Shown piece by piece: positions 1 through 61,472 of a stretch of 61,472 nt of DNA. Under the pieces are notes generated by a model. That model saw only the letters and a program-made list of their open reading frames with translations. It searched no databases and had not been told where the DNA came from. Position 1 is the first letter of the stretch; each line of letters opens with the position of its first letter. This DNA comes from Candidatus Acidiferrales bacterium (lineage in GTDB: Bacteria; Verrucomicrobiota; Verrucomicrobiia; Limisphaerales; UBA11358): assembly GCA_035499615.1 (NCBI GenBank), contig DATJYM010000341.1, positions 1 to 61,472 of the forward strand. The letters are read 5' to 3'. The position numbers and the translations under genes are program-made.

Positions 1-853
1 GAAATCCCATCTTGTGCAGCTTGGCGTAGAATCGTGCCGCCTCCTGCACCGCCTTCTTCAGCGTCAAAATGTCCGGCACCTGCGAACCGATGTGAAAATG
101 CAGCAGCTTCAAACAATGGCCGAGATTTTCCGCCTTCAACAATTCCGTCGCGGTCAAAAGTTCCACCGTGCTCAGGCCGAACTTCGCGTTTTCGCCGCCG
201 CTCTCGGCCCACTTGCCCGCGCCCTTGCTCAACAGCCGCGCCCGGATGCCGATGAGCGGTTCGACCCCGAGTTGTTTGGAAATGGAAATAATTTGCCGCA
301 GCTCCTCAAGTTTTTCGACGACCATGATGACGGTCTTGCCCAGTTTGATGCCGAGCATGGCCATTTTGACGAACTCGGCGTCCTTATAACCGTTGCAGAT
401 GATCAGGCACCCCATCTGATTTTGCAGCGCCAGGCCGGCAAACAATTCCGGCTTGCTGCCGACTTCGAGGCCGAATTCGTACGATTTGCCCGCGTCGAGA
501 ATTTCCTCCACCACCTCGCGCAACTGATTGACCTTGATGGGGAACACGCCGCGGTACCGGCCCTGGTAATTATATTCCGTGATGGCGGTGCGAAACGCCT
601 GATTCAGTGATTCAACGCGGTGGCGCAAAATGTCCTGAAACCGGATGAGCAGCGGAAATTTCAACCCGCGCGCCTTGGCTTCCTCAATGACATCCGTCAA
701 ATCCACCGCCACGCCCGCGTCCTGCAACGGACGCGCCACGACGTGTCCGGCCTCGTTGATGTCGTAGTACTTCGCGCCCCAGCGGCGGATGTTGTAAAGA
801 GCGCGCGCCGCGTCAATGTTCCACGGCGAGTTTGCGTCGGTTGAATTGCTCAT
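1..853 (-). CDS. speA: Biosynthetic arginine decarboxylase, N-terminal part; the gene runs off the left edge of the window
   Basis: My own reverse-strand translation starts at the ATG (complement of 851-853): MSNSTDANSPWNIDAARALYNIRRWGAKYYDINEAGHVVARP...GVFPIKVNQLREVV...LLHFHIGSQVPDI. The frame is open to position 1 and is missing from the ORF track because it has no in-window stop. The sequence fits the SpeA-type PLP decarboxylase N-terminus, including the FPIKVNQ lysine motif. The tracked ORF 14..610 (+) is its antisense shadow. Confidence 0.85.
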   Translation of the reverse strand, partial: MSNSTDANSPWNIDAARALYNIRRWGAKYYDINEAGHVVARPLQDAGVAVDLTDVIEEAKARGLKFPLLIRFQDILRHRVESLNQAFRTAITEYNYQGRYRGVFPIKVNQLREVVEEILDAGKSYEFGLEVGSKPELFAGLALQNQMGCLIICNGYKDAEFVKMAMLGIKLGKTVIMVVEKLEELRQIISISKQLGVEPLIGIRARLLSKGAGKWAESGGENAKFGLSTVELLTATELLKAENLGHCLKLLHFHIGSQVPDILTLKKAVQEAARFYAKLHKMGF

Positions 854-951
854 CTCATGAATCCATGCGAACTATAGAATGCTATACGGAGTATTCAATA
901 CGCGGAATGAACAATTTTGGAAATAGAAAAAAGCGCCACACCCATTTCGGG

Positions 952-1365
952 CTACCAATCCACAACGCAATTTTTACGTGTGAATTGGGTGCTTTGGTTC
1001 GTGTACTGCTGAAATTCCACATCCGTCCCGTCGGGATCCTTGCACCAGCACTGCCAGGTCTGGTCGCAGCCCAGTTTTTTGGGCGTCACCTCCACGCCGC
1101 GCCGGATTAACGCATCGCGCATCGCGTCCATGTCCTCCACTTCCAGACAGAAATGGTGGATTCGCTGGTGACGGACTTCCGCCGGGCCATCGGTTTTAAA
1201 AATTTCGATGAAATGACCGGGGCCGACTTCAAGGTAAAATCCGAACAGGACGCCGTCCTTGAAAAAGTCAAAATGCTTTTTCAAGCCGAGCGTGCCGCAA
1301 TAAAAATCCAGGCTCCGGTTTAGATCCCCAGAAAGAATGCAAATGTGAGCAACATTTTTGATCAT
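952..1365 (-). CDS. VOC-family (glyoxalase/bleomycin-resistance/dioxygenase fold) protein
   Basis: 137-aa ORF. MIKNVAHICILSGDLNRSLDFYCGTLGL and HHFCLEVEDMDAMRDAL fit the paired beta-alpha-beta-beta-beta VOC modules with His/Glu metal ligands. Confidence 0.75.
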   Translation of the reverse strand: MIKNVAHICILSGDLNRSLDFYCGTLGLKKHFDFFKDGVLFGFYLEVGPGHFIEIFKTDGPAEVRHQRIHHFCLEVEDMDAMRDALIRRGVEVTPKKLGCDQTWQCWCKDPDGTDVEFQQYTNQSTQFTRKNCVVDW

Positions 1366-1476
1366 ATCTAACGCGGGGCACTATAGAACCCGGCGCATGA
1401 AATTCAAGAACCGGCTCAAGATTTTTTGACGCGCTTCAAGCTTTGCAAGACGGGGCTGACCTGTTTACATCGCTTC

Positions 1477-2238
1477 ATGCCGAAGGTTTTACTCGGAACC
1501 ATTGTCGCCCATTGTGACAGGATTCTTGGTGTCGCCGACATCAAGGACTTTCCCGGCGCGGCCAACGGCTTGCAGGTTGCGAATGGCGGAGGGGTCAGTC
1601 GCATAGTCGCCACCGTGGATGCGAGTCTGGCCACGGTGAAACTCGCCGTGGCCGTCAGGGCGGATTTGCTCATCGTCCATCACGGTTTGTTTTGGAACGT
1701 GCGCCAGCCATGGACGGGGAGGAACTACGAACTGCTCCGGTTGCTAATCGAGAGCAATCTTGCGGTTTACAGCTCGCACCTGCCGCTGGATTTTCACCCG
1801 AAACTTGGCAACAACGTGATTCTTTGTGCCGCCCTGGGTTTGAAGAAACTCCGCCCATTTTTATTCAAAGATGGACAGGCTTATGGCTTGCAATCGCAGA
1901 CCAAAATCTCGCGTTCGGTGCTGGCTTCCCGCCTGCAGCGCGTCACCGGAGAAAAGGCGCTGATCGTACCCGGCGGAAGCAAACACTGTGAACGTATCGG
2001 TGTAATCACCGGCGGCGCAGGAGATTTTTTGCAGAAAGCCGCCGAGGAAGGGGTGGACACTTTTATCACCGGTGAGGGGCCGCATTGGACGTATGCGCTG
2101 GCGGAGGAGCTGGGCGTCAACGTTCTTTACGGTGGACATTACGCGACGGAAACCTTCGGAGTGAAGGCGCTGGCGGCGCATCTCTCAAAAAAATTCGGGG
2201 TTCCCTGGACGTTTCTGGATCATCCGACGGGATTATAA
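1477..2238 (+). CDS. NIF3/YbgI family dinuclear-metal-centre protein (GTP cyclohydrolase 1 type 2 homologue)
   Basis: Tracked ORF 1426..2238. I prefer the ATG at 1477; the TTG at 1426 is the alternative. LLIVHHGLFW, YSSHLPLD and YGGHYATE are the conserved NIF3 metal-binding motifs. Confidence 0.85.
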   Translation: MPKVLLGTIVAHCDRILGVADIKDFPGAANGLQVANGGGVSRIVATVDASLATVKLAVAVRADLLIVHHGLFWNVRQPWTGRNYELLRLLIESNLAVYSSHLPLDFHPKLGNNVILCAALGLKKLRPFLFKDGQAYGLQSQTKISRSVLASRLQRVTGEKALIVPGGSKHCERIGVITGGAGDFLQKAAEEGVDTFITGEGPHWTYALAEELGVNVLYGGHYATETFGVKALAAHLSKKFGVPWTFLDHPTGL

Positions 2239-2261
2239 AATTGAGGCGGTAGAGCCGGGAT

Positions 2262-4973
2262 TTAACTGGCCGATGTTCGTCGTGTGGAAAAAATCAAAAG
2301 TCCGCACAGCAGGATTCCGACGCCGATGGCCGAAAGGCTGACATAAAGCGGGTCCAGGGGAAGTGAAAATTTGAACTCCACCAAATGGGCGCCCGGCGTC
2401 ACAAAAACGCCGCGCATGATGAAATTGCAGCGAAGCAGGGGCGCAGGTTTGCCGTCCACCAACACATGCCAGTTGGGGTCATATTTGTCATTGAGCAGCA
2501 GCACCGACGGCACGTCGGCCTGCGTGGTCAATTGGATGTCGGCCGGGGAGTAGCTTTTGAACTCGACCGTGCCGGTATTTTCGTTGGTGGCGCTGGCCGC
2601 CGGCGAAGTTGGCAACGGCTCGGAAACCAAAACGCTTTTCCACGGGTCAAAGTTCGTGCTTACGAGGGTGCGGAGCGTCATACTGCCGTTCGTGCTGACT
2701 TCCCAACTTGAATACAGCCTGGCTCGCGGCAGGGCGCCGGTAAATTCGAACAGCGCGCAGGCGCCATTGTTGCTGGGTACCGCGGTCAATTCCTCATAAG
2801 TGGTGACCTGATCGACGCCGGGTTTTGGTTGTATATCAAACCGAGCGATAATGCGGAAGCGGCGTTGTACCGGGTCAAGTTGTGAGTTCAAGGCATCAAG
2901 AAATCCGGCGGGGCCGAGCAGGTAGCGAGTGTTGGTCAACTCCCAGCGCCGGGTGACGAGGTACGCCGAATCCGGCGTACCTTGCGGCGTCAGCGCTTCA
3001 TGATACGCCGCCAGGTCTTCCGGCATGCGCGACATCTGAATGATATCCAGCGACTGGATGTTGTAATAAGTGAACAGTTGCTGTGACCATTCGATGTTGT
3101 AAAGTCCTTCAAACTGGTCATCGTAGGCGGGCATATGTTCAGGTGCGTGATAGCGCAGCAAAGCAACGCGATGTTCGTAAGGTTTGTTGCGCAACAGATT
3201 GATGATCGGATTCGTCGAATTGGCCAGGTTGGCCGGATCAATTTCATATTTTTGCGGATAGTTCCAAAAGACAATCCAAGGCAGGTCCGCACGTCCCAAA
3301 TCGACTACGAGCAACGCGCCAAGAAACACTCCGGCCCAGCGCGCCCGGCGTCCGGCGAATGCGCCACAGAGGATCAAGGTGAGCAGTCCGGCGGACAGGA
3401 CAAAGAACAAAATGAACCAGCCGACCTGATGGACGCTGAAGGCAGCGATGGGACCGGCCAGATTGTCATCGGGAAAACCAACCTTTTTCAAATAAGAAAT
3501 CAGGTTCGGCTTCTGTAGGGCGTAAACCAACCAGGCCAGCAGACTGCCTATCAGAACCACGATACAGGCCGAAGTCCAATTTCGATCGAAGCCGCGGGCT
3601 TTGGCCCGCCACGTTTTAAGCTGGGTAAGCAGGGAAGTGGAACCGGTGGCTGGAACTTCCAGATACCGTCGGCTCAGTCCGTGGATGCCATAGGCAAAAA
3701 TGATGACGATGGCCCATGAAAAAACGAAGAGGAATTTCATGGGATTGCGAATGGTCGAAAGATGAAGGTAAGGGAGGAAATAAACGAACCGGTAAAACGA
3801 CGCGAACGGCGAGAACCGGCCAAATGCCAAAAGCAGCGAAACCAGCAACACCGCTGCCCAGAACCAGAGGAACCGTCGGTGAGTGTCGGAGAAAACTGAG
3901 TTCTGTCGCCGCAGCGATTGAGCCATAGCCCAGCAAGCCACCAAAATGACGAGGATACCGGCATAGTTGCCCGTGCCACAGAAGCGTTGGAAGCCTTGCG
4001 GCGAACCCTGCTCACCGCTGTCAAGATAGCGGTCCCAGGATGGATCACGACCCACACCGCCCCAATAATTGCCGCCACCGGTTGTGTCCATTCGGTAGCC
4101 GAACAAGCCCGGCACAATGATTCCAAACGCTTCGGATTTAGGGAGACTCCATTGCGTTGCCCAGTCCCAATGTGCCGCCTGTGCTTCCGCGTTTTGTTCG
4201 GTGCCGGCGATACCTTGCACATTGGCTCCTATCAGCGCCACGATGGCTTGAGCCGCAAAAAAGCCGGCAAAGGCTGCAATGACCGTGATTCGCCCGACAG
4301 CGCGTCCGATTTTTTTTATCGTCGTGCCGTCTTCGGTGAATGACTGATAGAGGGCAAAGGCAGCAACCAACAAACTAAAAATGGCGCCGATGTCCGCGGC
4401 CTCGACCACGTTGAGGCCGACGGCGAATCCGGCCAGGGCCAGCCGGATCCAGCGGACCAACCTCGGCGTCGTGGTTGAATTTGAAACGATCAGGGCCAGC
4501 GCGAAGAAATCCATGCCGAAAGCCATTTGATGAGGAGCCGTGCCCCAGCAGGCATCGGAAAAGAAGGTGGAGGTCAGCATGGCGGCCAGCGCACCCAAAG
4601 TCGCCGCCAGGGGTGAAAGCTTCAACTGTCGGAAAAAGGTCCAGGCGCCAAATCCCAAAATCAACAACCCGATGGGCGCAACAAACTTCGAGTAACCGAC
4701 CGGTCCCAATACCCAGAAGACCAACGTGTCGATTGAGGGCGCAATGGTGCCGACGCCGAGGCCAATGTCGTTAAGATCGTACCAGCATCCGGTGAAACCG
4801 GCGGGGAGCTGGCGCCAGGCGGCATTTTGCTGTCCCAGCGGTCCGTCGTTGGAGAAGTGAACATAGCCCGGCAAAAAGCACTTCCAAAACAGCAACCCGA
4901 GAATGATGGCCAGCAGCGCCAGCACTTCCAACGCCTGGAATTTGGATTTTTGAATCGAATTGGCTGGTTTCAT
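2262..4973 (-). CDS. Large polytopic membrane protein, YfhO-like GT-C glycosyltransferase candidate
   Basis: 903 aa with many hydrophobic segments across the N-terminal ~550 aa. The C-terminal soluble part ends ...LLLNDKYDPNWHVLVDGKPAPLLRCNFIMRGVFVTPGAHLVEFKF plus a final TM helix, which is the typical YfhO-family C-terminus. Confidence 0.6.
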   Translation of the reverse strand: MKPANSIQKSKFQALEVLALLAIILGLLFWKCFLPGYVHFSNDGPLGQQNAAWRQLPAGFTGCWYDLNDIGLGVGTIAPSIDTLVFWVLGPVGYSKFVAPIGLLILGFGAWTFFRQLKLSPLAATLGALAAMLTSTFFSDACWGTAPHQMAFGMDFFALALIVSNSTTTPRLVRWIRLALAGFAVGLNVVEAADIGAIFSLLVAAFALYQSFTEDGTTIKKIGRAVGRITVIAAFAGFFAAQAIVALIGANVQGIAGTEQNAEAQAAHWDWATQWSLPKSEAFGIIVPGLFGYRMDTTGGGNYWGGVGRDPSWDRYLDSGEQGSPQGFQRFCGTGNYAGILVILVACWAMAQSLRRQNSVFSDTHRRFLWFWAAVLLVSLLLAFGRFSPFASFYRFVYFLPYLHLSTIRNPMKFLFVFSWAIVIIFAYGIHGLSRRYLEVPATGSTSLLTQLKTWRAKARGFDRNWTSACIVVLIGSLLAWLVYALQKPNLISYLKKVGFPDDNLAGPIAAFSVHQVGWFILFFVLSAGLLTLILCGAFAGRRARWAGVFLGALLVVDLGRADLPWIVFWNYPQKYEIDPANLANSTNPIINLLRNKPYEHRVALLRYHAPEHMPAYDDQFEGLYNIEWSQQLFTYYNIQSLDIIQMSRMPEDLAAYHEALTPQGTPDSAYLVTRRWELTNTRYLLGPAGFLDALNSQLDPVQRRFRIIARFDIQPKPGVDQVTTYEELTAVPSNNGACALFEFTGALPRARLYSSWEVSTNGSMTLRTLVSTNFDPWKSVLVSEPLPTSPAASATNENTGTVEFKSYSPADIQLTTQADVPSVLLLNDKYDPNWHVLVDGKPAPLLRCNFIMRGVFVTPGAHLVEFKFSLPLDPLYVSLSAIGVGILLCGLLIFSTRRTSAS

Positions 4974-5093
4974 AGATGCGCGGCCGGGCGAAATGTGCGC
5001 TTACTCATAATTTCCCATCCGGCGCGTGTCAAGACTGCACTGACGAACAATGCAAAACTTAACCTTGCTTTTACCCGACTCCACCGCTCTAAC

Positions 5094-6188
5094 ATGAGTC
5101 CACCTGACATGAAGGTATTAATTACCGGGATTTGTGGGTTTGTGGGCTCAACCCTTGCCTGCGCCTTGCAGGATCAAGGCTCTGCCGGGGAACCGGTGAA
5201 CATCTTTGGCGTGGACAATTTTTCCCGCGCCGGCAGTGAAACGAACCGGCACATCCTGCGACGACGGGGGATAAAATTTTATCATGGCGATTTGCGTCTG
5301 GCGTCGGATTTGGATGCGCTGCCTGCCTTTGACTGGGTGATTGACGCGGCGGCGAATCCCAGTGTGCTGGCGGGTGTGGACGGCAAGACCAGCAGCCGCC
5401 AGATCCTCGACCACAATCTGGCATCCACCATCAACGTATTGGAGCTTTGCAAGCGGCATAAAGCGGGCTTTATCCTGCTAAGCACCAGTCGCGTTTACTC
5501 CATTCCCGCATTGGCCCGCCTGCCAATGTCGGAGAAGAACGGGGCGTTCGCACTCGATTCCGGCAAACCGCTGCCGCAAGGAGTTTCGGCACGGGGTGTG
5601 GCTGCAGATTTCTCCACCCGACCGCCATTATCGCTCTATGGCGCCAGTAAACTGGCCTCGGAGACCCTGGCGCTGGAGTACGGCGAAGCATTCGGCCTGC
5701 CGGTTTGGATCAACCGTTGCGGCCTGCTGGCGGGTGCGGGACAATTCGGACGCCCCGATCAGGGCATCGTCAGCTTTTGGATCAATGCCTGCCTGCGCCG
5801 CCGCCCGCTCAAATACATCGGCTTTAATGGCCGCGGTCATCAAACGCGCGATGTCTTGCATCCGCGCGATCTGGTCCCGCTGTTGTTCAAACAGGTTGCC
5901 TACCCGGGCCGGCCGGAGGACCGGATTTTCAATTTTGGTGGCGGCCCGGCCAATGCCTTTTCGCTGCGGCAACTCACCGGTTGGTGCGCCGATCGGTTTG
6001 GGGAGCATAAAATCGAAGCGGATCCGACGCCGCGCCAGTTTGACATTCCATGGTTGATTATGGATTCAAATCGCGCCGGCAAATTCTGGGACTGGCATCC
6101 TCGGATGAAGCTGGAGGAAATTTTTGACGAAATCGCACGCCATGCTCAAGAGCATGAAAGCTGGCTGGAACTATCAGCCGATTTTTAG
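5094..6188 (+). CDS. NAD-dependent epimerase/dehydratase (extended SDR), CDP-paratose/tyvelose 2-epimerase-like
   Basis: The tracked ORF starts at 4827, but that start would overlap the YfhO-like gene. The ATG at 5094 (MSPPDMKVLITGICGFVGSTLA, a Rossmann GxxGxxG) fits. It also carries YGASK (YxxxK) and GRGHQTRDVLHPRDLV...FNFGGGP motifs. Confidence 0.8.
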   Translation: MSPPDMKVLITGICGFVGSTLACALQDQGSAGEPVNIFGVDNFSRAGSETNRHILRRRGIKFYHGDLRLASDLDALPAFDWVIDAAANPSVLAGVDGKTSSRQILDHNLASTINVLELCKRHKAGFILLSTSRVYSIPALARLPMSEKNGAFALDSGKPLPQGVSARGVAADFSTRPPLSLYGASKLASETLALEYGEAFGLPVWINRCGLLAGAGQFGRPDQGIVSFWINACLRRRPLKYIGFNGRGHQTRDVLHPRDLVPLLFKQVAYPGRPEDRIFNFGGGPANAFSLRQLTGWCADRFGEHKIEADPTPRQFDIPWLIMDSNRAGKFWDWHPRMKLEEIFDEIARHAQEHESWLELSADF

Positions 6189-6205
6189 TCTTTGATTGGG
6201 AGGCG

Positions 6206-7237
6206 TCAAGCCGCGGCCAACCGCTCCAAAATTTGGTCCAGGGACTGGGTGATTCGCCAGTTCGGATAGTGGTCCTTCAATTTTCGCAAATCGCTGATAT
6301 AACAGATGTGGTCACCCTTGCGCGCCTGATCCACATACCCGGTTTTGACTTTGCAACCCAGCAGGGTTTCGATTTTTGACACACATTCGAGCAATGACGC
6401 GGCATTTTCGCGTCCGCCCCCGAGATTGTACACTTCGCCGGGCCGGGGATTTTTCGCGAATTCGACAAAAGCCGAGATGACATCGGAGCTGTGGATTTGA
6501 TCCCGCACCTGCTTGCCTTTGTAACCGAAAATGGAGTAGGTCTGACCGGCTTTGGCGACTTTCATCAGGTAGGACAAAAAGCCGTGCGCCTGCGCGCCGG
6601 AGTGATGCTCACCCGTGAGGCAGCCGCCGCGAAAAATGCCGACGTTCATTTTAAAATAACGTCCATACTCCTGAGCCATGACGTCGGCGGCGGTCTTGCT
6701 CGCCCCAAAAAGGCTGTGCAGTGTATGATCGATCCGGCAATTTTCGTTTACGCCATGCCAATCTTCGGGCCGGGCATATTCCCAACGCGTGGGCAACTCC
6801 TTCAATGGAATTTCGTTGGGCGCGTCACCGTATACCTTGTTCGTCGACATGAAAATGAAAACGGCTTCCTTGTTTGATTGCCGGGTGGCTTCGAGTAAAT
6901 TCAGCGTGCCGCCGGCATTGACGTCGAAATCAATAAAGGGGATTTCCGCCGCCTTGTCATGCGAAGGTTGTGCGGCACAGTGAACGATCAGGTCGAACCG
7001 TTCCTTCCGGAACAGGTCCAGGATTTTTTGCCGGTCGCGGATGTCCAGGCTCAGGTGGCGAAAATGCCGGGCGGTCTTTTTCAAATGTTCCAGATTCCAC
7101 AGGGTGTCGCCGGCGGGCCCGAAGAATTCGCGACGCAGGTTGTTATCCACGCCGATGACTTCGTGGCCTTCGCGGTCAAAATAAAGGACGGCTTCAGAAC
7201 CAATCAATCCGTTTGAACCGGTGACCAGAATTTTCAT
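6206..7237 (-). CDS. NAD-dependent epimerase/dehydratase (extended SDR), CDP-paratose 2-epimerase-like paralogue
   Basis: 343 aa with [21 protein letters not shown] (YxxxK-equivalent region), [13 protein letters not shown] and [10 protein letters not shown]. It lies convergent with, and is clearly related to, 5094..6188. Confidence 0.8.
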
Positions 7238-7342
7238 TCGGTTTATGCTAAAGCATCGAAGCAGGAGAGAAAAGCTTTCCTGCCATGGTGACTCCGGCGA
7301 ATCATCGGCCGGGACATGATATTAAGGACAATTAGCCGCGAA

Positions 7343-8413
7343 TCATTTACGATTGTTGGGAGTGGTTTTTCGGGAATCTGCAGTTTTATCCATCCGTTCA
7401 ATTTTGGAGGAGGACCGTTTGTCCGGGATTTGCGCGGGGATAACGACACCACCTGGATTCAGGAGATATTCTCGGATGGCCAGAATCGAAATCGGCAGGA
7501 TATCCAGCATGATACGAAATTCGTCCAACGCGCCGGCCAACAATGCCGCCAGAAAGAAGATGCCGATGACGGCCTTGGTCCCCCTCTCAATCCGGGTTCG
7601 CATGGGCAGCAAAAGGGAAATGATAAACGTGCCGCCATTGACGAAAATGAAGTGGTTCAGGCTGGGCGTGGCCAATTCTTTGAGGTTCAGGAAAAAGGTG
7701 GAATCCTTAAAGAGGTTTTTCTGCGTGCCCGAAACGAATTGGTTGGTTAGGAGTGAAATTTTACCGTCGATCGCCAGGGTGATTCCGACTTTCATCGCCA
7801 AACCTATGGCGGCGGTAGCCGCCAGATATCGAACCTTGTTCCCTGTGGTAAGATCGGTGAAAAAGAAAAGCACCCCGGATAAAATGATGGTTTCCTTAAA
7901 GAAGTAGCCGACAAACATTACCAATAACATCGATTTGTAATGTCTCTTTCGCCAGAGAAGGTAATTTAAAGTGAAGAACGTCATCCCGGGTATGTCCCAC
8001 GGGTAAGCATAATAACTCGCCTTGGGTGTGAACATATACAACATGCAGGCAAAACAGGCCGTTGTAACGAACAGCGGGTCGTCCACGAGAAATATCAGCA
8101 TCGCGAAAAAGAGAAAGAGCCAGACCGAGTGGTAGATGCCAAATGCCTGCTGCGCATCCTCAACACGAAGTCCACCATCCTTTACCGCGCTGTCCACCAG
8201 TTTGCCTGAAATCCACATGCCTCCAATGCGAGAACGCCAGACGGGGTAAATAGTATTTAAATGGGGGCTGGATTGGGACATGGCGGAAAAGACCCAGAAG
8301 TTCGTTCCGTTTCCCGGGGTCCCCATGGCAAACGGCTTGACAATATAGTAATAGGTGACCGCCAATGACAGAGCGACAAATAACGAAACAAGTTTTGTCT
8401 TTAACGTGTTCAT
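7343..8413 (-). CDS. Polytopic integral membrane protein of unknown family (Wzy-type polymerase or ligase candidate by context only)
   Basis: The tracked ORF runs to 8506. The ATG at 8413 (MNTLKTKLVSLFVALSLAV...) lies just after the stop of the upstream methyltransferase gene at 8424. It has about 9-10 hydrophobic segments and no soluble catalytic motif I recognise. Confidence 0.6.
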   Translation of the reverse strand: MNTLKTKLVSLFVALSLAVTYYYIVKPFAMGTPGNGTNFWVFSAMSQSSPHLNTIYPVWRSRIGGMWISGKLVDSAVKDGGLRVEDAQQAFGIYHSVWLFLFFAMLIFLVDDPLFVTTACFACMLYMFTPKASYYAYPWDIPGMTFFTLNYLLWRKRHYKSMLLVMFVGYFFKETIILSGVLFFFTDLTTGNKVRYLAATAAIGLAMKVGITLAIDGKISLLTNQFVSGTQKNLFKDSTFFLNLKELATPSLNHFIFVNGGTFIISLLLPMRTRIERGTKAVIGIFFLAALLAGALDEFRIMLDILPISILAIREYLLNPGGVVIPAQIPDKRSSSKIERMDKTADSRKTTPNNRK

Positions 8414-8423
8414 CCTGCTCGAT

Positions 8424-9152
8424 TCAAGGCAAGGCCGGGGAGGAGGGGGTAACTTGCGTACGATCTTTGGCGGAATCCAGGGCGCCTTCCGGTTTCTGTG
8501 CAACAATGAAGAACTGTTTTCCCCAAAAACGCCAGGCCCATGGAATTTTCAAGTACAGTTTGAGTAAATAAATCGGATACTGGACTCCGCGGGCCATCGT
8601 ATAAGGCAGAAATCTATCGACACAGCGAATCATTTCGAAGCCGTGAATTTTTAGTCCTTCCACCAGCGACGTTTCTGTTAATGGAAGATAGTGATCCCAA
8701 AAATCCCAATAGGCTCCCGGCAAGTATTTAATATTGGGTCCCAACGCAATCAGCTTTCCGCCGGGTCTTAGGGAACGAAATGCCTGTTCCAACGTCGAGG
8801 CCAGCGCTGGTTTGCCCGGAAGATGCTCAAAAAAGTTGCTGGTAAAAACCACGTCCAACGAGCCTTGGGCAAGATTCCAGGGGGTGGAACAATCCTGCTG
8901 CAAAAATCGAACATCAGCTGATAATCGTTTGGCCGTATCCGGATTCATATCCATCCCAAATTTGATACGACAGCGAGCATTGTTAATAAACTCTCCGTAA
9001 CCGCAGCCAATATCCAATACTGCCGCATCAAGCGGAATATAAGTTTGCATGAAATCATCGATCAAAACCCGCCAGACGCGATTGCGATAATTTTGTTTGC
9101 CCTTAAATCGTTGATCGTAAATAGCAGCCAACTCGTTTTCGCCGTGAGTCAT
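8424..9152 (-). CDS. Class I SAM-dependent methyltransferase
   Basis: 242 aa. VLDIGCGYGEF is SAM motif I and LRPGGKLIALGP is the post-I/II region. It overlaps the upstream GT2 gene by 4 nt. Confidence 0.8.
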   Translation of the reverse strand: MTHGENELAAIYDQRFKGKQNYRNRVWRVLIDDFMQTYIPLDAAVLDIGCGYGEFINNARCRIKFGMDMNPDTAKRLSADVRFLQQDCSTPWNLAQGSLDVVFTSNFFEHLPGKPALASTLEQAFRSLRPGGKLIALGPNIKYLPGAYWDFWDHYLPLTETSLVEGLKIHGFEMIRCVDRFLPYTMARGVQYPIYLLKLYLKIPWAWRFWGKQFFIVAQKPEGALDSAKDRTQVTPSSPALP

Positions 9153-9925
9153 AGTTTTTTACGATAATCACCCCGGCTGAAGTATTTTTCCAGCCAAACG
9201 TAAAGGCAGATAAAAAGATAACGGCTGCCCATTTCCTTGATCTTTAATTTCGGGGTTCCGGTCCGGCGATTGTGCCACGTGATGGGTATCATTGTCCACG
9301 AAAACCCGCGAACGATGGCCTTGAGTGGCAATTCCACCGTCAGATTGAAGTGTGGCGAAATCAAAGGCCGGCAACCGTCGATGACCTCGCGCCGATAAGC
9401 CTTGAATGCATTGGTGGTATCGTTGAGTTTGATTCCAAACAGAACCCGGATGAACAGATTGGCCAGACGATTGAGCAATAGTTTAAAGTGCGGATAATCA
9501 ATCACGCCGCCGCCTGCGGCAAACCGGGTTCCGAATACACAATCATAACCTTCGCCCAGCCGTTTCCAATATCTGACCACGTCGCGACAGTCATCCGATT
9601 CGTCAGCCATCATGATGACGAAGGCGTCACCTCGCGAGTGGTCCAGGCCCTGGATCACGGCGCGTCCGAAACCATGTGGTGCTGAATTTTGGCATGGATA
9701 AAGTTCCGGAACCTCGTTTTTCAATCTGGACAGAATCATCCAGGTGGCATCGGTGCTGCCGTCATCCACCACGACAATTTCATGCGGAACATTTTGCAGG
9801 CGCAGCTCCAGATGCAAATGCTCGACCGTCGAGGCGATACAACCCTCTTCGTCGCGGGCGGGAATCACCACAGACAATAATTTAAGCTCAGGGCTGTTGG
9901 GATTGGGTGGGGGACTTTCCATCAA
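9149..9925 (-). CDS. Family 2 glycosyltransferase, polyprenyl-phosphate sugar synthase (DPM1/GtrB)-like
   Basis: 258 aa with LSVVIPARDEEGCI, VVVDDGSTDAT and MMADESDD (DXD-like region). Confidence 0.8.
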   Translation of the reverse strand: MMESPPPNPNSPELKLLSVVIPARDEEGCIASTVEHLHLELRLQNVPHEIVVVDDGSTDATWMILSRLKNEVPELYPCQNSAPHGFGRAVIQGLDHSRGDAFVIMMADESDDCRDVVRYWKRLGEGYDCVFGTRFAAGGGVIDYPHFKLLLNRLANLFIRVLFGIKLNDTTNAFKAYRREVIDGCRPLISPHFNLTVELPLKAIVRGFSWTMIPITWHNRRTGTPKLKIKEMGSRYLFICLYVWLEKYFSRGDYRKKL

Positions 9926-10095
9926 ACTAGGACGTTTCAGGCAAGTGTGGAGTTATTCAACGCAATTGGCAACCACGACAAATGTCTTCGAAAGCAACCT
10001 ACCCATGAGCAAATTATTATATAAAAAGCTGAGATTCTTCAAGAAAGACAGTCAGGCAATCAACAAGCTGTCGAATTTGGGGGACAGTGTGAAAA

Positions 10096-11163
10096 TTATT
10101 TTTTGGATGCCGTTGTCGGCCATGATGGGTCGATCTTGACGCCGAATTGGAACAGGCGTTTCACATCCGCCCAGCGGCCAAACTTAAAGCGGAAAAAATT
10201 CCTGAAAATCCACCAATCTCCATGTAGCCGAATCAAACGATTTTTCCTCCGTTGCTCCAGGATGTGTTGTCGCAAACGCCAGCAGTCCGCCAGCGGTCTA
10301 AGCAGTGCCTGGTAAAAGAACGAAAATCGCCGCGTCAGACAGGTGCCCACAACCGCTTCGGTAGCGATCAGGGCGGCTTGGCTCAGCGCCAGCAAAAGAA
10401 GCAGAGACCGCGCATTTTTTAGAATGACCAGAAGCTGGTTGCGGTTTGCATAAAAACGTTTTGTCTCATTTGTCCGATTTTCCAGAGCGCGTTCACCCGA
10501 TGAGGCGCCTTGATGATGAATGTGTGCGCAGGGGATCGATTTGATTGATTCGCCCGCGATCCAGGCGCGCCACGACAAGTCCATCTCCTCATTATAAAGA
10601 AAAAGTGTTTCATCGAACCCTTCCAGTTTTTGAAAGAGTTCACGTTCAATGAAGAAGAAGGTCCCAATGGCAAACAACCGTTCACATTTCTCGCCGGGCC
10701 GGGCCGGAATCATGCCGCCGAACAGGTCGAACCCCGAGGCTCCTATCACCTGGAGGTTGTCACTGTCATAATCCAGTACGAGCGGGCCAGCGACTTTTAT
10801 ATCTTCGTCTTCAGCTTGTCGGACAAGTTCTTCCAGGCAGTTCGGTTCCAACCAAACATCGGGGTTTAGAAAGAAAAGATATTTGCCGCGGGCGATATGG
10901 GCGCCGCGATTACTGCCACCCCCGAAGCCATAATTGCCACCGGTCTGGAGAAAGACTCCATTCGGCCACGCCGCCATCTCTCTTTCACAAATTTCCGCCG
11001 AGCCATCCTGAGACGTGTTATCCACCATAATGACTTCGGTGCGGTCGAAAATCGTTTGCGCCCGCAACGCGGGAAAAAAACGGTCGAGCCATTTTTTGCA
11101 GTTGTAGTTCACGACCACAACACTGACAAGAAAGGGCTGAATCGTATTGCCTGACGAACTCAT
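10096..11163 (-). CDS. Family 2 glycosyltransferase (rhamnosyltransferase-like)
   Basis: The tracked ORF extends to a GTG at 11196, which would give a 4-nt overlap with the upstream gene. I use the ATG at 11163 (MSSSGNTIQPFLVSVVVVNYN) and the start remains uncertain. It carries VDNTSQDGS and FFLNPDV motifs. Confidence 0.8.
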   Translation of the reverse strand: MSSSGNTIQPFLVSVVVVNYNCKKWLDRFFPALRAQTIFDRTEVIMVDNTSQDGSAEICEREMAAWPNGVFLQTGGNYGFGGGSNRGAHIARGKYLFFLNPDVWLEPNCLEELVRQAEDEDIKVAGPLVLDYDSDNLQVIGASGFDLFGGMIPARPGEKCERLFAIGTFFFIERELFQKLEGFDETLFLYNEEMDLSWRAWIAGESIKSIPCAHIHHQGASSGERALENRTNETKRFYANRNQLLVILKNARSLLLLLALSQAALIATEAVVGTCLTRRFSFFYQALLRPLADCWRLRQHILEQRRKNRLIRLHGDWWIFRNFFRFKFGRWADVKRLFQFGVKIDPSWPTTASKK

Positions 11164-11192
11164 TTTGCAGTGACAGTTTTCCCTCCGGACCC

Positions 11193-12440
11193 TCACGCCG
11201 TAAATTCTACAATTTTGGGTTCAGGAATAGGCACGATAAATCTTCCGCCGCGCTTTTGATATTCGGTTTCGCGTCCAACAATTTCCGGGGCGAAATTCCA
11301 CGCGAGCAACAATGCAAAGTCCGGCTGTTCCTTGAGCAAGGTTTCCGGCGGGCGGATCGGCAGCCGTGAGCCGGGCGCGACTTTGTCCTGCTTGAAAGGT
11401 GTGTTGTCGATGATGTAGTCGAGTTCCTTTGTGCCCAGACCGCAGGTGTTGAGCAGCGTGTTTCCCTTTGCGGACGCACCGTAGCCGATGATGCGCTTCC
11501 CCTGTGACTTGAGGCTCCGGAGGAGGATGGGCAATTGCGTGCGGACGCGGTCAACCCTTTCGGTAAACTTTCTCCAGGTGGTGGGATCGGCCAGGTTCAT
11601 AAGGCGTTCCACTTCCAGTGCCTTCGCGACGCTTTCATGGATCGCAACTTTTGACGAGCGGTGGCGCAGATGAAATAAAATCGAACCGCCGTGAATCTGA
11701 TAATGGTCAATCCGGGACAAGGCAAACGGCGAATCTTTCACCAGGGCCGCCAGCGCGCGAACCGAAATGTAGGACAAGTGCTCGTGATAAATCGTGTCGT
11801 ATTCCGTGCGCTCGAAGAAATCAACAAGATAAGGCACCTCAAAAGCAATGAGTGTCTCCTGGTGCGAGACGGCTTCCAATCCGGCGAGCAAATCGCGCAG
11901 ATCGTCAATGTGCGCGAAAACGTGCCGGCCCAAAATCAGATCCGCCTTGCCCCATTCCGCTTTGATTTTTATCGCATTGGCAGCGTTAAAAAATTCGCTC
12001 CGGGTCGGGATGCCGGACTTTATCGCCACCTCACAGATATTTTCCGCCGGTTCCACACCTAGAACATCGCAGCCGCGTTCCTTGAACTTCTTCAGAAATA
12101 CTCCGGTATTGCTGGCAATTTCCAAAATCTTTGGCCGCGCGCCAAAATGACCGACGGACAGGAGGTGTGCCGATTGATCGTTCAAGTGCGCCTCCATCGT
12201 GCGGGAAGTTGAAGTGATATAAGCGTAGCGCGAGTAGAGAACTTTCGGGTCAACGGTATCGGCCAGTTGTACCAGGGAACAATCCCGGCACAGCACCACG
12301 CGCAGCGGCAGTGAGGTTTTATAATTTGCGACTTCCCCCGGATCAAGAAAGTCATTGGCCAGTGCGGTGCTGCCGAGATCGAGAATGAGCCGGAGATTCT
12401 TCGAGCCGCAGGTGCGGCAATGGGTTCGTTCACGAATCAT
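11193..12440 (-). CDS. NDP-sugar C-methyltransferase (TylCIII/EryBIII-type: Zn-ribbon + SAM domain + C-methyltransferase C-terminal domain)
   Basis: 415 aa. The N-terminus has CRTCGS...CRDCS (CxxC x2) and the SAM fold shows ILEIASNTGVFL. The C-terminal region reads GKRIIGYGASAKGNTLLN...IIDNTPFKQDK...FIVPIP. Confidence 0.75.
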   Translation of the reverse strand: MIRERTHCRTCGSKNLRLILDLGSTALANDFLDPGEVANYKTSLPLRVVLCRDCSLVQLADTVDPKVLYSRYAYITSTSRTMEAHLNDQSAHLLSVGHFGARPKILEIASNTGVFLKKFKERGCDVLGVEPAENICEVAIKSGIPTRSEFFNAANAIKIKAEWGKADLILGRHVFAHIDDLRDLLAGLEAVSHQETLIAFEVPYLVDFFERTEYDTIYHEHLSYISVRALAALVKDSPFALSRIDHYQIHGGSILFHLRHRSSKVAIHESVAKALEVERLMNLADPTTWRKFTERVDRVRTQLPILLRSLKSQGKRIIGYGASAKGNTLLNTCGLGTKELDYIIDNTPFKQDKVAPGSRLPIRPPETLLKEQPDFALLLAWNFAPEIVGRETEYQKRGGRFIVPIPEPKIVEFTA

Positions 12441-12952
12441 GATTCAAGGAGGCGGTAGGGCGAATGTGGATCCAGTTCATGGCGGATTTCATCCACTGGC
12501 TCGCGGCGGCCCTCGCCCTTGAAGAGGAGACTGGTGACGGTTACGACCACGCCCGGCCCGGTGCCGATATTGCGATAGGCGTGAACCACGCCACGCGGAA
12601 CGTAAACGCGCGATGGCGTGCTCGCGCCGGTATTAATGATCCAGCCTTTGGCCGCCTTGGCAGAACCAGGGCGGTCGTCCCACAAATACACACGAAAATC
12701 CGATGGGCCGGCAAAAACGAAATAATCGTCCTGAAAAACGTGTTGATGCGGTCCGCGCGTCACCCCGGGATTTGACCAGGAGCAGCAGGCCATAACCGGC
12801 TTAAACTCCTCCGGAATTTCGTCTGAACGATACAATTCGTGAAGACTGCCGCGAGGGTCCGGGAAGACCGGCAAGGCTTCCACACGCACGCCGGGCAAGC
12901 CGGAAACCTCAACAACCCCGCGGACTTCGACATGTTGCCAACTGGTGGTCAT
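12437..12952 (-). CDS. RmlC-like cupin, NDP-4-keto-sugar 3,5-epimerase family
   Basis: 171 aa with FPDPRGSLHELY, SWSNPGVTRGPHQH and VYVPRGVVHAYRN. It overlaps the downstream C-methyltransferase gene by 4 nt. Confidence 0.7.
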   Translation of the reverse strand: MTTSWQHVEVRGVVEVSGLPGVRVEALPVFPDPRGSLHELYRSDEIPEEFKPVMACCSWSNPGVTRGPHQHVFQDDYFVFAGPSDFRVYLWDDRPGSAKAAKGWIINTGASTPSRVYVPRGVVHAYRNIGTGPGVVVTVTSLLFKGEGRREPVDEIRHELDPHSPYRLLES

Positions 12953-12973
12953 GTCTGTGCAGACTACCTCATA

Positions 12974-13843
12974 TCACTTCATTTGAGCGAGCATTTTTCG
13001 CAGGCCCGGGCGCCATGAACCCGGCCGGTGGCCGAGCAATTTGGCCAGCTTTTCGTTGCTCAACACGGTGTAAGTTGGGCGGCGCATGGTCGAATTGAAA
13101 AACGCACTGGTCACCTTTTGAACGGGGGGCACTTGCGGAATCAACCCCGCCTGCACCGCCTCCTCCAATATAACCAGTGTCCAGTCATGGCGGCTTACGC
13201 CTTCGTCATTGACCGCGTGAACCAAACCCGCGGCGCCCTGGCGAATCAATTCCAGGGTCCACTGCGCAAGATCGGAAGCAAAAGTCGGTGTCGACGCCTG
13301 GTCAGTTGTGGCCTTCAATTCGCCTGGTTCACGAGCTCCGCGCAGCGCCGTATGCACGAAGGTTTTTGTTTGTGTTGGATGCCCGCCAAAGACCCAACTC
13401 GTTCTCAGGACCAGATGTTTCGCGGAGGCACGTAACACGGCCTGTTCACCCGCGAGTTTTCCGGCGGCATAGTGATTCAGCGGATTCGGCGCGTCGGTTT
13501 CGAGGTAAGGGGATCTCTTTTCACCGTCAAAAACGTAATCCGTTCCGTAATGAACGAGGCGGATGCCGGCGTGCGCGCAAAATTCCGCAAGTCGCTCCGG
13601 ACCGGTCGCGTTGACATTCCATGACAGTTCGCGCTCAATTTCGCAACGGTCCACCTGATTATATGCCGCAGTGTTAATGACGACCTGCGGATCCATCTTG
13701 GCCAATTGCGCCTGCATGCGTGCCGGCGCAGTTAAATCGAAATCTGAACGGGAAAGAAAAATAAGATTGCAATCCAGCGGCTGGAGCCTGCGGAAGGCGT
13801 GCGCAATCAATCCATCTCCGCCGGTTACCAGGATTTTGAGCAT
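12974..13843 (-). CDS. rfbD: NDP-4-dehydro-sugar reductase, dTDP-4-dehydrorhamnose reductase (RmlD) family
   Basis: 289 aa with MLKILVTGGDGLIAHAF, NTAAYNQVDRCE, YAAGKLAGE (YxxxK) and TSWVFG. Confidence 0.75.
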   Translation of the reverse strand: MLKILVTGGDGLIAHAFRRLQPLDCNLIFLSRSDFDLTAPARMQAQLAKMDPQVVINTAAYNQVDRCEIERELSWNVNATGPERLAEFCAHAGIRLVHYGTDYVFDGEKRSPYLETDAPNPLNHYAAGKLAGEQAVLRASAKHLVLRTSWVFGGHPTQTKTFVHTALRGAREPGELKATTDQASTPTFASDLAQWTLELIRQGAAGLVHAVNDEGVSRHDWTLVILEEAVQAGLIPQVPPVQKVTSAFFNSTMRRPTYTVLSNEKLAKLLGHRPGSWRPGLRKMLAQMK

Positions 13844-13913
13844 GCCTCAGCCTGCCAGAGTGCGTTTTCCCGGCAAAGCCGGTTTTTTATCCGATTGAAT
13901 TATTCAAATCGGT

Positions 13914-14756
13914 TCAGTCCGCTGACAGCGGGGAAACCCGTTTACCAGCCTTTTTGCATGTCAGAAATGATTGTTCCTCGTTATGGCGGACAAATTGGTA
14001 AAATTTGAGGTGGAGGGAGACGGGCTCCATTTCGGGATGTGTTTTGGAGAGCCACTGTTGCCATTGGTCATTCGTCCATTTGGTTTGATGCAAGTCAACT
14101 CCGTCATGAACGTCCGGAGCCGAGGTGGTCGAGGCGATAAAGTAACCGCCGGCTTCCAGGTGGCTGACAATGTTGTCGAAAAGTTGCGGCAGATCCTGAG
14201 TGGGAATGTGTTCCAGAACCTCCCACATCGTGATCAGATGGAATCTGGCAGGCTGACCGTCGACGGTGATTTTGAAAGGCTTGGCGACATCGCAGGTAAA
14301 CAAATTTTTCCCTGCCAACGCGGGCCAGTTGGCGCGGCCATGCTTGAGCGAAAAATCCGATCCTTCGAGGCCGACAGCCAGCCAGCCCAGGCTGCGAAAA
14401 TCCGCCACGAGCTGCCCGCCGGAGCAACCCAGATCCAAAGCCCCGCAGGTTGCCCCGGGGAATTCGCGTTCGATACGCTTGAGCATGACGCTGACAAATT
14501 TTTTGTTGGTGCTGTTGTCGCGGCTGGTGCCCCAGGGAATCAAATGATCCGGCGATGCAAAGGCCACCGCATGCTGGGTTTCCAATCGGATGGCATGATC
14601 AACCGGAGCCGGCCGCCTGCCAAAAATCCGGAAGCGCAGGAAAAAAATCCATTCCTGAATGAGTTTATAGCAGCGCATCCAGGCATCAGCGAACAGGTAC
14701 TTTGTCTTGCCCGCACGAATTAATTCCCATGCCCAGGAAACACCGGGGATTCGCAT
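13914..14756 (-). CDS. Class I SAM-dependent methyltransferase
   Basis: 280 aa with ALDLGCSGGQLV (motif I) and LEAGGYFIAST. Confidence 0.75.
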   Translation of the reverse strand: MRIPGVSWAWELIRAGKTKYLFADAWMRCYKLIQEWIFFLRFRIFGRRPAPVDHAIRLETQHAVAFASPDHLIPWGTSRDNSTNKKFVSVMLKRIEREFPGATCGALDLGCSGGQLVADFRSLGWLAVGLEGSDFSLKHGRANWPALAGKNLFTCDVAKPFKITVDGQPARFHLITMWEVLEHIPTQDLPQLFDNIVSHLEAGGYFIASTTSAPDVHDGVDLHQTKWTNDQWQQWLSKTHPEMEPVSLHLKFYQFVRHNEEQSFLTCKKAGKRVSPLSAD

Positions 14757-14768
14757 AAATTCGATTGG

Positions 14769-15506
14769 TTACCGTTTCGCCCTCAAAATGACGGCCAACT
14801 GCTCTTCATTGCGGGCATAGCCGATATATTCGACCGAGTAACCCGTCCGGCCCAGAAACTCCGTGAACGCCTTGTGTTCGCCCTGTTCCCATTCCGGATA
14901 ATTGAAATACTCGTCAAAAACGATCACGGCGCCGGGTTTCAGACGCGGTTCGAGCAATTCGAAAATGGTCTTGGCAGACGAATAGAGGTCGCTGTCCACG
15001 TGGAGAAAACCCACATCCCCGGAATTCTGTTTTAGAAAGCCGGGCAACGTTTCATTGAACCAACCTTTAACCAACGTGACATTCCGGCGCACCTTGGGCA
15101 GTTTGGGAACGGCAAACGCCCCAACCTTCCAGCCATCCCACCAGCGTTCGGGTAACCCTTCAAAAGAATCGAAGCCAAAAACGCGTTGCTCGGTCATTTT
15201 GGCGAGGTGGTTGATGGACATGCCCATGAAAACTCCGAACTCACAAATCAGCCGGTCACCTGAAACATCCGCGAGTTTGAAGGCTTTGGTCAGCAACTCT
15301 TTTTTTGATCCGGTCGAATCCACCAGGCGCAAATTCTGTTCCACAAAATCCACGGTTGTGGCCAAGGCGCGCCGCTGGCGTTCCAGCGGGATGTTTTTGA
15401 GCTCCTGATTTCGTGTAAAGTTCAGCCCATGCCTGGCGATCAATGACGCCAGAACGACTCCTTTGAACAGGAATTTTCTCATTCTGAACACCAGATTTTT
15501 GTACAT
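14769..15506 (-). CDS. TylF/MycF-like (macrocin O-methyltransferase family) SAM-dependent methyltransferase
   Basis: The tracked ORF runs to 15956, but the region upstream of 15682 overlaps the GT4 gene. I use the ATG at 15506 (MYKNLVF...); 15521 is the alternative. Motifs are EFGVFMGMSINHL, DSFEGLPE and LHVDSDLYSSAKTIFELLEPRLKPGAVIVFDEY. Confidence 0.7.
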   Translation of the reverse strand: MYKNLVFRMRKFLFKGVVLASLIARHGLNFTRNQELKNIPLERQRRALATTVDFVEQNLRLVDSTGSKKELLTKAFKLADVSGDRLICEFGVFMGMSINHLAKMTEQRVFGFDSFEGLPERWWDGWKVGAFAVPKLPKVRRNVTLVKGWFNETLPGFLKQNSGDVGFLHVDSDLYSSAKTIFELLEPRLKPGAVIVFDEYFNYPEWEQGEHKAFTEFLGRTGYSVEYIGYARNEEQLAVILRAKR

Positions 15507-15681
15507 AGAGTTTCCCCTCATCAAATCCCAAATGAGGCAAAAAGGAAAGCACTGTTTCAAGGCAGACACCGTGTTCGATTGCGATAAACGTTGGCATTCT
15601 TCACTCAAAAGCCTGAAGTGATCGCCGGGGGCGAAGTAGTTCTCGCATGAAACCTGATTGTCTTTGAGGCACACTGCCGGC

Positions 15682-16863
15682 TCAAAGACTTTCCAGTGCC
15701 TGGACAAACTTCGTCTGTGTGGTCTCCCAGGAATTATTGCGTTTGAAATCGACCAGACTGCGGGCATCCAGGTGGTGGTTGCCGGCGCGCATTGCTTGAA
15801 TTTCGCGCAGCGCGGCTTGTTGGAAAGCTCCGAGGTTAAAGGGCGGCGCATAGCGGACAAAATCGCCGAATAACGGACGGTAGTTGGGGATGTCGTAGGC
15901 CACAACCGGTGTGCCGGCGAGGATGCTCTCGCCGATAACGCGCGGGCTGCCCTCATGCCGGCTCGGCATCAGAAACACCCGGCTGGCCTTGAATAAACGA
16001 GTTTTTTCCGTTTCACTGACGAAACCGCTGAACTCCACCCGGTCTTCCAGGCCGTTTTTTTTCACCTGCGGCAAAAGCTCGTCCCGCACGTTGCCGATCA
16101 AAACGGCACGAAAATTCTCCAGGCTCCGGGCCAGTTGCACGAGCGTGGCCAGCAGATCATCAATACCCTTTTGCCGATGCACCCGGCCAATCCAAACGAC
16201 ATCGTAAACGCGTGCTTGCGCCGGTACGGCGTCCGTGGTGGCTACGTCTATTCCATAGGACACCAAAGTCATTTCCTCGTCGCGGACGCCGAGTTTTCGC
16301 AGGCGCGGTTCCATGAGTGGATGCAGATACAGGAGGCGCTTGGCGGCGCACCGGGCAAAACGGCGCACCGACCATTCCTGACTGGCCCAGTAATGCAGCG
16401 ACGCCAGGCGCCACGGATCAATGTCAGGACGACTGCGCATGATAACCTGGCTCAATCCGGGCGCCTCCATGTGAAGTACCATCAGCTTTCGGCGGGCCGG
16501 GCTTCTGACGGCCGGCAAGACATCAAACCAATAATCGCTCACGGCATACACAAAATCGTTGGGCGCGATGTGATTGAAAAGCCCCAGCATACGTCGATAA
16601 CGGCGATAAAAATCGCGGAACATGGCGAATTGGCCGACGAGTGCGCCCTGGTTCACCTTGCCCATTTGAGCCTCATCCGTCAGGGTGACCGTGCCGGGCA
16701 GTTTGTGTTGGGCAATTACCTTGGCGAGCGCATGACCACCAAAAAAGTTCAACTCGTAACCCGCCTGACCAGCCGCCTCGGCCAGCTTTAGAAAATGAAT
16801 ATCGCCTCCGGCGATACGGGTGCTGAAAATGCCGTTGGAGATAAAATGGATTTTTCCGCGCAC
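15682..16863 (-). CDS. GT4-family (GT-B fold) glycosyltransferase
   Basis: 393 aa. The C-terminal half reads VFLMPSRHEGSPRVIGESILAGTPVVAYD, the E-x7-E type motif region. Confidence 0.85.
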   Translation of the reverse strand: MRGKIHFISNGIFSTRIAGGDIHFLKLAEAAGQAGYELNFFGGHALAKVIAQHKLPGTVTLTDEAQMGKVNQGALVGQFAMFRDFYRRYRRMLGLFNHIAPNDFVYAVSDYWFDVLPAVRSPARRKLMVLHMEAPGLSQVIMRSRPDIDPWRLASLHYWASQEWSVRRFARCAAKRLLYLHPLMEPRLRKLGVRDEEMTLVSYGIDVATTDAVPAQARVYDVVWIGRVHRQKGIDDLLATLVQLARSLENFRAVLIGNVRDELLPQVKKNGLEDRVEFSGFVSETEKTRLFKASRVFLMPSRHEGSPRVIGESILAGTPVVAYDIPNYRPLFGDFVRYAPPFNLGAFQQAALREIQAMRAGNHHLDARSLVDFKRNNSWETTQTKFVQALESL

Positions 16864-16882
16864 AAAAAGTTTTCCGCAGAAT

Positions 16883-17896
16883 TCACTCTTTCAAAGTCTG
16901 TTTCACCTGTAATTCGGCGATCAGTTTTTTTTCCTTCCCGTGCCGCTGGTAAGTCCACACTCCCCAGGCGTTGCCTAACACCGTTGCGAGGCACGCCGGC
17001 GGATGCCAAAACCAGCATAAATCACGGTCGCGAATCAAGCCGCGGAAGGTATGCCAGAGCGGACCGATTAGGGTGAGACAGTAGACTGCCGCGAGCCAAA
17101 GCGGTACGCGCGGTTTTTCCTTCATCCAATTGGTTCCGGCTTCCTCCTGCACGCGAAGGAAATGCACGGTGGCACGACGTCGCTTTTGCACAAATCCCCA
17201 CAGCGTTTGCACGTAATAGTGGTGCACCCCGCGCCCGTGGATCCGGAGCCATTCGCGTTTGCCTGCCCGCATGAGGTGCAACGCCGCATGTGTGTCCTGG
17301 AAATGTTCGTCGGCTTTGACGGTGCCCAGGTCCGCGCGCCGAAAAACAAACCCGTTCGCGCCGAGCGGATAAGAAAGTGAGTCACCGGGCAACGCCCAAC
17401 GTTCCACTTCGCCATCGCGCGCCACCAGTCGCGGTTGCGCGCTCATCAACCAGGCAATCGGATCGCTGATGTGAAGCAGATGCGTCAGATAGGCGCAGAA
17501 CGAACTCATTTTTGGCGAGGGCAAATAATAGCTTTCCACCCCCAACGCCTGTGGATTTGCCGACAAGGCTTTCACGGCCAGTACAACATAATCGGGATGG
17601 GTAATTTCATTGTCCGCGTCCATGAATACGATGAATTCGCCGGTGGCATGGTGGAGGGCGAGCCGCTTGCCTTCCTCCATGTTTTTGCCGTCGTCCTCCA
17701 GGACGAGGGCGTCGTATTTTTTGGCGATTTCACGTGTTCGATCTGTCGAGTGCGCATCGGCCAGCAGAATTTCGTATCGGTGGCGCGGATAGGTTTGGCG
17801 GGTGATGGACGACAGGGCATTTTCCAGCAATGCCTCAACATTAAGCGTCGGCATGATGAAACTGATGCGCGGCAGATTTTCCGGGCCGGACGGCAT
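16883..17896 (-). CDS. Family 2 glycosyltransferase
   Basis: 337 aa with ISFIMPTLNVEALL, ILLADAHSTDRT and FMDADN (DXD), followed by C-terminal hydrophobic segments. Confidence 0.85.
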   Translation of the reverse strand: MPSGPENLPRISFIMPTLNVEALLENALSSITRQTYPRHRYEILLADAHSTDRTREIAKKYDALVLEDDGKNMEEGKRLALHHATGEFIVFMDADNEITHPDYVVLAVKALSANPQALGVESYYLPSPKMSSFCAYLTHLLHISDPIAWLMSAQPRLVARDGEVERWALPGDSLSYPLGANGFVFRRADLGTVKADEHFQDTHAALHLMRAGKREWLRIHGRGVHHYYVQTLWGFVQKRRRATVHFLRVQEEAGTNWMKEKPRVPLWLAAVYCLTLIGPLWHTFRGLIRDRDLCWFWHPPACLATVLGNAWGVWTYQRHGKEKKLIAELQVKQTLKE

Positions 17897-17932
17897 AAGG
17901 CGAGTCTGACCGAAACCAGTGACGAATTCAAA

Positions 17933-19174
17933 TCAGCTTTGCACGGCGGGTTTGTGCCGCCGGAGTGTGACGAGCCAGATGACGAGGAAAATCACGAATG
18001 CAGTTCCGGCCGCCACCGGCATGGTTTGAATCAAGGCGGCCGGCGATTTTCCGAGGCTCAAAATCGTCAGCCAATAACCCAGACCCAAGGCGCCGTAGAG
18101 CAGCGAGATTTTCAGCCACCGGCTGGCCAGCGACCAGATGCCGAGCAATTGCAGAAGCCCGACGAAAACCATGGTTACGGACAACCGGCCAATCAACGCG
18201 CTGGCTTCCGGCGTATGGGGGTTCAAAAGGCCCACGCAAAAGTTTCGCAGCAGGTAAAGACCGATGGCCCCGGATATCAAACCAACCGCATAAAGGCCGG
18301 CCAATTTCAATTGTTCCACCCGCGCATCCTTGTGATGGTGGCTGGAGCGATGTGTGAACAGAACAATCAGAAGCGGTCCAACCGCGGTCGGCAGGGCCAC
18401 GGCCAGTTTTTCGGCGACAGAGTAGGCATCGCGATCGGCATCGGAAAAATATCGTTGCGCCACGAGGTTGTCCCCTTGATTGAACAGGGTCCAGCCAATC
18501 ACGTAAGCGGCACTGACAATGAGAAATTGGACAAATTCCGAAGTCCACGGTGAAGTCACGGGCTTCGTCCGGCGGGGAAATTCCTTGCGCCAGAAAAGCA
18601 GAATTAAATTGGGCAGCAACATGGCCACCGACGCGAGTACGCCCCACTCGGCGATGGGTTGAATGTGCGTTGTCGGCCAACCAAACAGAACCCGCGCCAT
18701 CGCGCCGAGCAATCCAATCAAAGCCAGCCGCTTGAACCAGCCCAATCCCTGGCATAGCGCGGTTACATACGATGCCCAAAGTCCACCCAACACGCAAACG
18801 AGCGCGATAATGGTCAGACTGGTCCGTGAAATATGGAAAAAATCGCCCAGCGGTTTGACGGCGATGACGGCGATGATCGAACCAATGATGGTGATATGGA
18901 AAAGAAATTCGCGGCAACCCGCCAGCAGCCCATGAAGGCGCGCGTCGTCGCCGCTGAAATGAAAGCGTGCGATGTAATGGGTGACTGCCTGGGTGGCGAT
19001 GGCCAGGGGAAGGCCGAGGAAACCCATGAAAGTGATGGTGTTGTTCATCAGCCCAAATTCGCCCGGCGCGTCGTGGAATTGCCGGCTGACGACCATTTGA
19101 AAAAGATAAAAGACGATGCTGGTCAGGAAACTGATCGCCGTAAAAATGATTCCGCTGCGCCAGACATTTTTCAT
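17933..19174 (-). CDS. Polysaccharide/oligosaccharide flippase (Wzx/MOP superfamily-like)
   Basis: The tracked ORF runs to 19348. I prefer the ATG at 19174 (MKNVWRSGIIFTAISFLTSIVFYLFQMVVSRQF), which is a typical MOP-flippase N-terminus. It has about 12 hydrophobic segments. Confidence 0.65.
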   Translation of the reverse strand: MKNVWRSGIIFTAISFLTSIVFYLFQMVVSRQFHDAPGEFGLMNNTITFMGFLGLPLAIATQAVTHYIARFHFSGDDARLHGLLAGCREFLFHITIIGSIIAVIAVKPLGDFFHISRTSLTIIALVCVLGGLWASYVTALCQGLGWFKRLALIGLLGAMARVLFGWPTTHIQPIAEWGVLASVAMLLPNLILLFWRKEFPRRTKPVTSPWTSEFVQFLIVSAAYVIGWTLFNQGDNLVAQRYFSDADRDAYSVAEKLAVALPTAVGPLLIVLFTHRSSHHHKDARVEQLKLAGLYAVGLISGAIGLYLLRNFCVGLLNPHTPEASALIGRLSVTMVFVGLLQLLGIWSLASRWLKISLLYGALGLGYWLTILSLGKSPAALIQTMPVAAGTAFVIFLVIWLVTLRRHKPAVQS

Positions 19175-19418
19175 GCGCGAGGATTTCGGGGCCGATATTT
19201 TTTGAAATACACTGTCCCGAACGCTAAAAAGAGCAGCGGAGGCTGTCAAGGAATGCCCGAGTGGAAGCAGGCAAAAATGGCCGCTTCGGACCGGCGGTAA
19301 AACGAACAGCTGCCAACGATTATTGAATGCCGGTGTGATACCAATCACGGCGTGTGCAGTACCCTGTTCAAAAACGCTGGCGAACCGTGCCTGTCCACAC
19401 TAAACTCTGCGCCCGAAC

Positions 19419-20390
19419 ATGGAAAAAGTCTTTGTTACCGGCGCGGCTGGGTTCATTGGCAGCAACCTCGTAGACCGGCTTTTGGCTGATGGCAAGACGG
19501 TGATTGGTTGGGACAATTTCTCCACCGGCCAGAATGAATTTCTCCCCGATGCCCTCAAAAATCCGGGTTTCAAACTCATCAAAGGAGACAACCTCGACCA
19601 GCCGGGGTTAAAAAAAGCGATGGCCGGGTGCGATTTTGTCTTCCATCTGGCGGCGAATGCCGACGTCCGCTTTGGTCTCGACCACCCCCAAAAGGATTTT
19701 CAACAAAATGCCATGGCCACGTTCAATGTGCTCGAAGCCATGCGGGCCAATGGCATCCAGCGCATCGGATTCAGTTCCACGGGTTCGATTTATGGAGAAG
19801 CCGGGACCATACCGACGCCGGAAAATGCGCCGTTTCCGGTGCAAACTTCCCTGTATGCGGCTTCGAAGCTGGCCGGCGAAGGTTTCATCAATGCTTATTG
19901 TGAAGGCTACGGTTTTGAAGGCTATGTTTTCCGTTTTGTCTCCATTCTCGGTGAACGCTATACGCACGGCCACGTCCTCGATTTCTACAAACAATTGGTC
20001 ATCCACCCCGACCATTTGAAAATTCTCGGCGATGGTTCGCAACGGAAATCCTACCTCTATGTTGGTGATTGTCTCACAGCCATGCTTCAGGTCATTGCGC
20101 AAGGCGTGGCGAAAAAAGCCAAACATCGCGTTGAAACCTACAATCTCGGCACCGATGAATATGTTCAGGTCAACGACTCCGTCCGGATTATCTGCAATCT
20201 GCTTGGGCTCAAGCCCAAGCTGGAATATTCCGGCGGCAACAAAGGCTGGGTGGGCGACAATCCGTTCATTTTTCTCGATACCACGAAAATCCGCGCCACC
20301 GGTTGGAAAACCACGCTGACTATCGAGCAAAGCATTGTGCGCACTTTGCAATGGCTTCAAAAGAATCCATGGTTGTTCCAACGCCGATGA
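19419..20390 (+). CDS. NAD-dependent epimerase/dehydratase (extended SDR, UDP-glucose 4-epimerase-like)
   Basis: 323 aa with MEKVFVTGAAGFIGSNLV, SSTGSIYG and YAASK (YxxxK). Confidence 0.85.
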   Translation: MEKVFVTGAAGFIGSNLVDRLLADGKTVIGWDNFSTGQNEFLPDALKNPGFKLIKGDNLDQPGLKKAMAGCDFVFHLAANADVRFGLDHPQKDFQQNAMATFNVLEAMRANGIQRIGFSSTGSIYGEAGTIPTPENAPFPVQTSLYAASKLAGEGFINAYCEGYGFEGYVFRFVSILGERYTHGHVLDFYKQLVIHPDHLKILGDGSQRKSYLYVGDCLTAMLQVIAQGVAKKAKHRVETYNLGTDEYVQVNDSVRIICNLLGLKPKLEYSGGNKGWVGDNPFIFLDTTKIRATGWKTTLTIEQSIVRTLQWLQKNPWLFQRR

Positions 20391-21190
20391 ACCTTGTCAT
20401 CACCGGAAGCAGCAGCGGCATCGGCCGGTTTCTCGCGGATTCGCTCGCGAAGCGCGGTCATGAAATCTGCCGGGTCGCACGTTCGCCGCAGAGCGGCTTC
20501 AGTTTTCAATGTGACGTGTCGGACTGGCAGGCGCAGCAAATCTGTGCAGAGGGAATTGCGGCGAAATGGAATGCGGTGGACGGACTGATCTGCTGTGCCG
20601 GGACGCAGGAACCCATCGGGCCGGCGATGGAAACGGACCCTGCGGCCTGGCGTTCGGCGCTGGCGGTGAATCTCGACGGTACCTTTTTCTCCATTCGCAT
20701 TTTGTTCCCCTTGCTGTGCCGTGCCCGACGTCGCGCGAAGGTGATTTGCTTTTCCGGCGGCGGTTCCACTGGCCCGCGCCCGAATTTCGCCGCGTATGGC
20801 ACTGCCAAATCCGGCATCGTCCGCCTTGTCGAGACCCTCGCCGTTGAATGGGAGAAATTACCGGTCGACATCAATGCCGTCGCCCCCGGCGCGATTTTTA
20901 CGCGCATGACGGAGCAGATTCTGGCCCGTGGCGAAAAACTGGCCGGAAAAAAAGAATTCGAATCTGCCAGTAATCTTTCACGCGACAATTCGGACAAGTT
21001 GAGCAAGGTGCTGGGTCTCGTGGAATTTCTGCTCTCGGAGAAGAGCGACGGCATCAGGGGCAAGCTTATCAGCGCGCAGTGGGATCCATGGGAAAGACTC
21101 CTGGAATACAAGTCCGATCTGAACAGTGACATTTATACATTGCGCCGCATCGTACCTGCAGACCGGGGAAAGCAGTGGAGCGCTCAATGA
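20387..21190 (+). CDS. Classical short-chain dehydrogenase/reductase
   Basis: The ATG at 20387 forms an ATGA overlap with the preceding stop. Motifs are MNLVITGSSSGIGRFLA (TGxxxGIG), YGTAK (YxxxK) and NAVAPG. Confidence 0.8.
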   Translation: MNLVITGSSSGIGRFLADSLAKRGHEICRVARSPQSGFSFQCDVSDWQAQQICAEGIAAKWNAVDGLICCAGTQEPIGPAMETDPAAWRSALAVNLDGTFFSIRILFPLLCRARRRAKVICFSGGGSTGPRPNFAAYGTAKSGIVRLVETLAVEWEKLPVDINAVAPGAIFTRMTEQILARGEKLAGKKEFESASNLSRDNSDKLSKVLGLVEFLLSEKSDGIRGKLISAQWDPWERLLEYKSDLNSDIYTLRRIVPADRGKQWSAQ

Positions 21191-22194
21191 ACTACGCCAT
21201 CATCGGATGCGGATTGATTGGAAGGAAAAGACTCGCCGGATTGCCGGCGGATTCGAAACTGGTTGTTGCCTGCGACACGAACTTGGCCCGCGCCGAAGAG
21301 CTGGTGAAGCTCGCAAACACAGGTCGCGCCGTGACTGATTTCAGACAAGCCGTTGCTGATCCGCAGGTGGACGGGGTGATTGTCGCAACCATCAACTCCG
21401 CGCTCGCCGAAGTTTCTGCCGCCGCCATTCACTCCGGCAAACATGTGCTGGCGGAGAAACCGGCAGGTGTTTCCGTTTCCCAGGTTGAGGCGTTAATCGC
21501 GCTGGCCGAGAAGCACAACGTTTGCGTCCGCGTTGGCTTCAATCATCGTTATCATCCGGCCTTTATCCTGGCACGGGAGATTTTCAAATCCGGTGTGATG
21601 GGTGAATTAATGTTTATTCGCGCGCGTTACGGTCACGGAGGGCGCATTGGTTATGACAAGGAATGGCGCGCCGAACCGGAGCTTTCGGGCGGTGGAGAAT
21701 TGATTGACCAGGGCGTTCATCTGATTGACCTGGCCGGCTGGTTCCTGGGTGATTTTTCCAAAGTGGAAGGCCTCGCCACAACTTATTTTTGGGATATGCC
21801 GGTCGACGATAATGCGTTTCTAAGCCTGCGCACAACCCGGGGCCAGATCGCGTGGCTGCACGTCAGTTGCACCGAATGGAAGAATCTTTTCTCATTTGAA
21901 ATATACGGACGCAACGCCAAGCTGCACATTGAGGGCCTCGGCGGAAGTTATGGCCCGGAAAAACTGTATCATTACCAGATGAAAGCGGAAATGGGGCCGC
22001 CTGACACCAAGGTCTATGAGTTTTCCGGCCCGGACGGGTCATGGCGGGCCGAATTGGCTGACTTTGAGCGGGATGTCCAATTGAAGAAAAAATCGGATGC
22101 CGGGTTAAAAGAAGCGAAAACCGCCCTGCAAATCGTTGAGGAAATCTACCAGAAAAGCGGGTTTAACTTTGACTCCTCATCGACAAAACCTTAA
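21187..22194 (+). CDS. Gfo/Idh/MocA-family NAD(P)-dependent oxidoreductase
   Basis: The ATG at 21187 forms an ATGA overlap. MNYAIIGCGLIGRKR and HVLAEKP (EKP motif) are present. Confidence 0.85.
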   Translation: MNYAIIGCGLIGRKRLAGLPADSKLVVACDTNLARAEELVKLANTGRAVTDFRQAVADPQVDGVIVATINSALAEVSAAAIHSGKHVLAEKPAGVSVSQVEALIALAEKHNVCVRVGFNHRYHPAFILAREIFKSGVMGELMFIRARYGHGGRIGYDKEWRAEPELSGGGELIDQGVHLIDLAGWFLGDFSKVEGLATTYFWDMPVDDNAFLSLRTTRGQIAWLHVSCTEWKNLFSFEIYGRNAKLHIEGLGGSYGPEKLYHYQMKAEMGPPDTKVYEFSGPDGSWRAELADFERDVQLKKKSDAGLKEAKTALQIVEEIYQKSGFNFDSSSTKP

Positions 22195-22235
22195 ATCGTT
22201 GTGCGCGAAACCCGGACATCAGTTCCCAATTTGAA

Positions 22236-23216
22236 ATGATCATCGCACGCTCTCCACTTCGCGTCACACTCGGCGGTGGCGGAACGGACTTGCCGTCGTA
22301 CTATCAAAATTTCGGCGGTTTTCTCATCGCTGCCGCCATTGACAAGTATGTTTACCTCACGCTCCACGACAACTTTACCCCCGATTTGATTCTGAAATAT
22401 TCACGGCTCGAACGCGTGGCGGACGCGGGCAAGGTTGAACATCCGATCATTCGCGAAGCGTTCGCCATGCTCGAAATGAACGGCTGCGGATTGGAACTGG
22501 CTTCCCTGGCTGATATTCCCGCCGGTACGGGCCTGGGTTCGTCCGGCAGTTTTACGACCGCCTTGCTTAAGGTGCTGCACGCCTATAAGAAAAATCTTGT
22601 TCATCCCGCCGAGCTGGCCGCCCAGGCCTGTGAGATTGAACTCAATCGCCTCCGAGAACCCATCGGCAAGCAGGACCAATACATCGCCGCCTACGGCGGG
22701 GTCACCTGTTTCCAATTTGCGCCGGATGGCAAGGTGGCGGCGTGGCCACTGAAAATTTCCGATGAAACGCGCGACAACCTCGAAGATAATCTATTGTTAT
22801 TCTTTACCGGATATTCGCGATCGGCCTCGGCCATTTTGAAAGAGCAGGACCAGAAATCAAAACAGTCGGATGCGGCCATGATTGAAAACCTGCACTTCGT
22901 CAAGGATCTCGGTTTGCAGAGCCGGCGCGCGCTTGAAGCTGGAAATTTGCCGGAGTTCGCCCGGCTCATGGACGTGCATTGGCAGCGCAAAAAACAGCGC
23001 AGCGGTGGCATGAGCAACCCGAAAATCAATGAGTGGTATGACCTGGCCACGGCCAATGGTGCGCTCGGCGGTAAACTCATCGGTGCGGGCGGCGGTGGTT
23101 TTCTAATGTTCTACGCCGAAGACAAAGCCCGGCTGCGCCAGGCCATGCGCCAGGCCGGCCTTAAGGAAGTCCGGTTCCGATTTGACTTCGAAGGCACCAA
23201 GCTGTTGATTTCGTGA
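22236..23216 (+). CDS. hddA: GHMP-family sugar kinase, D-glycero-alpha-D-manno-heptose 7-phosphate kinase-like
   Basis: 326 aa with ARSPLRVTLGGGGTDLPSYY, PAGTGLGSSGS (GHMP motif II) and GAGGGGFL. It sits directly upstream of hddC-gmhA-gmhB. Confidence 0.8.
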   Translation: MIIARSPLRVTLGGGGTDLPSYYQNFGGFLIAAAIDKYVYLTLHDNFTPDLILKYSRLERVADAGKVEHPIIREAFAMLEMNGCGLELASLADIPAGTGLGSSGSFTTALLKVLHAYKKNLVHPAELAAQACEIELNRLREPIGKQDQYIAAYGGVTCFQFAPDGKVAAWPLKISDETRDNLEDNLLLFFTGYSRSASAILKEQDQKSKQSDAAMIENLHFVKDLGLQSRRALEAGNLPEFARLMDVHWQRKKQRSGGMSNPKINEWYDLATANGALGGKLIGAGGGGFLMFYAEDKARLRQAMRQAGLKEVRFRFDFEGTKLLIS

Positions 23217-23929
23217 GTGCGCCGCTCGAGATCCCTGTGGCCATTCTCGCCGGCGGGCTGGCGACACGACTGCGGCCCATTACGGAAAAAATCCCCAAAT
23301 CCCTGATAGTGGTGGCGGGGAAGCCGTTTCTGGCGCATCAGCTGGAACTCCTGCGTTCGCGCGGCATTGGTCGCGTCGTATTGTGTGTCGGCCATCTGGG
23401 CGGGATGATTCAGCGCGAATTCGGAGACGGTTCGGCGTTTGGGGTACGCCTTGATTATTCGTTTGATGGTCCCCAATTACTCGGCACCGGTGGCGCGCTC
23501 AAACGAGCACTGCCGTTGCTGGGAGGCGAGTTTTTTGTGCTCTATGGCGATTCCTATCTGGCGGTGGAATATCGCCCGGTGGCGGAATTTTTCCGCCGCA
23601 GCCGCAAACCGGGTTGCATGACGGTCTATCGCAATGAAGGCCGTTACGACACAAGCAACGTTGTCTTCCGCGACGGTGAAGTCGCCGTTTACGATAAAAA
23701 AAATCGCCTGCCGGAAATGCGGCATATCGATTACGGATTAAGCCTGTTCAAGTCCGCCGTCTTCGATACGTACCCTCCGGACCTGCCGTTCGACCTGGCT
23801 GAAGTAATGGGCAAACTCGTTCGCGAAAAACAACTGGCCGGTTACGAAGTCCGCGAGCGCTTTTACGAAATGGGTTCGCCTGCGGGCTTGGCGGAGCTGG
23901 AAACGCTGTTACAATCAAAATCAACATGA
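23213..23929 (+). CDS. hddC: Sugar-1-phosphate nucleotidyltransferase, D-glycero-alpha-D-manno-heptose 1-phosphate guanylyltransferase-like
   Basis: The GTG start overlaps the hddA stop (GTGA). VAILAGGLATRLRPITEKIPKSL is the G-x-G-x-R-L signature and LGTGGAL is also present. Confidence 0.75.
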   Translation: MSAPLEIPVAILAGGLATRLRPITEKIPKSLIVVAGKPFLAHQLELLRSRGIGRVVLCVGHLGGMIQREFGDGSAFGVRLDYSFDGPQLLGTGGALKRALPLLGGEFFVLYGDSYLAVEYRPVAEFFRRSRKPGCMTVYRNEGRYDTSNVVFRDGEVAVYDKKNRLPEMRHIDYGLSLFKSAVFDTYPPDLPFDLAEVMGKLVREKQLAGYEVRERFYEMGSPAGLAELETLLQSKST

Positions 23930-24522
23930 GCTTTAGCCAACAATTCCTTGATGAAGTCCAAAAGGTTGTCGCCCGGTTAAACGTTGACGCCATCGAAAAG
24001 GCCGCCGATGAACTGGCGCGCGTGCGCGAACGCGGCGGGCGCTTGTTCATCCTTGGCGTTGGTGGCAGTGCGGGGAATGCCAGCCACGCCGTGAATGACT
24101 TCCGCAAAATTTGCGGTTTTGAGGCTTACGCGCCCACGGATAACGTTTCCGAGCTGACCGCGCGCACCAACGACGAAGGCTGGGCAACGATTTTTGCCGA
24201 ATGGCTAAAAGGCAGTCGTCTGTCGGCAAAAGACGGTCTGCTGATTTTTTCCGTGGGCGGTGGTAATTTGGAGAAGAATGTCAGTCCGAATCTCGTCAGC
24301 GCCATTCAACTTGCTAAAAAGGCCGGGGCTTCCGTTGTGGGAGTGGTTGGTCGCGACGGCGGTTACACGGCCCACGAGGCAACGGCCTGTGTGGTTGTTC
24401 CGACGGTAAATCCGGCGCACGTCACGCCCCACAGCGAGGCGTTCCAGGCCGTTATCTGGCATTTGTTTGTATCGCATCCCAAATTGAAAGTCGCGCAGAC
24501 CAAATGGGAATCCACCAAATAG
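23926..24522 (+). CDS. gmhA: SIS-domain phosphoheptose isomerase
   Basis: The start forms an ATGA overlap. Motifs are RLFILGVGGSAGNASHAVNDF, FSVGGG and VPTVNPAHVTPHSE. Confidence 0.85.
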   Translation: MSFSQQFLDEVQKVVARLNVDAIEKAADELARVRERGGRLFILGVGGSAGNASHAVNDFRKICGFEAYAPTDNVSELTARTNDEGWATIFAEWLKGSRLSAKDGLLIFSVGGGNLEKNVSPNLVSAIQLAKKAGASVVGVVGRDGGYTAHEATACVVVPTVNPAHVTPHSEAFQAVIWHLFVSHPKLKVAQTKWESTK

Positions 24523-24564
24523 ATTTTTCGTAGCAGCCGACGCAAGGAGGCTCCAACATTTCCA

Positions 24565-25155
24565 TTGAACCGGATTGAACCAACGAGTCAGAGCCTCCTC
24601 ACATCGGCTGCTAAAAAATTGCGCCGTGCTGTTTTCCTCGACCGCGATGGTGTCATCAACCGTGCCTGGCAGCGGGATGGCAAACCGTATCCTTCGGCAA
24701 CCTTGGGTGAATTTGAGATTTTCCCGGAAGTACCGGAAGCCTGCCGTCGCTTGAAAGAGGCCGGCTTTTTGCTGATCGTGGCCACCAACCAGCCGGATGT
24801 CGGTCGCGGTACTTTGAAACAGGAGGCGGTCGAAGACATTCACGCCGAAATGCGCCGGCGGCTGCCGCTGGACCGGGTGGAGGTTTGCTATCATCCGGGT
24901 AAAGGTCTGTCAGATTGTGATTGCCGCAAACCAAAGCCGGGCATGTTGTTGCGTGCCGCACGTGAACTGGGCATTGATCTGGCACAGAGCTGGATGGTGG
25001 GCGACCGCTGGCGCGACGTGGATTGCGGTCACGCCGCCGGTTGCCGGACCATTTTCATTGATCGCGGTTATGCCGAGGAATTGAAACAATCACCCGATTT
25101 TCGCGCTGAAAATCTGCTGGTCGCAGCCGAAATTATCCTCGTCCGCGCAAATTAA
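24565..25155 (+). CDS. gmhB: HAD-IIIA D,D-heptose 1,7-bisphosphate phosphatase
   Basis: The TTG start lies 13 nt after AAGGAGG (24545-24551). Motifs are AVFLDRDGVIN, VATNQPDVGRG, CDCRKPKPGML and MVGDRWRD. Confidence 0.85.
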   Translation: MNRIEPTSQSLLTSAAKKLRRAVFLDRDGVINRAWQRDGKPYPSATLGEFEIFPEVPEACRRLKEAGFLLIVATNQPDVGRGTLKQEAVEDIHAEMRRRLPLDRVEVCYHPGKGLSDCDCRKPKPGMLLRAARELGIDLAQSWMVGDRWRDVDCGHAAGCRTIFIDRGYAEELKQSPDFRAENLLVAAEIILVRAN

Positions 25156-25193
25156 GTTGAAGATTCGTGCGATTGTTTTATCTTGTGAGCCAC

Positions 25194-25913
25194 ATGAAAA
25201 ACCTGGCCAGCCTCAAAGTGAAAATTTTCGCGGATGGCGCGGATAAAGCCGGAATGCTGCAGTTGAACACCAACCCGCTCATCAAGGGCATGACCACCAA
25301 TCCTTCGCTCATGCGCAAGGCCGGTGTGCATGATTACGAGGCGTTCGCGCGCGACATCTTGAAAAGCATCACGGAAAAGCCGATTTCATTTGAAGTCTTT
25401 TCCGACGAGTTTCCCGAAATGCGGCGGCAGGCGATGAAAATCAAAGACTGGGCCAGGAATGTCTATGTCAAAATTCCCATCACGAACACGCGCGCCGAGT
25501 CTTCCTTGCCGCTCGTACGCGAACTGGCTCAGGAGGGCGTGAAGCTTAATATCACCGCCATGTTTACCGAGGAACAGGTGACCGGCGTGGCCAAGGCGCT
25601 CAATCCCAAGGTGCCCGCCGTGGTGTCGGTATTTGCCGGCCGCATTGCAGATGTGGGAGAGGACCCGATGCCACACATGCGCAATGCGAATAAAATCCTC
25701 GCGGGGCTGCCACAGGCCGAGTTGCTTTGGGCCAGCGTTCGTGAAGTGCTCAATATTTTTCAAGCCGAGGAATGCGGCTGTAAAATTGTGACCGTGCCGC
25801 ATGACATTCTGAACAAGGCGATGAAGCTGGTGGGAACCGGTTTGCCGGAAATGTCGCTGGACACCGTGAAAATGTTTGCCGTTGACGCCAAGGCGGCAGG
25901 ATTTTCGTTGTAG
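25194..25913 (+). CDS. Transaldolase-family protein (short, fructose-6-phosphate aldolase-like type)
   Basis: I use the ATG at 25194; the tracked GTG is at 25167. Motifs are KIFADGAD, GMTTNPSL and VYVKIPIT (Schiff-base Lys region). Confidence 0.8.
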   Translation: MKNLASLKVKIFADGADKAGMLQLNTNPLIKGMTTNPSLMRKAGVHDYEAFARDILKSITEKPISFEVFSDEFPEMRRQAMKIKDWARNVYVKIPITNTRAESSLPLVRELAQEGVKLNITAMFTEEQVTGVAKALNPKVPAVVSVFAGRIADVGEDPMPHMRNANKILAGLPQAELLWASVREVLNIFQAEECGCKIVTVPHDILNKAMKLVGTGLPEMSLDTVKMFAVDAKAAGFSL

Positions 25914-25926
25914 TTTTATCGGGGCG

Positions 25927-26991
25927 CTAAATCAGCCTGTTCAACGTGTCGTAAACGTTTTCGATCGTGATGGACGCCATGCAGGCCAGCAGTTCTTCGC
26001 GCGTGCCTTTGATGTCGCCGCCGTCATAGCGGTAGTAGTCCAGATTCCGCCCGGCCACGGCGGGATTTTTTATCAGGGTGAAGGGATTGCCATAAGGCTG
26101 ATTCGTCGGGTTCAGCGTCGGCGCCTCGATGATAATCTGGTTGGGTACCTTCATGGCCGCGGCGACGTGCATGAGCACCGTATCCACGCTCAGGAATGCA
26201 CTGCACCGTTTCATCAACGCCGCCGTCTGCCTCAGGTTTTGGGTTTTGGCCTCCACCGTCAAATCCGGGTTCGCCTGCGCGAGTACCACCGGATGGTCCT
26301 GGATTTCCTCCGGTCCGCCGAAAAGGATGATGCGGATATCCGGCCGTTTCTGGTTCAGCCGCCGCACCAAGCCGGCATAATTTTTCAACGGCCAGCGTTT
26401 GAGCCGAAGATTCTTGGTGCCACCGGAACCGACGTGGATGCCTAGAATCTTTTGGCCGGAGAAATTGTGTTTGGCCAGAAAATCGTCCCCCGACCGCGTA
26501 TCCCCGGGTTCAAGAAAAAATTCCATTTCATGCGAGACCAGCTTTTTCTTTGCGCCAATCAACGTCAGCACGTCGAAATTATTGTCAATCGAGTGCCGCG
26601 AATAATCCTGCGGCAATGTCCCGGTAACCAGCAGCCGGTCGAGCCAGGTAAAATTTTCATATTCGTGGCTGATGCGCACCTCCGCGCCCGCCATCCACGC
26701 GGCCACCCGGTAGAGCCGCGGGCCTTGCGGGTGCGTATTGATGGAAAGCTGGTAACGCTCCCGTCGCAGCGACTGGAAGAATTGCATCACCTCAAGTTTT
26801 CTGCACTTCATCAGATCTTTCTGGAACACGCGGTTGACGTTGGGGTTGTGTTCGAGCAAATCCTTTGCTCCTGGCCATCTGACCAGCGCATCAATGGCCG
26901 CGCCGGGAAAATTCTCGCGCAACTCGCGGAACAGCGGAGTAGCGATGAGCGTGTCCCCGATGCCGGCAAGGGAAATGACCAGAATTTTCAT
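25927..26991 (-). CDS. Family 9 glycosyltransferase (heptosyltransferase)
   Basis: 354 aa. MKILVISLAGIGDTLIATPLFRELRENFPGAAIDALV is the classic GT9 N-terminus, and FLSVDTVLMHVAAAM is the C-terminal motif. Confidence 0.85.
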   Translation of the reverse strand: MKILVISLAGIGDTLIATPLFRELRENFPGAAIDALVRWPGAKDLLEHNPNVNRVFQKDLMKCRKLEVMQFFQSLRRERYQLSINTHPQGPRLYRVAAWMAGAEVRISHEYENFTWLDRLLVTGTLPQDYSRHSIDNNFDVLTLIGAKKKLVSHEMEFFLEPGDTRSGDDFLAKHNFSGQKILGIHVGSGGTKNLRLKRWPLKNYAGLVRRLNQKRPDIRIILFGGPEEIQDHPVVLAQANPDLTVEAKTQNLRQTAALMKRCSAFLSVDTVLMHVAAAMKVPNQIIIEAPTLNPTNQPYGNPFTLIKNPAVAGRNLDYYRYDGGDIKGTREELLACMASITIENVYDTLNRLI

Positions 26992-27009
26992 TCGCGCCCG
27001 CGGAATGTG

Positions 27010-27537
27010 TTAAAGACTCGAAATCTTTTCCAGCAACGCCGTCGTCGATTTGCCGGGCACAAACGGAATAATCACGATTTTTCCGCCGGCGGACTCCACC
27101 ACGCGGCGTTCATCCTGATTCAGTGTCTCCAGTGTGTAATCGCCGCCTTTGATATAAATATCCGGTTGGGCCATCGCCAAAAATTTCACTGCGGTTTTTT
27201 CCAGGAAAATGCAAACTCCATCCACGCTGGCCAACGCCGCCAGAACAGCGGCACGGTCTGCTTCCGAATTCACCGGTCGGCCTTCACCTTTCAATTGCCG
27301 CGCCGCATCATCACCGTTGACGCCTACGAGCAGCGCGTCGCCAAGGTTCCTTGCGGATTCCAAGTAACTCACGTGGCCCAGGTGCAGGATATCGAAACAC
27401 CCATTGGTAACGACCAGTTTTTTGCCGTTCGCCCGCATGGCCGCTCGCCAGGTCGGCAATTTGTTCCGGGCAATAATTTTATCTCGGAAGTGCACGGCAC
27501 AATTTTTGTCTACTGCCAGCCGCTTGGCAACGCTCAT
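27010..27537 (-). CDS. hldC: D-glycero-beta-D-manno-heptose 1-phosphate adenylyltransferase (RfaE domain II-type cytidylyltransferase fold)
   Basis: The ATG at 27537 overlaps the stop of the upstream glycerate kinase gene by 4 nt. LVVTNGCFDILHLGHVSYLESAR...RPVNSEADRAAVLAALASVDGV...IKGGDY aligns closely to E. coli RfaE residues as I remember them. Confidence 0.85.
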   Translation of the reverse strand: MSVAKRLAVDKNCAVHFRDKIIARNKLPTWRAAMRANGKKLVVTNGCFDILHLGHVSYLESARNLGDALLVGVNGDDAARQLKGEGRPVNSEADRAAVLAALASVDGVCIFLEKTAVKFLAMAQPDIYIKGGDYTLETLNQDERRVVESAGGKIVIIPFVPGKSTTALLEKISSL

Positions 27538-28673
27538 ATTGACGCTTTCGCAGCAAGGCGATTTCCCAGTTCCGTTGCCACCCATTGCAGGTTTTGGGCG
27601 GTTTGTTTCAAGGCTTTCTCCAGCTCAACCGACGGAGGGTTGATAGCCAGCAAACGGTCAAAATATCGGTGCAACGGCACCCCCGCTCCCGGTGATATCT
27701 GGCCGGCCAGGCCTATCACCGGAATTTTTTTCTTATTTGCTCGCAAAGCGACACCGTAGGGTCCCTTGCCTAGTAATGTTTGTGCGTCCATGTGACCTTC
27801 ACCTGTGATGACAAAGTCGGCTTCCGCCAAAGCTTTATCAAATCCGGTGACATCGAGGAAATGGTCTATTCCATTTATCAGTTTGGCATTCAACAATCCT
27901 CCCAAGCCGGCGGCCGCACCACCCGCCGCGCCCCCGCGTTTTTTTGTCGCCAAATCCTTGCCGGTCTTTTGGAGCACGACGTCGCGAAATCTCGTGAGGC
28001 CAGCTTCCAGTTTTTTAACGACTGCTTCCGTCGCGCCCTTTTGCGGACCGAAAAATTTTGCTGCACCTTCTTTGCCCAGCAACGAATTTTCCACGTCACA
28101 TAGGACAATCAGGGTGCAAGGCGGGATTCTTTGATCCAGACCGGATAAATCAACGGATTCAAGGCCGGCCAGATCTGCCGGCAAGTTCGGTAAAATCTTT
28201 CCCCTGGCATCCAGAAAACGCACGCCCAGAGCCCGTAAAATGCCGGTGCCACCATCCACGGTGGCGCTGCCACCGATGCCGATGATGATTTTATCGACTC
28301 CCGCATCCAGCGTGCGTTGGATCAATTCACCGGTGCCGAAGGTGTTGGCATGCAACGGATCATACTCTTCCCGGCGCAACCGTCGCAACCCGGAGGCATC
28401 GGCCATTTCAATCACTGCCGTCCTGCCGCCGTCAATCAAACCAAACCCGGCGCGGATTTTCCGCCCCAACGGATCGTGGACTTCCGCGGGCACAATTTTG
28501 CCGCCGCATTTTTGGATGAGCAGGGCTGCGGTCCCATCTCCGCCATCCCCGACCGGAAAACATTCACAGGTACATTTTAATTTGCTCCGTTGCAATCCCT
28601 GTCGGACCGCTTCAGCCGCCGCCGTTGCATCCAGGCTGTTCTTAAAGGCATTCGGGGCAATCAGGATATGCAC
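27534..28673 (-). CDS. glxK: Glycerate kinase (GlxK/GarK family)
   Basis: 379 aa with MHILIAPNAFKNSLDATAAAEAV, FPVGDGGDGT, IIGIGGSATVDGGTG and VITGEG. Confidence 0.85.
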   Translation of the reverse strand: MHILIAPNAFKNSLDATAAAEAVRQGLQRSKLKCTCECFPVGDGGDGTAALLIQKCGGKIVPAEVHDPLGRKIRAGFGLIDGGRTAVIEMADASGLRRLRREEYDPLHANTFGTGELIQRTLDAGVDKIIIGIGGSATVDGGTGILRALGVRFLDARGKILPNLPADLAGLESVDLSGLDQRIPPCTLIVLCDVENSLLGKEGAAKFFGPQKGATEAVVKKLEAGLTRFRDVVLQKTGKDLATKKRGGAAGGAAAGLGGLLNAKLINGIDHFLDVTGFDKALAEADFVITGEGHMDAQTLLGKGPYGVALRANKKKIPVIGLAGQISPGAGVPLHRYFDRLLAINPPSVELEKALKQTAQNLQWVATELGNRLAAKASI

Positions 28674-28680
28674 GGGGAGT

Positions 28681-30015
28681 TCAGGGTAAAACCAACCATA
28701 ACAAATAAATCATCAACATCGAGACCAGCCCCATCAGCAGCGAAGCGACGGAATAGACCCTCAGCATGGTTTTTATATCCAACCCGGAGAATTTGGTTAT
28801 GACCCAAAAGTAGGCATCGTTCACATGGGAAATCATCATGGAACCCGCGCCCATGGACAGCACGGTGAACAATTGGCCCTTCGCCGTCTCCAGGCCCAAT
28901 GCCGGCAGCAGAGGTTGGATAATGGACGTCGCGGTGATAATAGCGACCGTGGACGACCCCTGTGCTGTTTTCAAAACCGAGGTGATCAAAAAAGGAAGCA
29001 AAATGCCCAGACCATTCAACGCCGATTCCTGGCCGAAGTGCCGGTCGATATGGGTGGACGCCAGAACTGCCCCAAAGGCCCCGCCGGCCCCGATGATGAC
29101 CAGGATGCCGCCGGCTTTTTCCGCCGCTTCCTGTAACAAATGTCCGACAGTTTGTCTTTCCCAGCGCCGATGGCAATTAAATGCCAATAAAACGCCGATG
29201 GCCAGTGCCATTACCGGATCACTCAACGAAAGCAGCGCGGAAAGCCACCAGCCTTTCACGGCGGACATCTGTATGGTGAGAAAAGATCGGCCCGCAATCA
29301 AAGCGATCGGCACGACCACGGGCAGAAACGCCTTAATCACCGAAGGCGGTTGTGACGTTTCTTCGGCCAGAATTTCCTCTGCGCCGAGCGTCACAGTAAT
29401 TTTTCTGCCGGTGAAATTGGCCCAAAGATAACCTGCCATTGTGGCTGGAATCGCTACCAGAATCCCGAGCGGAATCAATTTTCCGAAATCCACACCGAAC
29501 ACGCTGGCAGCGGCAGTTGCTCCCGGATGCGGCGGAATCAGGCAATGGACCGAATATAAACCAGCCGCCAGCGAAACCGCCATCGCCGCCATGGAGATAC
29601 CGGTTCGCCGGGCCAGCGACCGGTTCAATCCGCTAAGTACGATGTATCCCGAATCGCAAAAAATGGGAAGACCCACGATAAAACCCGTGATGGTGATTGC
29701 CAGAGTCGCATGTCGTTCGCCCGTTTTTCGCAGAATGAAATCCGCCATCACCCTGGTGCTGCCGGTGTGTTCCAGCACAACCCCCAGGGCCGTTCCCAGA
29801 ACGATGATCAGCCCCAGAGACTTCATGATATTGCCGAAGCCTTCCTTGATGGCATTGATCAGATCCGGCATTGGAATGTGAGTGCCCAATCCCACCACAA
29901 ACGAAGCGATCAGAAGGGCAAAGAACGCATGGAGCCGGTATCTCGCCGTCAGCAGGATGATGACAAGAACGCCGGCAGCCAGACAAATCAACAACCCGGG
30001 CAGAGAAATGGTCAT
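28681..30015 (-). CDS. GntP-family sugar-acid (gluconate/glycerate):H+ symporter
   Basis: 444 aa and polytopic, with a typical GntP N-terminus (LLTARYRLHAFFALLIASFVVGL) and SHVNDAYFW near the C-terminus. Confidence 0.85.
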   Translation of the reverse strand: MTISLPGLLICLAAGVLVIILLTARYRLHAFFALLIASFVVGLGTHIPMPDLINAIKEGFGNIMKSLGLIIVLGTALGVVLEHTGSTRVMADFILRKTGERHATLAITITGFIVGLPIFCDSGYIVLSGLNRSLARRTGISMAAMAVSLAAGLYSVHCLIPPHPGATAAASVFGVDFGKLIPLGILVAIPATMAGYLWANFTGRKITVTLGAEEILAEETSQPPSVIKAFLPVVVPIALIAGRSFLTIQMSAVKGWWLSALLSLSDPVMALAIGVLLAFNCHRRWERQTVGHLLQEAAEKAGGILVIIGAGGAFGAVLASTHIDRHFGQESALNGLGILLPFLITSVLKTAQGSSTVAIITATSIIQPLLPALGLETAKGQLFTVLSMGAGSMMISHVNDAYFWVITKFSGLDIKTMLRVYSVASLLMGLVSMLMIYLLWLVLP

Positions 30016-30025
30016 GGACCTTGAT

Positions 30026-33000
30026 TCAATGGCGATTTAGTAATTTCCAGACACGCAACGCCTCGGTCGCGCCCCACGCCTGCGCGTCACATCCGCGTGG
30101 TGTATGCGGCGCATCGCCATCCAGAATTTCAGGAATCTGGCCGAGGCAGCCTTCGTTCATCAATTTTTCCATACTGCCCAGATAGGCTTTCGCAGTGGCC
30201 ACTGCATCCGGGTCAAAATCCCACGCGCGGGCAAGCGCTTCACAGAAAATCGGAAACGTCCACGTCCACGCTGTACCGTTGTGATAAGCCGGTTTGCGGC
30301 GGGCATCTTCGTGGCCTTCATAACGCGGCCAATACGGCTCGACCGGGTTGTTCAAAAGCCCGCCGTCATTGCCGCGAACCGGCAAGGGTACGGACACCGG
30401 CAGCGGCGCCAGCGAACGTACGCCGCCGGGCACAACCAGATATTTCCGAGCTGCTTCGACGCAGCGTTTGGCGCGTTCGCCCGTCACCAGGCCGAGGCTA
30501 ACGGGGAAAAGACAGTTGCTGCGAAGGGCATCGCTGGGTGTGGCATCACGGGCAATGACCCGCGGTCCGGCAAACAACACATCGGCGAACCAACCCCGGT
30601 CTCCCAGCCAGTACAATCTTTCAAACGAAGTGGTCGCCTGGTTGGCCAGATTGCGCCATTTTCCCTGTTCGGCGGGTGCGGAAATCCTTTCGAGCTGGCG
30701 CAAAAGCCGAATCCACAAAACCTGGATCTCCACCGGATAACCTTCGCGCGGTGAACCGGCAGGATGGTTCGTGTCCATCCAGGTGAAGTGGCCCGGGCTC
30801 CAGATCAGCGCCGAATCCGCGTCCATGCCAATGCCGTTGGCAGTACCGTGCGAATAACTTCGCGCGATGCTCGCCAGGACCTCGCGGAGGGTGCGGCCGG
30901 TGTCAACCGGCGCTGAATAAAAATCGTCAGGCGCCACTTGTGAAAAATCATCACAAGCCAGGGCGAACCACAGCGGCGCATCAGAGGTGTCACGGTTCGC
31001 GGTGTCATCGCCGTAAATCGCGTTGGGCAAAGTGCCATCTTTTTCGAACTTCGCGAATGTGAGCAGGATTTGCCTGACGTCCTCGGTCATTCCATCAGCC
31101 AGCAGACCACGCGCACAGATGAGCGTATCCCGTCCCCAGTCCAGAAACCAGGGATAGCCGGCGATGACCGTTTTGCCCTGGTCACGGCGGACGACAAATT
31201 GTCGGGCGGCATGGAGAAGACGCTTTTGAAACTGACTTTCTTGAGCACACCCCTCGCCCCGTCTCTCTCCCTGCGGGTCGGAGAGGCGGTGGCCGGGGGC
31301 CGGGTGAGGGGATTCATCCCTTTCTGCTGTTACCACGAGCGTAACGTTTGCGCCTTTGGGCAATGGAATTTCAAACCAGCCCGGACTGTAAGCGTCACCA
31401 CTGCCGGTCTGGCCGCGGCTTTGCTCGACCGGATGCGGAATGTTCTCACACCACTCCGGCTGCGGATGATATTCGCCGGCATCCGCGAACACGCGCAGTT
31501 GACGATCGGGCGCCGGCGTGAACGAAAAACCAGTCGGAGTGACGCACCCTGCCTCGGCCAAAGTGTGTATGTTGTTCGAAAAATGGTAATCCGCATCGCC
31601 GTTGCGTTTGGTTTCCTGGTGGAAATTCCGATCTTCGATGTCGAATCGCACGGTCAGTCGCACATCGGCATCCGCCGGCAATTGTTTGCCACTGGCGCGT
31701 TCGGCAGTCGGCCGGCTGAACTGCAGTATCGTCGTGTTTTTGTCCGCGGGCATTTCAGCGCCCAACTGAATTTCGACGGTGCGCCCGTCGCCGGCGTCGG
31801 CGACGAACTGCCAGACAGCCGGTGGGCCCGCCTGGAACGATGACAGGCTTTTTGCGTCGAGGGGCGAAAGAAAACCGTCGGCATTCACCCAGGCCCGGAT
31901 GCGTTTGACCAAAACGTGGCGGTCCACCGGCACACCCGGATGCAGATTCGCACCGAGCACACAGTCGTATTTGGAGTTGACCCGGCCCAGGTCCACGCAA
32001 AGGCGTGCCATGCCGCCTCTGCCGTTGGTCAGCAGCACGAGGTCCTGCGGTCCCGGATTTCCGGTTTCGAATTCCGGTTCTACCGGGAGAAAACGGAGAG
32101 CCGCGGAGACCCTTTGCGAAGTCGCGGCGTAACGTTCCAAAACCAAATCAGCCGCCGCAGCCTCCGACCGCGGCGGGAAACAGGCGACATAGCTGTTGCG
32201 AACGGCGATGGATTGAACATGTTGCGGCGTCGGCCCTGTACCATTCCCGTTTCTGATTTTCAGCGTGGCTCGAAATGGCGCGCTTTCTTCAATCAGCAAC
32301 CAATGGCCGGGCGGCACCGGTGTAATCCGACGATGGTCGAGCAAGGTCCACACGATGACGCGTGAATAAACTGACTGCGATTCACAGTCGGATAACAATT
32401 GGGATAAGGGTGTTTTGGCGCCACACGCAGCAAACGCGGCGGCCGCGGCCAGGAAATCTTTTGGCGAGCGTTCCACTTGTTCGGCGAGTTGGCGCCAGTC
32501 GGCATTGTCAATGGCTTCGGCCGGGACAATTTTGCCCAGTACCGCCGTGGCCCAGGCGGCTTGGGCGCGGAGGCGACGGTAGGTGTCGCCGTTCAATCCA
32601 TGTGGTGGCAAGGTTGGCGCCAGGCAATAACATGTCCCCGCCGGCAGGCTGATCATGATTTGGTCACCGGCCACAACCATTTTCGGCAACGGTTGGCCGA
32701 GTAATTCAAATTCACAAGCCCGAACCCATGGTTCCGGGTTCGTGAAGGTGATGGAGTTTTCCGTCTCGACATCGGTGTTGACCAGGACGAGAACCGCATC
32801 CTTGTCTTCGGCGGATTCCCGCAACAAGGCATATACCGGCGAATCCGGTGCACTCAAACGTGTGAGCTTTGCGCCATCAAAGAAGCAAGGATGGCTGGTC
32901 AACAGCCGGTTCAATTGCGCCAGATCGGGGACCAGGTTGTCGGGACTGTCCCAGGCCAGTCCAGTGCAGTCGTGAACCTTGATTTTCTCGGCCGCGAGCC

Positions 33001-34375
33001 ATTCCACGCCGCAGGTGAAACCGAACCCGCCGCTGAGGCTGGTCAAGGCGCAGAGACGGTTGCGCAGCAGCGACCACGCGCGGCCACGTTTGGCGAGCCG
33101 TTCATTGTCATGCGTTTCGCTGTAATGCAGGTAAAGCCCGACGCGCGCGCTTTGGCGTAACGCGTAGTCAAGATAAGTGGCTACCTCCCGCCCGGAATAA
33201 TTTTGAAACAGTTCGGAGTAAGCCCATTGCATGCCCCCTTCGGTGAGCAGATTTTCCGTGGCTTCCCAGGAACCCCCCAGACCTTCGAGCAAAAAGATGG
33301 CCTCGGGGAATTCCTCCTGAACGCGGGCGATGATGTATTGCCAGGCGGGCACGGGAATTTTGTAGCCGGCGTCGCAGCGATAACCGTCCACCCCGCGGCG
33401 GCACCACGTGACCAGCGCCTCTGCGATAATATCCCAGAGCACCACGCCGTCCTGTTTCAGTTCCACCAGATCACCCCAGGTGACGCCCCAGGCCCCGGGG
33501 CTGGCAAAAGCACCGCTGGGGTCGCGCAGGAAAAATTCAGGATGATTTTCCTGCAGGACGGCCCCCCAGCCGGTGTGATTGATCACGATGTCCAGAAATA
33601 CCCGTGCCCCGAGCGCATGGGTCGCAGCGGTGAGCTCACAAAACTGATCAATCGCGGTGGTACGATGATCAAACTCGGCGAGCGCCGGGTCGATGGCCGT
33701 CAGATCCAGCGCAGCGTACGGACTGCCAAATCGCCCGAACCGCGCGTAAGTTGTCGGCGTGGGATGCACCGGCATCAAATGCAGGATGCGACAACCGAGC
33801 GTTTGTACAATGTGCGGCAACTGCCGGGTCAAGTCGCGCAATTTGCCGGAGGGTGGAATAACGGTGTAGCCCTGGGAATCGAAGGGCGCGAGCTGAAAAT
33901 TCAATTGTGGGTCCACGGCAACCGCTGCGGCCCGCGTCGCTCCGAAAAGCCGGGTGAAGGCGCAGTAAACGGTATTCGCCGTCCGGCAAAAATCCGGATG
34001 AACACTGATGCCCACGTCGGGTCCTTCCGGCCAGTGCTGCCAGCCTCGGGCGTCCAGCACATAGGGTTTGGCTTTAAAAAAACCGGCCTCGGCGAGCGGC
34101 AATTCGATTTCCCAGGCGTCGCCATTTTTTTGCATGGGTATGTCGTGCCAGGAAGTCCCGGCCTGACCGGTTCCCCCGGCATGGGCGGCTATAATTTCGC
34201 GGCGCCGGGCCGGGTTGCGGCCGAGGTTGGTCCGAAGCAACCCTCGCCAGCCACCGGGTGTGCCCCCCGTCGGGGCCGGTTTGGGGAGCGGCGGGCCGGC
34301 ATGCAATGTAAAACGGACGCGATCACCCACAAAACGCACCAACCGTTCACCGGCGGCGGGCGTCATGATTGGCAT
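30026..34375 (-). CDS. Fusion of a GH13 alpha-amylase-family catalytic domain and a C-terminal amylo-alpha-1,6-glucosidase (GDE_C/GH133) domain; eukaryote-type glycogen debranching enzyme architecture
   Basis: The tracked ORF runs to a TTG at 34498. In-frame ATGs lie at 34438 and 34375; I prefer the latter because a GGAGAGG lies just upstream, but the start is uncertain. GH13 motifs are VFLDIVINHTGW, GYRCDAGYKIP, IFLLEGLGG and HYSETHDNERL. GDE_C motifs are GYPWFLDWGRDTLI and YHNGTAWTWTFP. Confidence 0.75.
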   Translation of the reverse strand: MPIMTPAAGERLVRFVGDRVRFTLHAGPPLPKPAPTGGTPGGWRGLLRTNLGRNPARRREIIAAHAGGTGQAGTSWHDIPMQKNGDAWEIELPLAEAGFFKAKPYVLDARGWQHWPEGPDVGISVHPDFCRTANTVYCAFTRLFGATRAAAVAVDPQLNFQLAPFDSQGYTVIPPSGKLRDLTRQLPHIVQTLGCRILHLMPVHPTPTTYARFGRFGSPYAALDLTAIDPALAEFDHRTTAIDQFCELTAATHALGARVFLDIVINHTGWGAVLQENHPEFFLRDPSGAFASPGAWGVTWGDLVELKQDGVVLWDIIAEALVTWCRRGVDGYRCDAGYKIPVPAWQYIIARVQEEFPEAIFLLEGLGGSWEATENLLTEGGMQWAYSELFQNYSGREVATYLDYALRQSARVGLYLHYSETHDNERLAKRGRAWSLLRNRLCALTSLSGGFGFTCGVEWLAAEKIKVHDCTGLAWDSPDNLVPDLAQLNRLLTSHPCFFDGAKLTRLSAPDSPVYALLRESAEDKDAVLVLVNTDVETENSITFTNPEPWVRACEFELLGQPLPKMVVAGDQIMISLPAGTCYCLAPTLPPHGLNGDTYRRLRAQAAWATAVLGKIVPAEAIDNADWRQLAEQVERSPKDFLAAAAAFAACGAKTPLSQLLSDCESQSVYSRVIVWTLLDHRRITPVPPGHWLLIEESAPFRATLKIRNGNGTGPTPQHVQSIAVRNSYVACFPPRSEAAAADLVLERYAATSQRVSAALRFLPVEPEFETGNPGPQDLVLLTNGRGGMARLCVDLGRVNSKYDCVLGANLHPGVPVDRHVLVKRIRAWVNADGFLSPLDAKSLSSFQAGPPAVWQFVADAGDGRTVEIQLGAEMPADKNTTILQFSRPTAERASGKQLPADADVRLTVRFDIEDRNFHQETKRNGDADYHFSNNIHTLAEAGCVTPTGFSFTPAPDRQLRVFADAGEYHPQPEWCENIPHPVEQSRGQTGSGDAYSPGWFEIPLPKGANVTLVVTAERDESPHPAPGHRLSDPQGERRGEGCAQESQFQKRLLHAARQFVVRRDQGKTVIAGYPWFLDWGRDTLICARGLLADGMTEDVRQILLTFAKFEKDGTLPNAIYGDDTANRDTSDAPLWFALACDDFSQVAPDDFYSAPVDTGRTLREVLASIARSYSHGTANGIGMDADSALIWSPGHFTWMDTNHPAGSPREGYPVEIQVLWIRLLRQLERISAPAEQGKWRNLANQATTSFERLYWLGDRGWFADVLFAGPRVIARDATPSDALRSNCLFPVSLGLVTGERAKRCVEAARKYLVVPGGVRSLAPLPVSVPLPVRGNDGGLLNNPVEPYWPRYEGHEDARRKPAYHNGTAWTWTFPIFCEALARAWDFDPDAVATAKAYLGSMEKLMNEGCLGQIPEILDGDAPHTPRGCDAQAWGATEALRVWKLLNRH
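31250..31311. repeat. GC-rich nested imperfect palindrome lying in-frame inside the GH13-GH133 gene
   Basis: Read directly: CCCCTC(31250-55)/GAGGGG(31306-11), GCCCC(31256-60)/GGGGC(31296-300) and CTCTCC(31265-70)/GGAGAG(31280-85). It encodes the low-complexity stretch SPHPAPGHRLSDPQGERRGEG. Confidence 0.4.
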
Positions 34376-34574
34376 GGGCCTCTCCACGGGCGGCTTTTTA
34401 GCACGAAAAGAGGAGAATTTAAATCGTAAAAGTGGCATTATGAATGCCTTTAATTGTGGATCTGCGTACCACGGGAATTGGCCGCCTACAACGTTCAAGC
34501 TGGCAGGAAAATTGCTGAAAAAGTGTGTCTTACCGCATGTGCTGGGTGAGAATTACCGTGGTGGATTTCGAGGC

Positions 34575-35423
34575 ATGGCTATCGCGACGTTAAATGCAAG
34601 TGAAGAAGCTCAATTGCAGCAGACAATTGAGATGTTTGAAGTCATTGTCCAATCGCAGCCGAACGATTGTCAGTCGTTGGAAATTCTCAAGGAGGCCTAC
34701 ACCAAACTGGGTCGCGAACCGGACATCGTCAACACCTCCAAGCGCATCGCGCAGGCTTACCTGCAAATGGGACAACTTTCTTCGGCCATTTTGGAATACG
34801 AGACAGTTTTGCAGCGCCGCCCGAACGACACCGATGTGCAGTTGGCGTTGAAACAGATCGAGGACAAGGCCAACAACGTGGCCGTACAACAAATCGTGGG
34901 CGTGGAGCCGACGGCACTGACGCCTTCCTCCGACACGGCTCGATTCCGAAAGAAAACACGCACGGCGGAAGAAGTAGATGACGGCCGGAAGGCGATGCAT
35001 AAAATTTTCGTTGAAGGCCGCCTGATCAATGCCGGCGATTTCGATTTGTCGTGGCGATCGCCGGATTTGACCCAGCCGCCCACCGACGTGATCGAACCTT
35101 TCATTCACGCGCTGGCGGAAAAAGGTGTTTTGCCGGTCGAAAAATCCCTCAAATTGCTGTCCGACAAATCGCGTCTGGCCTATCTGCCGCTCGACAAATA
35201 TGAGCTGGACATGGAATTGGCGCGAGGTTTTCCCATGGCGGTTTGCCGCCGCTGGTGTCTGCTGCCCTTCGATCGGATGAGCAAGGGAATTTTGGTGGCG
35301 ACGGCGAATCCATTCAACCAGCAAGCAGCCAAGGAATTGTCCGAGACCACCACCAACCGGCTGCTCTGGTATCTGGCGTCACCGGCCGAACTGATGCTGC
35401 ATATCCGCAAAGCCTTCCGTTAA
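34575..35423 (+). CDS. TPR-like N-terminal domain fused to a T2SSE_N (GspE/PilB N-terminal) domain, with no ATPase domain
   Basis: The tracked ORF starts at 34215, inside the divergent GH13-GH133 gene. I use the ATG at 34575 (MAIATLNASEEAQLQQ...). The C-terminus, AYLPLDKYELDMELARGFPMAVCRRWCLLPFDRMSKGILVATANPFNQQAAKEL, is the GspE_N fold signature. Confidence 0.65.
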   Translation: MAIATLNASEEAQLQQTIEMFEVIVQSQPNDCQSLEILKEAYTKLGREPDIVNTSKRIAQAYLQMGQLSSAILEYETVLQRRPNDTDVQLALKQIEDKANNVAVQQIVGVEPTALTPSSDTARFRKKTRTAEEVDDGRKAMHKIFVEGRLINAGDFDLSWRSPDLTQPPTDVIEPFIHALAEKGVLPVEKSLKLLSDKSRLAYLPLDKYELDMELARGFPMAVCRRWCLLPFDRMSKGILVATANPFNQQAAKELSETTTNRLLWYLASPAELMLHIRKAFR

Positions 35424-35427
35424 GACC

Positions 35428-37164
35428 ATGGCCAAAGTCAAATCATTCGGAGAACGCATCGCCGACGCCCTGGTCGAGGATGGCTTGTTGACTTCCCAAC
35501 AGGTGGAATCGCTCCTGGAGGAGCAAAAGAAAGGCGGCACGCGGCTCGTCAAACTGATTATCGAGAAAGCCTATGTCAGCGAACAGGATTTGACGGTATC
35601 CATGGGCCGGGTCCTGAATGTGCCTTCCGTCAACCTCGCCCGACTGAGCGTCCCCCTCGAAATTGCCGATCTCCTGCCGCGGGAAGCCGCGCACAATTAC
35701 AAGGTGGTTCCCGTATCCCGGCTGGAAAACAAGCTGTTTCTGGCGATGGCCGACCCGTTGAACGTACTCGCCCTCGATGACGTCAAGCGCCTTACCCGCC
35801 TCGAGATTGCCCCGCTGATCGCCTCGGAAAAAGCCATTTTGGACAAACTGGCTGCCATCGATTCCGCCAAGGGCAGTTCGATGGAAGACATCATTCAAGA
35901 CGCGGAAAAACTGCGCGAGAGTGAGGAGGACGCTTCGATCGAAACGATTAAAGAGACGCTCGAAGAGGTCAATCTCGACCAACTGGCCGCCTCCAGCGGA
36001 GAGGCGCCGGTTATCAAGCTCGCCAACCTGATCGTCGTTCAAGCCATCAAGGATCACGCCAGTGACGTGCATCTGGAGCCGTTCGAAAAAACGATGCGGC
36101 TGCGCTATCGCGTTGATGGTGTGTTGATTGATGCCACCCCGCCACCCAAGCAAATGCAACTGGCCCTGGCTTCGCGCTTCAAAATCATGAGCAGTCTCGA
36201 CATCGCCGAGCGACGCTTGCCGCAGGACGGCCGCATGCGGGTGCGGGTCAGCAGCAGGGACTTCGACTTGCGCGTTTCCGTGCTGCCCACCGTGCACGGT
36301 GAAAAAATCGTGTTGCGCGTACTCGACAAGACCAATCTTTCCGCGAGCATCGACAAACTCGGACTGGATGTTGAAACCTTCAAACAAGTCAAGGCCGCCA
36401 TCGAAGCACCGCACGGTTTAATTCTCGTTACCGGCCCGACCGGCTCGGGCAAAACCACGACGCTTTATTCCGCGTTGAACGAACTCAACAATCCCATCTA
36501 CAACATTGTTACCGTTGAAGACCCGGTGGAATTTCAGGTTCCCGGCATCAATCAAGTGCCGACCAAAAAGGAGATCGGCCTGACTTTTGCCAACGCCCTC
36601 CGTTCCATTCTGCGCCAGGATCCGGACATCATCATGATCGGGGAAATCCGGGACACGGAGACCGCTGAAATCGCCATCGAAGCCGCGCTCACCGGCCACC
36701 AGGTCCTCAGCACCATGCACTGCAATGACGCGCCCGGTGCCATCGCCCGCCTGGATGACATGGGCATCGCACCCTTTTTAATCTCTTCGTCGGTGATTCT
36801 TTCGTGTGCCCAGCGCCTTATCCGCCGCATCTGTCCGCACTGCAAAGAACCGGTGACGTATCCTGCTCGGATGTTTGAAGATCTCGGCATCGATCCCGCC
36901 TCGCTCAATGGCGCGCAACTTTACCGCGGACGCGGCTGTGAACGCTGCAAGAATTCCGGGTACAGCGGGCGCATGGCCATCATTGAAGCCATGACCATCT
37001 CCGATCAAATCCGCAAACTCATCATTGCCCGCGCCAACACGCGGGAGTTGGGCAAGGTGGCCATCAGCCAGGGCATGCGCACCTTGCGAATGGTCGCACT
37101 GGACCGCGCGCGCGAAGGCCTTTCCACGCTGGAACAAGTCATGGTGATGACCTCGTCACACTGA
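35428..37164 (+). CDS. pilB: Type IV pilus / type II secretion assembly ATPase (PilB/GspE family) with an MshEN-type N-terminus
   Basis: 578 aa. Walker A is GPTGSGKTTT, with Asp box/Walker B (IIMIGEIRD), His box (TGHQVLSTMH) and tetracysteine CPHCK...CERCKNSGYSGR. The N-terminus is discussed in the findings. Confidence 0.85.
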   Translation: MAKVKSFGERIADALVEDGLLTSQQVESLLEEQKKGGTRLVKLIIEKAYVSEQDLTVSMGRVLNVPSVNLARLSVPLEIADLLPREAAHNYKVVPVSRLENKLFLAMADPLNVLALDDVKRLTRLEIAPLIASEKAILDKLAAIDSAKGSSMEDIIQDAEKLRESEEDASIETIKETLEEVNLDQLAASSGEAPVIKLANLIVVQAIKDHASDVHLEPFEKTMRLRYRVDGVLIDATPPPKQMQLALASRFKIMSSLDIAERRLPQDGRMRVRVSSRDFDLRVSVLPTVHGEKIVLRVLDKTNLSASIDKLGLDVETFKQVKAAIEAPHGLILVTGPTGSGKTTTLYSALNELNNPIYNIVTVEDPVEFQVPGINQVPTKKEIGLTFANALRSILRQDPDIIMIGEIRDTETAEIAIEAALTGHQVLSTMHCNDAPGAIARLDDMGIAPFLISSSVILSCAQRLIRRICPHCKEPVTYPARMFEDLGIDPASLNGAQLYRGRGCERCKNSGYSGRMAIIEAMTISDQIRKLIIARANTRELGKVAISQGMRTLRMVALDRAREGLSTLEQVMVMTSSH

Positions 37165-37177
37165 TGGGCGTCACCGG

Positions 37178-38218
37178 TCAGAATTTACGCTGAGGAATGG
37201 CGAATGGTTGCGGATTGGGTGACGTCCAGGGGGCGGGTTGCGGCGCCCAGGCCGGCGTGAGCGAGGATTGAGTATCGGCCTGGCGGGTCACACCCGGCAG
37301 CTGCGTCAAAGGAGCCGGTTGACCAATTCCACTGGTTAAGGGGGCAAACGAGGCGCCAATGGGATTAACCAACGGCTGCGTGGAATCCGAAGCCGGCAGG
37401 ATGATCTGCGATTTAAAAGAGGTGGTGTTGTCCGGCGCAGTCGTAGCCGCAGTAACAGGCACAAAACCCGGATTAAGCATATGTTGGAACTGGTCCATGT
37501 CCGCCTGTTGTTGCACGGAGTTGACGGGATTCGCAATTGGTTGTGGCGCGGGGGTGCCCAGTGTGGTCGGCCAGACGGAATCCTGGTCCGGGCTCGCAAA
37601 CAAACTGTTCGCCAGCACCGTATTTGGCGCAGCATTTAAAGGCTGGCTGGCAGCGGCGGGTGACTGCAGGTCGTCCAAACCGCTGTTGATCAGATCAGGA
37701 GAATTGTTGTCGCTGTTTGTCCGTCCGTTTTCGTCTCCCCAAAAATTCCGTGACCGGGACGAATTCACCTTTGACCTGGGGTTCATACTCTGGCCTTCAA
37801 GATAGCGTTCCAAGGGTGTCAGGTTGTCCGGTTGACCATCCCGGTTGCGTCTCCCGGTTGACGATTCCTGTTCCGGAACCACCCCCATGATCTCCGCAGG
37901 CGTCTGAAAAACCCAATCCGCATCGTCACCGGATTTCTTTGGGAGTCGGCGTCCGGTGTACGGCATGGGCGCCGGGCCGAAGTTGAACGACGGCACCGGC
38001 GAGGTGTCTTGAAAGAGGTTTTGAAAATTCGCCGGCGGCACCGGTCGGGTGGAGAGCGAGGTCACGTTGGAGGAAACTCCGCCGTTGTCTGGCGTTGAAA
38101 AAATTATGGGTTTCCAGGCATTCGTCGCCGGCGGTTCCGCCTGAACCGATGGCACCCCGGCCAGGACCGCCAGCACCAAAAGCGGTGACCATCTTGAACC
38201 AGAGGGGCGGCTATCCAT
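37178..38218 (-). CDS. Secreted low-complexity (Pro/Gln/Asn/Ser/Thr-rich) hypothetical protein
   Basis: 346 aa with a signal-peptide-like N-terminus (WSPLLVLAVLAGVPSVQA). The rest is low-complexity and I recognise no family. Confidence 0.5.
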   Translation of the reverse strand: MDSRPSGSRWSPLLVLAVLAGVPSVQAEPPATNAWKPIIFSTPDNGGVSSNVTSLSTRPVPPANFQNLFQDTSPVPSFNFGPAPMPYTGRRLPKKSGDDADWVFQTPAEIMGVVPEQESSTGRRNRDGQPDNLTPLERYLEGQSMNPRSKVNSSRSRNFWGDENGRTNSDNNSPDLINSGLDDLQSPAAASQPLNAAPNTVLANSLFASPDQDSVWPTTLGTPAPQPIANPVNSVQQQADMDQFQHMLNPGFVPVTAATTAPDNTTSFKSQIILPASDSTQPLVNPIGASFAPLTSGIGQPAPLTQLPGVTRQADTQSSLTPAWAPQPAPWTSPNPQPFAIPQRKF

Positions 38219-38263
38219 TCAACCTTCACCCTACCGCAGATTGGCGCGTGCGTCAAAACGGAT

Positions 38264-38509
38264 TTACTGCCGCTCGTATTCGCCTTTGCTGACTTTTTTG
38301 AGCACGGTAAAGCCGGCTTTCTTAGCATCCGAAATGGACAGCGGCTTGAGTTTTTGCGGCGAATTAAAGGTGGAAATGATCTTGCGGACCGGTTTTCTGC
38401 AGGCCGGACAATTCGTCAAAGGCTTGGCCGAGAGCGGCCGGTGCAGCGTGAACCGCCCGCCGCACACCTTGCACTCGCCGTCGCACAACTCGTATTCGTA
38501 AAGCGGCAT
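38264..38509 (-). CDS. FmdB-family zinc-ribbon protein
   Basis: The ATG at 38509 gives MPLYEYELCDGECKVCGGRFTLH...CPACRKPV, the classic FmdB CxxC...CxxC signature. Confidence 0.8.
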   Translation of the reverse strand: MPLYEYELCDGECKVCGGRFTLHRPLSAKPLTNCPACRKPVRKIISTFNSPQKLKPLSISDAKKAGFTVLKKVSKGEYERQ

Positions 38510-38570
38510 GAGACAAATTTCGATTTTCGATGGATGATTGTCGAATGAAAATTGAGTAGAATTGCCAGTG

Positions 38571-39314
38571 ATGAACACGACGGCATCCCGGACTCCTGGG
38601 GTTTTTCTGACTGCTGAATGGCGCTACCTGGCGATGCTCAATTACGAAATTGATTCAGCTGCGCTCGCACCTTTCGTTCCAACGGGCACGGAATTGGATT
38701 TTTGGAACGGCAAAACTTACGTGAGCGTCGTTGGCTTTCTGTTTGAGAACACGCGCGTTGGCGGTATACCAATCCCGTTTCACCGCAGCTTTGAAGAAGT
38801 CAACTTACGATTTTACGTCCGGCAAAAGACCGGCGAAGGTTGGCGGCGCGGCGTCGTTTTTATCAAGGAATTGGTTTCACGAAAGGCCGTAGCTCTCATC
38901 GCGCGGAAATTTTACAGCGAAAATTATCATGCCTTGCCAATGGCGCATCGAATTGAAAAATCCGGAGAGGAAATTAAATCCGTTGCCTATTCCTGGCGGT
39001 TAAGCGGGAGAGAAAATTGTCTAAAAGTGGCTGTGTCCGGCTGTGTCCGGCCGCCGAGGGAGGATTCATTACCGGAATTCATCACTGAGCATTATTGGGG
39101 CTACGCAAGACAGCGCGACCGCTCGACGGTGGAATATCGCGTCGAGCATCCGCGCTGGTGCATTTGGGAAAACGCGGCGGCGGAGCTTTGCTGCGACGCG
39201 GCCAGTTTGTATGGCGAAAGTTTCCGCGAGATACTGAATCGACCTTCGGCTTCGGCTTTTCTCGCAGACGGTTCGGAAGTAAAAGTTTATCGAGGAGCCA
39301 TGCTGACGGCATGA
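38571..39314 (+). CDS. DUF2071 (YqjF-like) family protein
   Basis: I use the ATG at 38571; the tracked TTG is at 38562. WRYLAMLNYEIDSAALAPFVPTGTELDFWNGKTYVSVVGFLF and EHYWGY...VEHPRW resemble DUF2071. Confidence 0.65.
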   Translation: MNTTASRTPGVFLTAEWRYLAMLNYEIDSAALAPFVPTGTELDFWNGKTYVSVVGFLFENTRVGGIPIPFHRSFEEVNLRFYVRQKTGEGWRRGVVFIKELVSRKAVALIARKFYSENYHALPMAHRIEKSGEEIKSVAYSWRLSGRENCLKVAVSGCVRPPREDSLPEFITEHYWGYARQRDRSTVEYRVEHPRWCIWENAAAELCCDAASLYGESFREILNRPSASAFLADGSEVKVYRGAMLTA

Positions 39315-39685
39315 ACGAAGCCAAAACCAATCCGGCCGGTTGGATTCTCTATGACGATTCCTGCGGATTTTGCCGGCGGTGGATCCCGTTCTGGGAAAAA
39401 ACCTTGCGAGAGCGTGGTTTTGAAATCGCCCCGCTCCAAGCCGATTGGGTCAAAGGAAAATTACGGTTGAAGGAGGATGATTTGTTACAGGATTTGCGCT
39501 TATTGCTCGCGAACGGCGAGCAGATCCAAGGTGCAGACACCTACCGTTACGCGATGCGACGCATTTGGTGGGCATATCCAGTTCATCTGTTTTCCATTGC
39601 GCCACTGACCGGAAAAATTTTCGACTGGGGTTACCAAAAATTTGCCGCCCACCGCCATCAAATTTCGCGCGCCTGCAAATTGTAG
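39311..39685 (+). CDS. DCC-family (DUF393) thiol-disulfide oxidoreductase
   Basis: The ATG at 39311 forms an ATGA overlap with the DUF2071 stop. ILYDDSCGFCRRWIPFW is the DxxCxxC motif. Confidence 0.75.
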   Translation: MNEAKTNPAGWILYDDSCGFCRRWIPFWEKTLRERGFEIAPLQADWVKGKLRLKEDDLLQDLRLLLANGEQIQGADTYRYAMRRIWWAYPVHLFSIAPLTGKIFDWGYQKFAAHRHQISRACKL

Positions 39686-39711
39686 TTTTTCCAAATCGGC
39701 CTTACCGCCTT

Positions 39712-40488
39712 TTATTTCTTCAAAAACGCGCTGAACAAATCAATCGGCAGCGGGAGGAAGGTGGTGGTGTTGTGTTCGCTGGCCATTTCGCGCATCGTTT
39801 GCAGATAGCGCAATTGCAGGGCAATCGGTTCCTTGCTGATCAAGGCGGCGGCCTGCACCATTTTCTCGGCGGCCTGGAATTCGCCTTCCGCGTTGGTAAT
39901 TTTTGCGCGGCGTTCGCGTTCGGCTTCAGCCTGTTTGGCCATTGCGCGCTTCATGCTGTCCGGCAGCGCCACGTCCTTGATTTCGACGGCGGTGACCTTG
40001 ATGCCCCATGGCTCGGTCTGGCGGTCGATGATTTCCTGCAACTTCTGGTTGATGACGTCGCGTTGCGAAAGCAAGTCGTCCAGCGACGCCTGGCCCAGCA
40101 CGCTGCGCAGCGTCGTTTGGGCGATGAGCGAAGTGGCTTTCCAGAAATTTTCCACCTTTACCACCGCGTCCATCGGATTGATGACGCGGAAGTAAACGAC
40201 CGCGTCCACGGTCGCCGGTACATTGTCCTTGGTCATGATTTCCTGTTTCGAAACGTCAATGGTGACGACCCGCAAATCCATCTTCACGATGCGGTCCACG
40301 ATGGGGATGAGGAAAATTATCCCCGGTCCTTTCGCGCCCAAAAGCTTGCCGAGGCGGAAAATGACGCCGCGTTCGTATTCGCGCAGGATGCGGAGTGCCT
40401 GCGGCAAAATAACAAGCAGAACGATAAAAACCGGGACAATAATAGCGAGTCCGCCACCGACGAGGCGTTCGATTGATGGTTGGTCCAT
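39712..40488 (-). CDS. SPFH/Band-7 (stomatin-like) membrane protein
   Basis: 258 aa with an N-terminal TM helix, then [30 protein letters not shown] and a C-terminal coiled-coil [11 protein letters not shown]. Confidence 0.9.
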
Positions 40489-40501
40489 AATTCCTTCTTG
40501 G

Positions 40502-41773
40502 TTAATGTGTTTTTGGTTGCACTCTCAAAGTCAGCCCGTCAATCGCAACGATTTCCACCGGCTGGCCTATTTCAATCGTCGTTTCGCTCACGGCATTCCA
40601 GTTTTCGCCTTCGATGAACACCTTGCCGCCGGTCGCGTCAATTCGTGACAGCGCGTTGACCGTTTTGCCGATCATTGTTTCCATGCCGGCGCGTTTTGGC
40701 AAAAATTGCGCGCGAATACCTTTGCTGACGAAGAAGACGAAAAATGCCGCGGTGACGAGTGTCGTTGAAATCACCCAGGTCATGGGTAAATGATAGCCGG
40801 CCGGCTCATGATTGAACAGCATCAAGACGCCCAGAAAGAAAGCGATGATGCCGCCGCCGGTCAAAACGCCATGCGTTGGCGCAAAAATATCGATGATGAA
40901 CAACGCGACGGCCAGAACGATCAGGGCCACCCCGGCCGCGTTGAGCGGCAGGGTTGCCGACATGTAGAGCAGCAAAATCAGAGCGAGCGCGCCCGCCACC
41001 CCCGGAAAAATCGCGCCCGGATGGCTCATCTCGGCGATGATGCCATAAATTGCGACGAGCATAAGGAGCATCATCACTTCCGGCTGCCAGAACAATTGGA
41101 AAAATTTTTCACCGGGGCTCATCGGAATTTCCACGACGCTTGCGCCCGCGGTATGCAGTATTTTGTCGCCGGCCTTTTTCCCATTCAATTTCAGCAGCAA
41201 ATCGGGAACGTTGGTCGCGATCAAATCTATCACCTTCATTTTCAGCGCTTCCTCGGATGTGATGGCCTTGCTTTCCGTGACGGAGGATTTGGCCCATTCG
41301 ACGTTGCGATGCCGTTTTTCGGCGATGGTCTGCATCACCTTGGTGTAGGCGTTGCCGATTTTTTGCATCATGATGCTGTTGGTCGTTTCGCTTTCGTTTT
41401 CCAGTTCGACCGGATGCGCCGCGCCGATGGTGGTATGCGGCGCCATCGCCGCGATGTTCGCCGCGAGCGTGATATAAACGCCCGCGCTGCCGGCCATGGC
41501 GCCTTCCGGCGCAACATAGACGACGATAGGCACAGGCGATTCATAAAAATCCTGCACGATGTCGTCCATGGAATTAGCAAGGCCGCCGGGAGTGTTCAAT
41601 TGGATGATGAGAGATTCATCGTCCTGTTTGGCGGCCACATCAATGGCGCGCGATATATAATTTGCCGTGGCCGGGCCGATGGCGCCATCAATTTTAATCA
41701 AACCTACTTGCGCCGCCGGCGCCGCCGTGCTCAGAAGCAGCCCCGCAATCAAGATGAAACCCCAATGCTTCAT
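40502..41773 (-). CDS. NfeD-family membrane-bound ClpP-class serine protease
   Basis: The ATG at 41773 gives [15 protein letters not shown] (signal). A ClpP-like domain follows ([19 protein letters not shown]...NTPGG), then TM helices and a C-terminal OB-fold ([14 protein letters not shown]). It sits immediately upstream of its usual SPFH partner. Confidence 0.85.
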
Positions 41774-41928
41774 GACTTTTCCACTTAAAAGCCACGCTAA
41801 CAGAAAGTGTCGCTTCTGCAAATTAAATTCGCCATCTCCGGTAGTTCGCCGGCCGTCCGTGTTCCAATAAAGACATTGACCTGGCTGCATTTCCTCTGCC
41901 AGCGTAACCAAGGTTTTCAGGAACCGGC

Positions 41929-42573
41929 ATGACAAATCCGCCAACGTCTGAAATCGGCGACCGCGAACTGGTAAGCCGTGCCCAAACGGGCGAACTGGAT
42001 GCCTTCGAGACCTTGACCACCCGTTACGAACAGCGGGTCTATTCACTGGCCCAGCGAATGTTACGGCAGGAGCAGGACGCCGAAGATGTGACGCAGCAAA
42101 CCTTCCTCAGCGCCCTGGAAAACCTGAACGGCTTTCGCGGTGAGGCCAGTTTTGCCACCTGGCTGTTCCGCATTGCCACCCACGCGGCGCTCAAGGTCAT
42201 TCGCAAGCGCAAGGGGTTGAAAACCGTCTCGTTGGAGGAAGCGACCGAAGGAGCGGACCGCGGTGATTCCGTTCCGCATCCGGAATTCATCGCCGATTGG
42301 CGGCAGTCTCCGGCACAACTGGTTTCCAAGCGGGAAATCCAACGTTTGCTGGACGAAGCCCTGTCCCGGCTGGACGAAAAACACCGGCTCGTATTTCTCC
42401 TGCGTGACGTGGAAGGGCTGTCCGTGAAGGAGACCGCCGAGGCCTTGGAAATAACTGAGGCCAACACCAAGGTGCGGCTGCTCCGCGCGCGCCTGCAATT
42501 GCGTGAGCATCTGACTCGAACCCTTGGCGATCCGGAAAAGCAATTGATACAGAAACATGACCACCCGCATTGA
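41929..42573 (+). CDS. ECF-type RNA polymerase sigma-70 family factor
   Basis: 214 aa. Region 2 reads DAEDVTQQTFLSALENLNGFRGEASFATWLFRIATHAAL and region 4 reads VFLLRDVEGLSVKETAEALEITEANTKVRLLRAR. Confidence 0.9.
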   Translation: MTNPPTSEIGDRELVSRAQTGELDAFETLTTRYEQRVYSLAQRMLRQEQDAEDVTQQTFLSALENLNGFRGEASFATWLFRIATHAALKVIRKRKGLKTVSLEEATEGADRGDSVPHPEFIADWRQSPAQLVSKREIQRLLDEALSRLDEKHRLVFLLRDVEGLSVKETAEALEITEANTKVRLLRARLQLREHLTRTLGDPEKQLIQKHDHPH

Positions 42574-42701
42574 ACTTGCAACAATCTCTCGATTGGAGCG
42601 CCGGCATCTTGCCGGCGTTCCCGGGAAGTTCACGGGCCGGCTGGTAAAGCTTGTAACCTTTTTAAAAGTCGGGGCTCGAAAGCATTGAAACACGATACAC
42701 C

Positions 42702-42947
42702 ATGAAGTGCGAAGACCTGTTGGCGATGCTGAATGAATATGTTGACGGCACGATTGATCCTGCGGTGTGCAAGGATTTTGAGCATCACATGGCCGGCTGC
42801 AACCCCTGCCAGGTGGTCGTGGACAACATTCGCAAAACCATCACCTTGTACAAGGAAGGCAAACCGTACAGATTGCCTGTGGCATTCCGCAACCGCTTGC
42901 ATGGCGCCCTCCGGCAGCGCTGGAAAGAGACGCATAGCGAGCCGTAA
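42702..42947 (+). CDS. Soluble zinc-binding anti-sigma factor (ZAS, zf-HC2; RsrA/ChrR-like)
   Basis: 81 aa with H29-x3-C33-x2-C36 (HMAGCNPC) plus upstream Cys3 and Cys23. There is no TM segment. Confidence 0.8.
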   Translation: MKCEDLLAMLNEYVDGTIDPAVCKDFEHHMAGCNPCQVVVDNIRKTITLYKEGKPYRLPVAFRNRLHGALRQRWKETHSEP

Positions 42948-42964
42948 AGTGAGAAACGTCGAGC

Positions 42965-43339
42965 ATGAGTTGGATTTCCATTTTAATCATTGTCCTCTTC
43001 CTCGCGGCATTTTTTGGCCTTAAACGCCTGGGCTTGGTTTCTGCCGGGATCGCGCGGAAATACTTGAAGGAAGGCGCCTGGGTGGTCGACGTGCGCAGCG
43101 CCGAGGAATTCCGGGCCGGTCACCTGCCCGACGCTGTGAATTTCCCGTTGGGTGAATTACAAGACTGCCTGCCCCGGCGCGTGTCGGACAAAAACCAGGT
43201 TCTGCTCCTGCATTGTCTGAGTGGCATGCGCAGCGGGATGGCCCGGCGGGCGCTCAAAGCCATGGGTTATACCAGGGTCTTCGACCTCGGCTCGTTGGGC
43301 CGTGCCCAAAAAATCGTCGGCCCTGGCGGCAGCACATAA
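42965..43339 (+). CDS. Membrane-anchored rhodanese-domain sulfurtransferase
   Basis: 124 aa with an N-terminal TM helix (ISILIIVLFLAAFF), then VVDVRSAEEFRAGHLPDAVNFPL and the active-site loop HCLSGMRS. Confidence 0.85.
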   Translation: MSWISILIIVLFLAAFFGLKRLGLVSAGIARKYLKEGAWVVDVRSAEEFRAGHLPDAVNFPLGELQDCLPRRVSDKNQVLLLHCLSGMRSGMARRALKAMGYTRVFDLGSLGRAQKIVGPGGST

Positions 43340-43350
43340 ACGGAGTTGGA

Positions 43351-43953
43351 ATGGACGCTGCTTTTTGGAACGACCGCTACACTTTTCCCGGCCATGTTGA
43401 TGGTGAGGCGCCCAATGCGTTTGTGCGAGAGGTTGCGCGACAAATTCCCGCCGGGCCGGTGTTATGCCTGGCCGAAGGCGAGGGACGTAATGCCGTTTAT
43501 CTCGCCACGCTGGGCCACCGTGTTACCGCCGTGGACCAATCGGAAGTGGGTCTGGCCAAAGCCCAACGGCTGGCCAAAGCGCGCGGCGTAAGAATCGAAA
43601 CGCTGGTGACTGATCTCGCCCATTATATCATCCCCGCCGGCGCGTGGGCGGGAATCGTCGCGACCTTCGCGCACCTGCCGCCGGCCTTGCGGCGGCGCGT
43701 TCACGGTGCCGTCGTGGCGGGATTGCGACCCGGCGGTGTTTTTATTCTCGAAGCCTACACGCCGGCGCAATTGTCGTTCGGTACCGGCGGGCCAAAATCG
43801 CCCGAATTGCTCATGACCCTGGCTGCTCTCCGTGACGAGCTTTCAGGATTGGAATTGCTGGTCGCGCATGAGATCGAGCGCGACGTCGTCGAAGGTAATG
43901 GGCACACCGGCCGCGGTGCGGTGGTGCAAATTCTTGCCCGCCGGCATGAGTGA
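43351..43953 (+). CDS. Class I SAM-dependent methyltransferase (TehB/TPMT-like)
   Basis: The ATG at 43351 gives MDAAFWNDRY. Motifs are VLCLAEGEGRNAVYLA (motif I) and LRPGGVFILE. Confidence 0.8.
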   Translation: MDAAFWNDRYTFPGHVDGEAPNAFVREVARQIPAGPVLCLAEGEGRNAVYLATLGHRVTAVDQSEVGLAKAQRLAKARGVRIETLVTDLAHYIIPAGAWAGIVATFAHLPPALRRRVHGAVVAGLRPGGVFILEAYTPAQLSFGTGGPKSPELLMTLAALRDELSGLELLVAHEIERDVVEGNGHTGRGAVVQILARRHE

Positions 43954-44410
43954 CAGTTTTGCTCAACGTGGCGGCTGGTGGGTGGTGGGACAGTCCCTGC
44001 TTATTTCGGTCATCGGAATCCTGGGTGTAGCCGGTCGCACGACCTTGAACCTACCGGCAAGTTTCATTGGCGGTCTGGTTCTGCTCGTGATTTCCGCAGT
44101 TTGTGGCGTCGCCGGACTGCTGGCCCTGGGGCCAAACCTGAGCCCATTCCCCAAACCATCCGCAAACACACAGTTTGTCCAGCGCGGCATTTATGGTTTG
44201 ATTCGGCATCCACTCTACACTTCCGTCTTTTGCGCCGCCCTGGGGTGGTCGCTGGTCTGGCAAGGCTGGGCGGCCCTGGTCATTTCATTGGCGCTGGGTG
44301 TTTTCTTGGATGCGAAAGCGCGCCACGAAGAGCGCTGGTTGCGGCAGCAATTCCCGGATTACGCAACCTATGCGCAACAGGTTCGGCGATTTATTCCGTG
44401 GATTTACTGA
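43946..44410 (+). CDS. ICMT/PEMT-family integral-membrane methyltransferase
   Basis: The ATG at 43946 overlaps the preceding gene by 8 nt. GIYGLIRHPLYTS and HEERWLRQQFPDYATYAQQVRRFIP are family signatures. Confidence 0.75.
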   Translation: MSDSFAQRGGWWVVGQSLLISVIGILGVAGRTTLNLPASFIGGLVLLVISAVCGVAGLLALGPNLSPFPKPSANTQFVQRGIYGLIRHPLYTSVFCAALGWSLVWQGWAALVISLALGVFLDAKARHEERWLRQQFPDYATYAQQVRRFIPWIY

Positions 44411-44578
44411 CATTCGACAAGCCCTGAAGCTGAATTCTTTCATTGCGGTCGCTTGCGGTTCTGCCGCCTTGTAACCTCTTTCCGGTTTGTGGCTCCCTAT
44501 GGCTTGAAGGATTGTCTGGAAAGACGCGAAAATGAAGATTGTTGTCCAGGAAACAGGCGCTGAGAAGGAAGCCGGACC

Positions 44579-45124
44579 ATGTCGGCATTAATACCTTGTA
44601 TATTGATCGGCGGTGGTCTTGGGGCGGTGCTCGGTCGGTTTGGCAAACGTTCCGCCGGCAATTGGCCGTTGCTCGCAAACTGGCGTCGCGGCGCGCTTTC
44701 CGGCGCGCTGGTTGGCGCCATGTTGTTCTTCGTTCCCGGCCTTGGCTGTTCGGCGGCGATGAACCAATCTACCGCGAACGTGGAGCGCATCACTGAAACG
44801 AATTTTGATGCCGTAGTGCAAGACTCCCCCAAGCCGGTGGTGGTGGATTTTTATGCGACCTGGTGCGGCCCCTGCAAAGTGCTTTCGCCCATGCTGGACA
44901 AGCTGGCCGCTTCGTTCACCAACGAAATCAAATTCGTCAAAGTCAACGTGGACGAAGCCCCCAACCTGTCTCAGCGTTTCAACATTCAAGGCATTCCCAC
45001 GCTGTTGGCTTTCAAAAACGGCAAGATCGCGGACCGTGTTGTGGGATTGCTGTCGTCCGACGAATTGAAATCGCACCTGGAAGCCCTGGCGGAAACCAAC
45101 GCCTCCGCGAGCGATTCGCACTAA
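44579..45124 (+). CDS. Thioredoxin with an N-terminal two-helix membrane module
   Basis: 181 aa. The N-terminal ~60 aa are hydrophobic and Gly-rich. A thioredoxin fold with VVVDFYATWCGPCKVL (WCGPC) follows. Confidence 0.85.
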   Translation: MSALIPCILIGGGLGAVLGRFGKRSAGNWPLLANWRRGALSGALVGAMLFFVPGLGCSAAMNQSTANVERITETNFDAVVQDSPKPVVVDFYATWCGPCKVLSPMLDKLAASFTNEIKFVKVNVDEAPNLSQRFNIQGIPTLLAFKNGKIADRVVGLLSSDELKSHLEALAETNASASDSH

Positions 45125-45213
45125 TCCCTCCACAATTCCGTCGAGTCCGCGGTTGTAACTTTTCCGCCGCTCCCGGCTCATTAACAGGAGGCAAACATAA
45201 ACCGTCTGAAGTC

Positions 45214-45555
45214 ATGAAAAGCATTGTTGAACTGAACAAAACGAATTTTGAGCGGGAAGTGCTAAACGCCGTCGGTCCGGTTTTGGTGGATTTTTACGCG
45301 CCGTGGTGCGGACCCTGCAAAATGCTTGCGCCCTTCCTTGAGCAACTGGCGGTTGAATTCACCGGCCGAGTAAAGTTCGCCAAACTGAACGTGGATGGCG
45401 CTCCGGAACTGGCTGGCCCTTACGACATTAGCGGGGTGCCGACGATGATTTTGTTCCGCGGCGGGAACCCGGTTGACCAAATGGTGGGCCTCGCTTCGGC
45501 GAACCTGTTGAAAAGGTGGCTGGAAAAGGCCGCAAACGAAACGGTTATCGCATGA
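45214..45555 (+). CDS. trxA: Thioredoxin
   Basis: The ATG at 45214 lies within tracked ORF 44863..45555. The 113-aa product carries VLVDFYAPWCGPCKML and GVPTMILF. Confidence 0.9.
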   Translation: MKSIVELNKTNFEREVLNAVGPVLVDFYAPWCGPCKMLAPFLEQLAVEFTGRVKFAKLNVDGAPELAGPYDISGVPTMILFRGGNPVDQMVGLASANLLKRWLEKAANETVIA

Positions 45556-45577
45556 CCGCATTGCGGAGGAACATAAA

Positions 45578-45751
45578 ATGATTTTGCAAATGCTCATCGG
45601 TACCGTCGTGGGAGCGGTTCTCGGGTTTGGCTGGTACGAACTCGTCGGGTGCCGCACCGGCGCCTGTCCGTTGACAAGCAACCCGTTCATCAGCACTCTC
45701 TACGGCATGGTCGTGGGTGCGCTGGTGGCGACCAGTATTCATTCAACCTAA
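45578..45751 (+). CDS. 57-aa two-helix membrane protein with a C-x4-C-P-L-T-S-N-P loop (DUF6132-like); not in the ORF track
   Basis: My own translation is MILQMLIGTVVGAVLGFGWYELVGCRTGACPLTSNPFISTLYGMVVGALVATSIHST*. GGAGGA (45565-70) lies 7 nt upstream of the ATG. The product falls below the track's 60-aa cutoff. Confidence 0.6.
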   Translation: MILQMLIGTVVGAVLGFGWYELVGCRTGACPLTSNPFISTLYGMVVGALVATSIHST

Positions 45752-45764
45752 AATCAAAACACCC

Positions 45765-46004
45765 ATGAAAATGCACCTGCTCATCCGCCGGTTCGCCGGC
45801 GCGTTCATCCTGGCCAGCCTGTTACTGGCTTATTATCAGAGCCATTACTGGCTCTGGTTTACAGCCTTCGTCGGTTTCAATCTGTTCCAATCCTCGTTCA
45901 CCAACTTTTGTCCGCTGGAACTCATTCTCAAGAAGCTCGGCGTGGGACGTGATGCCGGAAGTTGCTGCGAGACCAAGCCGGCTCAAGCGGCATCGGGCAA
46001 ATGA
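45765..46004 (+). CDS. DUF2892 (YgaP transmembrane-domain-like) small membrane protein
   Basis: The ATG at 45765 gives 79 aa: IRRFAGAFILASLLLAYY...WFTAFVGFNLFQSSFTNFCPLELILKKLG. This is the characteristic DUF2892 pattern, and the tail is Cys-rich (GSCCE). Confidence 0.7.
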   Translation: MKMHLLIRRFAGAFILASLLLAYYQSHYWLWFTAFVGFNLFQSSFTNFCPLELILKKLGVGRDAGSCCETKPAQAASGK

Positions 46005-47029
46005 CTCAAACCCATCGCACTACGGCCGCGCTATTGCTGGCAACATTCGCCTTGAGCGGCTGCAGCCGCCAGAACGTGAACACTTCCATTGAGGCCCTGC
46101 CGGCCGTCACCGTGCACGCCCGCGTGGTCGAGAGCAAAAGCCGCGTGGCTACGGAGGAGGTCGTGGGCACGGTGCGCGCCAAACTGCACTCCGTAATCGA
46201 AGCCAAGGTCAGTGGCAAGATCGAGCAGATGCTGGTCGCGCCCGGCCAGGAGGTGGGGGCCGGCGAGTCGTTGGTCCAACTCGATGCGCGTGAGATCCAG
46301 GCGCAACTGGATCAGGCCACCGCCGTTCGCCAGCAGGCCGAGAGCGATTTGAAACGTGCCACGGATCTGATGCAGCAAAAAATTCTTTCACCATCCGAAT
46401 ACGACAGTGCCCAATCAAAATTCCGCGTGGCCGATGCGGCGGCAACGGAAGCAAGAACCCTGCTCGGTTACACCCGGGTCGCCGCGCCATTTGCCGGGGT
46501 CATCACCCGCAAATATGCCGACGTGGGTGATCTGGCTGCTCCGGGCAAGCCGTTGCTGGAAATGGAGGATGCCCGTGATTTGCAGCTTGAAACCGACGTG
46601 CCGGAAGCAGTCATCGGCCGACTCGCGCTGGGCGACAAACTGGGCGTGCGCGTGTCCGGCACCAGTAACGAACTGACCGGCATCGTCAGTGAAATTGCCC
46701 CGTCCGCTGATCCCAACAGCCGCACGTTTCTGGTCAAGCTGAACTTGCCGGCGACGCCCGGTCTGCGCGCTGGCCAATTCGGCCGGGTAGCCGTGCCGGT
46801 GGGCGAAACCTCGGCGCTGCGTGTGCCCGCCACCGCCGTGTTGCAGCGTGGGGAGATGGAACTGGTCTTCGTCGTGGCCAACGGCCACGCACAATTGCGC
46901 ATCGTTAAAACCGGCAAACACGTCGGCAACGAGGTTGAATTGGTTTCCGGCGTGGACGCGGGCGAACAAGTGGTCGCCGAAGGCGTATCGAACCTGCTGG
47001 ATGGACAACCTGTCACGCTCCAGCCGTGA
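46001..47029 (+). CDS. RND efflux periplasmic adaptor (membrane fusion protein, HlyD-like) lipoprotein
   Basis: The ATG at 46001 forms an ATGA overlap with the DUF2892 stop. The lipobox is [11 protein letters not shown], followed by a coiled-coil hairpin and [13 protein letters not shown]. Confidence 0.85.
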
Positions 47030-50000
47030 AAACCGGAGCTGACCCTACTTCCGCGCAATCCCTAGGTGTGGCCGGCCGCATTGCGCGGGCGTTCATCGAT
47101 TCCAAACTGACACCGCTGATCATTATCGCCTCGGTGCTGCTGGGGGTATTCGCGGTGTTGATGTTGCCGCGCGAGGAAGAGCCACAAATCAAGGTACCCA
47201 TGGTGGACGTGCTCGTCACCATGCCAGGCGCCGGCGCCAAAGAGGTCGAGGAACGCGTCACCCGGCCCATGGAAAAGTTGCTCTGGGAAATCCCCGGCGT
47301 CGAATACATCTATTCCACTTCCAGCGAAGGCCAGTCGCTGGTGATCGTACGGTTCAAAGTAGGTGAGGACATGCAACTCAGCCTTGTGAAACTGAACCAG
47401 AAGCTGCAATCGAACTACGATAAAATCCCGCATGGAGTCTCGCAACCGCTCATCAAGGCGTGGTCCATTGACGACGTGCCGATTCTGGCACTGACTTTTC
47501 ACAGTGCGCGTTACGATCACCTGACACTGCGCCGGCTCGTGGCGCAGGTGGACGATGCGGTGAAACAAGTTCCGCAGGTGGCCGGTACCACCCTCATTGG
47601 CGGCAGCCGGCGCGAGGTGCGCGTGTTGTTGGACCCGGCCAAACTGGCCTCGCGCAATCTCAGTCCGGTCGGTTTGATTCCCATGCTGCAGCAGGCCAAT
47701 CGCCAGTATATCGCCGGCGGCCTGACCAGCAATAACAAGGAAGTCGTCGTGGAAACTGGTGGATTTCTGACGGATGCCGGGGAGGTTGGCAACGTGGTCG
47801 TTGGTGTGTTCGGCGGCAAGCCGGTTTATCTCCGCGACGTGGCCGTCATCGAGGACGGCGCGGAAGAACCAGGCCAATACGTTCTGTTCGGGGAGGGTAC
47901 CGCCGCGAATATGAATGCGCGAGGCGGGTCAGACCGCATGACGACCAACCCGGCGGTGGCGTCCGCAGAACAGCCAGCCGTCACGCTGGCCATTGCCAAA
48001 CGGCCGGGCGCCAACGCCATTCGCGTCGCCAACGAAGTGCTCAAAAAAATCGACACGCTCAAGGGTCGTATCATTCCCGCGGATGTGCGCGTATCCGTCA
48101 CGCGGAATTACGGTGTGACCGCAGCCGAAAAATCCAACGAATTGCTCTGGCACATGCTTATCGCCGTCGTGGGCGTCTCCTTGCTGATCCTGATCGCGTT
48201 GGGCTGGCGCGAGTCGATCATTGTCGCCATCGCGATTCCGTCCACGCTCGCGCTCACCTTGCTGGTATTTTACCTGTATGGGTTCACGTTGAATCGCATC
48301 ACCCTTTTCGCGCTTATCTTCAGCATTGGCATTCTGGTGGACGATGCGGTGGTTGTGGTCGAAAACATCGTCCGCCATTTCCATCTGCGGGGCAACCGGG
48401 GCCGAAAATGGAGTGCCATCGCCGTGGACGCCATCAATGAGGTCGGCAACCCCACCATTCTTGCCACCTTCGCCGTAATCGCCGCCGTGCTACCGATGGC
48501 ATTTGTCGGCGGTTTGATGGGGCCGTACATGCGGCCTATTCCCATCGGTTCCAGTGCGGCCATGTTTTTCTCACTGGCGATAGCGTTCATCGTGACGCCG
48601 TGGGCCAGTATCCGGGTCTTGCGCTGGGGTCGAAAATACTCCTGTCTCACCGAAGGCGCCGCTTGTGTGACCGAAGGTGGAAACGTCCCGTTGCCCTCCG
48701 TGCCGGCCGAGAATTTATTCGCGCGGATTTATTGCCGCCTGATGGTTCCGTTGGTCACCCGCCGGCGTTGGTGCTACGTATTTCTCACCGGCCTGGTGGT
48801 GCTCCTGCTGGCCTCCATGGTGCTCGTCGGGATTGGTTTCGTGAAGGTAAAAATGCTGCCGTTTGATAATAAGAGTGAATTCCAAATCATCCTCAACATG
48901 CCCGAGGGCAGTTCGCTGGAAAGGACTACCGAAGCGGCGCGCGACATCGCTGCCGCCATTCGCACGGAACCGGAGGTGACGGATTATCAGATTTATGCCG
49001 GGGTTGCTTCACCGTTCAACTTCAACGGCCTCGTGCGCCATTACTTCATGCGCCGTGGCGCGAATGTCGCTGATATTCAAGTGAATCTGCTGCCCAAGGG
49101 CGAACGTCTGGCGCCCAGCCACGACATTGCCAGGCGCGTACGCCCGCGCGTCGCCGCCATTGCCGCCAGATTTGGCGCGCGGGTCGCCGTGGCCGAAGTG
49201 CCGCCCGGCCCGCCGGTGTTGCAGACGCTGGTGGCCGAAATTTACGGTCCCGACGAACCGAGCCGCCTCGCGCTGGCACGGAAGGTCATCGATATTTTTC
49301 ACAGCACTCCTGGCGTAGTGGACACGGACTGGTATATCGAAGCCGACCAACCGAAGGTGCGTTTTGTCATCGACAAGGAAAAGGCCGCGCTGCATGGCAT
49401 CAGCGCCGAGACGATTTCCGAAACGCTGCGGGTGGCCGTCGGCGGTGAATCAGTGGATTTGCTACATGTGCCGCGGGAAAAGGAGGACGTAAACATCGTT
49501 TTCCAGTTGCCGCTGGCCAGCCGGAGCAGCCCCGACGAATTGCTGGCGTTGCGAGTGCGTTCCGGCGACGCCAACGCCTTGCCGGAACCGGGCTCGGCGA
49601 ATACCGCGTCGCCGCTCGTGCCGTTGCGCGAACTGGTGACCGTCGAACACACCATAACGGACAAAAGCCTTTATCACAAAAACCTCATGCCGGTGACCTA
49701 CGTCATCGGCGACGTGGCGGGTTCAATTGAGAGCCCGGTTTACGCGATTTTGAAAATGAATGGTCCACTGCGGCAACTCGACACGCGCCCGTTCGGCGGC
49801 AACGGTTCGCCATTGAAAATCTACAATTCCGTTCAGCCGTTCACCGACAACGCGCCTGCCATCAAATGGGACGGTGAATGGCACATCACAATTGAGGTGT
49901 TCCGCGACCTCGGCCTGGCGTTCGCAGCGGTGTTGGTGCTGATTTACATTTTGATGGTCGGCTGGTTCCGCTCTTTCCTCACGCCGCTGATCGTCATGGT

Positions 50001-50385
50001 GGTGATTCCCTTCTCACTGGTGGGTATTCTGCCGGCGCACGGCGTGTTGCACGCCTTCTTTACGGCGACTTCGATGATCGGGTTCATGGCCGGCGCCGGT
50101 ATTGTAGTACGCAATTCCATCATCCTCGTGGACTTCATCGAAATGCGGCTGGCTGAAGGCCGGCCATTGAAGGAGGCTGTCGTCGAGGCAGGTATGATCC
50201 GGTTCCGTCCCATCCTGCTGACGGCGTTGGCGGTGGTCGTGGGCGCAACGGTGATTTTGTTTGACCCGATTTTCCAGGGACTGGCGATTTCATTGATGGC
50301 CGGCAGCCTGGTTTCAATGGTCATTGCACCGGTGGCCGTGCCATTGCTTTACTTCATAGCATACGAACGCAAGGGGAAACCATGA
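47026..50385 (+). CDS. RND-superfamily efflux transporter permease
   Basis: 1119 aa. The GTG start overlaps the MFP stop (GTGA). It has the typical 12-TM plus two large periplasmic loops layout, with [17 protein letters not shown] and [13 protein letters not shown] motifs. Confidence 0.9.
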
Positions 50386-50396
50386 CGGACCGCAAA

Positions 50397-50453
50397 CTGG
50401 AGTGCGCGGACACGTCCGCGTTTTTGTTCGACGCGACATGTCGCCGCACTCCA
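50397..50453. terminator. Compound inverted repeat between the convergent RND and trpE genes; the inner hairpin plus T-run is a Rho-independent terminator for the RND operon
   Basis: The outer stem is TGGAGTGCG (50397-405) / CGCACTCCA (50445-453). Inner hairpin 1 is CGCGGAC-AC-GTCCGCG (50405-420), followed by TTTTTGTT (50421-428). Inner hairpin 2 is GCGACATGTCGC (50432-443). Confidence 0.55.
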
Positions 50454-50494
50454 AATCAGGACGTCAATTCCGATTGTATTTTCCGAAGTTCAGA

Positions 50495-51997
50495 TCAGCT
50501 CTTTGCAAATCCTTCCGCCATGGCGACGGCTTTGCGCATGGCCATGGATTTGTTGACGGTTTCCTGGAACTCGCCCTCGGGCGTGGAATCGTTAACCCAC
50601 CCGCCGCCGGCCTGAATGTAGGCCTTGCCATCCTTGATGAGCGCGGTTCGGAGCGTGATGCAGGTGTCGAGGTTGCCGTTGAATGAAAAATAACCGACGC
50701 AGCCGGCATACGGTCCGCGTGCGGTCTGTTCCAGTTCGGCGATGATCTGCATGGCGCGGATCTTTGGCGCCCCGCTAACGGTGCCCGCCGGGAAGGTGGC
50801 GCGCATCAAGTCGTAAAGCGTTTTGTCCGCCGAGAGTTTGCCTTCCACCTGGGTCACGATGTGCATGACGTGGCTGTAACGTTCGATCACCATCAACTCC
50901 TTCACCTGCACGCTGCCGAAATCACAGACGCGCCCGATGTCATTGCGCGCGAGGTCCACCAGCATGACGTGTTCGGCGCGTTCCTTCGGGTCGGCGAGAA
51001 GTTCCTTTTCCAACGCCTCATCTTCCTGGTCACTTCTGCCGCGGCGGCGCGTGCCGGCGATCGGCCGGATTTCAACCTTGCCGTCTTCGCAACGCACGTG
51101 AATTTCCGGCGACGCGCCCACCAGGGAAAAGCCATTTAACTCCAGCAAAAACATGTATGGTGACGGATTGACGGAGCGCACCGCGCGGTAGATGTCCAAC
51201 GGCGATGCCTTGACCGGTGCCGAAAACCGCTGTGAACCGACGACCTGAATGATGTCGCCGGCGGTGATGTATTCCTTCGATTTGAGGACATTCGCGGAAA
51301 ATGTTTCCTTCGTCTGATTGGATTCAAACGGAATCACCGGGACATCGTCCGGCACGGTAACCGGATGGTGCTCGCTCGGGTGTTCGAGTAGGGAGATGAT
51401 TCGTTCGATCTCACTCGTCGCGTTCTCGTAGGCCTCAGCCGGGCTGGCCGCGTCGTCCAGAATCGCGTTGACCAGAATCGTGATGGTCTGGGCCACGCGG
51501 TCGAAAATCAGCAACTGATCGGCGATGAGGAAAACCATCGTGGGCGTGGCGAGTTCGTCCCGGGGCGGACGCGGTACGACCGGCTCGACGTCGTGAATGA
51601 ATTCGTAGCCGATGTAACCGACCGCGCCGCCCGTGAAGCGCGGTAAACCGGACAACGTCACCGGCCGATATTTTTTCATCATGCGCTCAACGACAACCAA
51701 TCCGTCCGGTACGTCCTTACCAACCGAAGCCGTTTCAATGACCTTGCTATTTTCGACGACCTGGATGCGGTCACCGGTTTGCTGGACGACGGCGCGCGGA
51801 TTGCAACCCACGAACGAAAAACGGCCCAAATGTTCGCCACCTTCGACGGACTCGAACAGGAAGGATTCGCCCTGCCCGCGGATTTTCCGGTAGGCCGACA
51901 GAGGTGTTTCGATATCAGCCAACAAGCGACGGGTGACCGGAATCAGGTTTCCCCGTCCGGCCAGTTTCAAGAATTCTTCAAGCGTTGGCGAGTACAT
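50495..51997 (-). CDS. trpE: Anthranilate synthase component I
   Basis: The tracked ORF runs to 52483, but the Arg/Gly-rich extension overlaps the upstream gene. The ATG at 51997 gives [21 protein letters not shown]...LFESVEGG. The C-terminus has [19 protein letters not shown] and GGWVNDS chorismate-binding motifs. Confidence 0.9.
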
Positions 51998-52008
51998 GCG
52001 CCAACAGC

Positions 52009-52641
52009 TTAAACGATATGGTCGGGCGGGCGCGAGTACGTTTCGACCACGAACGTTCCGGCGGGGGGTTGCTGATGGGGAAGAGCTTGCAGCCGGCGCG
52101 TTTCCCGTTTGGTAGCCTGATGGATGCGCCAGATTGCCAGCAGGGAGTAAAAGGCCACGGCAATGGCATAGGCTACCATGCCCATTCCGATCGCAAACGG
52201 CACCTGCAATGGGCGGCTGAAACAAATCAACGCCCCGCCGACTACCGCCGTCAGGAGGGTATTGCCGGCGAGGCAAAACAGATGAAGAGTGACGCGCGTC
52301 TCCCGGACGCGCTGCACATGCCATTCCCGGTAGACGTCCTCGCCCAGCGAACGCATGAGCCAGGCGGACTGAAAATTGCGCGCCGCCACCAGCACGCTGG
52401 CGGTGGTAACAACAATGGCCGACAACGGCCACATGGCCAGGACGATGATCAGCACCGCGTTTAACAGCAGCCCCCATTTCCAACCAAGTTTCTTGGCAAT
52501 GGGATTGCCTTCCAGCGTGAGATTGGGCGTGGCAATCCAGGTGCTCAGAAAATCCATGCCCCGCCCGAACAGCAAAAGCCCGAGCATCAAGAGATACCCG
52601 CGGCTGTCAAATGATACCGTGAATGGAACCGTGATGTCCAT
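52009..52641 (-). CDS. Polytopic membrane protein of unknown function (DUF5658-like N-terminal segment)
   Basis: 210 aa with about 6 hydrophobic segments and GMDFLSTWIATPNLTLEGNPIAKKLGW. Its start overlaps the hisI stop by 1 nt (TAATG). Confidence 0.55.
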   Translation of the reverse strand: MDITVPFTVSFDSRGYLLMLGLLLFGRGMDFLSTWIATPNLTLEGNPIAKKLGWKWGLLLNAVLIIVLAMWPLSAIVVTTASVLVAARNFQSAWLMRSLGEDVYREWHVQRVRETRVTLHLFCLAGNTLLTAVVGGALICFSRPLQVPFAIGMGMVAYAIAVAFYSLLAIWRIHQATKRETRRLQALPHQQPPAGTFVVETYSRPPDHIV

Positions 52642-53030
52642 TATTTCCTTCCGTAAATTTGTTCCGGCGTTTCGAGCTGGGCTTCCGTTATTCTAACTGA
52701 TTTTCCGTTTTTTTCCACCGAACGATAAAAGCAGGATTGGTAACCTTCATGGCACGCGGCGCCGGTCTGCTCGACCTGGACGAGCAGTACGTCACCGTCG
52801 CAATCGATCGCAATATCCTTGACGCTCTGTACATGGCCGCTGGTTTCACCTTTCATCCAGAATTTTTGACGGGAACGGCTCCAGAAATGGGTTTTTCCGG
52901 TTTCCACGGTCTTTTCCAGAGACGCCCGGTTCATCCAGGCCATCATCAGGACACGCCCGGTCCGCTGTTCCTGAATGATGGCGGGAATCAGACCGTTGGC
53001 GTCGAACTTCAATTTGTCGTAAAAACTCAT
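52641..53030 (-). CDS. hisI: Phosphoribosyl-AMP cyclohydrolase (monofunctional)
   Basis: I use the ATG at 53030; the tracked TTG is at 53054. The diagnostic sequence is [53 protein letters not shown]...[19 protein letters not shown]. Confidence 0.9.
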
Positions 53031-53091
53031 GATTTGCGCAAGGGCGTCGCCCAATTTAGCAGAATTTTCGAATCATACCAGCCCTGAAAAA

Positions 53092-54069
53092 TCAAGGAAC
53101 ATGGTAGGACAGATTGGTAATGGCGTTCTGGTTGGTGGCATCGGCCTCCCGCTGGGTAATGGCGTGGGCGAGGATCTGTTTGAGGCTGGAATAAAACGAA
53201 TTGGTCACGATGCTGAGTTGCTGGCGGGCTTCGGTATAATGGCCGGCCAACATCTGGATTCGGGCCAGATGAATGTAAACGCCCTCGCGTTCAACGTCGT
53301 TGTGGGCGACCTGCAATGCGTTGGTCCAGGCCACCAAAGCGTCGTTCGTGCGGAGCGGACGGATGCCGTAGTAACTCTCGGCGTATTCGGTCACCAATGG
53401 GAAATTGTCCGGATCAAGTTGCACGGCCTTGCGGTAGAGCGCGAGCGACTTGTCGAACACCTGCTGTTCGTCAATGTGGTAAAAGGCTTTTGCATCCGTC
53501 CGGTAGAGATAGACCATTACGGCAAGGTTCTGATAATAGACCGATTCGGAAGGGTCCAGCTCGATCGCCTTGGCATAGTAAATTAGAGCGTTGGTGATGG
53601 GGCCGTTTTCGCCGTAAAAGTTGGCCAGATTGTTCCAGGCGGCCGGATCTTTGGGATCGAGTTGCCGGGCCTTTTCGTTCTCGTCTTTCGCCGCTTCCTC
53701 GTCGCCGATGTTATTTAGAAAACTGGCATAGGCCAGATGCCCACGGGTGGAATTGGGGTAACGGCGCAGGAATTCCTCGTATTTTTTTCGGACGACATCC
53801 AAACGGGCCAGGATGCGCCGGTTGAGTTCCGTCTTTGATTCACCTGCTCCCTGGGCGGCAAAGGCATTATTCTCTTGAATCCATTTATCGATTTCCGCCA
53901 TGGCCGCGTCGTCTTCGGTCATCAATTGGTCCAATTCCTTTTCCGCCGGGTCGTTCGGATTCGGAATATTCACCGAGACACCGGCGTTTTGTTGGATCAA
54001 ATTGCTGACCGCCTGCGGCTGATTGGTGGCCAGTAACGCGCTCACCAGGCCAATGAGGAGATCATTCAT
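53092..54069 (-). CDS. Secreted tetratricopeptide-repeat protein
   Basis: 325 aa with a hydrophobic N-terminus and repeated A-x3-Y/F-x-x-A-x3-P TPR units (for example YYAKAIELDPSESVYYQNLAV). Confidence 0.75.
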   Translation of the reverse strand: MNDLLIGLVSALLATNQPQAVSNLIQQNAGVSVNIPNPNDPAEKELDQLMTEDDAAMAEIDKWIQENNAFAAQGAGESKTELNRRILARLDVVRKKYEEFLRRYPNSTRGHLAYASFLNNIGDEEAAKDENEKARQLDPKDPAAWNNLANFYGENGPITNALIYYAKAIELDPSESVYYQNLAVMVYLYRTDAKAFYHIDEQQVFDKSLALYRKAVQLDPDNFPLVTEYAESYYGIRPLRTNDALVAWTNALQVAHNDVEREGVYIHLARIQMLAGHYTEARQQLSIVTNSFYSSLKQILAHAITQREADATNQNAITNLSYHVP

Positions 54070-54140
54070 TGCCTGAGAATAAACCCGAAGGAACTTCGAG
54101 TCGAGGTCGAAGGCGGCGGGGGACAGCGCCGTTGCGCTTT

Positions 54141-55961
54141 TTACTGCGTGGCCACGCGATAAAATCGATTGGTGAATTGATTGGCGTTGAGGTCCTCAAA
54201 ATCATAATCGCCGACACCGCCTTCCTGGACCGGCGCTCCGATGGTGGTCCAGTTTGTAAGGTCGGTGGAAGCCTGGATCAGATAGCTGCGGGTCGGGTCT
54301 CCAGAAAATTCCAGGATGGGAATCTGATTCCCGTTATTGACGGTGAGGTCGGCGACCGGTTCGGAGGGATGGACATAAAGATCGGGAATCTGGTAGGCGC
54401 GATAGCAAATATAGCCGCCATAACCAGCGCTGGTGTTGGTATGATCAAAAAATGAAACGTCATATACCGCCTGTGGCACCGGATCGTGAGTATATTCCAT
54501 AATCCGAACCATGGAGGCATTGGCTGCATGAGAGCTGGGATGAGCGCCATTGACATACGAGACGGCGCCGTAATCAACCAATACATTGCGGGTCTGGGGA
54601 AGCCACTGCACTCTTCCGACGTAGGGGGTAAAGAGCCGGTCTTGATTCGTTTGCCAGGCCGAACTCCACACCTCGGAGACCTCCATGTTGGTTTCGTTGA
54701 TATTATATTCAATGGCGCTGCTGTAATTGCTCTGATCGGGAATCTGCGCGCTGAAGGGACTGGCCGCGAAATTGTTGTCGTTGTAAAGTATCAACGTGCC
54801 TTCGGGCGTGAGTTCCGGCGCATGTTGTCCATAATTCCAGTCGAATGGCGTGCCGACCGGAGTGAGCAGGTAAGGTTGCCAGTTGGTCGCCCAAAGCGCC
54901 GGCGGTCCCAGAATCCAATCCAACTGCCCCGTCGAGCGGGAGAATTTGAGGAGCGCATTCTGGGTGCGCAGAGAGACAATGATGGAATTATCATTGGTAT
55001 CATCAATGATCGCGTTGGCATGTTCGTTATCCACCCCGTCCGGAGAACCCGTGCCCTCGCTCACTGCGTAGGTAAGGTAGGTTACGCGCGTAGGATCCAT
55101 CAAGTTCAACGGCGACCACGCGTTGAGGAGCGCGCCGTTGGTGTATGAAATCTCGACGACCGGGTCGTCATCCACGTTGGTGGTTATCAGCGGAGGATTG
55201 GGAATCAGGTCGCTGGTTGGTAAATTGGTCACCGCCCGCTGGACATCGCTGAGATACAGGATCGTTCCATGATCGGTTACCAGGCCCTCGTGAATATTCA
55301 CGACCGGGTATTCCGCGGGCGGCGACCAGGTCCTGACCGTTTCGCCCAGCATATTGATCTCCACGAAGTTGTTCGATGGACTTTGCTGTTGCATAAACAA
55401 ATCGCCGTCGTCCAATTGTCGCACGTCGTCATCTACGGAAGTTATGACCGGGTGATACCAAACTACATTCCCGGAACTATCCATGATAACAATGTAACTT
55501 GTATTGGGAGCGGATCGGTGCTCAACCATGCATAATATGTAGCCCGGCTCCATTTCGCCGGGTTCATTGGTCAAGACGGTGTAGCCTGGGAAGTCAGCCG
55601 GCAGCGGCGCGGTGACGAAAGTCAACAACTGTGCGGCGGTTGAGGAGTTCCGCTCTTTGTCATACACGGTGACCAGAATCTGGTTCGTCTGATCCGGCTT
55701 GAATCCCAGCAGCGGTACCGAATGATTTGTCGTGTAATCGAAGAAATCCTTTTCCCAGAGACCGGTGCCGTCGCTGACCAGGACGCTGATTCTTGAATCT
55801 ACGTCGGTAGTCAACTCCAGAAGCCCGGCCAGCGGAGCATTGGTTGAATGGGAAAAAGAAGGTCCTGACAGGATGGTTATTGCATGGGACCATTGCGGGA
55901 TTGTCAGGATTACTGCGATCAGCCAGGTCACAACGACCCGGCACGCCGTTTTCTGAATCAT
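54141..55961 (-). CDS. Arylsulfotransferase (ASST)-like beta-propeller protein with an extra C-terminal beta-sandwich tail
   Basis: 606 aa with a signal-like N-terminus. The N-terminal domain pattern is VPLLGFKPDQTNQILVTVYD. The propeller motif EHANAIIDDTNDNSIIVSLRTQNALLKFSRSTGQLDWILG is typical of ASST-family proteins. I recalled the family from memory and did not search it. Confidence 0.55.
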   Translation of the reverse strand: MIQKTACRVVVTWLIAVILTIPQWSHAITILSGPSFSHSTNAPLAGLLELTTDVDSRISVLVSDGTGLWEKDFFDYTTNHSVPLLGFKPDQTNQILVTVYDKERNSSTAAQLLTFVTAPLPADFPGYTVLTNEPGEMEPGYILCMVEHRSAPNTSYIVIMDSSGNVVWYHPVITSVDDDVRQLDDGDLFMQQQSPSNNFVEINMLGETVRTWSPPAEYPVVNIHEGLVTDHGTILYLSDVQRAVTNLPTSDLIPNPPLITTNVDDDPVVEISYTNGALLNAWSPLNLMDPTRVTYLTYAVSEGTGSPDGVDNEHANAIIDDTNDNSIIVSLRTQNALLKFSRSTGQLDWILGPPALWATNWQPYLLTPVGTPFDWNYGQHAPELTPEGTLILYNDNNFAASPFSAQIPDQSNYSSAIEYNINETNMEVSEVWSSAWQTNQDRLFTPYVGRVQWLPQTRNVLVDYGAVSYVNGAHPSSHAANASMVRIMEYTHDPVPQAVYDVSFFDHTNTSAGYGGYICYRAYQIPDLYVHPSEPVADLTVNNGNQIPILEFSGDPTRSYLIQASTDLTNWTTIGAPVQEGGVGDYDFEDLNANQFTNRFYRVATQ

Positions 55962-56464
55962 AAATTCTAATTAATTCTTCGGTTCTGATTACATTCAATG
56001 AGTTTAACCCATTATACTTCATGCTCGTAGACGCTACCCCAAAGGGAAGGTTTCATGAAAAGTGTGTGTTTTTTGCTTTAAGCGGTTAAACCCGTTCAAC
56101 CAGTGATCCGGCCTGTCCGGCAGCCCAGATCCGCCAGGAAATATAGAATCCCGTTAGGTGAATCTATTGAGCCATGGTTTTGTTCGAGACTTTCCGATGA
56201 TCGGTCTTGGGATCGCGCCTAAAGCTGTCAGGCGGCTGGCGGCTCCTCGTCGTGGTTGGCTGCGAAAAATTGAAGACTTTAATTGGAACTTCTCCGCTGC
56301 CGTGCTGTCAATCGAGCTGGACTGATCGGCAATGGTTGGTGTCGAGGCAACCCTTCTACGCTTATGGGCCAGACTTCGAAAATAATCATCCCCCTCGCGG
56401 TGTCTTTCTCTTACCGCGTTCGTGGTTCAACCTCTTGTTTCTGTCCTCTGGTGAGTGGCCCGAC

Positions 56465-56758
56465 TCAAGCGACCTGCCGCATCATGTCTTCACTGCCAAA
56501 GGGATTTGGCGCGCGGAGAATGCATTCGGGGTCATCGCGCCACTGGCCGTCCACGAGGAAACGATAATGATGCGTGCCCGGTGACAATTCCACCGTTGTT
56601 CGCCACACGCCGTCAGAACCTTTCTGCAAGTTGATGGGGCGTTCCTGCCATCGGGTGAAATCGCCCACCAATTGAACACTCAACGCCGCCGGGGCGGCGA
56701 AGGCGAAGGTTTGTTGTCGGCCATTACTGCCATTTTTTGGGTACGTTTTCTTTGCCAT
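56465..56758 (-). CDS. Stand-alone CBM48 / AMPK-beta-like glycogen-binding domain protein
   Basis: The ATG at 56758 gives 97 aa: FAFAAPAALSVQLVGDFTRWQERPINLQKGSDGVWRTTVELSPGTHHYRFLVDGQWRDDP. Confidence 0.7.
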   Translation of the reverse strand: MAKKTYPKNGSNGRQQTFAFAAPAALSVQLVGDFTRWQERPINLQKGSDGVWRTTVELSPGTHHYRFLVDGQWRDDPECILRAPNPFGSEDMMRQVA

Positions 56759-57003
56759 ATGATTCCTTTCTGTACGCCCAACGCCACGGTGTCTGAGTTT
56801 TGCGCCGCAAAATCTTCGCCCGTCGCACAACTCCCTTCCGAAACGATGACACGGAGTGAACTCAACCGTTTTGCGGGTGTTTTGCCCACTCCGTGCCGCT
56901 GCGACGGAAAGTCCGCCGCGAAAAATTTTCCCCTCTCACAAAATCAGCACCGCCAGCCACAGCCTAAACCTATGGCGGCTTCAAAGCAAACGGGAAGACG
57001 AAA

Positions 57004-57564
57004 TCATTCGTTCATCCCCCAATGCTGTGGCACTGCCAGCCGTTCGGCGGACGACCGCTGCGGGGCCGCCCCCACCAATGGTTTGCGCGGTTGTGAGCGG
57101 TGGGCAAAAGACCCCGAATTTTTGTCGGTCGATACCTCGTGGCTGCCCAAAAACGTCAGATGGTGTCCTTCCACGAACGCTTTTATTTCATTCCAGGCTG
57201 TCGCGGGACGGCTCCCGGAGTCGGCCTGCAGCGTGAGTACGGCTGCATCCCGAACCCGACGGTGTTCCGCCCAGTTCTTCAGCCAATCCAGCAATCCGGC
57301 CGGCGGAACTGGAGTGTGATATAAGGCCAGCACGATTAAATCTGCGTTGGCGGCGACCGCAATGGTCAAGGCGGCCAGGGTCGGTTGTTTTAGAACATCG
57401 TAGCGCCACGGTTTGATGTCCCATTTGATGGCCTCACCGGCGCGCGCGCCGACGCGTTCCAACAACATAGTGGCGCGCGTGGCCGCATCGAAATCATCGT
57501 AAATGATCACGGCCTTGAGGACCGCGTCGGGAAAAATCTCTTTATGCGTGGTAACCCTATTCAT
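57004..57564 (-). CDS. Hypothetical protein, no recognisable family
   Basis: 186 aa. The ATG is preceded by AAGAGGTG with 7-nt spacing. The alternating beta/alpha-like pattern (AVIIYDD...ADLIVLAL...AAVLTLQ) suggests a small alpha/beta domain followed by a disordered tail. Confidence 0.5.
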   Translation of the reverse strand: MNRVTTHKEIFPDAVLKAVIIYDDFDAATRATMLLERVGARAGEAIKWDIKPWRYDVLKQPTLAALTIAVAANADLIVLALYHTPVPPAGLLDWLKNWAEHRRVRDAAVLTLQADSGSRPATAWNEIKAFVEGHHLTFLGSHEVSTDKNSGSFAHRSQPRKPLVGAAPQRSSAERLAVPQHWGMNE

Positions 57565-57755
57565 ACAAATTCACCTCTTTACTGTATTCCGACAGTGCGG
57601 ATGCAGAATCGGTTCAACCATGTGGATAATTTTTTCGGGTGGATTTCCGTGCCGGTCTGGGCGGGGCGGTCCGGAACTGCGCGGCAAATCGAAACCAAGA
57701 AAAACAGGGAAGATTTACCCGTCATCCCGCGCGGCACCTTATCGAAAGTTGGTTG

Positions 57756-58601
57756 TCAAACCTCCTTGACCACACCCCAATAGACATCGAGGTGTTTGCC
57801 GAGATAGACTTTTACGGCTTTGACCAGCACGTCGGCTTCAACCCGCTGGCCGCGCGCAACGATGTCCTTGAGGGTCATGCCCGGGCGGATCTGAAACGAG
57901 CCCTGCGCAATAATGGGCCCTTCGTCCAGCCTCATCGAAACGAAGTGGGCCGTGACGCCGGCGATTTTCACGCCGCTTTCATACGCCTGCCGATAGGCCT
58001 GGGGCCCGGGGAAACTCGGCAACAGCGACGGATGGATGTTGATGATTTTGTTTTTGTACCGCCACACGAAATTGGGTGAGAGAATCTTCATGAACCGCGC
58101 GAGCACCACAAAATCAATCTCGTATTCTTCGAGCAGTCGCAAGGCCCGGGCCTCGGCCCGGGCGCGGTCGTTCCAGGGGATGCGTACGAACGGCAGTTTG
58201 AATTCTTTGGCCAGCGACGCGAGGTCGGGGCGGTTGGCGAGGACCAGCACCGGGTCGGCCTTGATTTCGCGCCGGTGATGCGCGGCCAGGAGCGCCGCAA
58301 GGCAGTGCGATTCCCGGGTGACCATGAGGGCGAAGCGCTGGCGACGGTTGGGTTCGGTGAACCGGATTTTGATTTCCATGCCGAGTTGCCGGGCGAGCCC
58401 CTCCAGGCCCGTTTGCAGGGTGGCGGCATGGCAATCGCTTGCAAGCCACGAGGCTTGCAGCGTCATGCTGAACTGGCCGCGGGTGACTTGCTCCTCGAGC
58501 GCCTCGATGTTGGCCTTCTGTTCGAACAGAAAGGCGGTGACGCGCGCGATGACGCCGGTCTTGTCACGCCCGATGACAGTGATGGTGGCAAATTGCCTCA
58601 T
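57756..58601 (-). CDS. purU: Formyltetrahydrofolate deformylase
   Basis: The ATG at 58601 gives an ACT domain (ITVIGRDKTGVIARVTAFLFEQKANI) followed by a formyltransferase domain (NIHPSLLPSFPG). Confidence 0.9.
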   Translation of the reverse strand: MRQFATITVIGRDKTGVIARVTAFLFEQKANIEALEEQVTRGQFSMTLQASWLASDCHAATLQTGLEGLARQLGMEIKIRFTEPNRRQRFALMVTRESHCLAALLAAHHRREIKADPVLVLANRPDLASLAKEFKLPFVRIPWNDRARAEARALRLLEEYEIDFVVLARFMKILSPNFVWRYKNKIINIHPSLLPSFPGPQAYRQAYESGVKIAGVTAHFVSMRLDEGPIIAQGSFQIRPGMTLKDIVARGQRVEADVLVKAVKVYLGKHLDVYWGVVKEV

Positions 58602-58696
58602 TTTTGGTCGCGCCAGACTTTGTGGCTTTTTTGGGCCAAAACGCAACTTTTTTTCACTGTGGTTGTTGATATAACCAAGTAATCTGAACGACTTAA

Positions 58697-60448
58697 ATGG
58701 GTTTTAGCTCAGTAAAAAATCTGGTGGCGACGGTGGCCGAGACGACTTCCGGCCAGTTTGACGACTGGCAGAAGGCGTGGCGTGCGGCGGCGGACAATGG
58801 TTCGACGGAATCGTTGTTGTCGTTCGTGGCGCGCGAACGCGGCCTGGCCGAGGATGTGTTTTTGCAACGACTGGCCAAGTCGCTCGACTGGCCCTATGTG
58901 GATTTGCACAAACACACCATCCCGCCCGAGGCGCGGAACAAACTTTCCACGAAGATCGCCTTTCAGTATTTCGTCCTGCCCACGGCGGTGAGCGACGAGG
59001 CGCTGCAAGTCGTGGTGAGCGACCCCTTTGACGCCGCCATGATGAATGCCGTGCGGTTTGACGCACACAGTCCGGTGCAATTCGCGCTGGCACCGAAAAC
59101 GGAAATTGAAAAGGCCCTCAAAAAATACTACGGCGTCGGCGCGGAGACGCTCGAGGAGCTCGGCGAAGGCGAGCCGATGGAACTGGAAATCGCGAGCGAC
59201 AAGGAGATAACGGAGGACGATCAGGAGGCCAGTGTCATCAAGTTCGTCAACCAGATCATCTGGGAAGCGCACAAAGACCGGGCGACCGACATTCATTTCG
59301 AGCCGGCCGAGGACGAACTGCGGATTCGTTACCGGATCGACGGCATTTTGCACCAGACGCCGATGCCGCCGCAGCTCAAACGATTTCAGGCCGCCCTCAT
59401 TTCGCGCATCAAGGTGATGAGCGGAATGAATATTTCCGAGAAACGCCTGCCGCAGGATGGTCGCATCAATGTCCGCATCAAGGGCGAGGAAATCGACATT
59501 CGCGTCTCGACCGTGCCGACGGTCTACGGGGAGAGCGTTTCCCTGCGTTTGCTCACGCGCGGAAAAATATTCCTGAGTTTGGACAAGCTGGGTTTCGCGC
59601 CGCAGGACGAGGCGATGATCCGTGAGATCATCGTCAAGCCGCACGGGATTTTTCTCGTCACGGGCCCGACCGGTTCCGGCAAATCCACGTCGTTGTACGC
59701 TTTTTTGAGCGCCATCAATTCCGTTCACAAGCGCATCATCACAATTGAGGAGCCGGTCGAGTACGAGCTCAAAGGCATCAATCAAATTGCCGTACGGCCT
59801 GACATCGGGCTGACCTTTGCCATGGGCCTGCGCCATATCCTGCGCCAGGACCCGAATGTGATCATGGTTGGGGAAGTCCGCGATTTGGAGACGGCGGAAA
59901 TCGCCATCCGCGCGTCCCTGACCGGGCATCTGGTATTCAGCACGCTGCACACGAATGACGCGCCGAGTGCCTTCACGCGGCTGATTGACATGGGTATCGA
60001 ACCGTTTCTGGTGGCCTCCTCGGTCGAAGCCATCATGGCGCAACGCCTGGTCCGCACCATCTGCCCGCATTGCAAGACCGAACAGAAAGTGGAGCGGAAT
60101 TATCTGCAAAAAATCGGTTTTCCCGAAGGTGAGATCGACAGCTCGAAATTCTGGCGCGGCGCCGGTTGCGAAGACTGCCGCCAGCTGGGTTATCAGGGTC
60201 GCAAGGGCATCTATGAATTGCTGATATTAAATGAGACGATCCGGCCGTTGATATTGAACCGCGCCCCGGCTTCGACCATTGCGGCCCGGGCCATCGAACA
60301 AGGGATGCGCACCTTGCGCACCGACGGGTGGAACAAGGTGAAAGCCGGGGAGACGACCATCGAGGAAGTGCTGCGGGTTACCCAGATCGAGGAGCACATG
60401 GACGCGCTCATCGGCGATACCAAAACCGAAATGTGGGTCAAGGCGTGA
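58697..60448 (+). CDS. GspE/PilB-family secretion or pilus assembly ATPase (second copy)
   Basis: 583 aa with a T2SSE_N domain (FQYFVLPTAVSDEALQVVVSDPFD), Walker A GPTGSGKSTS, VIMVGEVRD, TGHLVFSTLH and CPHCK...CEDCRQLGYQGR. Confidence 0.85.
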   Translation: MGFSSVKNLVATVAETTSGQFDDWQKAWRAAADNGSTESLLSFVARERGLAEDVFLQRLAKSLDWPYVDLHKHTIPPEARNKLSTKIAFQYFVLPTAVSDEALQVVVSDPFDAAMMNAVRFDAHSPVQFALAPKTEIEKALKKYYGVGAETLEELGEGEPMELEIASDKEITEDDQEASVIKFVNQIIWEAHKDRATDIHFEPAEDELRIRYRIDGILHQTPMPPQLKRFQAALISRIKVMSGMNISEKRLPQDGRINVRIKGEEIDIRVSTVPTVYGESVSLRLLTRGKIFLSLDKLGFAPQDEAMIREIIVKPHGIFLVTGPTGSGKSTSLYAFLSAINSVHKRIITIEEPVEYELKGINQIAVRPDIGLTFAMGLRHILRQDPNVIMVGEVRDLETAEIAIRASLTGHLVFSTLHTNDAPSAFTRLIDMGIEPFLVASSVEAIMAQRLVRTICPHCKTEQKVERNYLQKIGFPEGEIDSSKFWRGAGCEDCRQLGYQGRKGIYELLILNETIRPLILNRAPASTIAARAIEQGMRTLRTDGWNKVKAGETTIEEVLRVTQIEEHMDALIGDTKTEMWVKA

Positions 60449-60481
60449 GCTTGAGTCCGTCACCGCGAAACTTTTCCTGAT

Positions 60482-61472
60482 ATGGCGCGCTGGCAATTTT
60501 GCAACATCCTCCACGTCGGCCCCGACGCGTGCCGCCTCTGGCAGTTCGATGCCAAAGGCGACGGCTTTGCGTTGAATCGCGAGCACACAGGTGCAGCCGG
60601 CGAACCGCTGCCGTTCAACCTGGTGGCCAGGTCCTGGCGTTCCTTGTGGCAACCCCGGTTAAACGTCGCGTGGCTGCCGCCGGAAAACGTTTTTCTGCGC
60701 GTCATCGAATTGCCCCGGAGCAATTTTGAAGAATCCCTGGCGATGGTGGAGTTGCAGTTGGAGAAGCTGTCGCCCCTGCCGGTGGCGCAGGTGGTGTGGA
60801 TGATCCATGTGTTGCCGCAGACGACCTCCGATTTGCAAACGGTTATTGTCGTCATCGCCGCCCGCCACGCGGTCGAGGAATTTCTTGGAAAGCTGGAAGG
60901 CCAGGGTTATTTGGCCGACCGACTCGAGGCGCCCATGCTGGATGAATTGGCCGCCACGCCCGCGACGGGAGACGGCGCCTGGATTTATCCCGCTGCATCG
61001 GCCGGCCAGAATGTCGCGCTGGTGGCGTGGTGGTTTGGCGGCGCGTTGCGAAATCTAAGCTTCGTGGTTTTGTCGCCGACGGGAGACCGTGCCAAAAGTT
61101 TGAAAGATCAACTGGCGCAGTTGACCTGGGCGGGTGAATTGGAAGGGTGGTTGACCGCCTCACCCGCCTGGCACCTGGTCGCCGCCGGCGCGGTCGCCAG
61201 TGAGTGGGAGGGTGTCCTGCTGGCCAGCCTGGGCGAGCCGGTGCAGGTGACCCCGCCTTTGGCGTTCGCCGAACTGGCCGCCCGCACCGCCCGGCGTTCC
61301 ACCCAAAGCGACAACCGCAGCACGATGCTGCCTTCCGAATTTTCCGCGCGTTATCACCAGCAATTCGTGGATCGGTTGTGGCTGCGCGGCCTGGCGGCGA
61401 CCGGCGTTTTGTACGCCATCGGGGTGGCTGTTTATTTCTGCGCAACGACGGTGCTGGGGTATCAGGTGAGCG
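60482..61472 (+). CDS. Hypothetical bitopic protein, GspL- or PilM/PilN-like by position and topology; runs off the right edge
   Basis: My own translation from the ATG at 60482 is open for 330 codons to the window end, which is why it is absent from the track: MARWQFCNILHVGPDACRLWQFDAKG...NVAWLPPENVFLRVIELP...STMLPSEFSARYHQQFVDRLWLRGLAATGVLYAIGVAVYFCA. A ~290-aa cytoplasmic part is followed by an LP-x-E motif and a TM helix, as at PilN/GspL N-termini. It lies 34 nt downstream of the ATPase gene. Confidence 0.45.
   Translation, partial: MARWQFCNILHVGPDACRLWQFDAKGDGFALNREHTGAAGEPLPFNLVARSWRSLWQPRLNVAWLPPENVFLRVIELPRSNFEESLAMVELQLEKLSPLPVAQVVWMIHVLPQTTSDLQTVIVVIAARHAVEEFLGKLEGQGYLADRLEAPMLDELAATPATGDGAWIYPAASAGQNVALVAWWFGGALRNLSFVVLSPTGDRAKSLKDQLAQLTWAGELEGWLTASPAWHLVAAGAVASEWEGVLLASLGEPVQVTPPLAFAELAARTARRSTQSDNRSTMLPSEFSARYHQQFVDRLWLRGLAATGVLYAIGVAVYFCATTVLGYQVS

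Follow-up and report, generated by a model that had tools for sequence, protein, structure and literature searches.

A conserved C-methyltransferase, cupin and reductase cassette of Verrucomicrobiota and its candidate role in C-methyl 6-deoxyhexose synthesis

Three adjacent genes in a Verrucomicrobiota cell-surface glycan locus encode a sugar C-methyltransferase (C-MT), an RmlC-like cupin and an RmlD-like reductase. Which sugar nucleotide do these enzymes act on? The genes lie in a stretch of 61,472 nucleotides (the window) that also carries heptose-nucleotide genes. The original prediction was that the trio may modify GDP-heptose, possibly to a C-branched heptose; as the alternative, its substrate would be a 6-deoxyhexose nucleotide synthesised by enzymes encoded elsewhere.

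Results

The three genes are packed on the minus strand, and the coordinates first read for them matched our check of the open reading frames exactly (Table 1), including the 4-nt overlap of the C-MT and cupin genes (12437-12440; ATGA on the coding strand) and the 21-nt gap between the cupin and reductase genes (12953-12973). We compared 78 cupin loci of reference genomes, of which 39, all from Limisphaerales-type genomes, belong to the clade of C-MT-coupled cupins (clade A). The order reductase-cupin-C-MT is nearly invariant in clade A: the reductase gene is immediately upstream of the cupin gene in 37 of the 39 genomes and the C-MT gene immediately downstream in 36. The start of the C-MT gene is offset from the cupin gene as in the window in 32 of 38 scored genomes, which is consistent with retention of the 4-nt overlap in most of them. 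The hundreds of cupin homologues at 70-88% identity and the retention of the gene order in 39 reference genomes show that these genes are real, and the trio is a cassette conserved across soil and freshwater Verrucomicrobia.

Table 1. Features of the window discussed in the text.
Feature	Position	Strand	Length	Assignment
C-methyltransferase	11193..12440	minus	415 aa	NDP-4-keto-hexose C-methyltransferase, TylCIII/MtmC/TcaB9 family
Cupin	12437..12952	minus	171 aa	Non-canonical RmlC fold, C-MT-coupled clade A; probable 4-keto-6-deoxyhexose mono-epimerase
Reductase	12974..13843	minus	289 aa	RmlD-family NAD(P)H-dependent NDP-4-keto-6-deoxyhexose 4-ketoreductase
GT2 glycosyltransferase	10096..11196	minus		PF00535, 92 bits; candidate transferase for the C-methyl sugar
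GT2 glycosyltransferase	9149..9925	minus		PF00535; resembles polyprenyl-phosphate hexose synthases
Class I SAM methyltransferase	8424..9152	minus		PF08241 and PF13489
Class I SAM methyltransferase	13914..14756	minus		PF13489 and PF08242; probable O-methyltransferase
Methyltransf_24/TylF-like protein	14769..15506	minus		PF13578, 59 bits; PF05711 (TylF), 44 bits; probable sugar O-methyltransferase
Polytopic membrane protein	2262..4973	minus	903 aa	Family unassigned; recurrently linked to the trio
Heptose operon	19419..25913	plus		NDP-D-glycero-D-manno-heptose synthesis and modification; divergent neighbour of the trio

The 415-aa protein had been read as a sugar C-methyltransferase with a Zn ribbon, a SAM fold and a typical C-terminal domain. 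In the profile search, which had been named as one test of the prediction, the protein fell inside the family, with matches to the Methyltransf_13 Zn domain (PF08421; 72 bits), Methyltransf_23 (PF13489; 52 bits) and the C-methyltransferase C-terminal domain (PF08484; 182 bits). The protein contains two CxxC pairs (C8/C11 and C51/C54) and the motifs FAHIDD at 175 and YHEH at 218. The PDB search agreed with Pfam and returned full-length matches to three structurally characterised dTDP-sugar 3-C-methyltransferases, all with E < 1e-70: MtmC (4rv9; E = 7.5e-103; residues 3-411), KijD1 (6e-80) and TcaB9 (1e-73). The substrates of these nearest characterised relatives are all dTDP-sugars, of the 2-deoxy or 3-amino type; no 2,3-dehydratase is present with the trio. 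Paralogous C-MTs of the same lineage, apparently CDP-sugar users, have their own dehydratase next door in L019 (together with a nucleotidyltransferase) and L028, and a dehydratase-type SDR in L035. Unlike these paralogs, the trio was never accompanied by its own dehydratase in the lineage loci compared, as would be expected if it relies on a housekeeping supply.

The original description of the 289-aa protein as an RmlD-like 4-ketoreductase was confirmed by the NCBIfam rmlD model (TIGR01214), whose equivalog cut-off of 224 bits it passes with 279 bits; it also matched PF04321 with 261 bits. Its strongest PDB matches are RmlDs (1kbz; 7e-41), and the Campylobacter heptose C4-reductases are not among them. 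The protein carries the motifs TDYVF at 101 and YAAGK at 125 and keeps 25 of 37 RmlD-invariant positions.

The 171-aa protein passed the Pfam cut-off for dTDP_sugar_isom marginally (PF00908; 30.1 bits against 27) and had no match in the NCBIfam profile search. Its AlphaFold (AF2) model, with a pLDDT of 82.9, has an RmlC fold and agrees with the Pfam match, as expected for the RmlC-like cupin first proposed. The best Foldseek matches of this model were RmlC (1ep0; 2.9e-9), NovW and ChmJ. The GDP-heptose epimerases Cj1430 and MlghB followed at about 3e-8, roughly tenfold behind RmlC, and their sequences are 16-20% identical to the cupin. Another fold match was WbcA (5buv), a cupin of the Yersinia enterocolitica O-antigen cluster that presumably acts on a GDP-sugar. 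Residue H69 aligns with the catalytic His63 of RmlC. The canonical Lys73 is missing, with D76 or Y77 at its place (hhalign and phmmer), and in view of the missing NCBIfam match we regard the protein as a putative epimerase. It is a member of an uncurated, non-canonical RmlC family.

Clade A is further distinguished by C56, T138 and F144, which replace Y56, N138 and Y144 (C56 in 42 of 42 C-MT-coupled cupins; F144 in 39 of 42). Both tyrosines are conserved in 97 of 117 scorable representatives of the family and in all its fusions to RmlB, and they are also lacking (T56/F144) in P0125, an independent natural fusion of a C-MT and a cupin. The loss of Y56 and Y144 in C-MT-coupled cupins suggests a mono-epimerase, and would fit a substrate with one centre that can no longer be epimerised. 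A further difference between clade A and the rml-operon clade is W36S, within the stretch aligned to the DxRGxF strand of RmlC; this substitution could indicate a changed substrate.

In Planctomycetota, Ignavibacteriota, Bacteroidota and Myxococcota, the cupin family occupies the position of rmlC within rml operons. In 25 of the 36 non-clade-A (non-verrucomicrobial) loci, rmlA and/or rmlB were found within 1.5 kb of the cupin gene, encoding proteins 38-65% identical to those of E. coli. The usual order was cupin-rmlA-rmlD-rmlB, and no classical rmlC was detected in the fetched flanks of these loci. The RmlB parts of three natural RmlB-cupin fusions (P0134, P0140 and P0144) are 44-54% identical to E. 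coli RmlB and contain the STDEVYG motif. These fusions tie the cupin family to the product of RmlB, and the fusion P0125 ties it to a C-MT.

We searched the window for genes that could supply a 4-keto sugar by tblastn, using E. coli RmlA, RmlB, RmlC, Gmd, Fcl, ManB, ManC and GalF as queries. RmlA, ManB and ManC had no match in the 61 kb. The top match of RmlB was a GalE-like SDR with 28% identity, and neither RmlB nor Gmd is present in the window. Pfam annotation revealed no sugar-nucleotide genes in the rest of the window; the absence of RmlA and RmlB noted originally was borne out. It extends to related loci, as neither rmlA nor rmlB was found within 10 kb on either side of the trio in any of the 39 clade-A genomes. 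A 4,6-dehydratase motif is likewise missing from every SDR close to the trio, both here and in the related loci.

Several neighbouring genes recur with the trio. The GT2 gene next to the C-MT gene is translationally coupled to it (4-nt overlap if a GTG start is used) and has a homologue near the trio in 27 of the 39 clade-A genomes; its match to the rhamnosyltransferase subfamily TIGR01556 is weak (42 bits, far below cut-off). For the second GT2, the top NCBIfam matches were PgfS, dolichyl-phosphate hexose transferase, AglJ and ArnC-like proteins, all below their cut-offs. Pfam matches confirmed the three additional methyltransferases of the original prediction. L007, L008 and L010 also carry the one at 8424..9152 alongside the trio, and an orthologue (84% identical) of the one at 13914..14756 adjoins the reductase gene in L010. 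The TylF-like gene starts at the ATG at 15506 rather than at 15956. Its orthologues (247-249 aa; PF04989 RMNT_CmcI and PF13578) are immediately upstream of the reductase gene in L003, L005 and L006, and an O-methyltransferase of the TylF/CmcI type is a recurrent direct neighbour of the trio. The 903-aa protein, with about 10 hydrophobic segments in its N-terminal 540 aa and no Pfam or NCBIfam match, has a homologue near the trio in 17 of the 39 genomes. The same operon of the window includes a CDP-tyvelose-2-epimerase-like SDR.

The divergent heptose operon encodes a GalE-like SDR (19419-20390), a classical SDR, a Gfo/Idh/MocA protein, an HddA-like kinase, a nucleotidyltransferase, a GmhA-like protein, GmhB and a transaldolase. 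The presence of heptose genes was confirmed (HddA, nucleotidyltransferase, GmhA and GmhB, as well as HldC). HddA, the nucleotidyltransferase and GmhA score well below the NCBIfam equivalog cut-offs, and GDP as their nucleotide is therefore putative. L003, L007, L008, L010, L011 and L018 have an orthologous operon divergent to the trio, and a non-orthologous cluster (fused nucleotidyltransferase-GmhB plus HddA) abuts it in L017 and L022, both versions being headed by the same 3ehe/8rdg-like (GalE-like) SDR subfamily. Thirteen clade-A loci have flanks of about 10 kb to either side; in 5-6 of them heptose-pathway genes were near the trio, and 7 had no heptose-operon gene within 10 kb. The proximity of heptose genes to the trio is non-random and far above chance. 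The best PDB matches of the GalE-like SDR are UDP-hexose 4-epimerases, and the Campylobacter C4-dehydrogenase is absent from its top 60. The operon probably provides a separate sugar for the same glycan as the trio.

Discussion

The rml operons and fusions of the cupin family, the RmlD equivalog match and the relatives of the C-MT all favour the original alternative, a 6-deoxyhexose nucleotide made elsewhere. We consider it fairly probable that RmlA and RmlB from another part of the genome supply dTDP-4-keto-6-deoxy-D-glucose, that the cassette converts it to a dTDP-6-deoxy-C-methyl-L-hexose with the methyl branch probably at C3, and that transfer and O-methylation of this sugar follow. Here we infer the dTDP carrier, the existence of rmlA/rmlB outside the window, the regiochemistry and sequence of the reactions, the stereochemistry of the product and the acceptor glycan. 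Several observations speak against this reading: neither rmlA nor rmlB lies near the trio, heptose-nucleotide genes often do, the GDP-heptose epimerases rank not far behind RmlC in Foldseek, the cupin lacks Lys73 and an NCBIfam match and differs at W36S, and the characterised relatives of the C-MT use 2-deoxy or 3-amino sugars, with no 2,3-dehydratase accompanying the trio. The SAM-dependent C-MT would deprotonate and then methylate the carbon adjoining the 4-keto group, most likely C3, as in MtmC, KijD1, TcaB9 and TylCIII, or alternatively C5, as in NovU. The cupin would then epimerise the remaining enolisable centre through its conserved His69; with C3 made quaternary its target would be C5, making it a mono-epimerase. 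Reduction of C4 by the RmlD-type enzyme with NAD(P)H would yield a sugar of the 3-C-methyl-L-rhamnose or 6-deoxy-L-talose type. Its transfer is probably the task of the co-transcribed GT2 (10096-11196), and its O-methylation probably that of the neighbouring methyltransferases. If so, the surface glycan would contain a nogalose-, vinelose- or noviose-like residue as well as heptose.

The order of the first two reactions could differ. Novobiocin synthesis uses NovW, NovU (C5 methylation), NovS and NovP, and the enzyme set of the locus matches these, with NovW among the top fold matches of the cupin and a TylF-like methyltransferase, in the place of NovP, as recurrent neighbour. In such a dTDP route the cupin, again a predicted mono-epimerase, would act first at C3, the C-MT would methylate C5, and reduction would give a 5-C-methyl-L-rhamnose-type sugar for O-methylation by the TylF-like enzyme. 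All three characterised C-MT relatives at E < 1e-70 methylate C3, however, and we hold this route to be unlikely. A GDP- or CDP-linked 4-keto-6-deoxyhexose, leading to a virenose- or vinelose-type sugar with Gmd or CDP-glucose 4,6-dehydratase encoded elsewhere, appears rather improbable. For Coxiella virenose, a route through a TylCIII-type C-MT has been deemed plausible in the literature with either GDP or dTDP as carrier; L003 has, 5 kb from the trio, a pair of genes whose products resemble E. coli Gmd (51% and 43% identity); and WbcA, the tyvelose-epimerase-like SDR and the CDP-glucose-dehydratase-type genes of some Limisphaerales genomes point the same way. But L003 is a contig outside the reference set and Gmd is near the trio in none of the 39 reference genomes, the CDP-type dehydratases pair with their own paralogous C-MT, and the other associations of RmlD-type reductases and of this family of cupins are with dTDP operons.

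The tailoring of heptose originally put forward was not upheld, and we judge it distinctly improbable. This scheme assigns the oxidation of C4 in the NDP-D-glycero-D-manno-heptose of the divergent operon to the GalE-like SDR or to Gfo/Idh/MocA; the C-MT, cupin and reductase would then produce a C-methyl heptose. Heptose genes do adjoin the trio in two non-orthologous versions, both beginning with an SDR subfamily in principle capable of C4 oxidation, rmlA/rmlB are near the trio in 0 of 39 genomes, and RmlC-fold cupins such as those of Campylobacter, which rank among the Foldseek matches, can act on GDP-4-keto-heptoses. Against this, the SDRs near the trio lack the dehydratase motif and the GalE-like one resembles UDP-hexose 4-epimerases, the reductase is an RmlD equivalog rather than a Campylobacter-type heptose C4-reductase, the C-MT relatives use dTDP-sugars, and members of the cupin family sit within rml operons or are fused to RmlB. 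In addition, 7 of 13 full-flank loci lack heptose-operon genes, and the heptose-tailoring toolbox known from the literature includes no C-methyltransferase. Glycan loci normally hold several sugar pathways together.

Returning to the favoured dTDP-6-deoxyhexose pathway, the closest parallels are the dTDP-L-mycarose and L-nogalose branches of actinomycetes, in which a C-MT (TylCIII, MtmC, SnogG2), an epimerase (TylK, SnogF) and a 4-ketoreductase (TylCIV, SnogC) are followed by O-methyltransferases. The three enzyme types acting on an NDP-4-keto-6-deoxyhexose, the full-length match to MtmC (7.5e-103) and, for nogalose, several nearby methyltransferases are shared. In contrast, those genes belong to secondary-metabolite clusters and the trio to a surface glycan locus, without rmlA/rmlB homologues or a 2,3-dehydratase and with an epimerase of a different, non-canonical RmlC family. 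Relative to the dTDP-L-rhamnose pathway (RmlA-D), the reductase passes the rmlD equivalog and the cupin shares the RmlC fold and catalytic His, its family taking the rmlC slot, but a C-MT is inserted, rmlA/rmlB are unlinked, and the cupin lacks Lys73 and its clade two family-conserved tyrosines. Campylobacter jejuni modifies capsular GDP-heptose with the C4-dehydrogenase or 4,6-dehydratase Cj1427, the cupin epimerases Cj1430/MlghB and the C4-reductases Cj1428/MlghC. Neighbouring heptose-nucleotide genes, a common cupin fold and the logic of a cupin and a C4-reductase on a 4-keto sugar recall the trio; however, the latter has neither a dehydratase motif nor a Cj1427-like match nearby, its reductase is RmlD-type, the cupins are 16-20% identical, and the C. 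jejuni system has no methyltransferase. Finally, the Coxiella burnetii LPS sugar virenose (6-deoxy-3-C-methylgulose) offers a TylCIII-type C-MT for a C-methyl 6-deoxyhexose of a Gram-negative surface glycan, with GDP and dTDP both considered as carrier, which is likewise a matter of prediction at the trio. The Coxiella proposal involves Gmd and an epimerase/reductase of the GDP-fucose-synthase type, or a lone 4-ketoreductase, whereas the trio has a separate cupin and RmlD.

Organization and conservation of the gene trio

The three genes encoding the C-methyltransferase (C-MT), the cupin and the RmlD-like reductase occupy exactly the minus-strand coordinates of the original prediction, and its 4-nt overlap between C-MT and cupin genes (ATGA on the coding strand) and 21-nt gap between cupin and reductase were both found. 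The trio lies within a long, tightly packed string of minus-strand genes, which also holds four glycosyltransferases, three more methyltransferases and polytopic membrane proteins. One methyltransferase ORF, as called, overlaps the GT4 gene. Its methyltransferase domain and its orthologues of 247–249 aa indicate a predicted true start at the ATG at 15506, which fits the start originally proposed.

Coordinates of the features identified in the window
Feature	Coordinates	Strand	Remarks
903-aa protein	2262-4973	-	
SDR of unplaced type	5109-6188		STSRVYS
Tightly packed gene string	6206-19348	-	contains the trio
CDP-tyvelose-2-epimerase-like SDR	6206-7237	-	STNKVYGD; PDB 9rl0/1orr, E about 1e-41
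GT2, polyprenyl-phosphate hexose synthase-like	9149-9925	-	
GT2, overlapping the C-MT gene	10096-11196		
C-MT	11193-12440	-	415 aa
Cupin	12437-12952	-	171 aa
RmlD-like reductase	12974-13843	-	289 aa
Methyltransferase, ORF as called	14769-15956	-	395 aa
Methyltransferase, predicted true extent	14769-15506		
GT4	15682-16863		
Predicted heptose-nucleotide operon	19419-25913	+	divergent; HddA-like GHMP kinase, NTase, GmhA-like SIS protein, GmhB, transaldolase
GalE-like SDR	19419-20390		SSTGSIYGE; best PDB matches archaeal UDP-hexose 4-epimerases (3ehe, 5e-75)
NTase	23213-23929		
Alpha-amylase and glycogen-debranching-enzyme fusion	30026-34498	-	1490 aa
GspE/PilB-type secretion ATPases, two paralogs	35428-37164 and 58697-60448	+	
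ASST-type arylsulfotransferase	54141-55961	-	

We searched for related loci using one genome per GTDB species, which yielded 78 loci that were probed with the proteins of the window and reference enzymes of E. coli. Cupin homologs at 70–88% identity were found by the hundreds in Verrucomicrobiota/Limisphaerales MAGs. The C-MT-coupled cupins of 39 reference genomes, verrucomicrobial in most cases and at least 59% identical to the window cupin, were defined as clade A. An RmlD-like gene is located directly upstream of the cupin in 37 of these 39 genomes and a C-MT directly downstream in 36, in most cases with the cupin-to-C-MT spacing seen in the window. The GT2 gene that overlaps the C-MT gene by 4 nt accompanies the trio in 27/39 genomes, and in several relatives the next gene upstream of RmlD encodes a TylF/CmcI-like methyltransferase.

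Predicted functions of the three proteins

The C-MT presents an N-terminal four-Cys zinc domain (PF08421, 72 bits; CxxC pairs at residues 8–11 and 51–54), then a class I SAM domain (PF13489, 52 bits) and PF08484 (182 bits; profile positions 2–160 of 160). It matched MtmC in the PDB over residues 3–411 (4rv9; E = 7.5e-103), as well as KijD1 (6e-80) and TcaB9 (1e-73). The blocks vfahidd (FAHIDD) and dtiyhehlsyi (YHEH) are identical in MtmC, and they presumably map onto the catalytic residues of TcaB9. The C-MT thus has the complete architecture of NDP-hexose C-methyltransferases (TylCIII/TcaB9/MtmC) and would catalyze SAM-dependent C-methylation of an NDP-4-keto sugar. Methylation at C3 is favored over C5 (NovU-like), because all characterized close relatives of the C-MT are C3 enzymes.

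The reductase scored 279 bits against TIGR01214, the curated rmlD equivalog (cut-off 224), and its strongest PDB matches are RmlDs. The catalytic Thr/Tyr/Lys are present (GTDYVF at about residue 101; Y125-AAG-K129). The protein keeps 25 of the 37 positions that are invariant in RmlDs from rml operons, with changes Q11L, G13A, S103G, G159T and N161T. These changes cluster in the glycine-rich loop and around residues 159–161, which fits a modified substrate. No entry of the MlghC, DdahC or Cj1428 type (GDP-heptose modification enzymes of Campylobacter) was found among its PDB matches at E ≤ 1e-3. Given this result and the equivalog score, we placed the reductase outside the heptose-specific C4-reductase group.

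The cupin scored barely above the cut-off of PF00908 (30.1 versus 27 bits), matched no NCBIfam family and reached only E = 0.09 in its best PDB sequence match. Its AlphaFold model (pLDDT 82.9) was matched by Foldseek to 1ep0 (2.9e-9; TM 0.66) and 2ixl (TM 0.71), and the top matches listed were all RmlC-fold cupin epimerases/isomerases or artificial proteins of the same fold. The modeled structure is clearly that of an RmlC-fold cupin, a fold within which Foldseek does not separate dTDP-hexose from GDP-heptose epimerases. These searches bear out the original assignment of the three proteins to the sugar C-methyltransferases, RmlC-like cupins and RmlD-like reductases. An FdtA-type 3,4-ketoisomerase was also considered for the cupin, which carries an RGPHQH motif and was weakly matched by the FdtA profile of Pfam (E = 0.0096). 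This candidate was set aside: RmlC-type epimerases lead the fold matches, with FdtD only at rank 43, and the rml-operon position of the family points to an epimerase.

We take the catalytic residues of RmlC to be His63 (base), Lys73 and Tyr133 (enolate stabilizer, proton donor). H69 of the cupin (in RGPH) aligns with the RGLH of E. coli and S. tokodaii RmlC, i.e., with the catalytic His63, and is invariant in all clades. The canonical Lys73 is missing from the whole cupin family; its position is D76 (hhalign) or Y77 (phmmer). There is no Tyr in the strand following H124, and clade A has C56 and F144 where the family has its candidate tyrosines, Y56 and Y144. The profile–profile alignment to E. 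coli RmlC (30% probability) ends before the Tyr133 region, whose equivalent in the cupin may be position 138 or 144.

Genomic context and evolution of the cupin family

The 36 loci outside clade A belong to Planctomycetota, Ignavibacteriota, Bacteroidota, Myxococcota and one Luteolibacter, and their cupins are 43–54% identical to that of the window. In 25 of them, rmlA and/or rmlB lie within 1.5 kb of the cupin gene, typically in the order cupin-rmlA-rmlD-rmlB. No C-MT was found in these 36 loci, and no classical rmlC lies close to the cupin gene. In dTDP-L-rhamnose operons, the family thus occupies the place of rmlC. The cupin clade of the window is flanked by RmlD and C-MT genes rather than by rmlA/rmlB, and the flanks retrieved around the trio (±10 kb) contain no rmlA, rmlB or gmd in any of the 39 clade-A genomes.

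We searched 1.84 billion representatives exhaustively with HMMER and identified 551 members of the cupin family. Natural RmlB-cupin fusions (P0134, P0140 and P0144; 483–525 aa) are 44–54% identical to E. coli RmlB and carry the STDEVYG motif; fusions of the cupin with a TDE-motif SDR measure 515–523 aa (fusion set: P0125, P0134, P0140, P0144, P0150 and P0216). A single C-MT-cupin fusion was found (P0125, 601 aa). These fusions link the cupin family to the RmlB product and to C-methyltransferases.

The present analysis defines this group as a non-canonical RmlC family (motifs QxDxF and VDEIRHEL). All clades and the window cupin share the core D32, R34, E39, R66-G-P-H69, H71, Q74, D76, H124, Y126, N128 and V153-DEIRHE. 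Clade A differs from the others by S36, C56, Q70, T138, T140 and F144, in place of W36, Y56, E70, N138, P140 and Y144, these states being invariant within each clade; three clade-A members retain Y144. All RmlB fusions, and 97 of the 117 representatives that could be scored, have the Y56/N138/Y144 state. The C-MT fusion P0125, which arose independently on a clade-B background, presents T56 and F144. Since clade A and P0125 both lack Y56 and Y144, the two tyrosines were lost in two lineages, each partnered with a C-MT. We infer that a quaternary C3 (or C5) would leave a single epimerizable center, such that part of the proton-transfer apparatus may be dispensable. The C-MT-partnered cupins constitute a natural experiment that could show a double epimerase becoming a mono-epimerase.

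Origin and identity of the sugar nucleotide

We searched the window with tblastn for E. coli RmlA, RmlB, RmlC, Gmd, Fcl, ManB, ManC and GalF. RmlA, ManB and ManC had no match, and the best RmlB match in the window was the GalE-like SDR (28% identity). In the other 33 kb, Pfam revealed unrelated functions only. The absence of RmlA and RmlB reported in the original prediction is thus correct for the window. We scored the three extended SDRs against NCBIfam and the PDB, and aligned their active-site motifs with those of E. coli RmlB, Gmd, RmlD and Fcl. A hidden 4,6-dehydratase was rejected, the acid pair being absent from all three; the T-D/S-E dehydratase motif was found neither in any SDR of the window nor in those beside the heptose genes of two related loci (L017 and L022). 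The NTase was likewise rejected as RmlA (MurU 113, ManC 86, HddC 86 and rmlA 38 bits). The CDP-tyvelose-2-epimerase-like SDR contains FGASK in place of the catalytic YxxxK; this Tyr to Phe change is also present in its homologs from loci L012, L026 and L064, one of which lies 2 kb from a planctomycete rmlB.

The plus-strand operon is predicted from sequence to encode a heptose-nucleotide pathway, four heptose domain types being adjacent. The scores relative to the equivalog cut-offs are 161 versus 600 bits for HddA, 86 versus 300 for HddC and 45–47 versus 209–320 for GmhA. The original prediction of a GDP-heptose locus stands for the heptose-nucleotide pathway, but "GDP" is an assumption because none of HddA, the NTase and GmhA comes near these cut-offs. 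The operon includes its own transaldolase, which scores above the TIGR02134 cut-off, and its first gene encodes a 3ehe/8rdg-like "GalE-1" SDR. In L017 and L022, at about 4800-8600, an SDR of this subfamily also stands first in a heptose cluster that is not orthologous to the operon and combines a fused NTase-GmhB with HddA. This shared head suggests a conserved heptose-modifying step. The heptose operon of another related locus, L003, adds a UDP-glucose/GDP-mannose dehydrogenase and a radical-SAM/SPASM protein; these additions and the Gmd-like genes of L003 occupy 3379-6827 and 15689-17672.

The original prediction inferred that the trio may tailor GDP-heptose. The trio would have been recruited to the heptose pathway, with the 3ehe-like SDR oxidizing C4 of NDP-D-glycero-D-manno-heptose to lead to a C-methyl-branched heptose. 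Of the 13 clade-A loci with full flanks, 5–6 indeed have heptose-operon genes at no more than 10 kb from the trio, as do the window and L003; the non-orthologous version abuts the trio in L017 and L022, and the SDR that starts both versions is conceivably a C4 oxidizer. However, seven of the 13 loci present no heptose-operon gene, and the wider context of the cupin family is dTDP-rhamnose. The Campylobacter GDP-heptose system relies on a C4-dehydrogenase (Cj1427) or a heptose 4,6-dehydratase, whereas neither was matched in the window: no dehydratase motif was found, and the top 60 PDB matches of the GalE-like SDR are epimerases, decarboxylases and dehydratases, with no Cj1427 among them. The reductase is of the RmlD type, in contrast to the Campylobacter toolbox, which has its own C4-reductases and no methyltransferase. 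These results argue against the inferred tailoring. We consider very unlikely such a recruitment, in which the C-MT, the remodeled cupin (S36, C56, F144) and the RmlD-like reductase would yield a branched heptose after C4 oxidation. A C-methyl heptose would constitute a new sugar class: we did not find C-methyl-branched heptoses described in the literature searched, and publications on heptose C-methylation and rhamnose pathways in Pedosphaera-type bacteria provided nothing usable. HldC and a GT9 heptosyltransferase are encoded near the trio in the window and in four related loci (L019, L027, L029 and L033). The presence of heptose genes beside the trio is most simply explained if both sugars enter one glycan.

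Alternatively, the substrate of the trio might be GDP- or CDP-linked rather than dTDP-linked, which we regard as unlikely. L003 encodes, 5 kb from the trio, two Gmd-like proteins that share 51% and 43% identity with E. coli Gmd, and the genomes of L019, L028 and L035 encode SDRs of the CDP-glucose-dehydratase type. However, the dehydratases of L019 and L028 adjoin their own paralogous C-MT (29–40% identity, full architecture) in a separate cluster. Because C-MTs needing a special precursor bring their own dehydratase in these two genomes, the trio itself appears to depend on a supply made elsewhere. These paralogous C-MT clusters (L019, 3800-8000; L028, 14870-17700; L035, about 10300) present the dehydratase motif T[TS]DK[VC]YEN; L019 additionally encodes an NTase and L028 a classical RmlC-like protein. 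They look like a separate CDP-type C-methyl sugar cluster. The Gmd-like pair of L003 is either Gmd/Rmd-like or DmhA/DmhB-like. Work on Coxiella virenose leaves the nucleotide carrier for such C-MTs in Gram-negative LPS unsettled.

A candidate pathway for a C-branched 6-deoxy sugar

The rml-operon slot and RmlB fusions of the cupin family, together with the RmlD-type reductase, agree with what the original prediction held as its alternative: a 6-deoxyhexose nucleotide made by genes elsewhere. In this pathway, which we favor, rmlA and rmlB encoded elsewhere would provide dTDP-4-keto-6-deoxy-D-glucose, which the C-MT would methylate, probably at C3 or alternatively at C5. The clade-A cupin would then epimerize the remaining center and the reductase would reduce C4 to yield a dTDP-6-deoxy-C-methyl-L-hexose. 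The GT2 overlapping the C-MT gene may transfer this sugar, and the neighboring methyltransferases, one of them TylF/CmcI-like, may O-methylate it.

The trio follows the same logic as the known cassettes for branched-chain deoxysugars of the mycarose, nogalose and noviose types. What is new is its setting, a surface-glycan locus detached from rmlA/rmlB across Limisphaerales-type Verrucomicrobiota, and one of its parts, an uncurated and non-canonical RmlC family. These bacteria are abundant and mostly uncultured members of soil and freshwater communities, and to our knowledge their envelope chemistry is essentially unknown. C-branched 6-deoxy sugars are otherwise found mainly in antibiotics and in a few pathogens such as Coxiella. 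If the dTDP-6-deoxyhexose pathway is right, a C-branched and probably O-methylated 6-deoxy sugar would be a lineage-wide surface component of this group. The RmlC-like family apparently replaces classical RmlC in the rhamnose operons of several phyla, without the textbook catalytic Lys and with a different set of conserved tyrosines. This is relevant to annotation, since the family lacks an NCBIfam model and is only just recognized by Pfam.

Two other genes of the window may relate to glycan assembly. The second GT2 resembles polyprenyl-phosphate hexose synthases (PgfS, AglJ and ArnC-like), all scores being below cut-off. Neither Pfam nor NCBIfam matched the 903-aa protein, which combines about 10 hydrophobic segments with a large C-terminal domain. 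A homolog is encoded near the trio in 17 of the 39 clade-A genomes, and the protein may represent an undescribed family of membrane glycosyltransferases or polymerases. Together, these two proteins hint at a periplasmic, lipid-linked glycosylation step.
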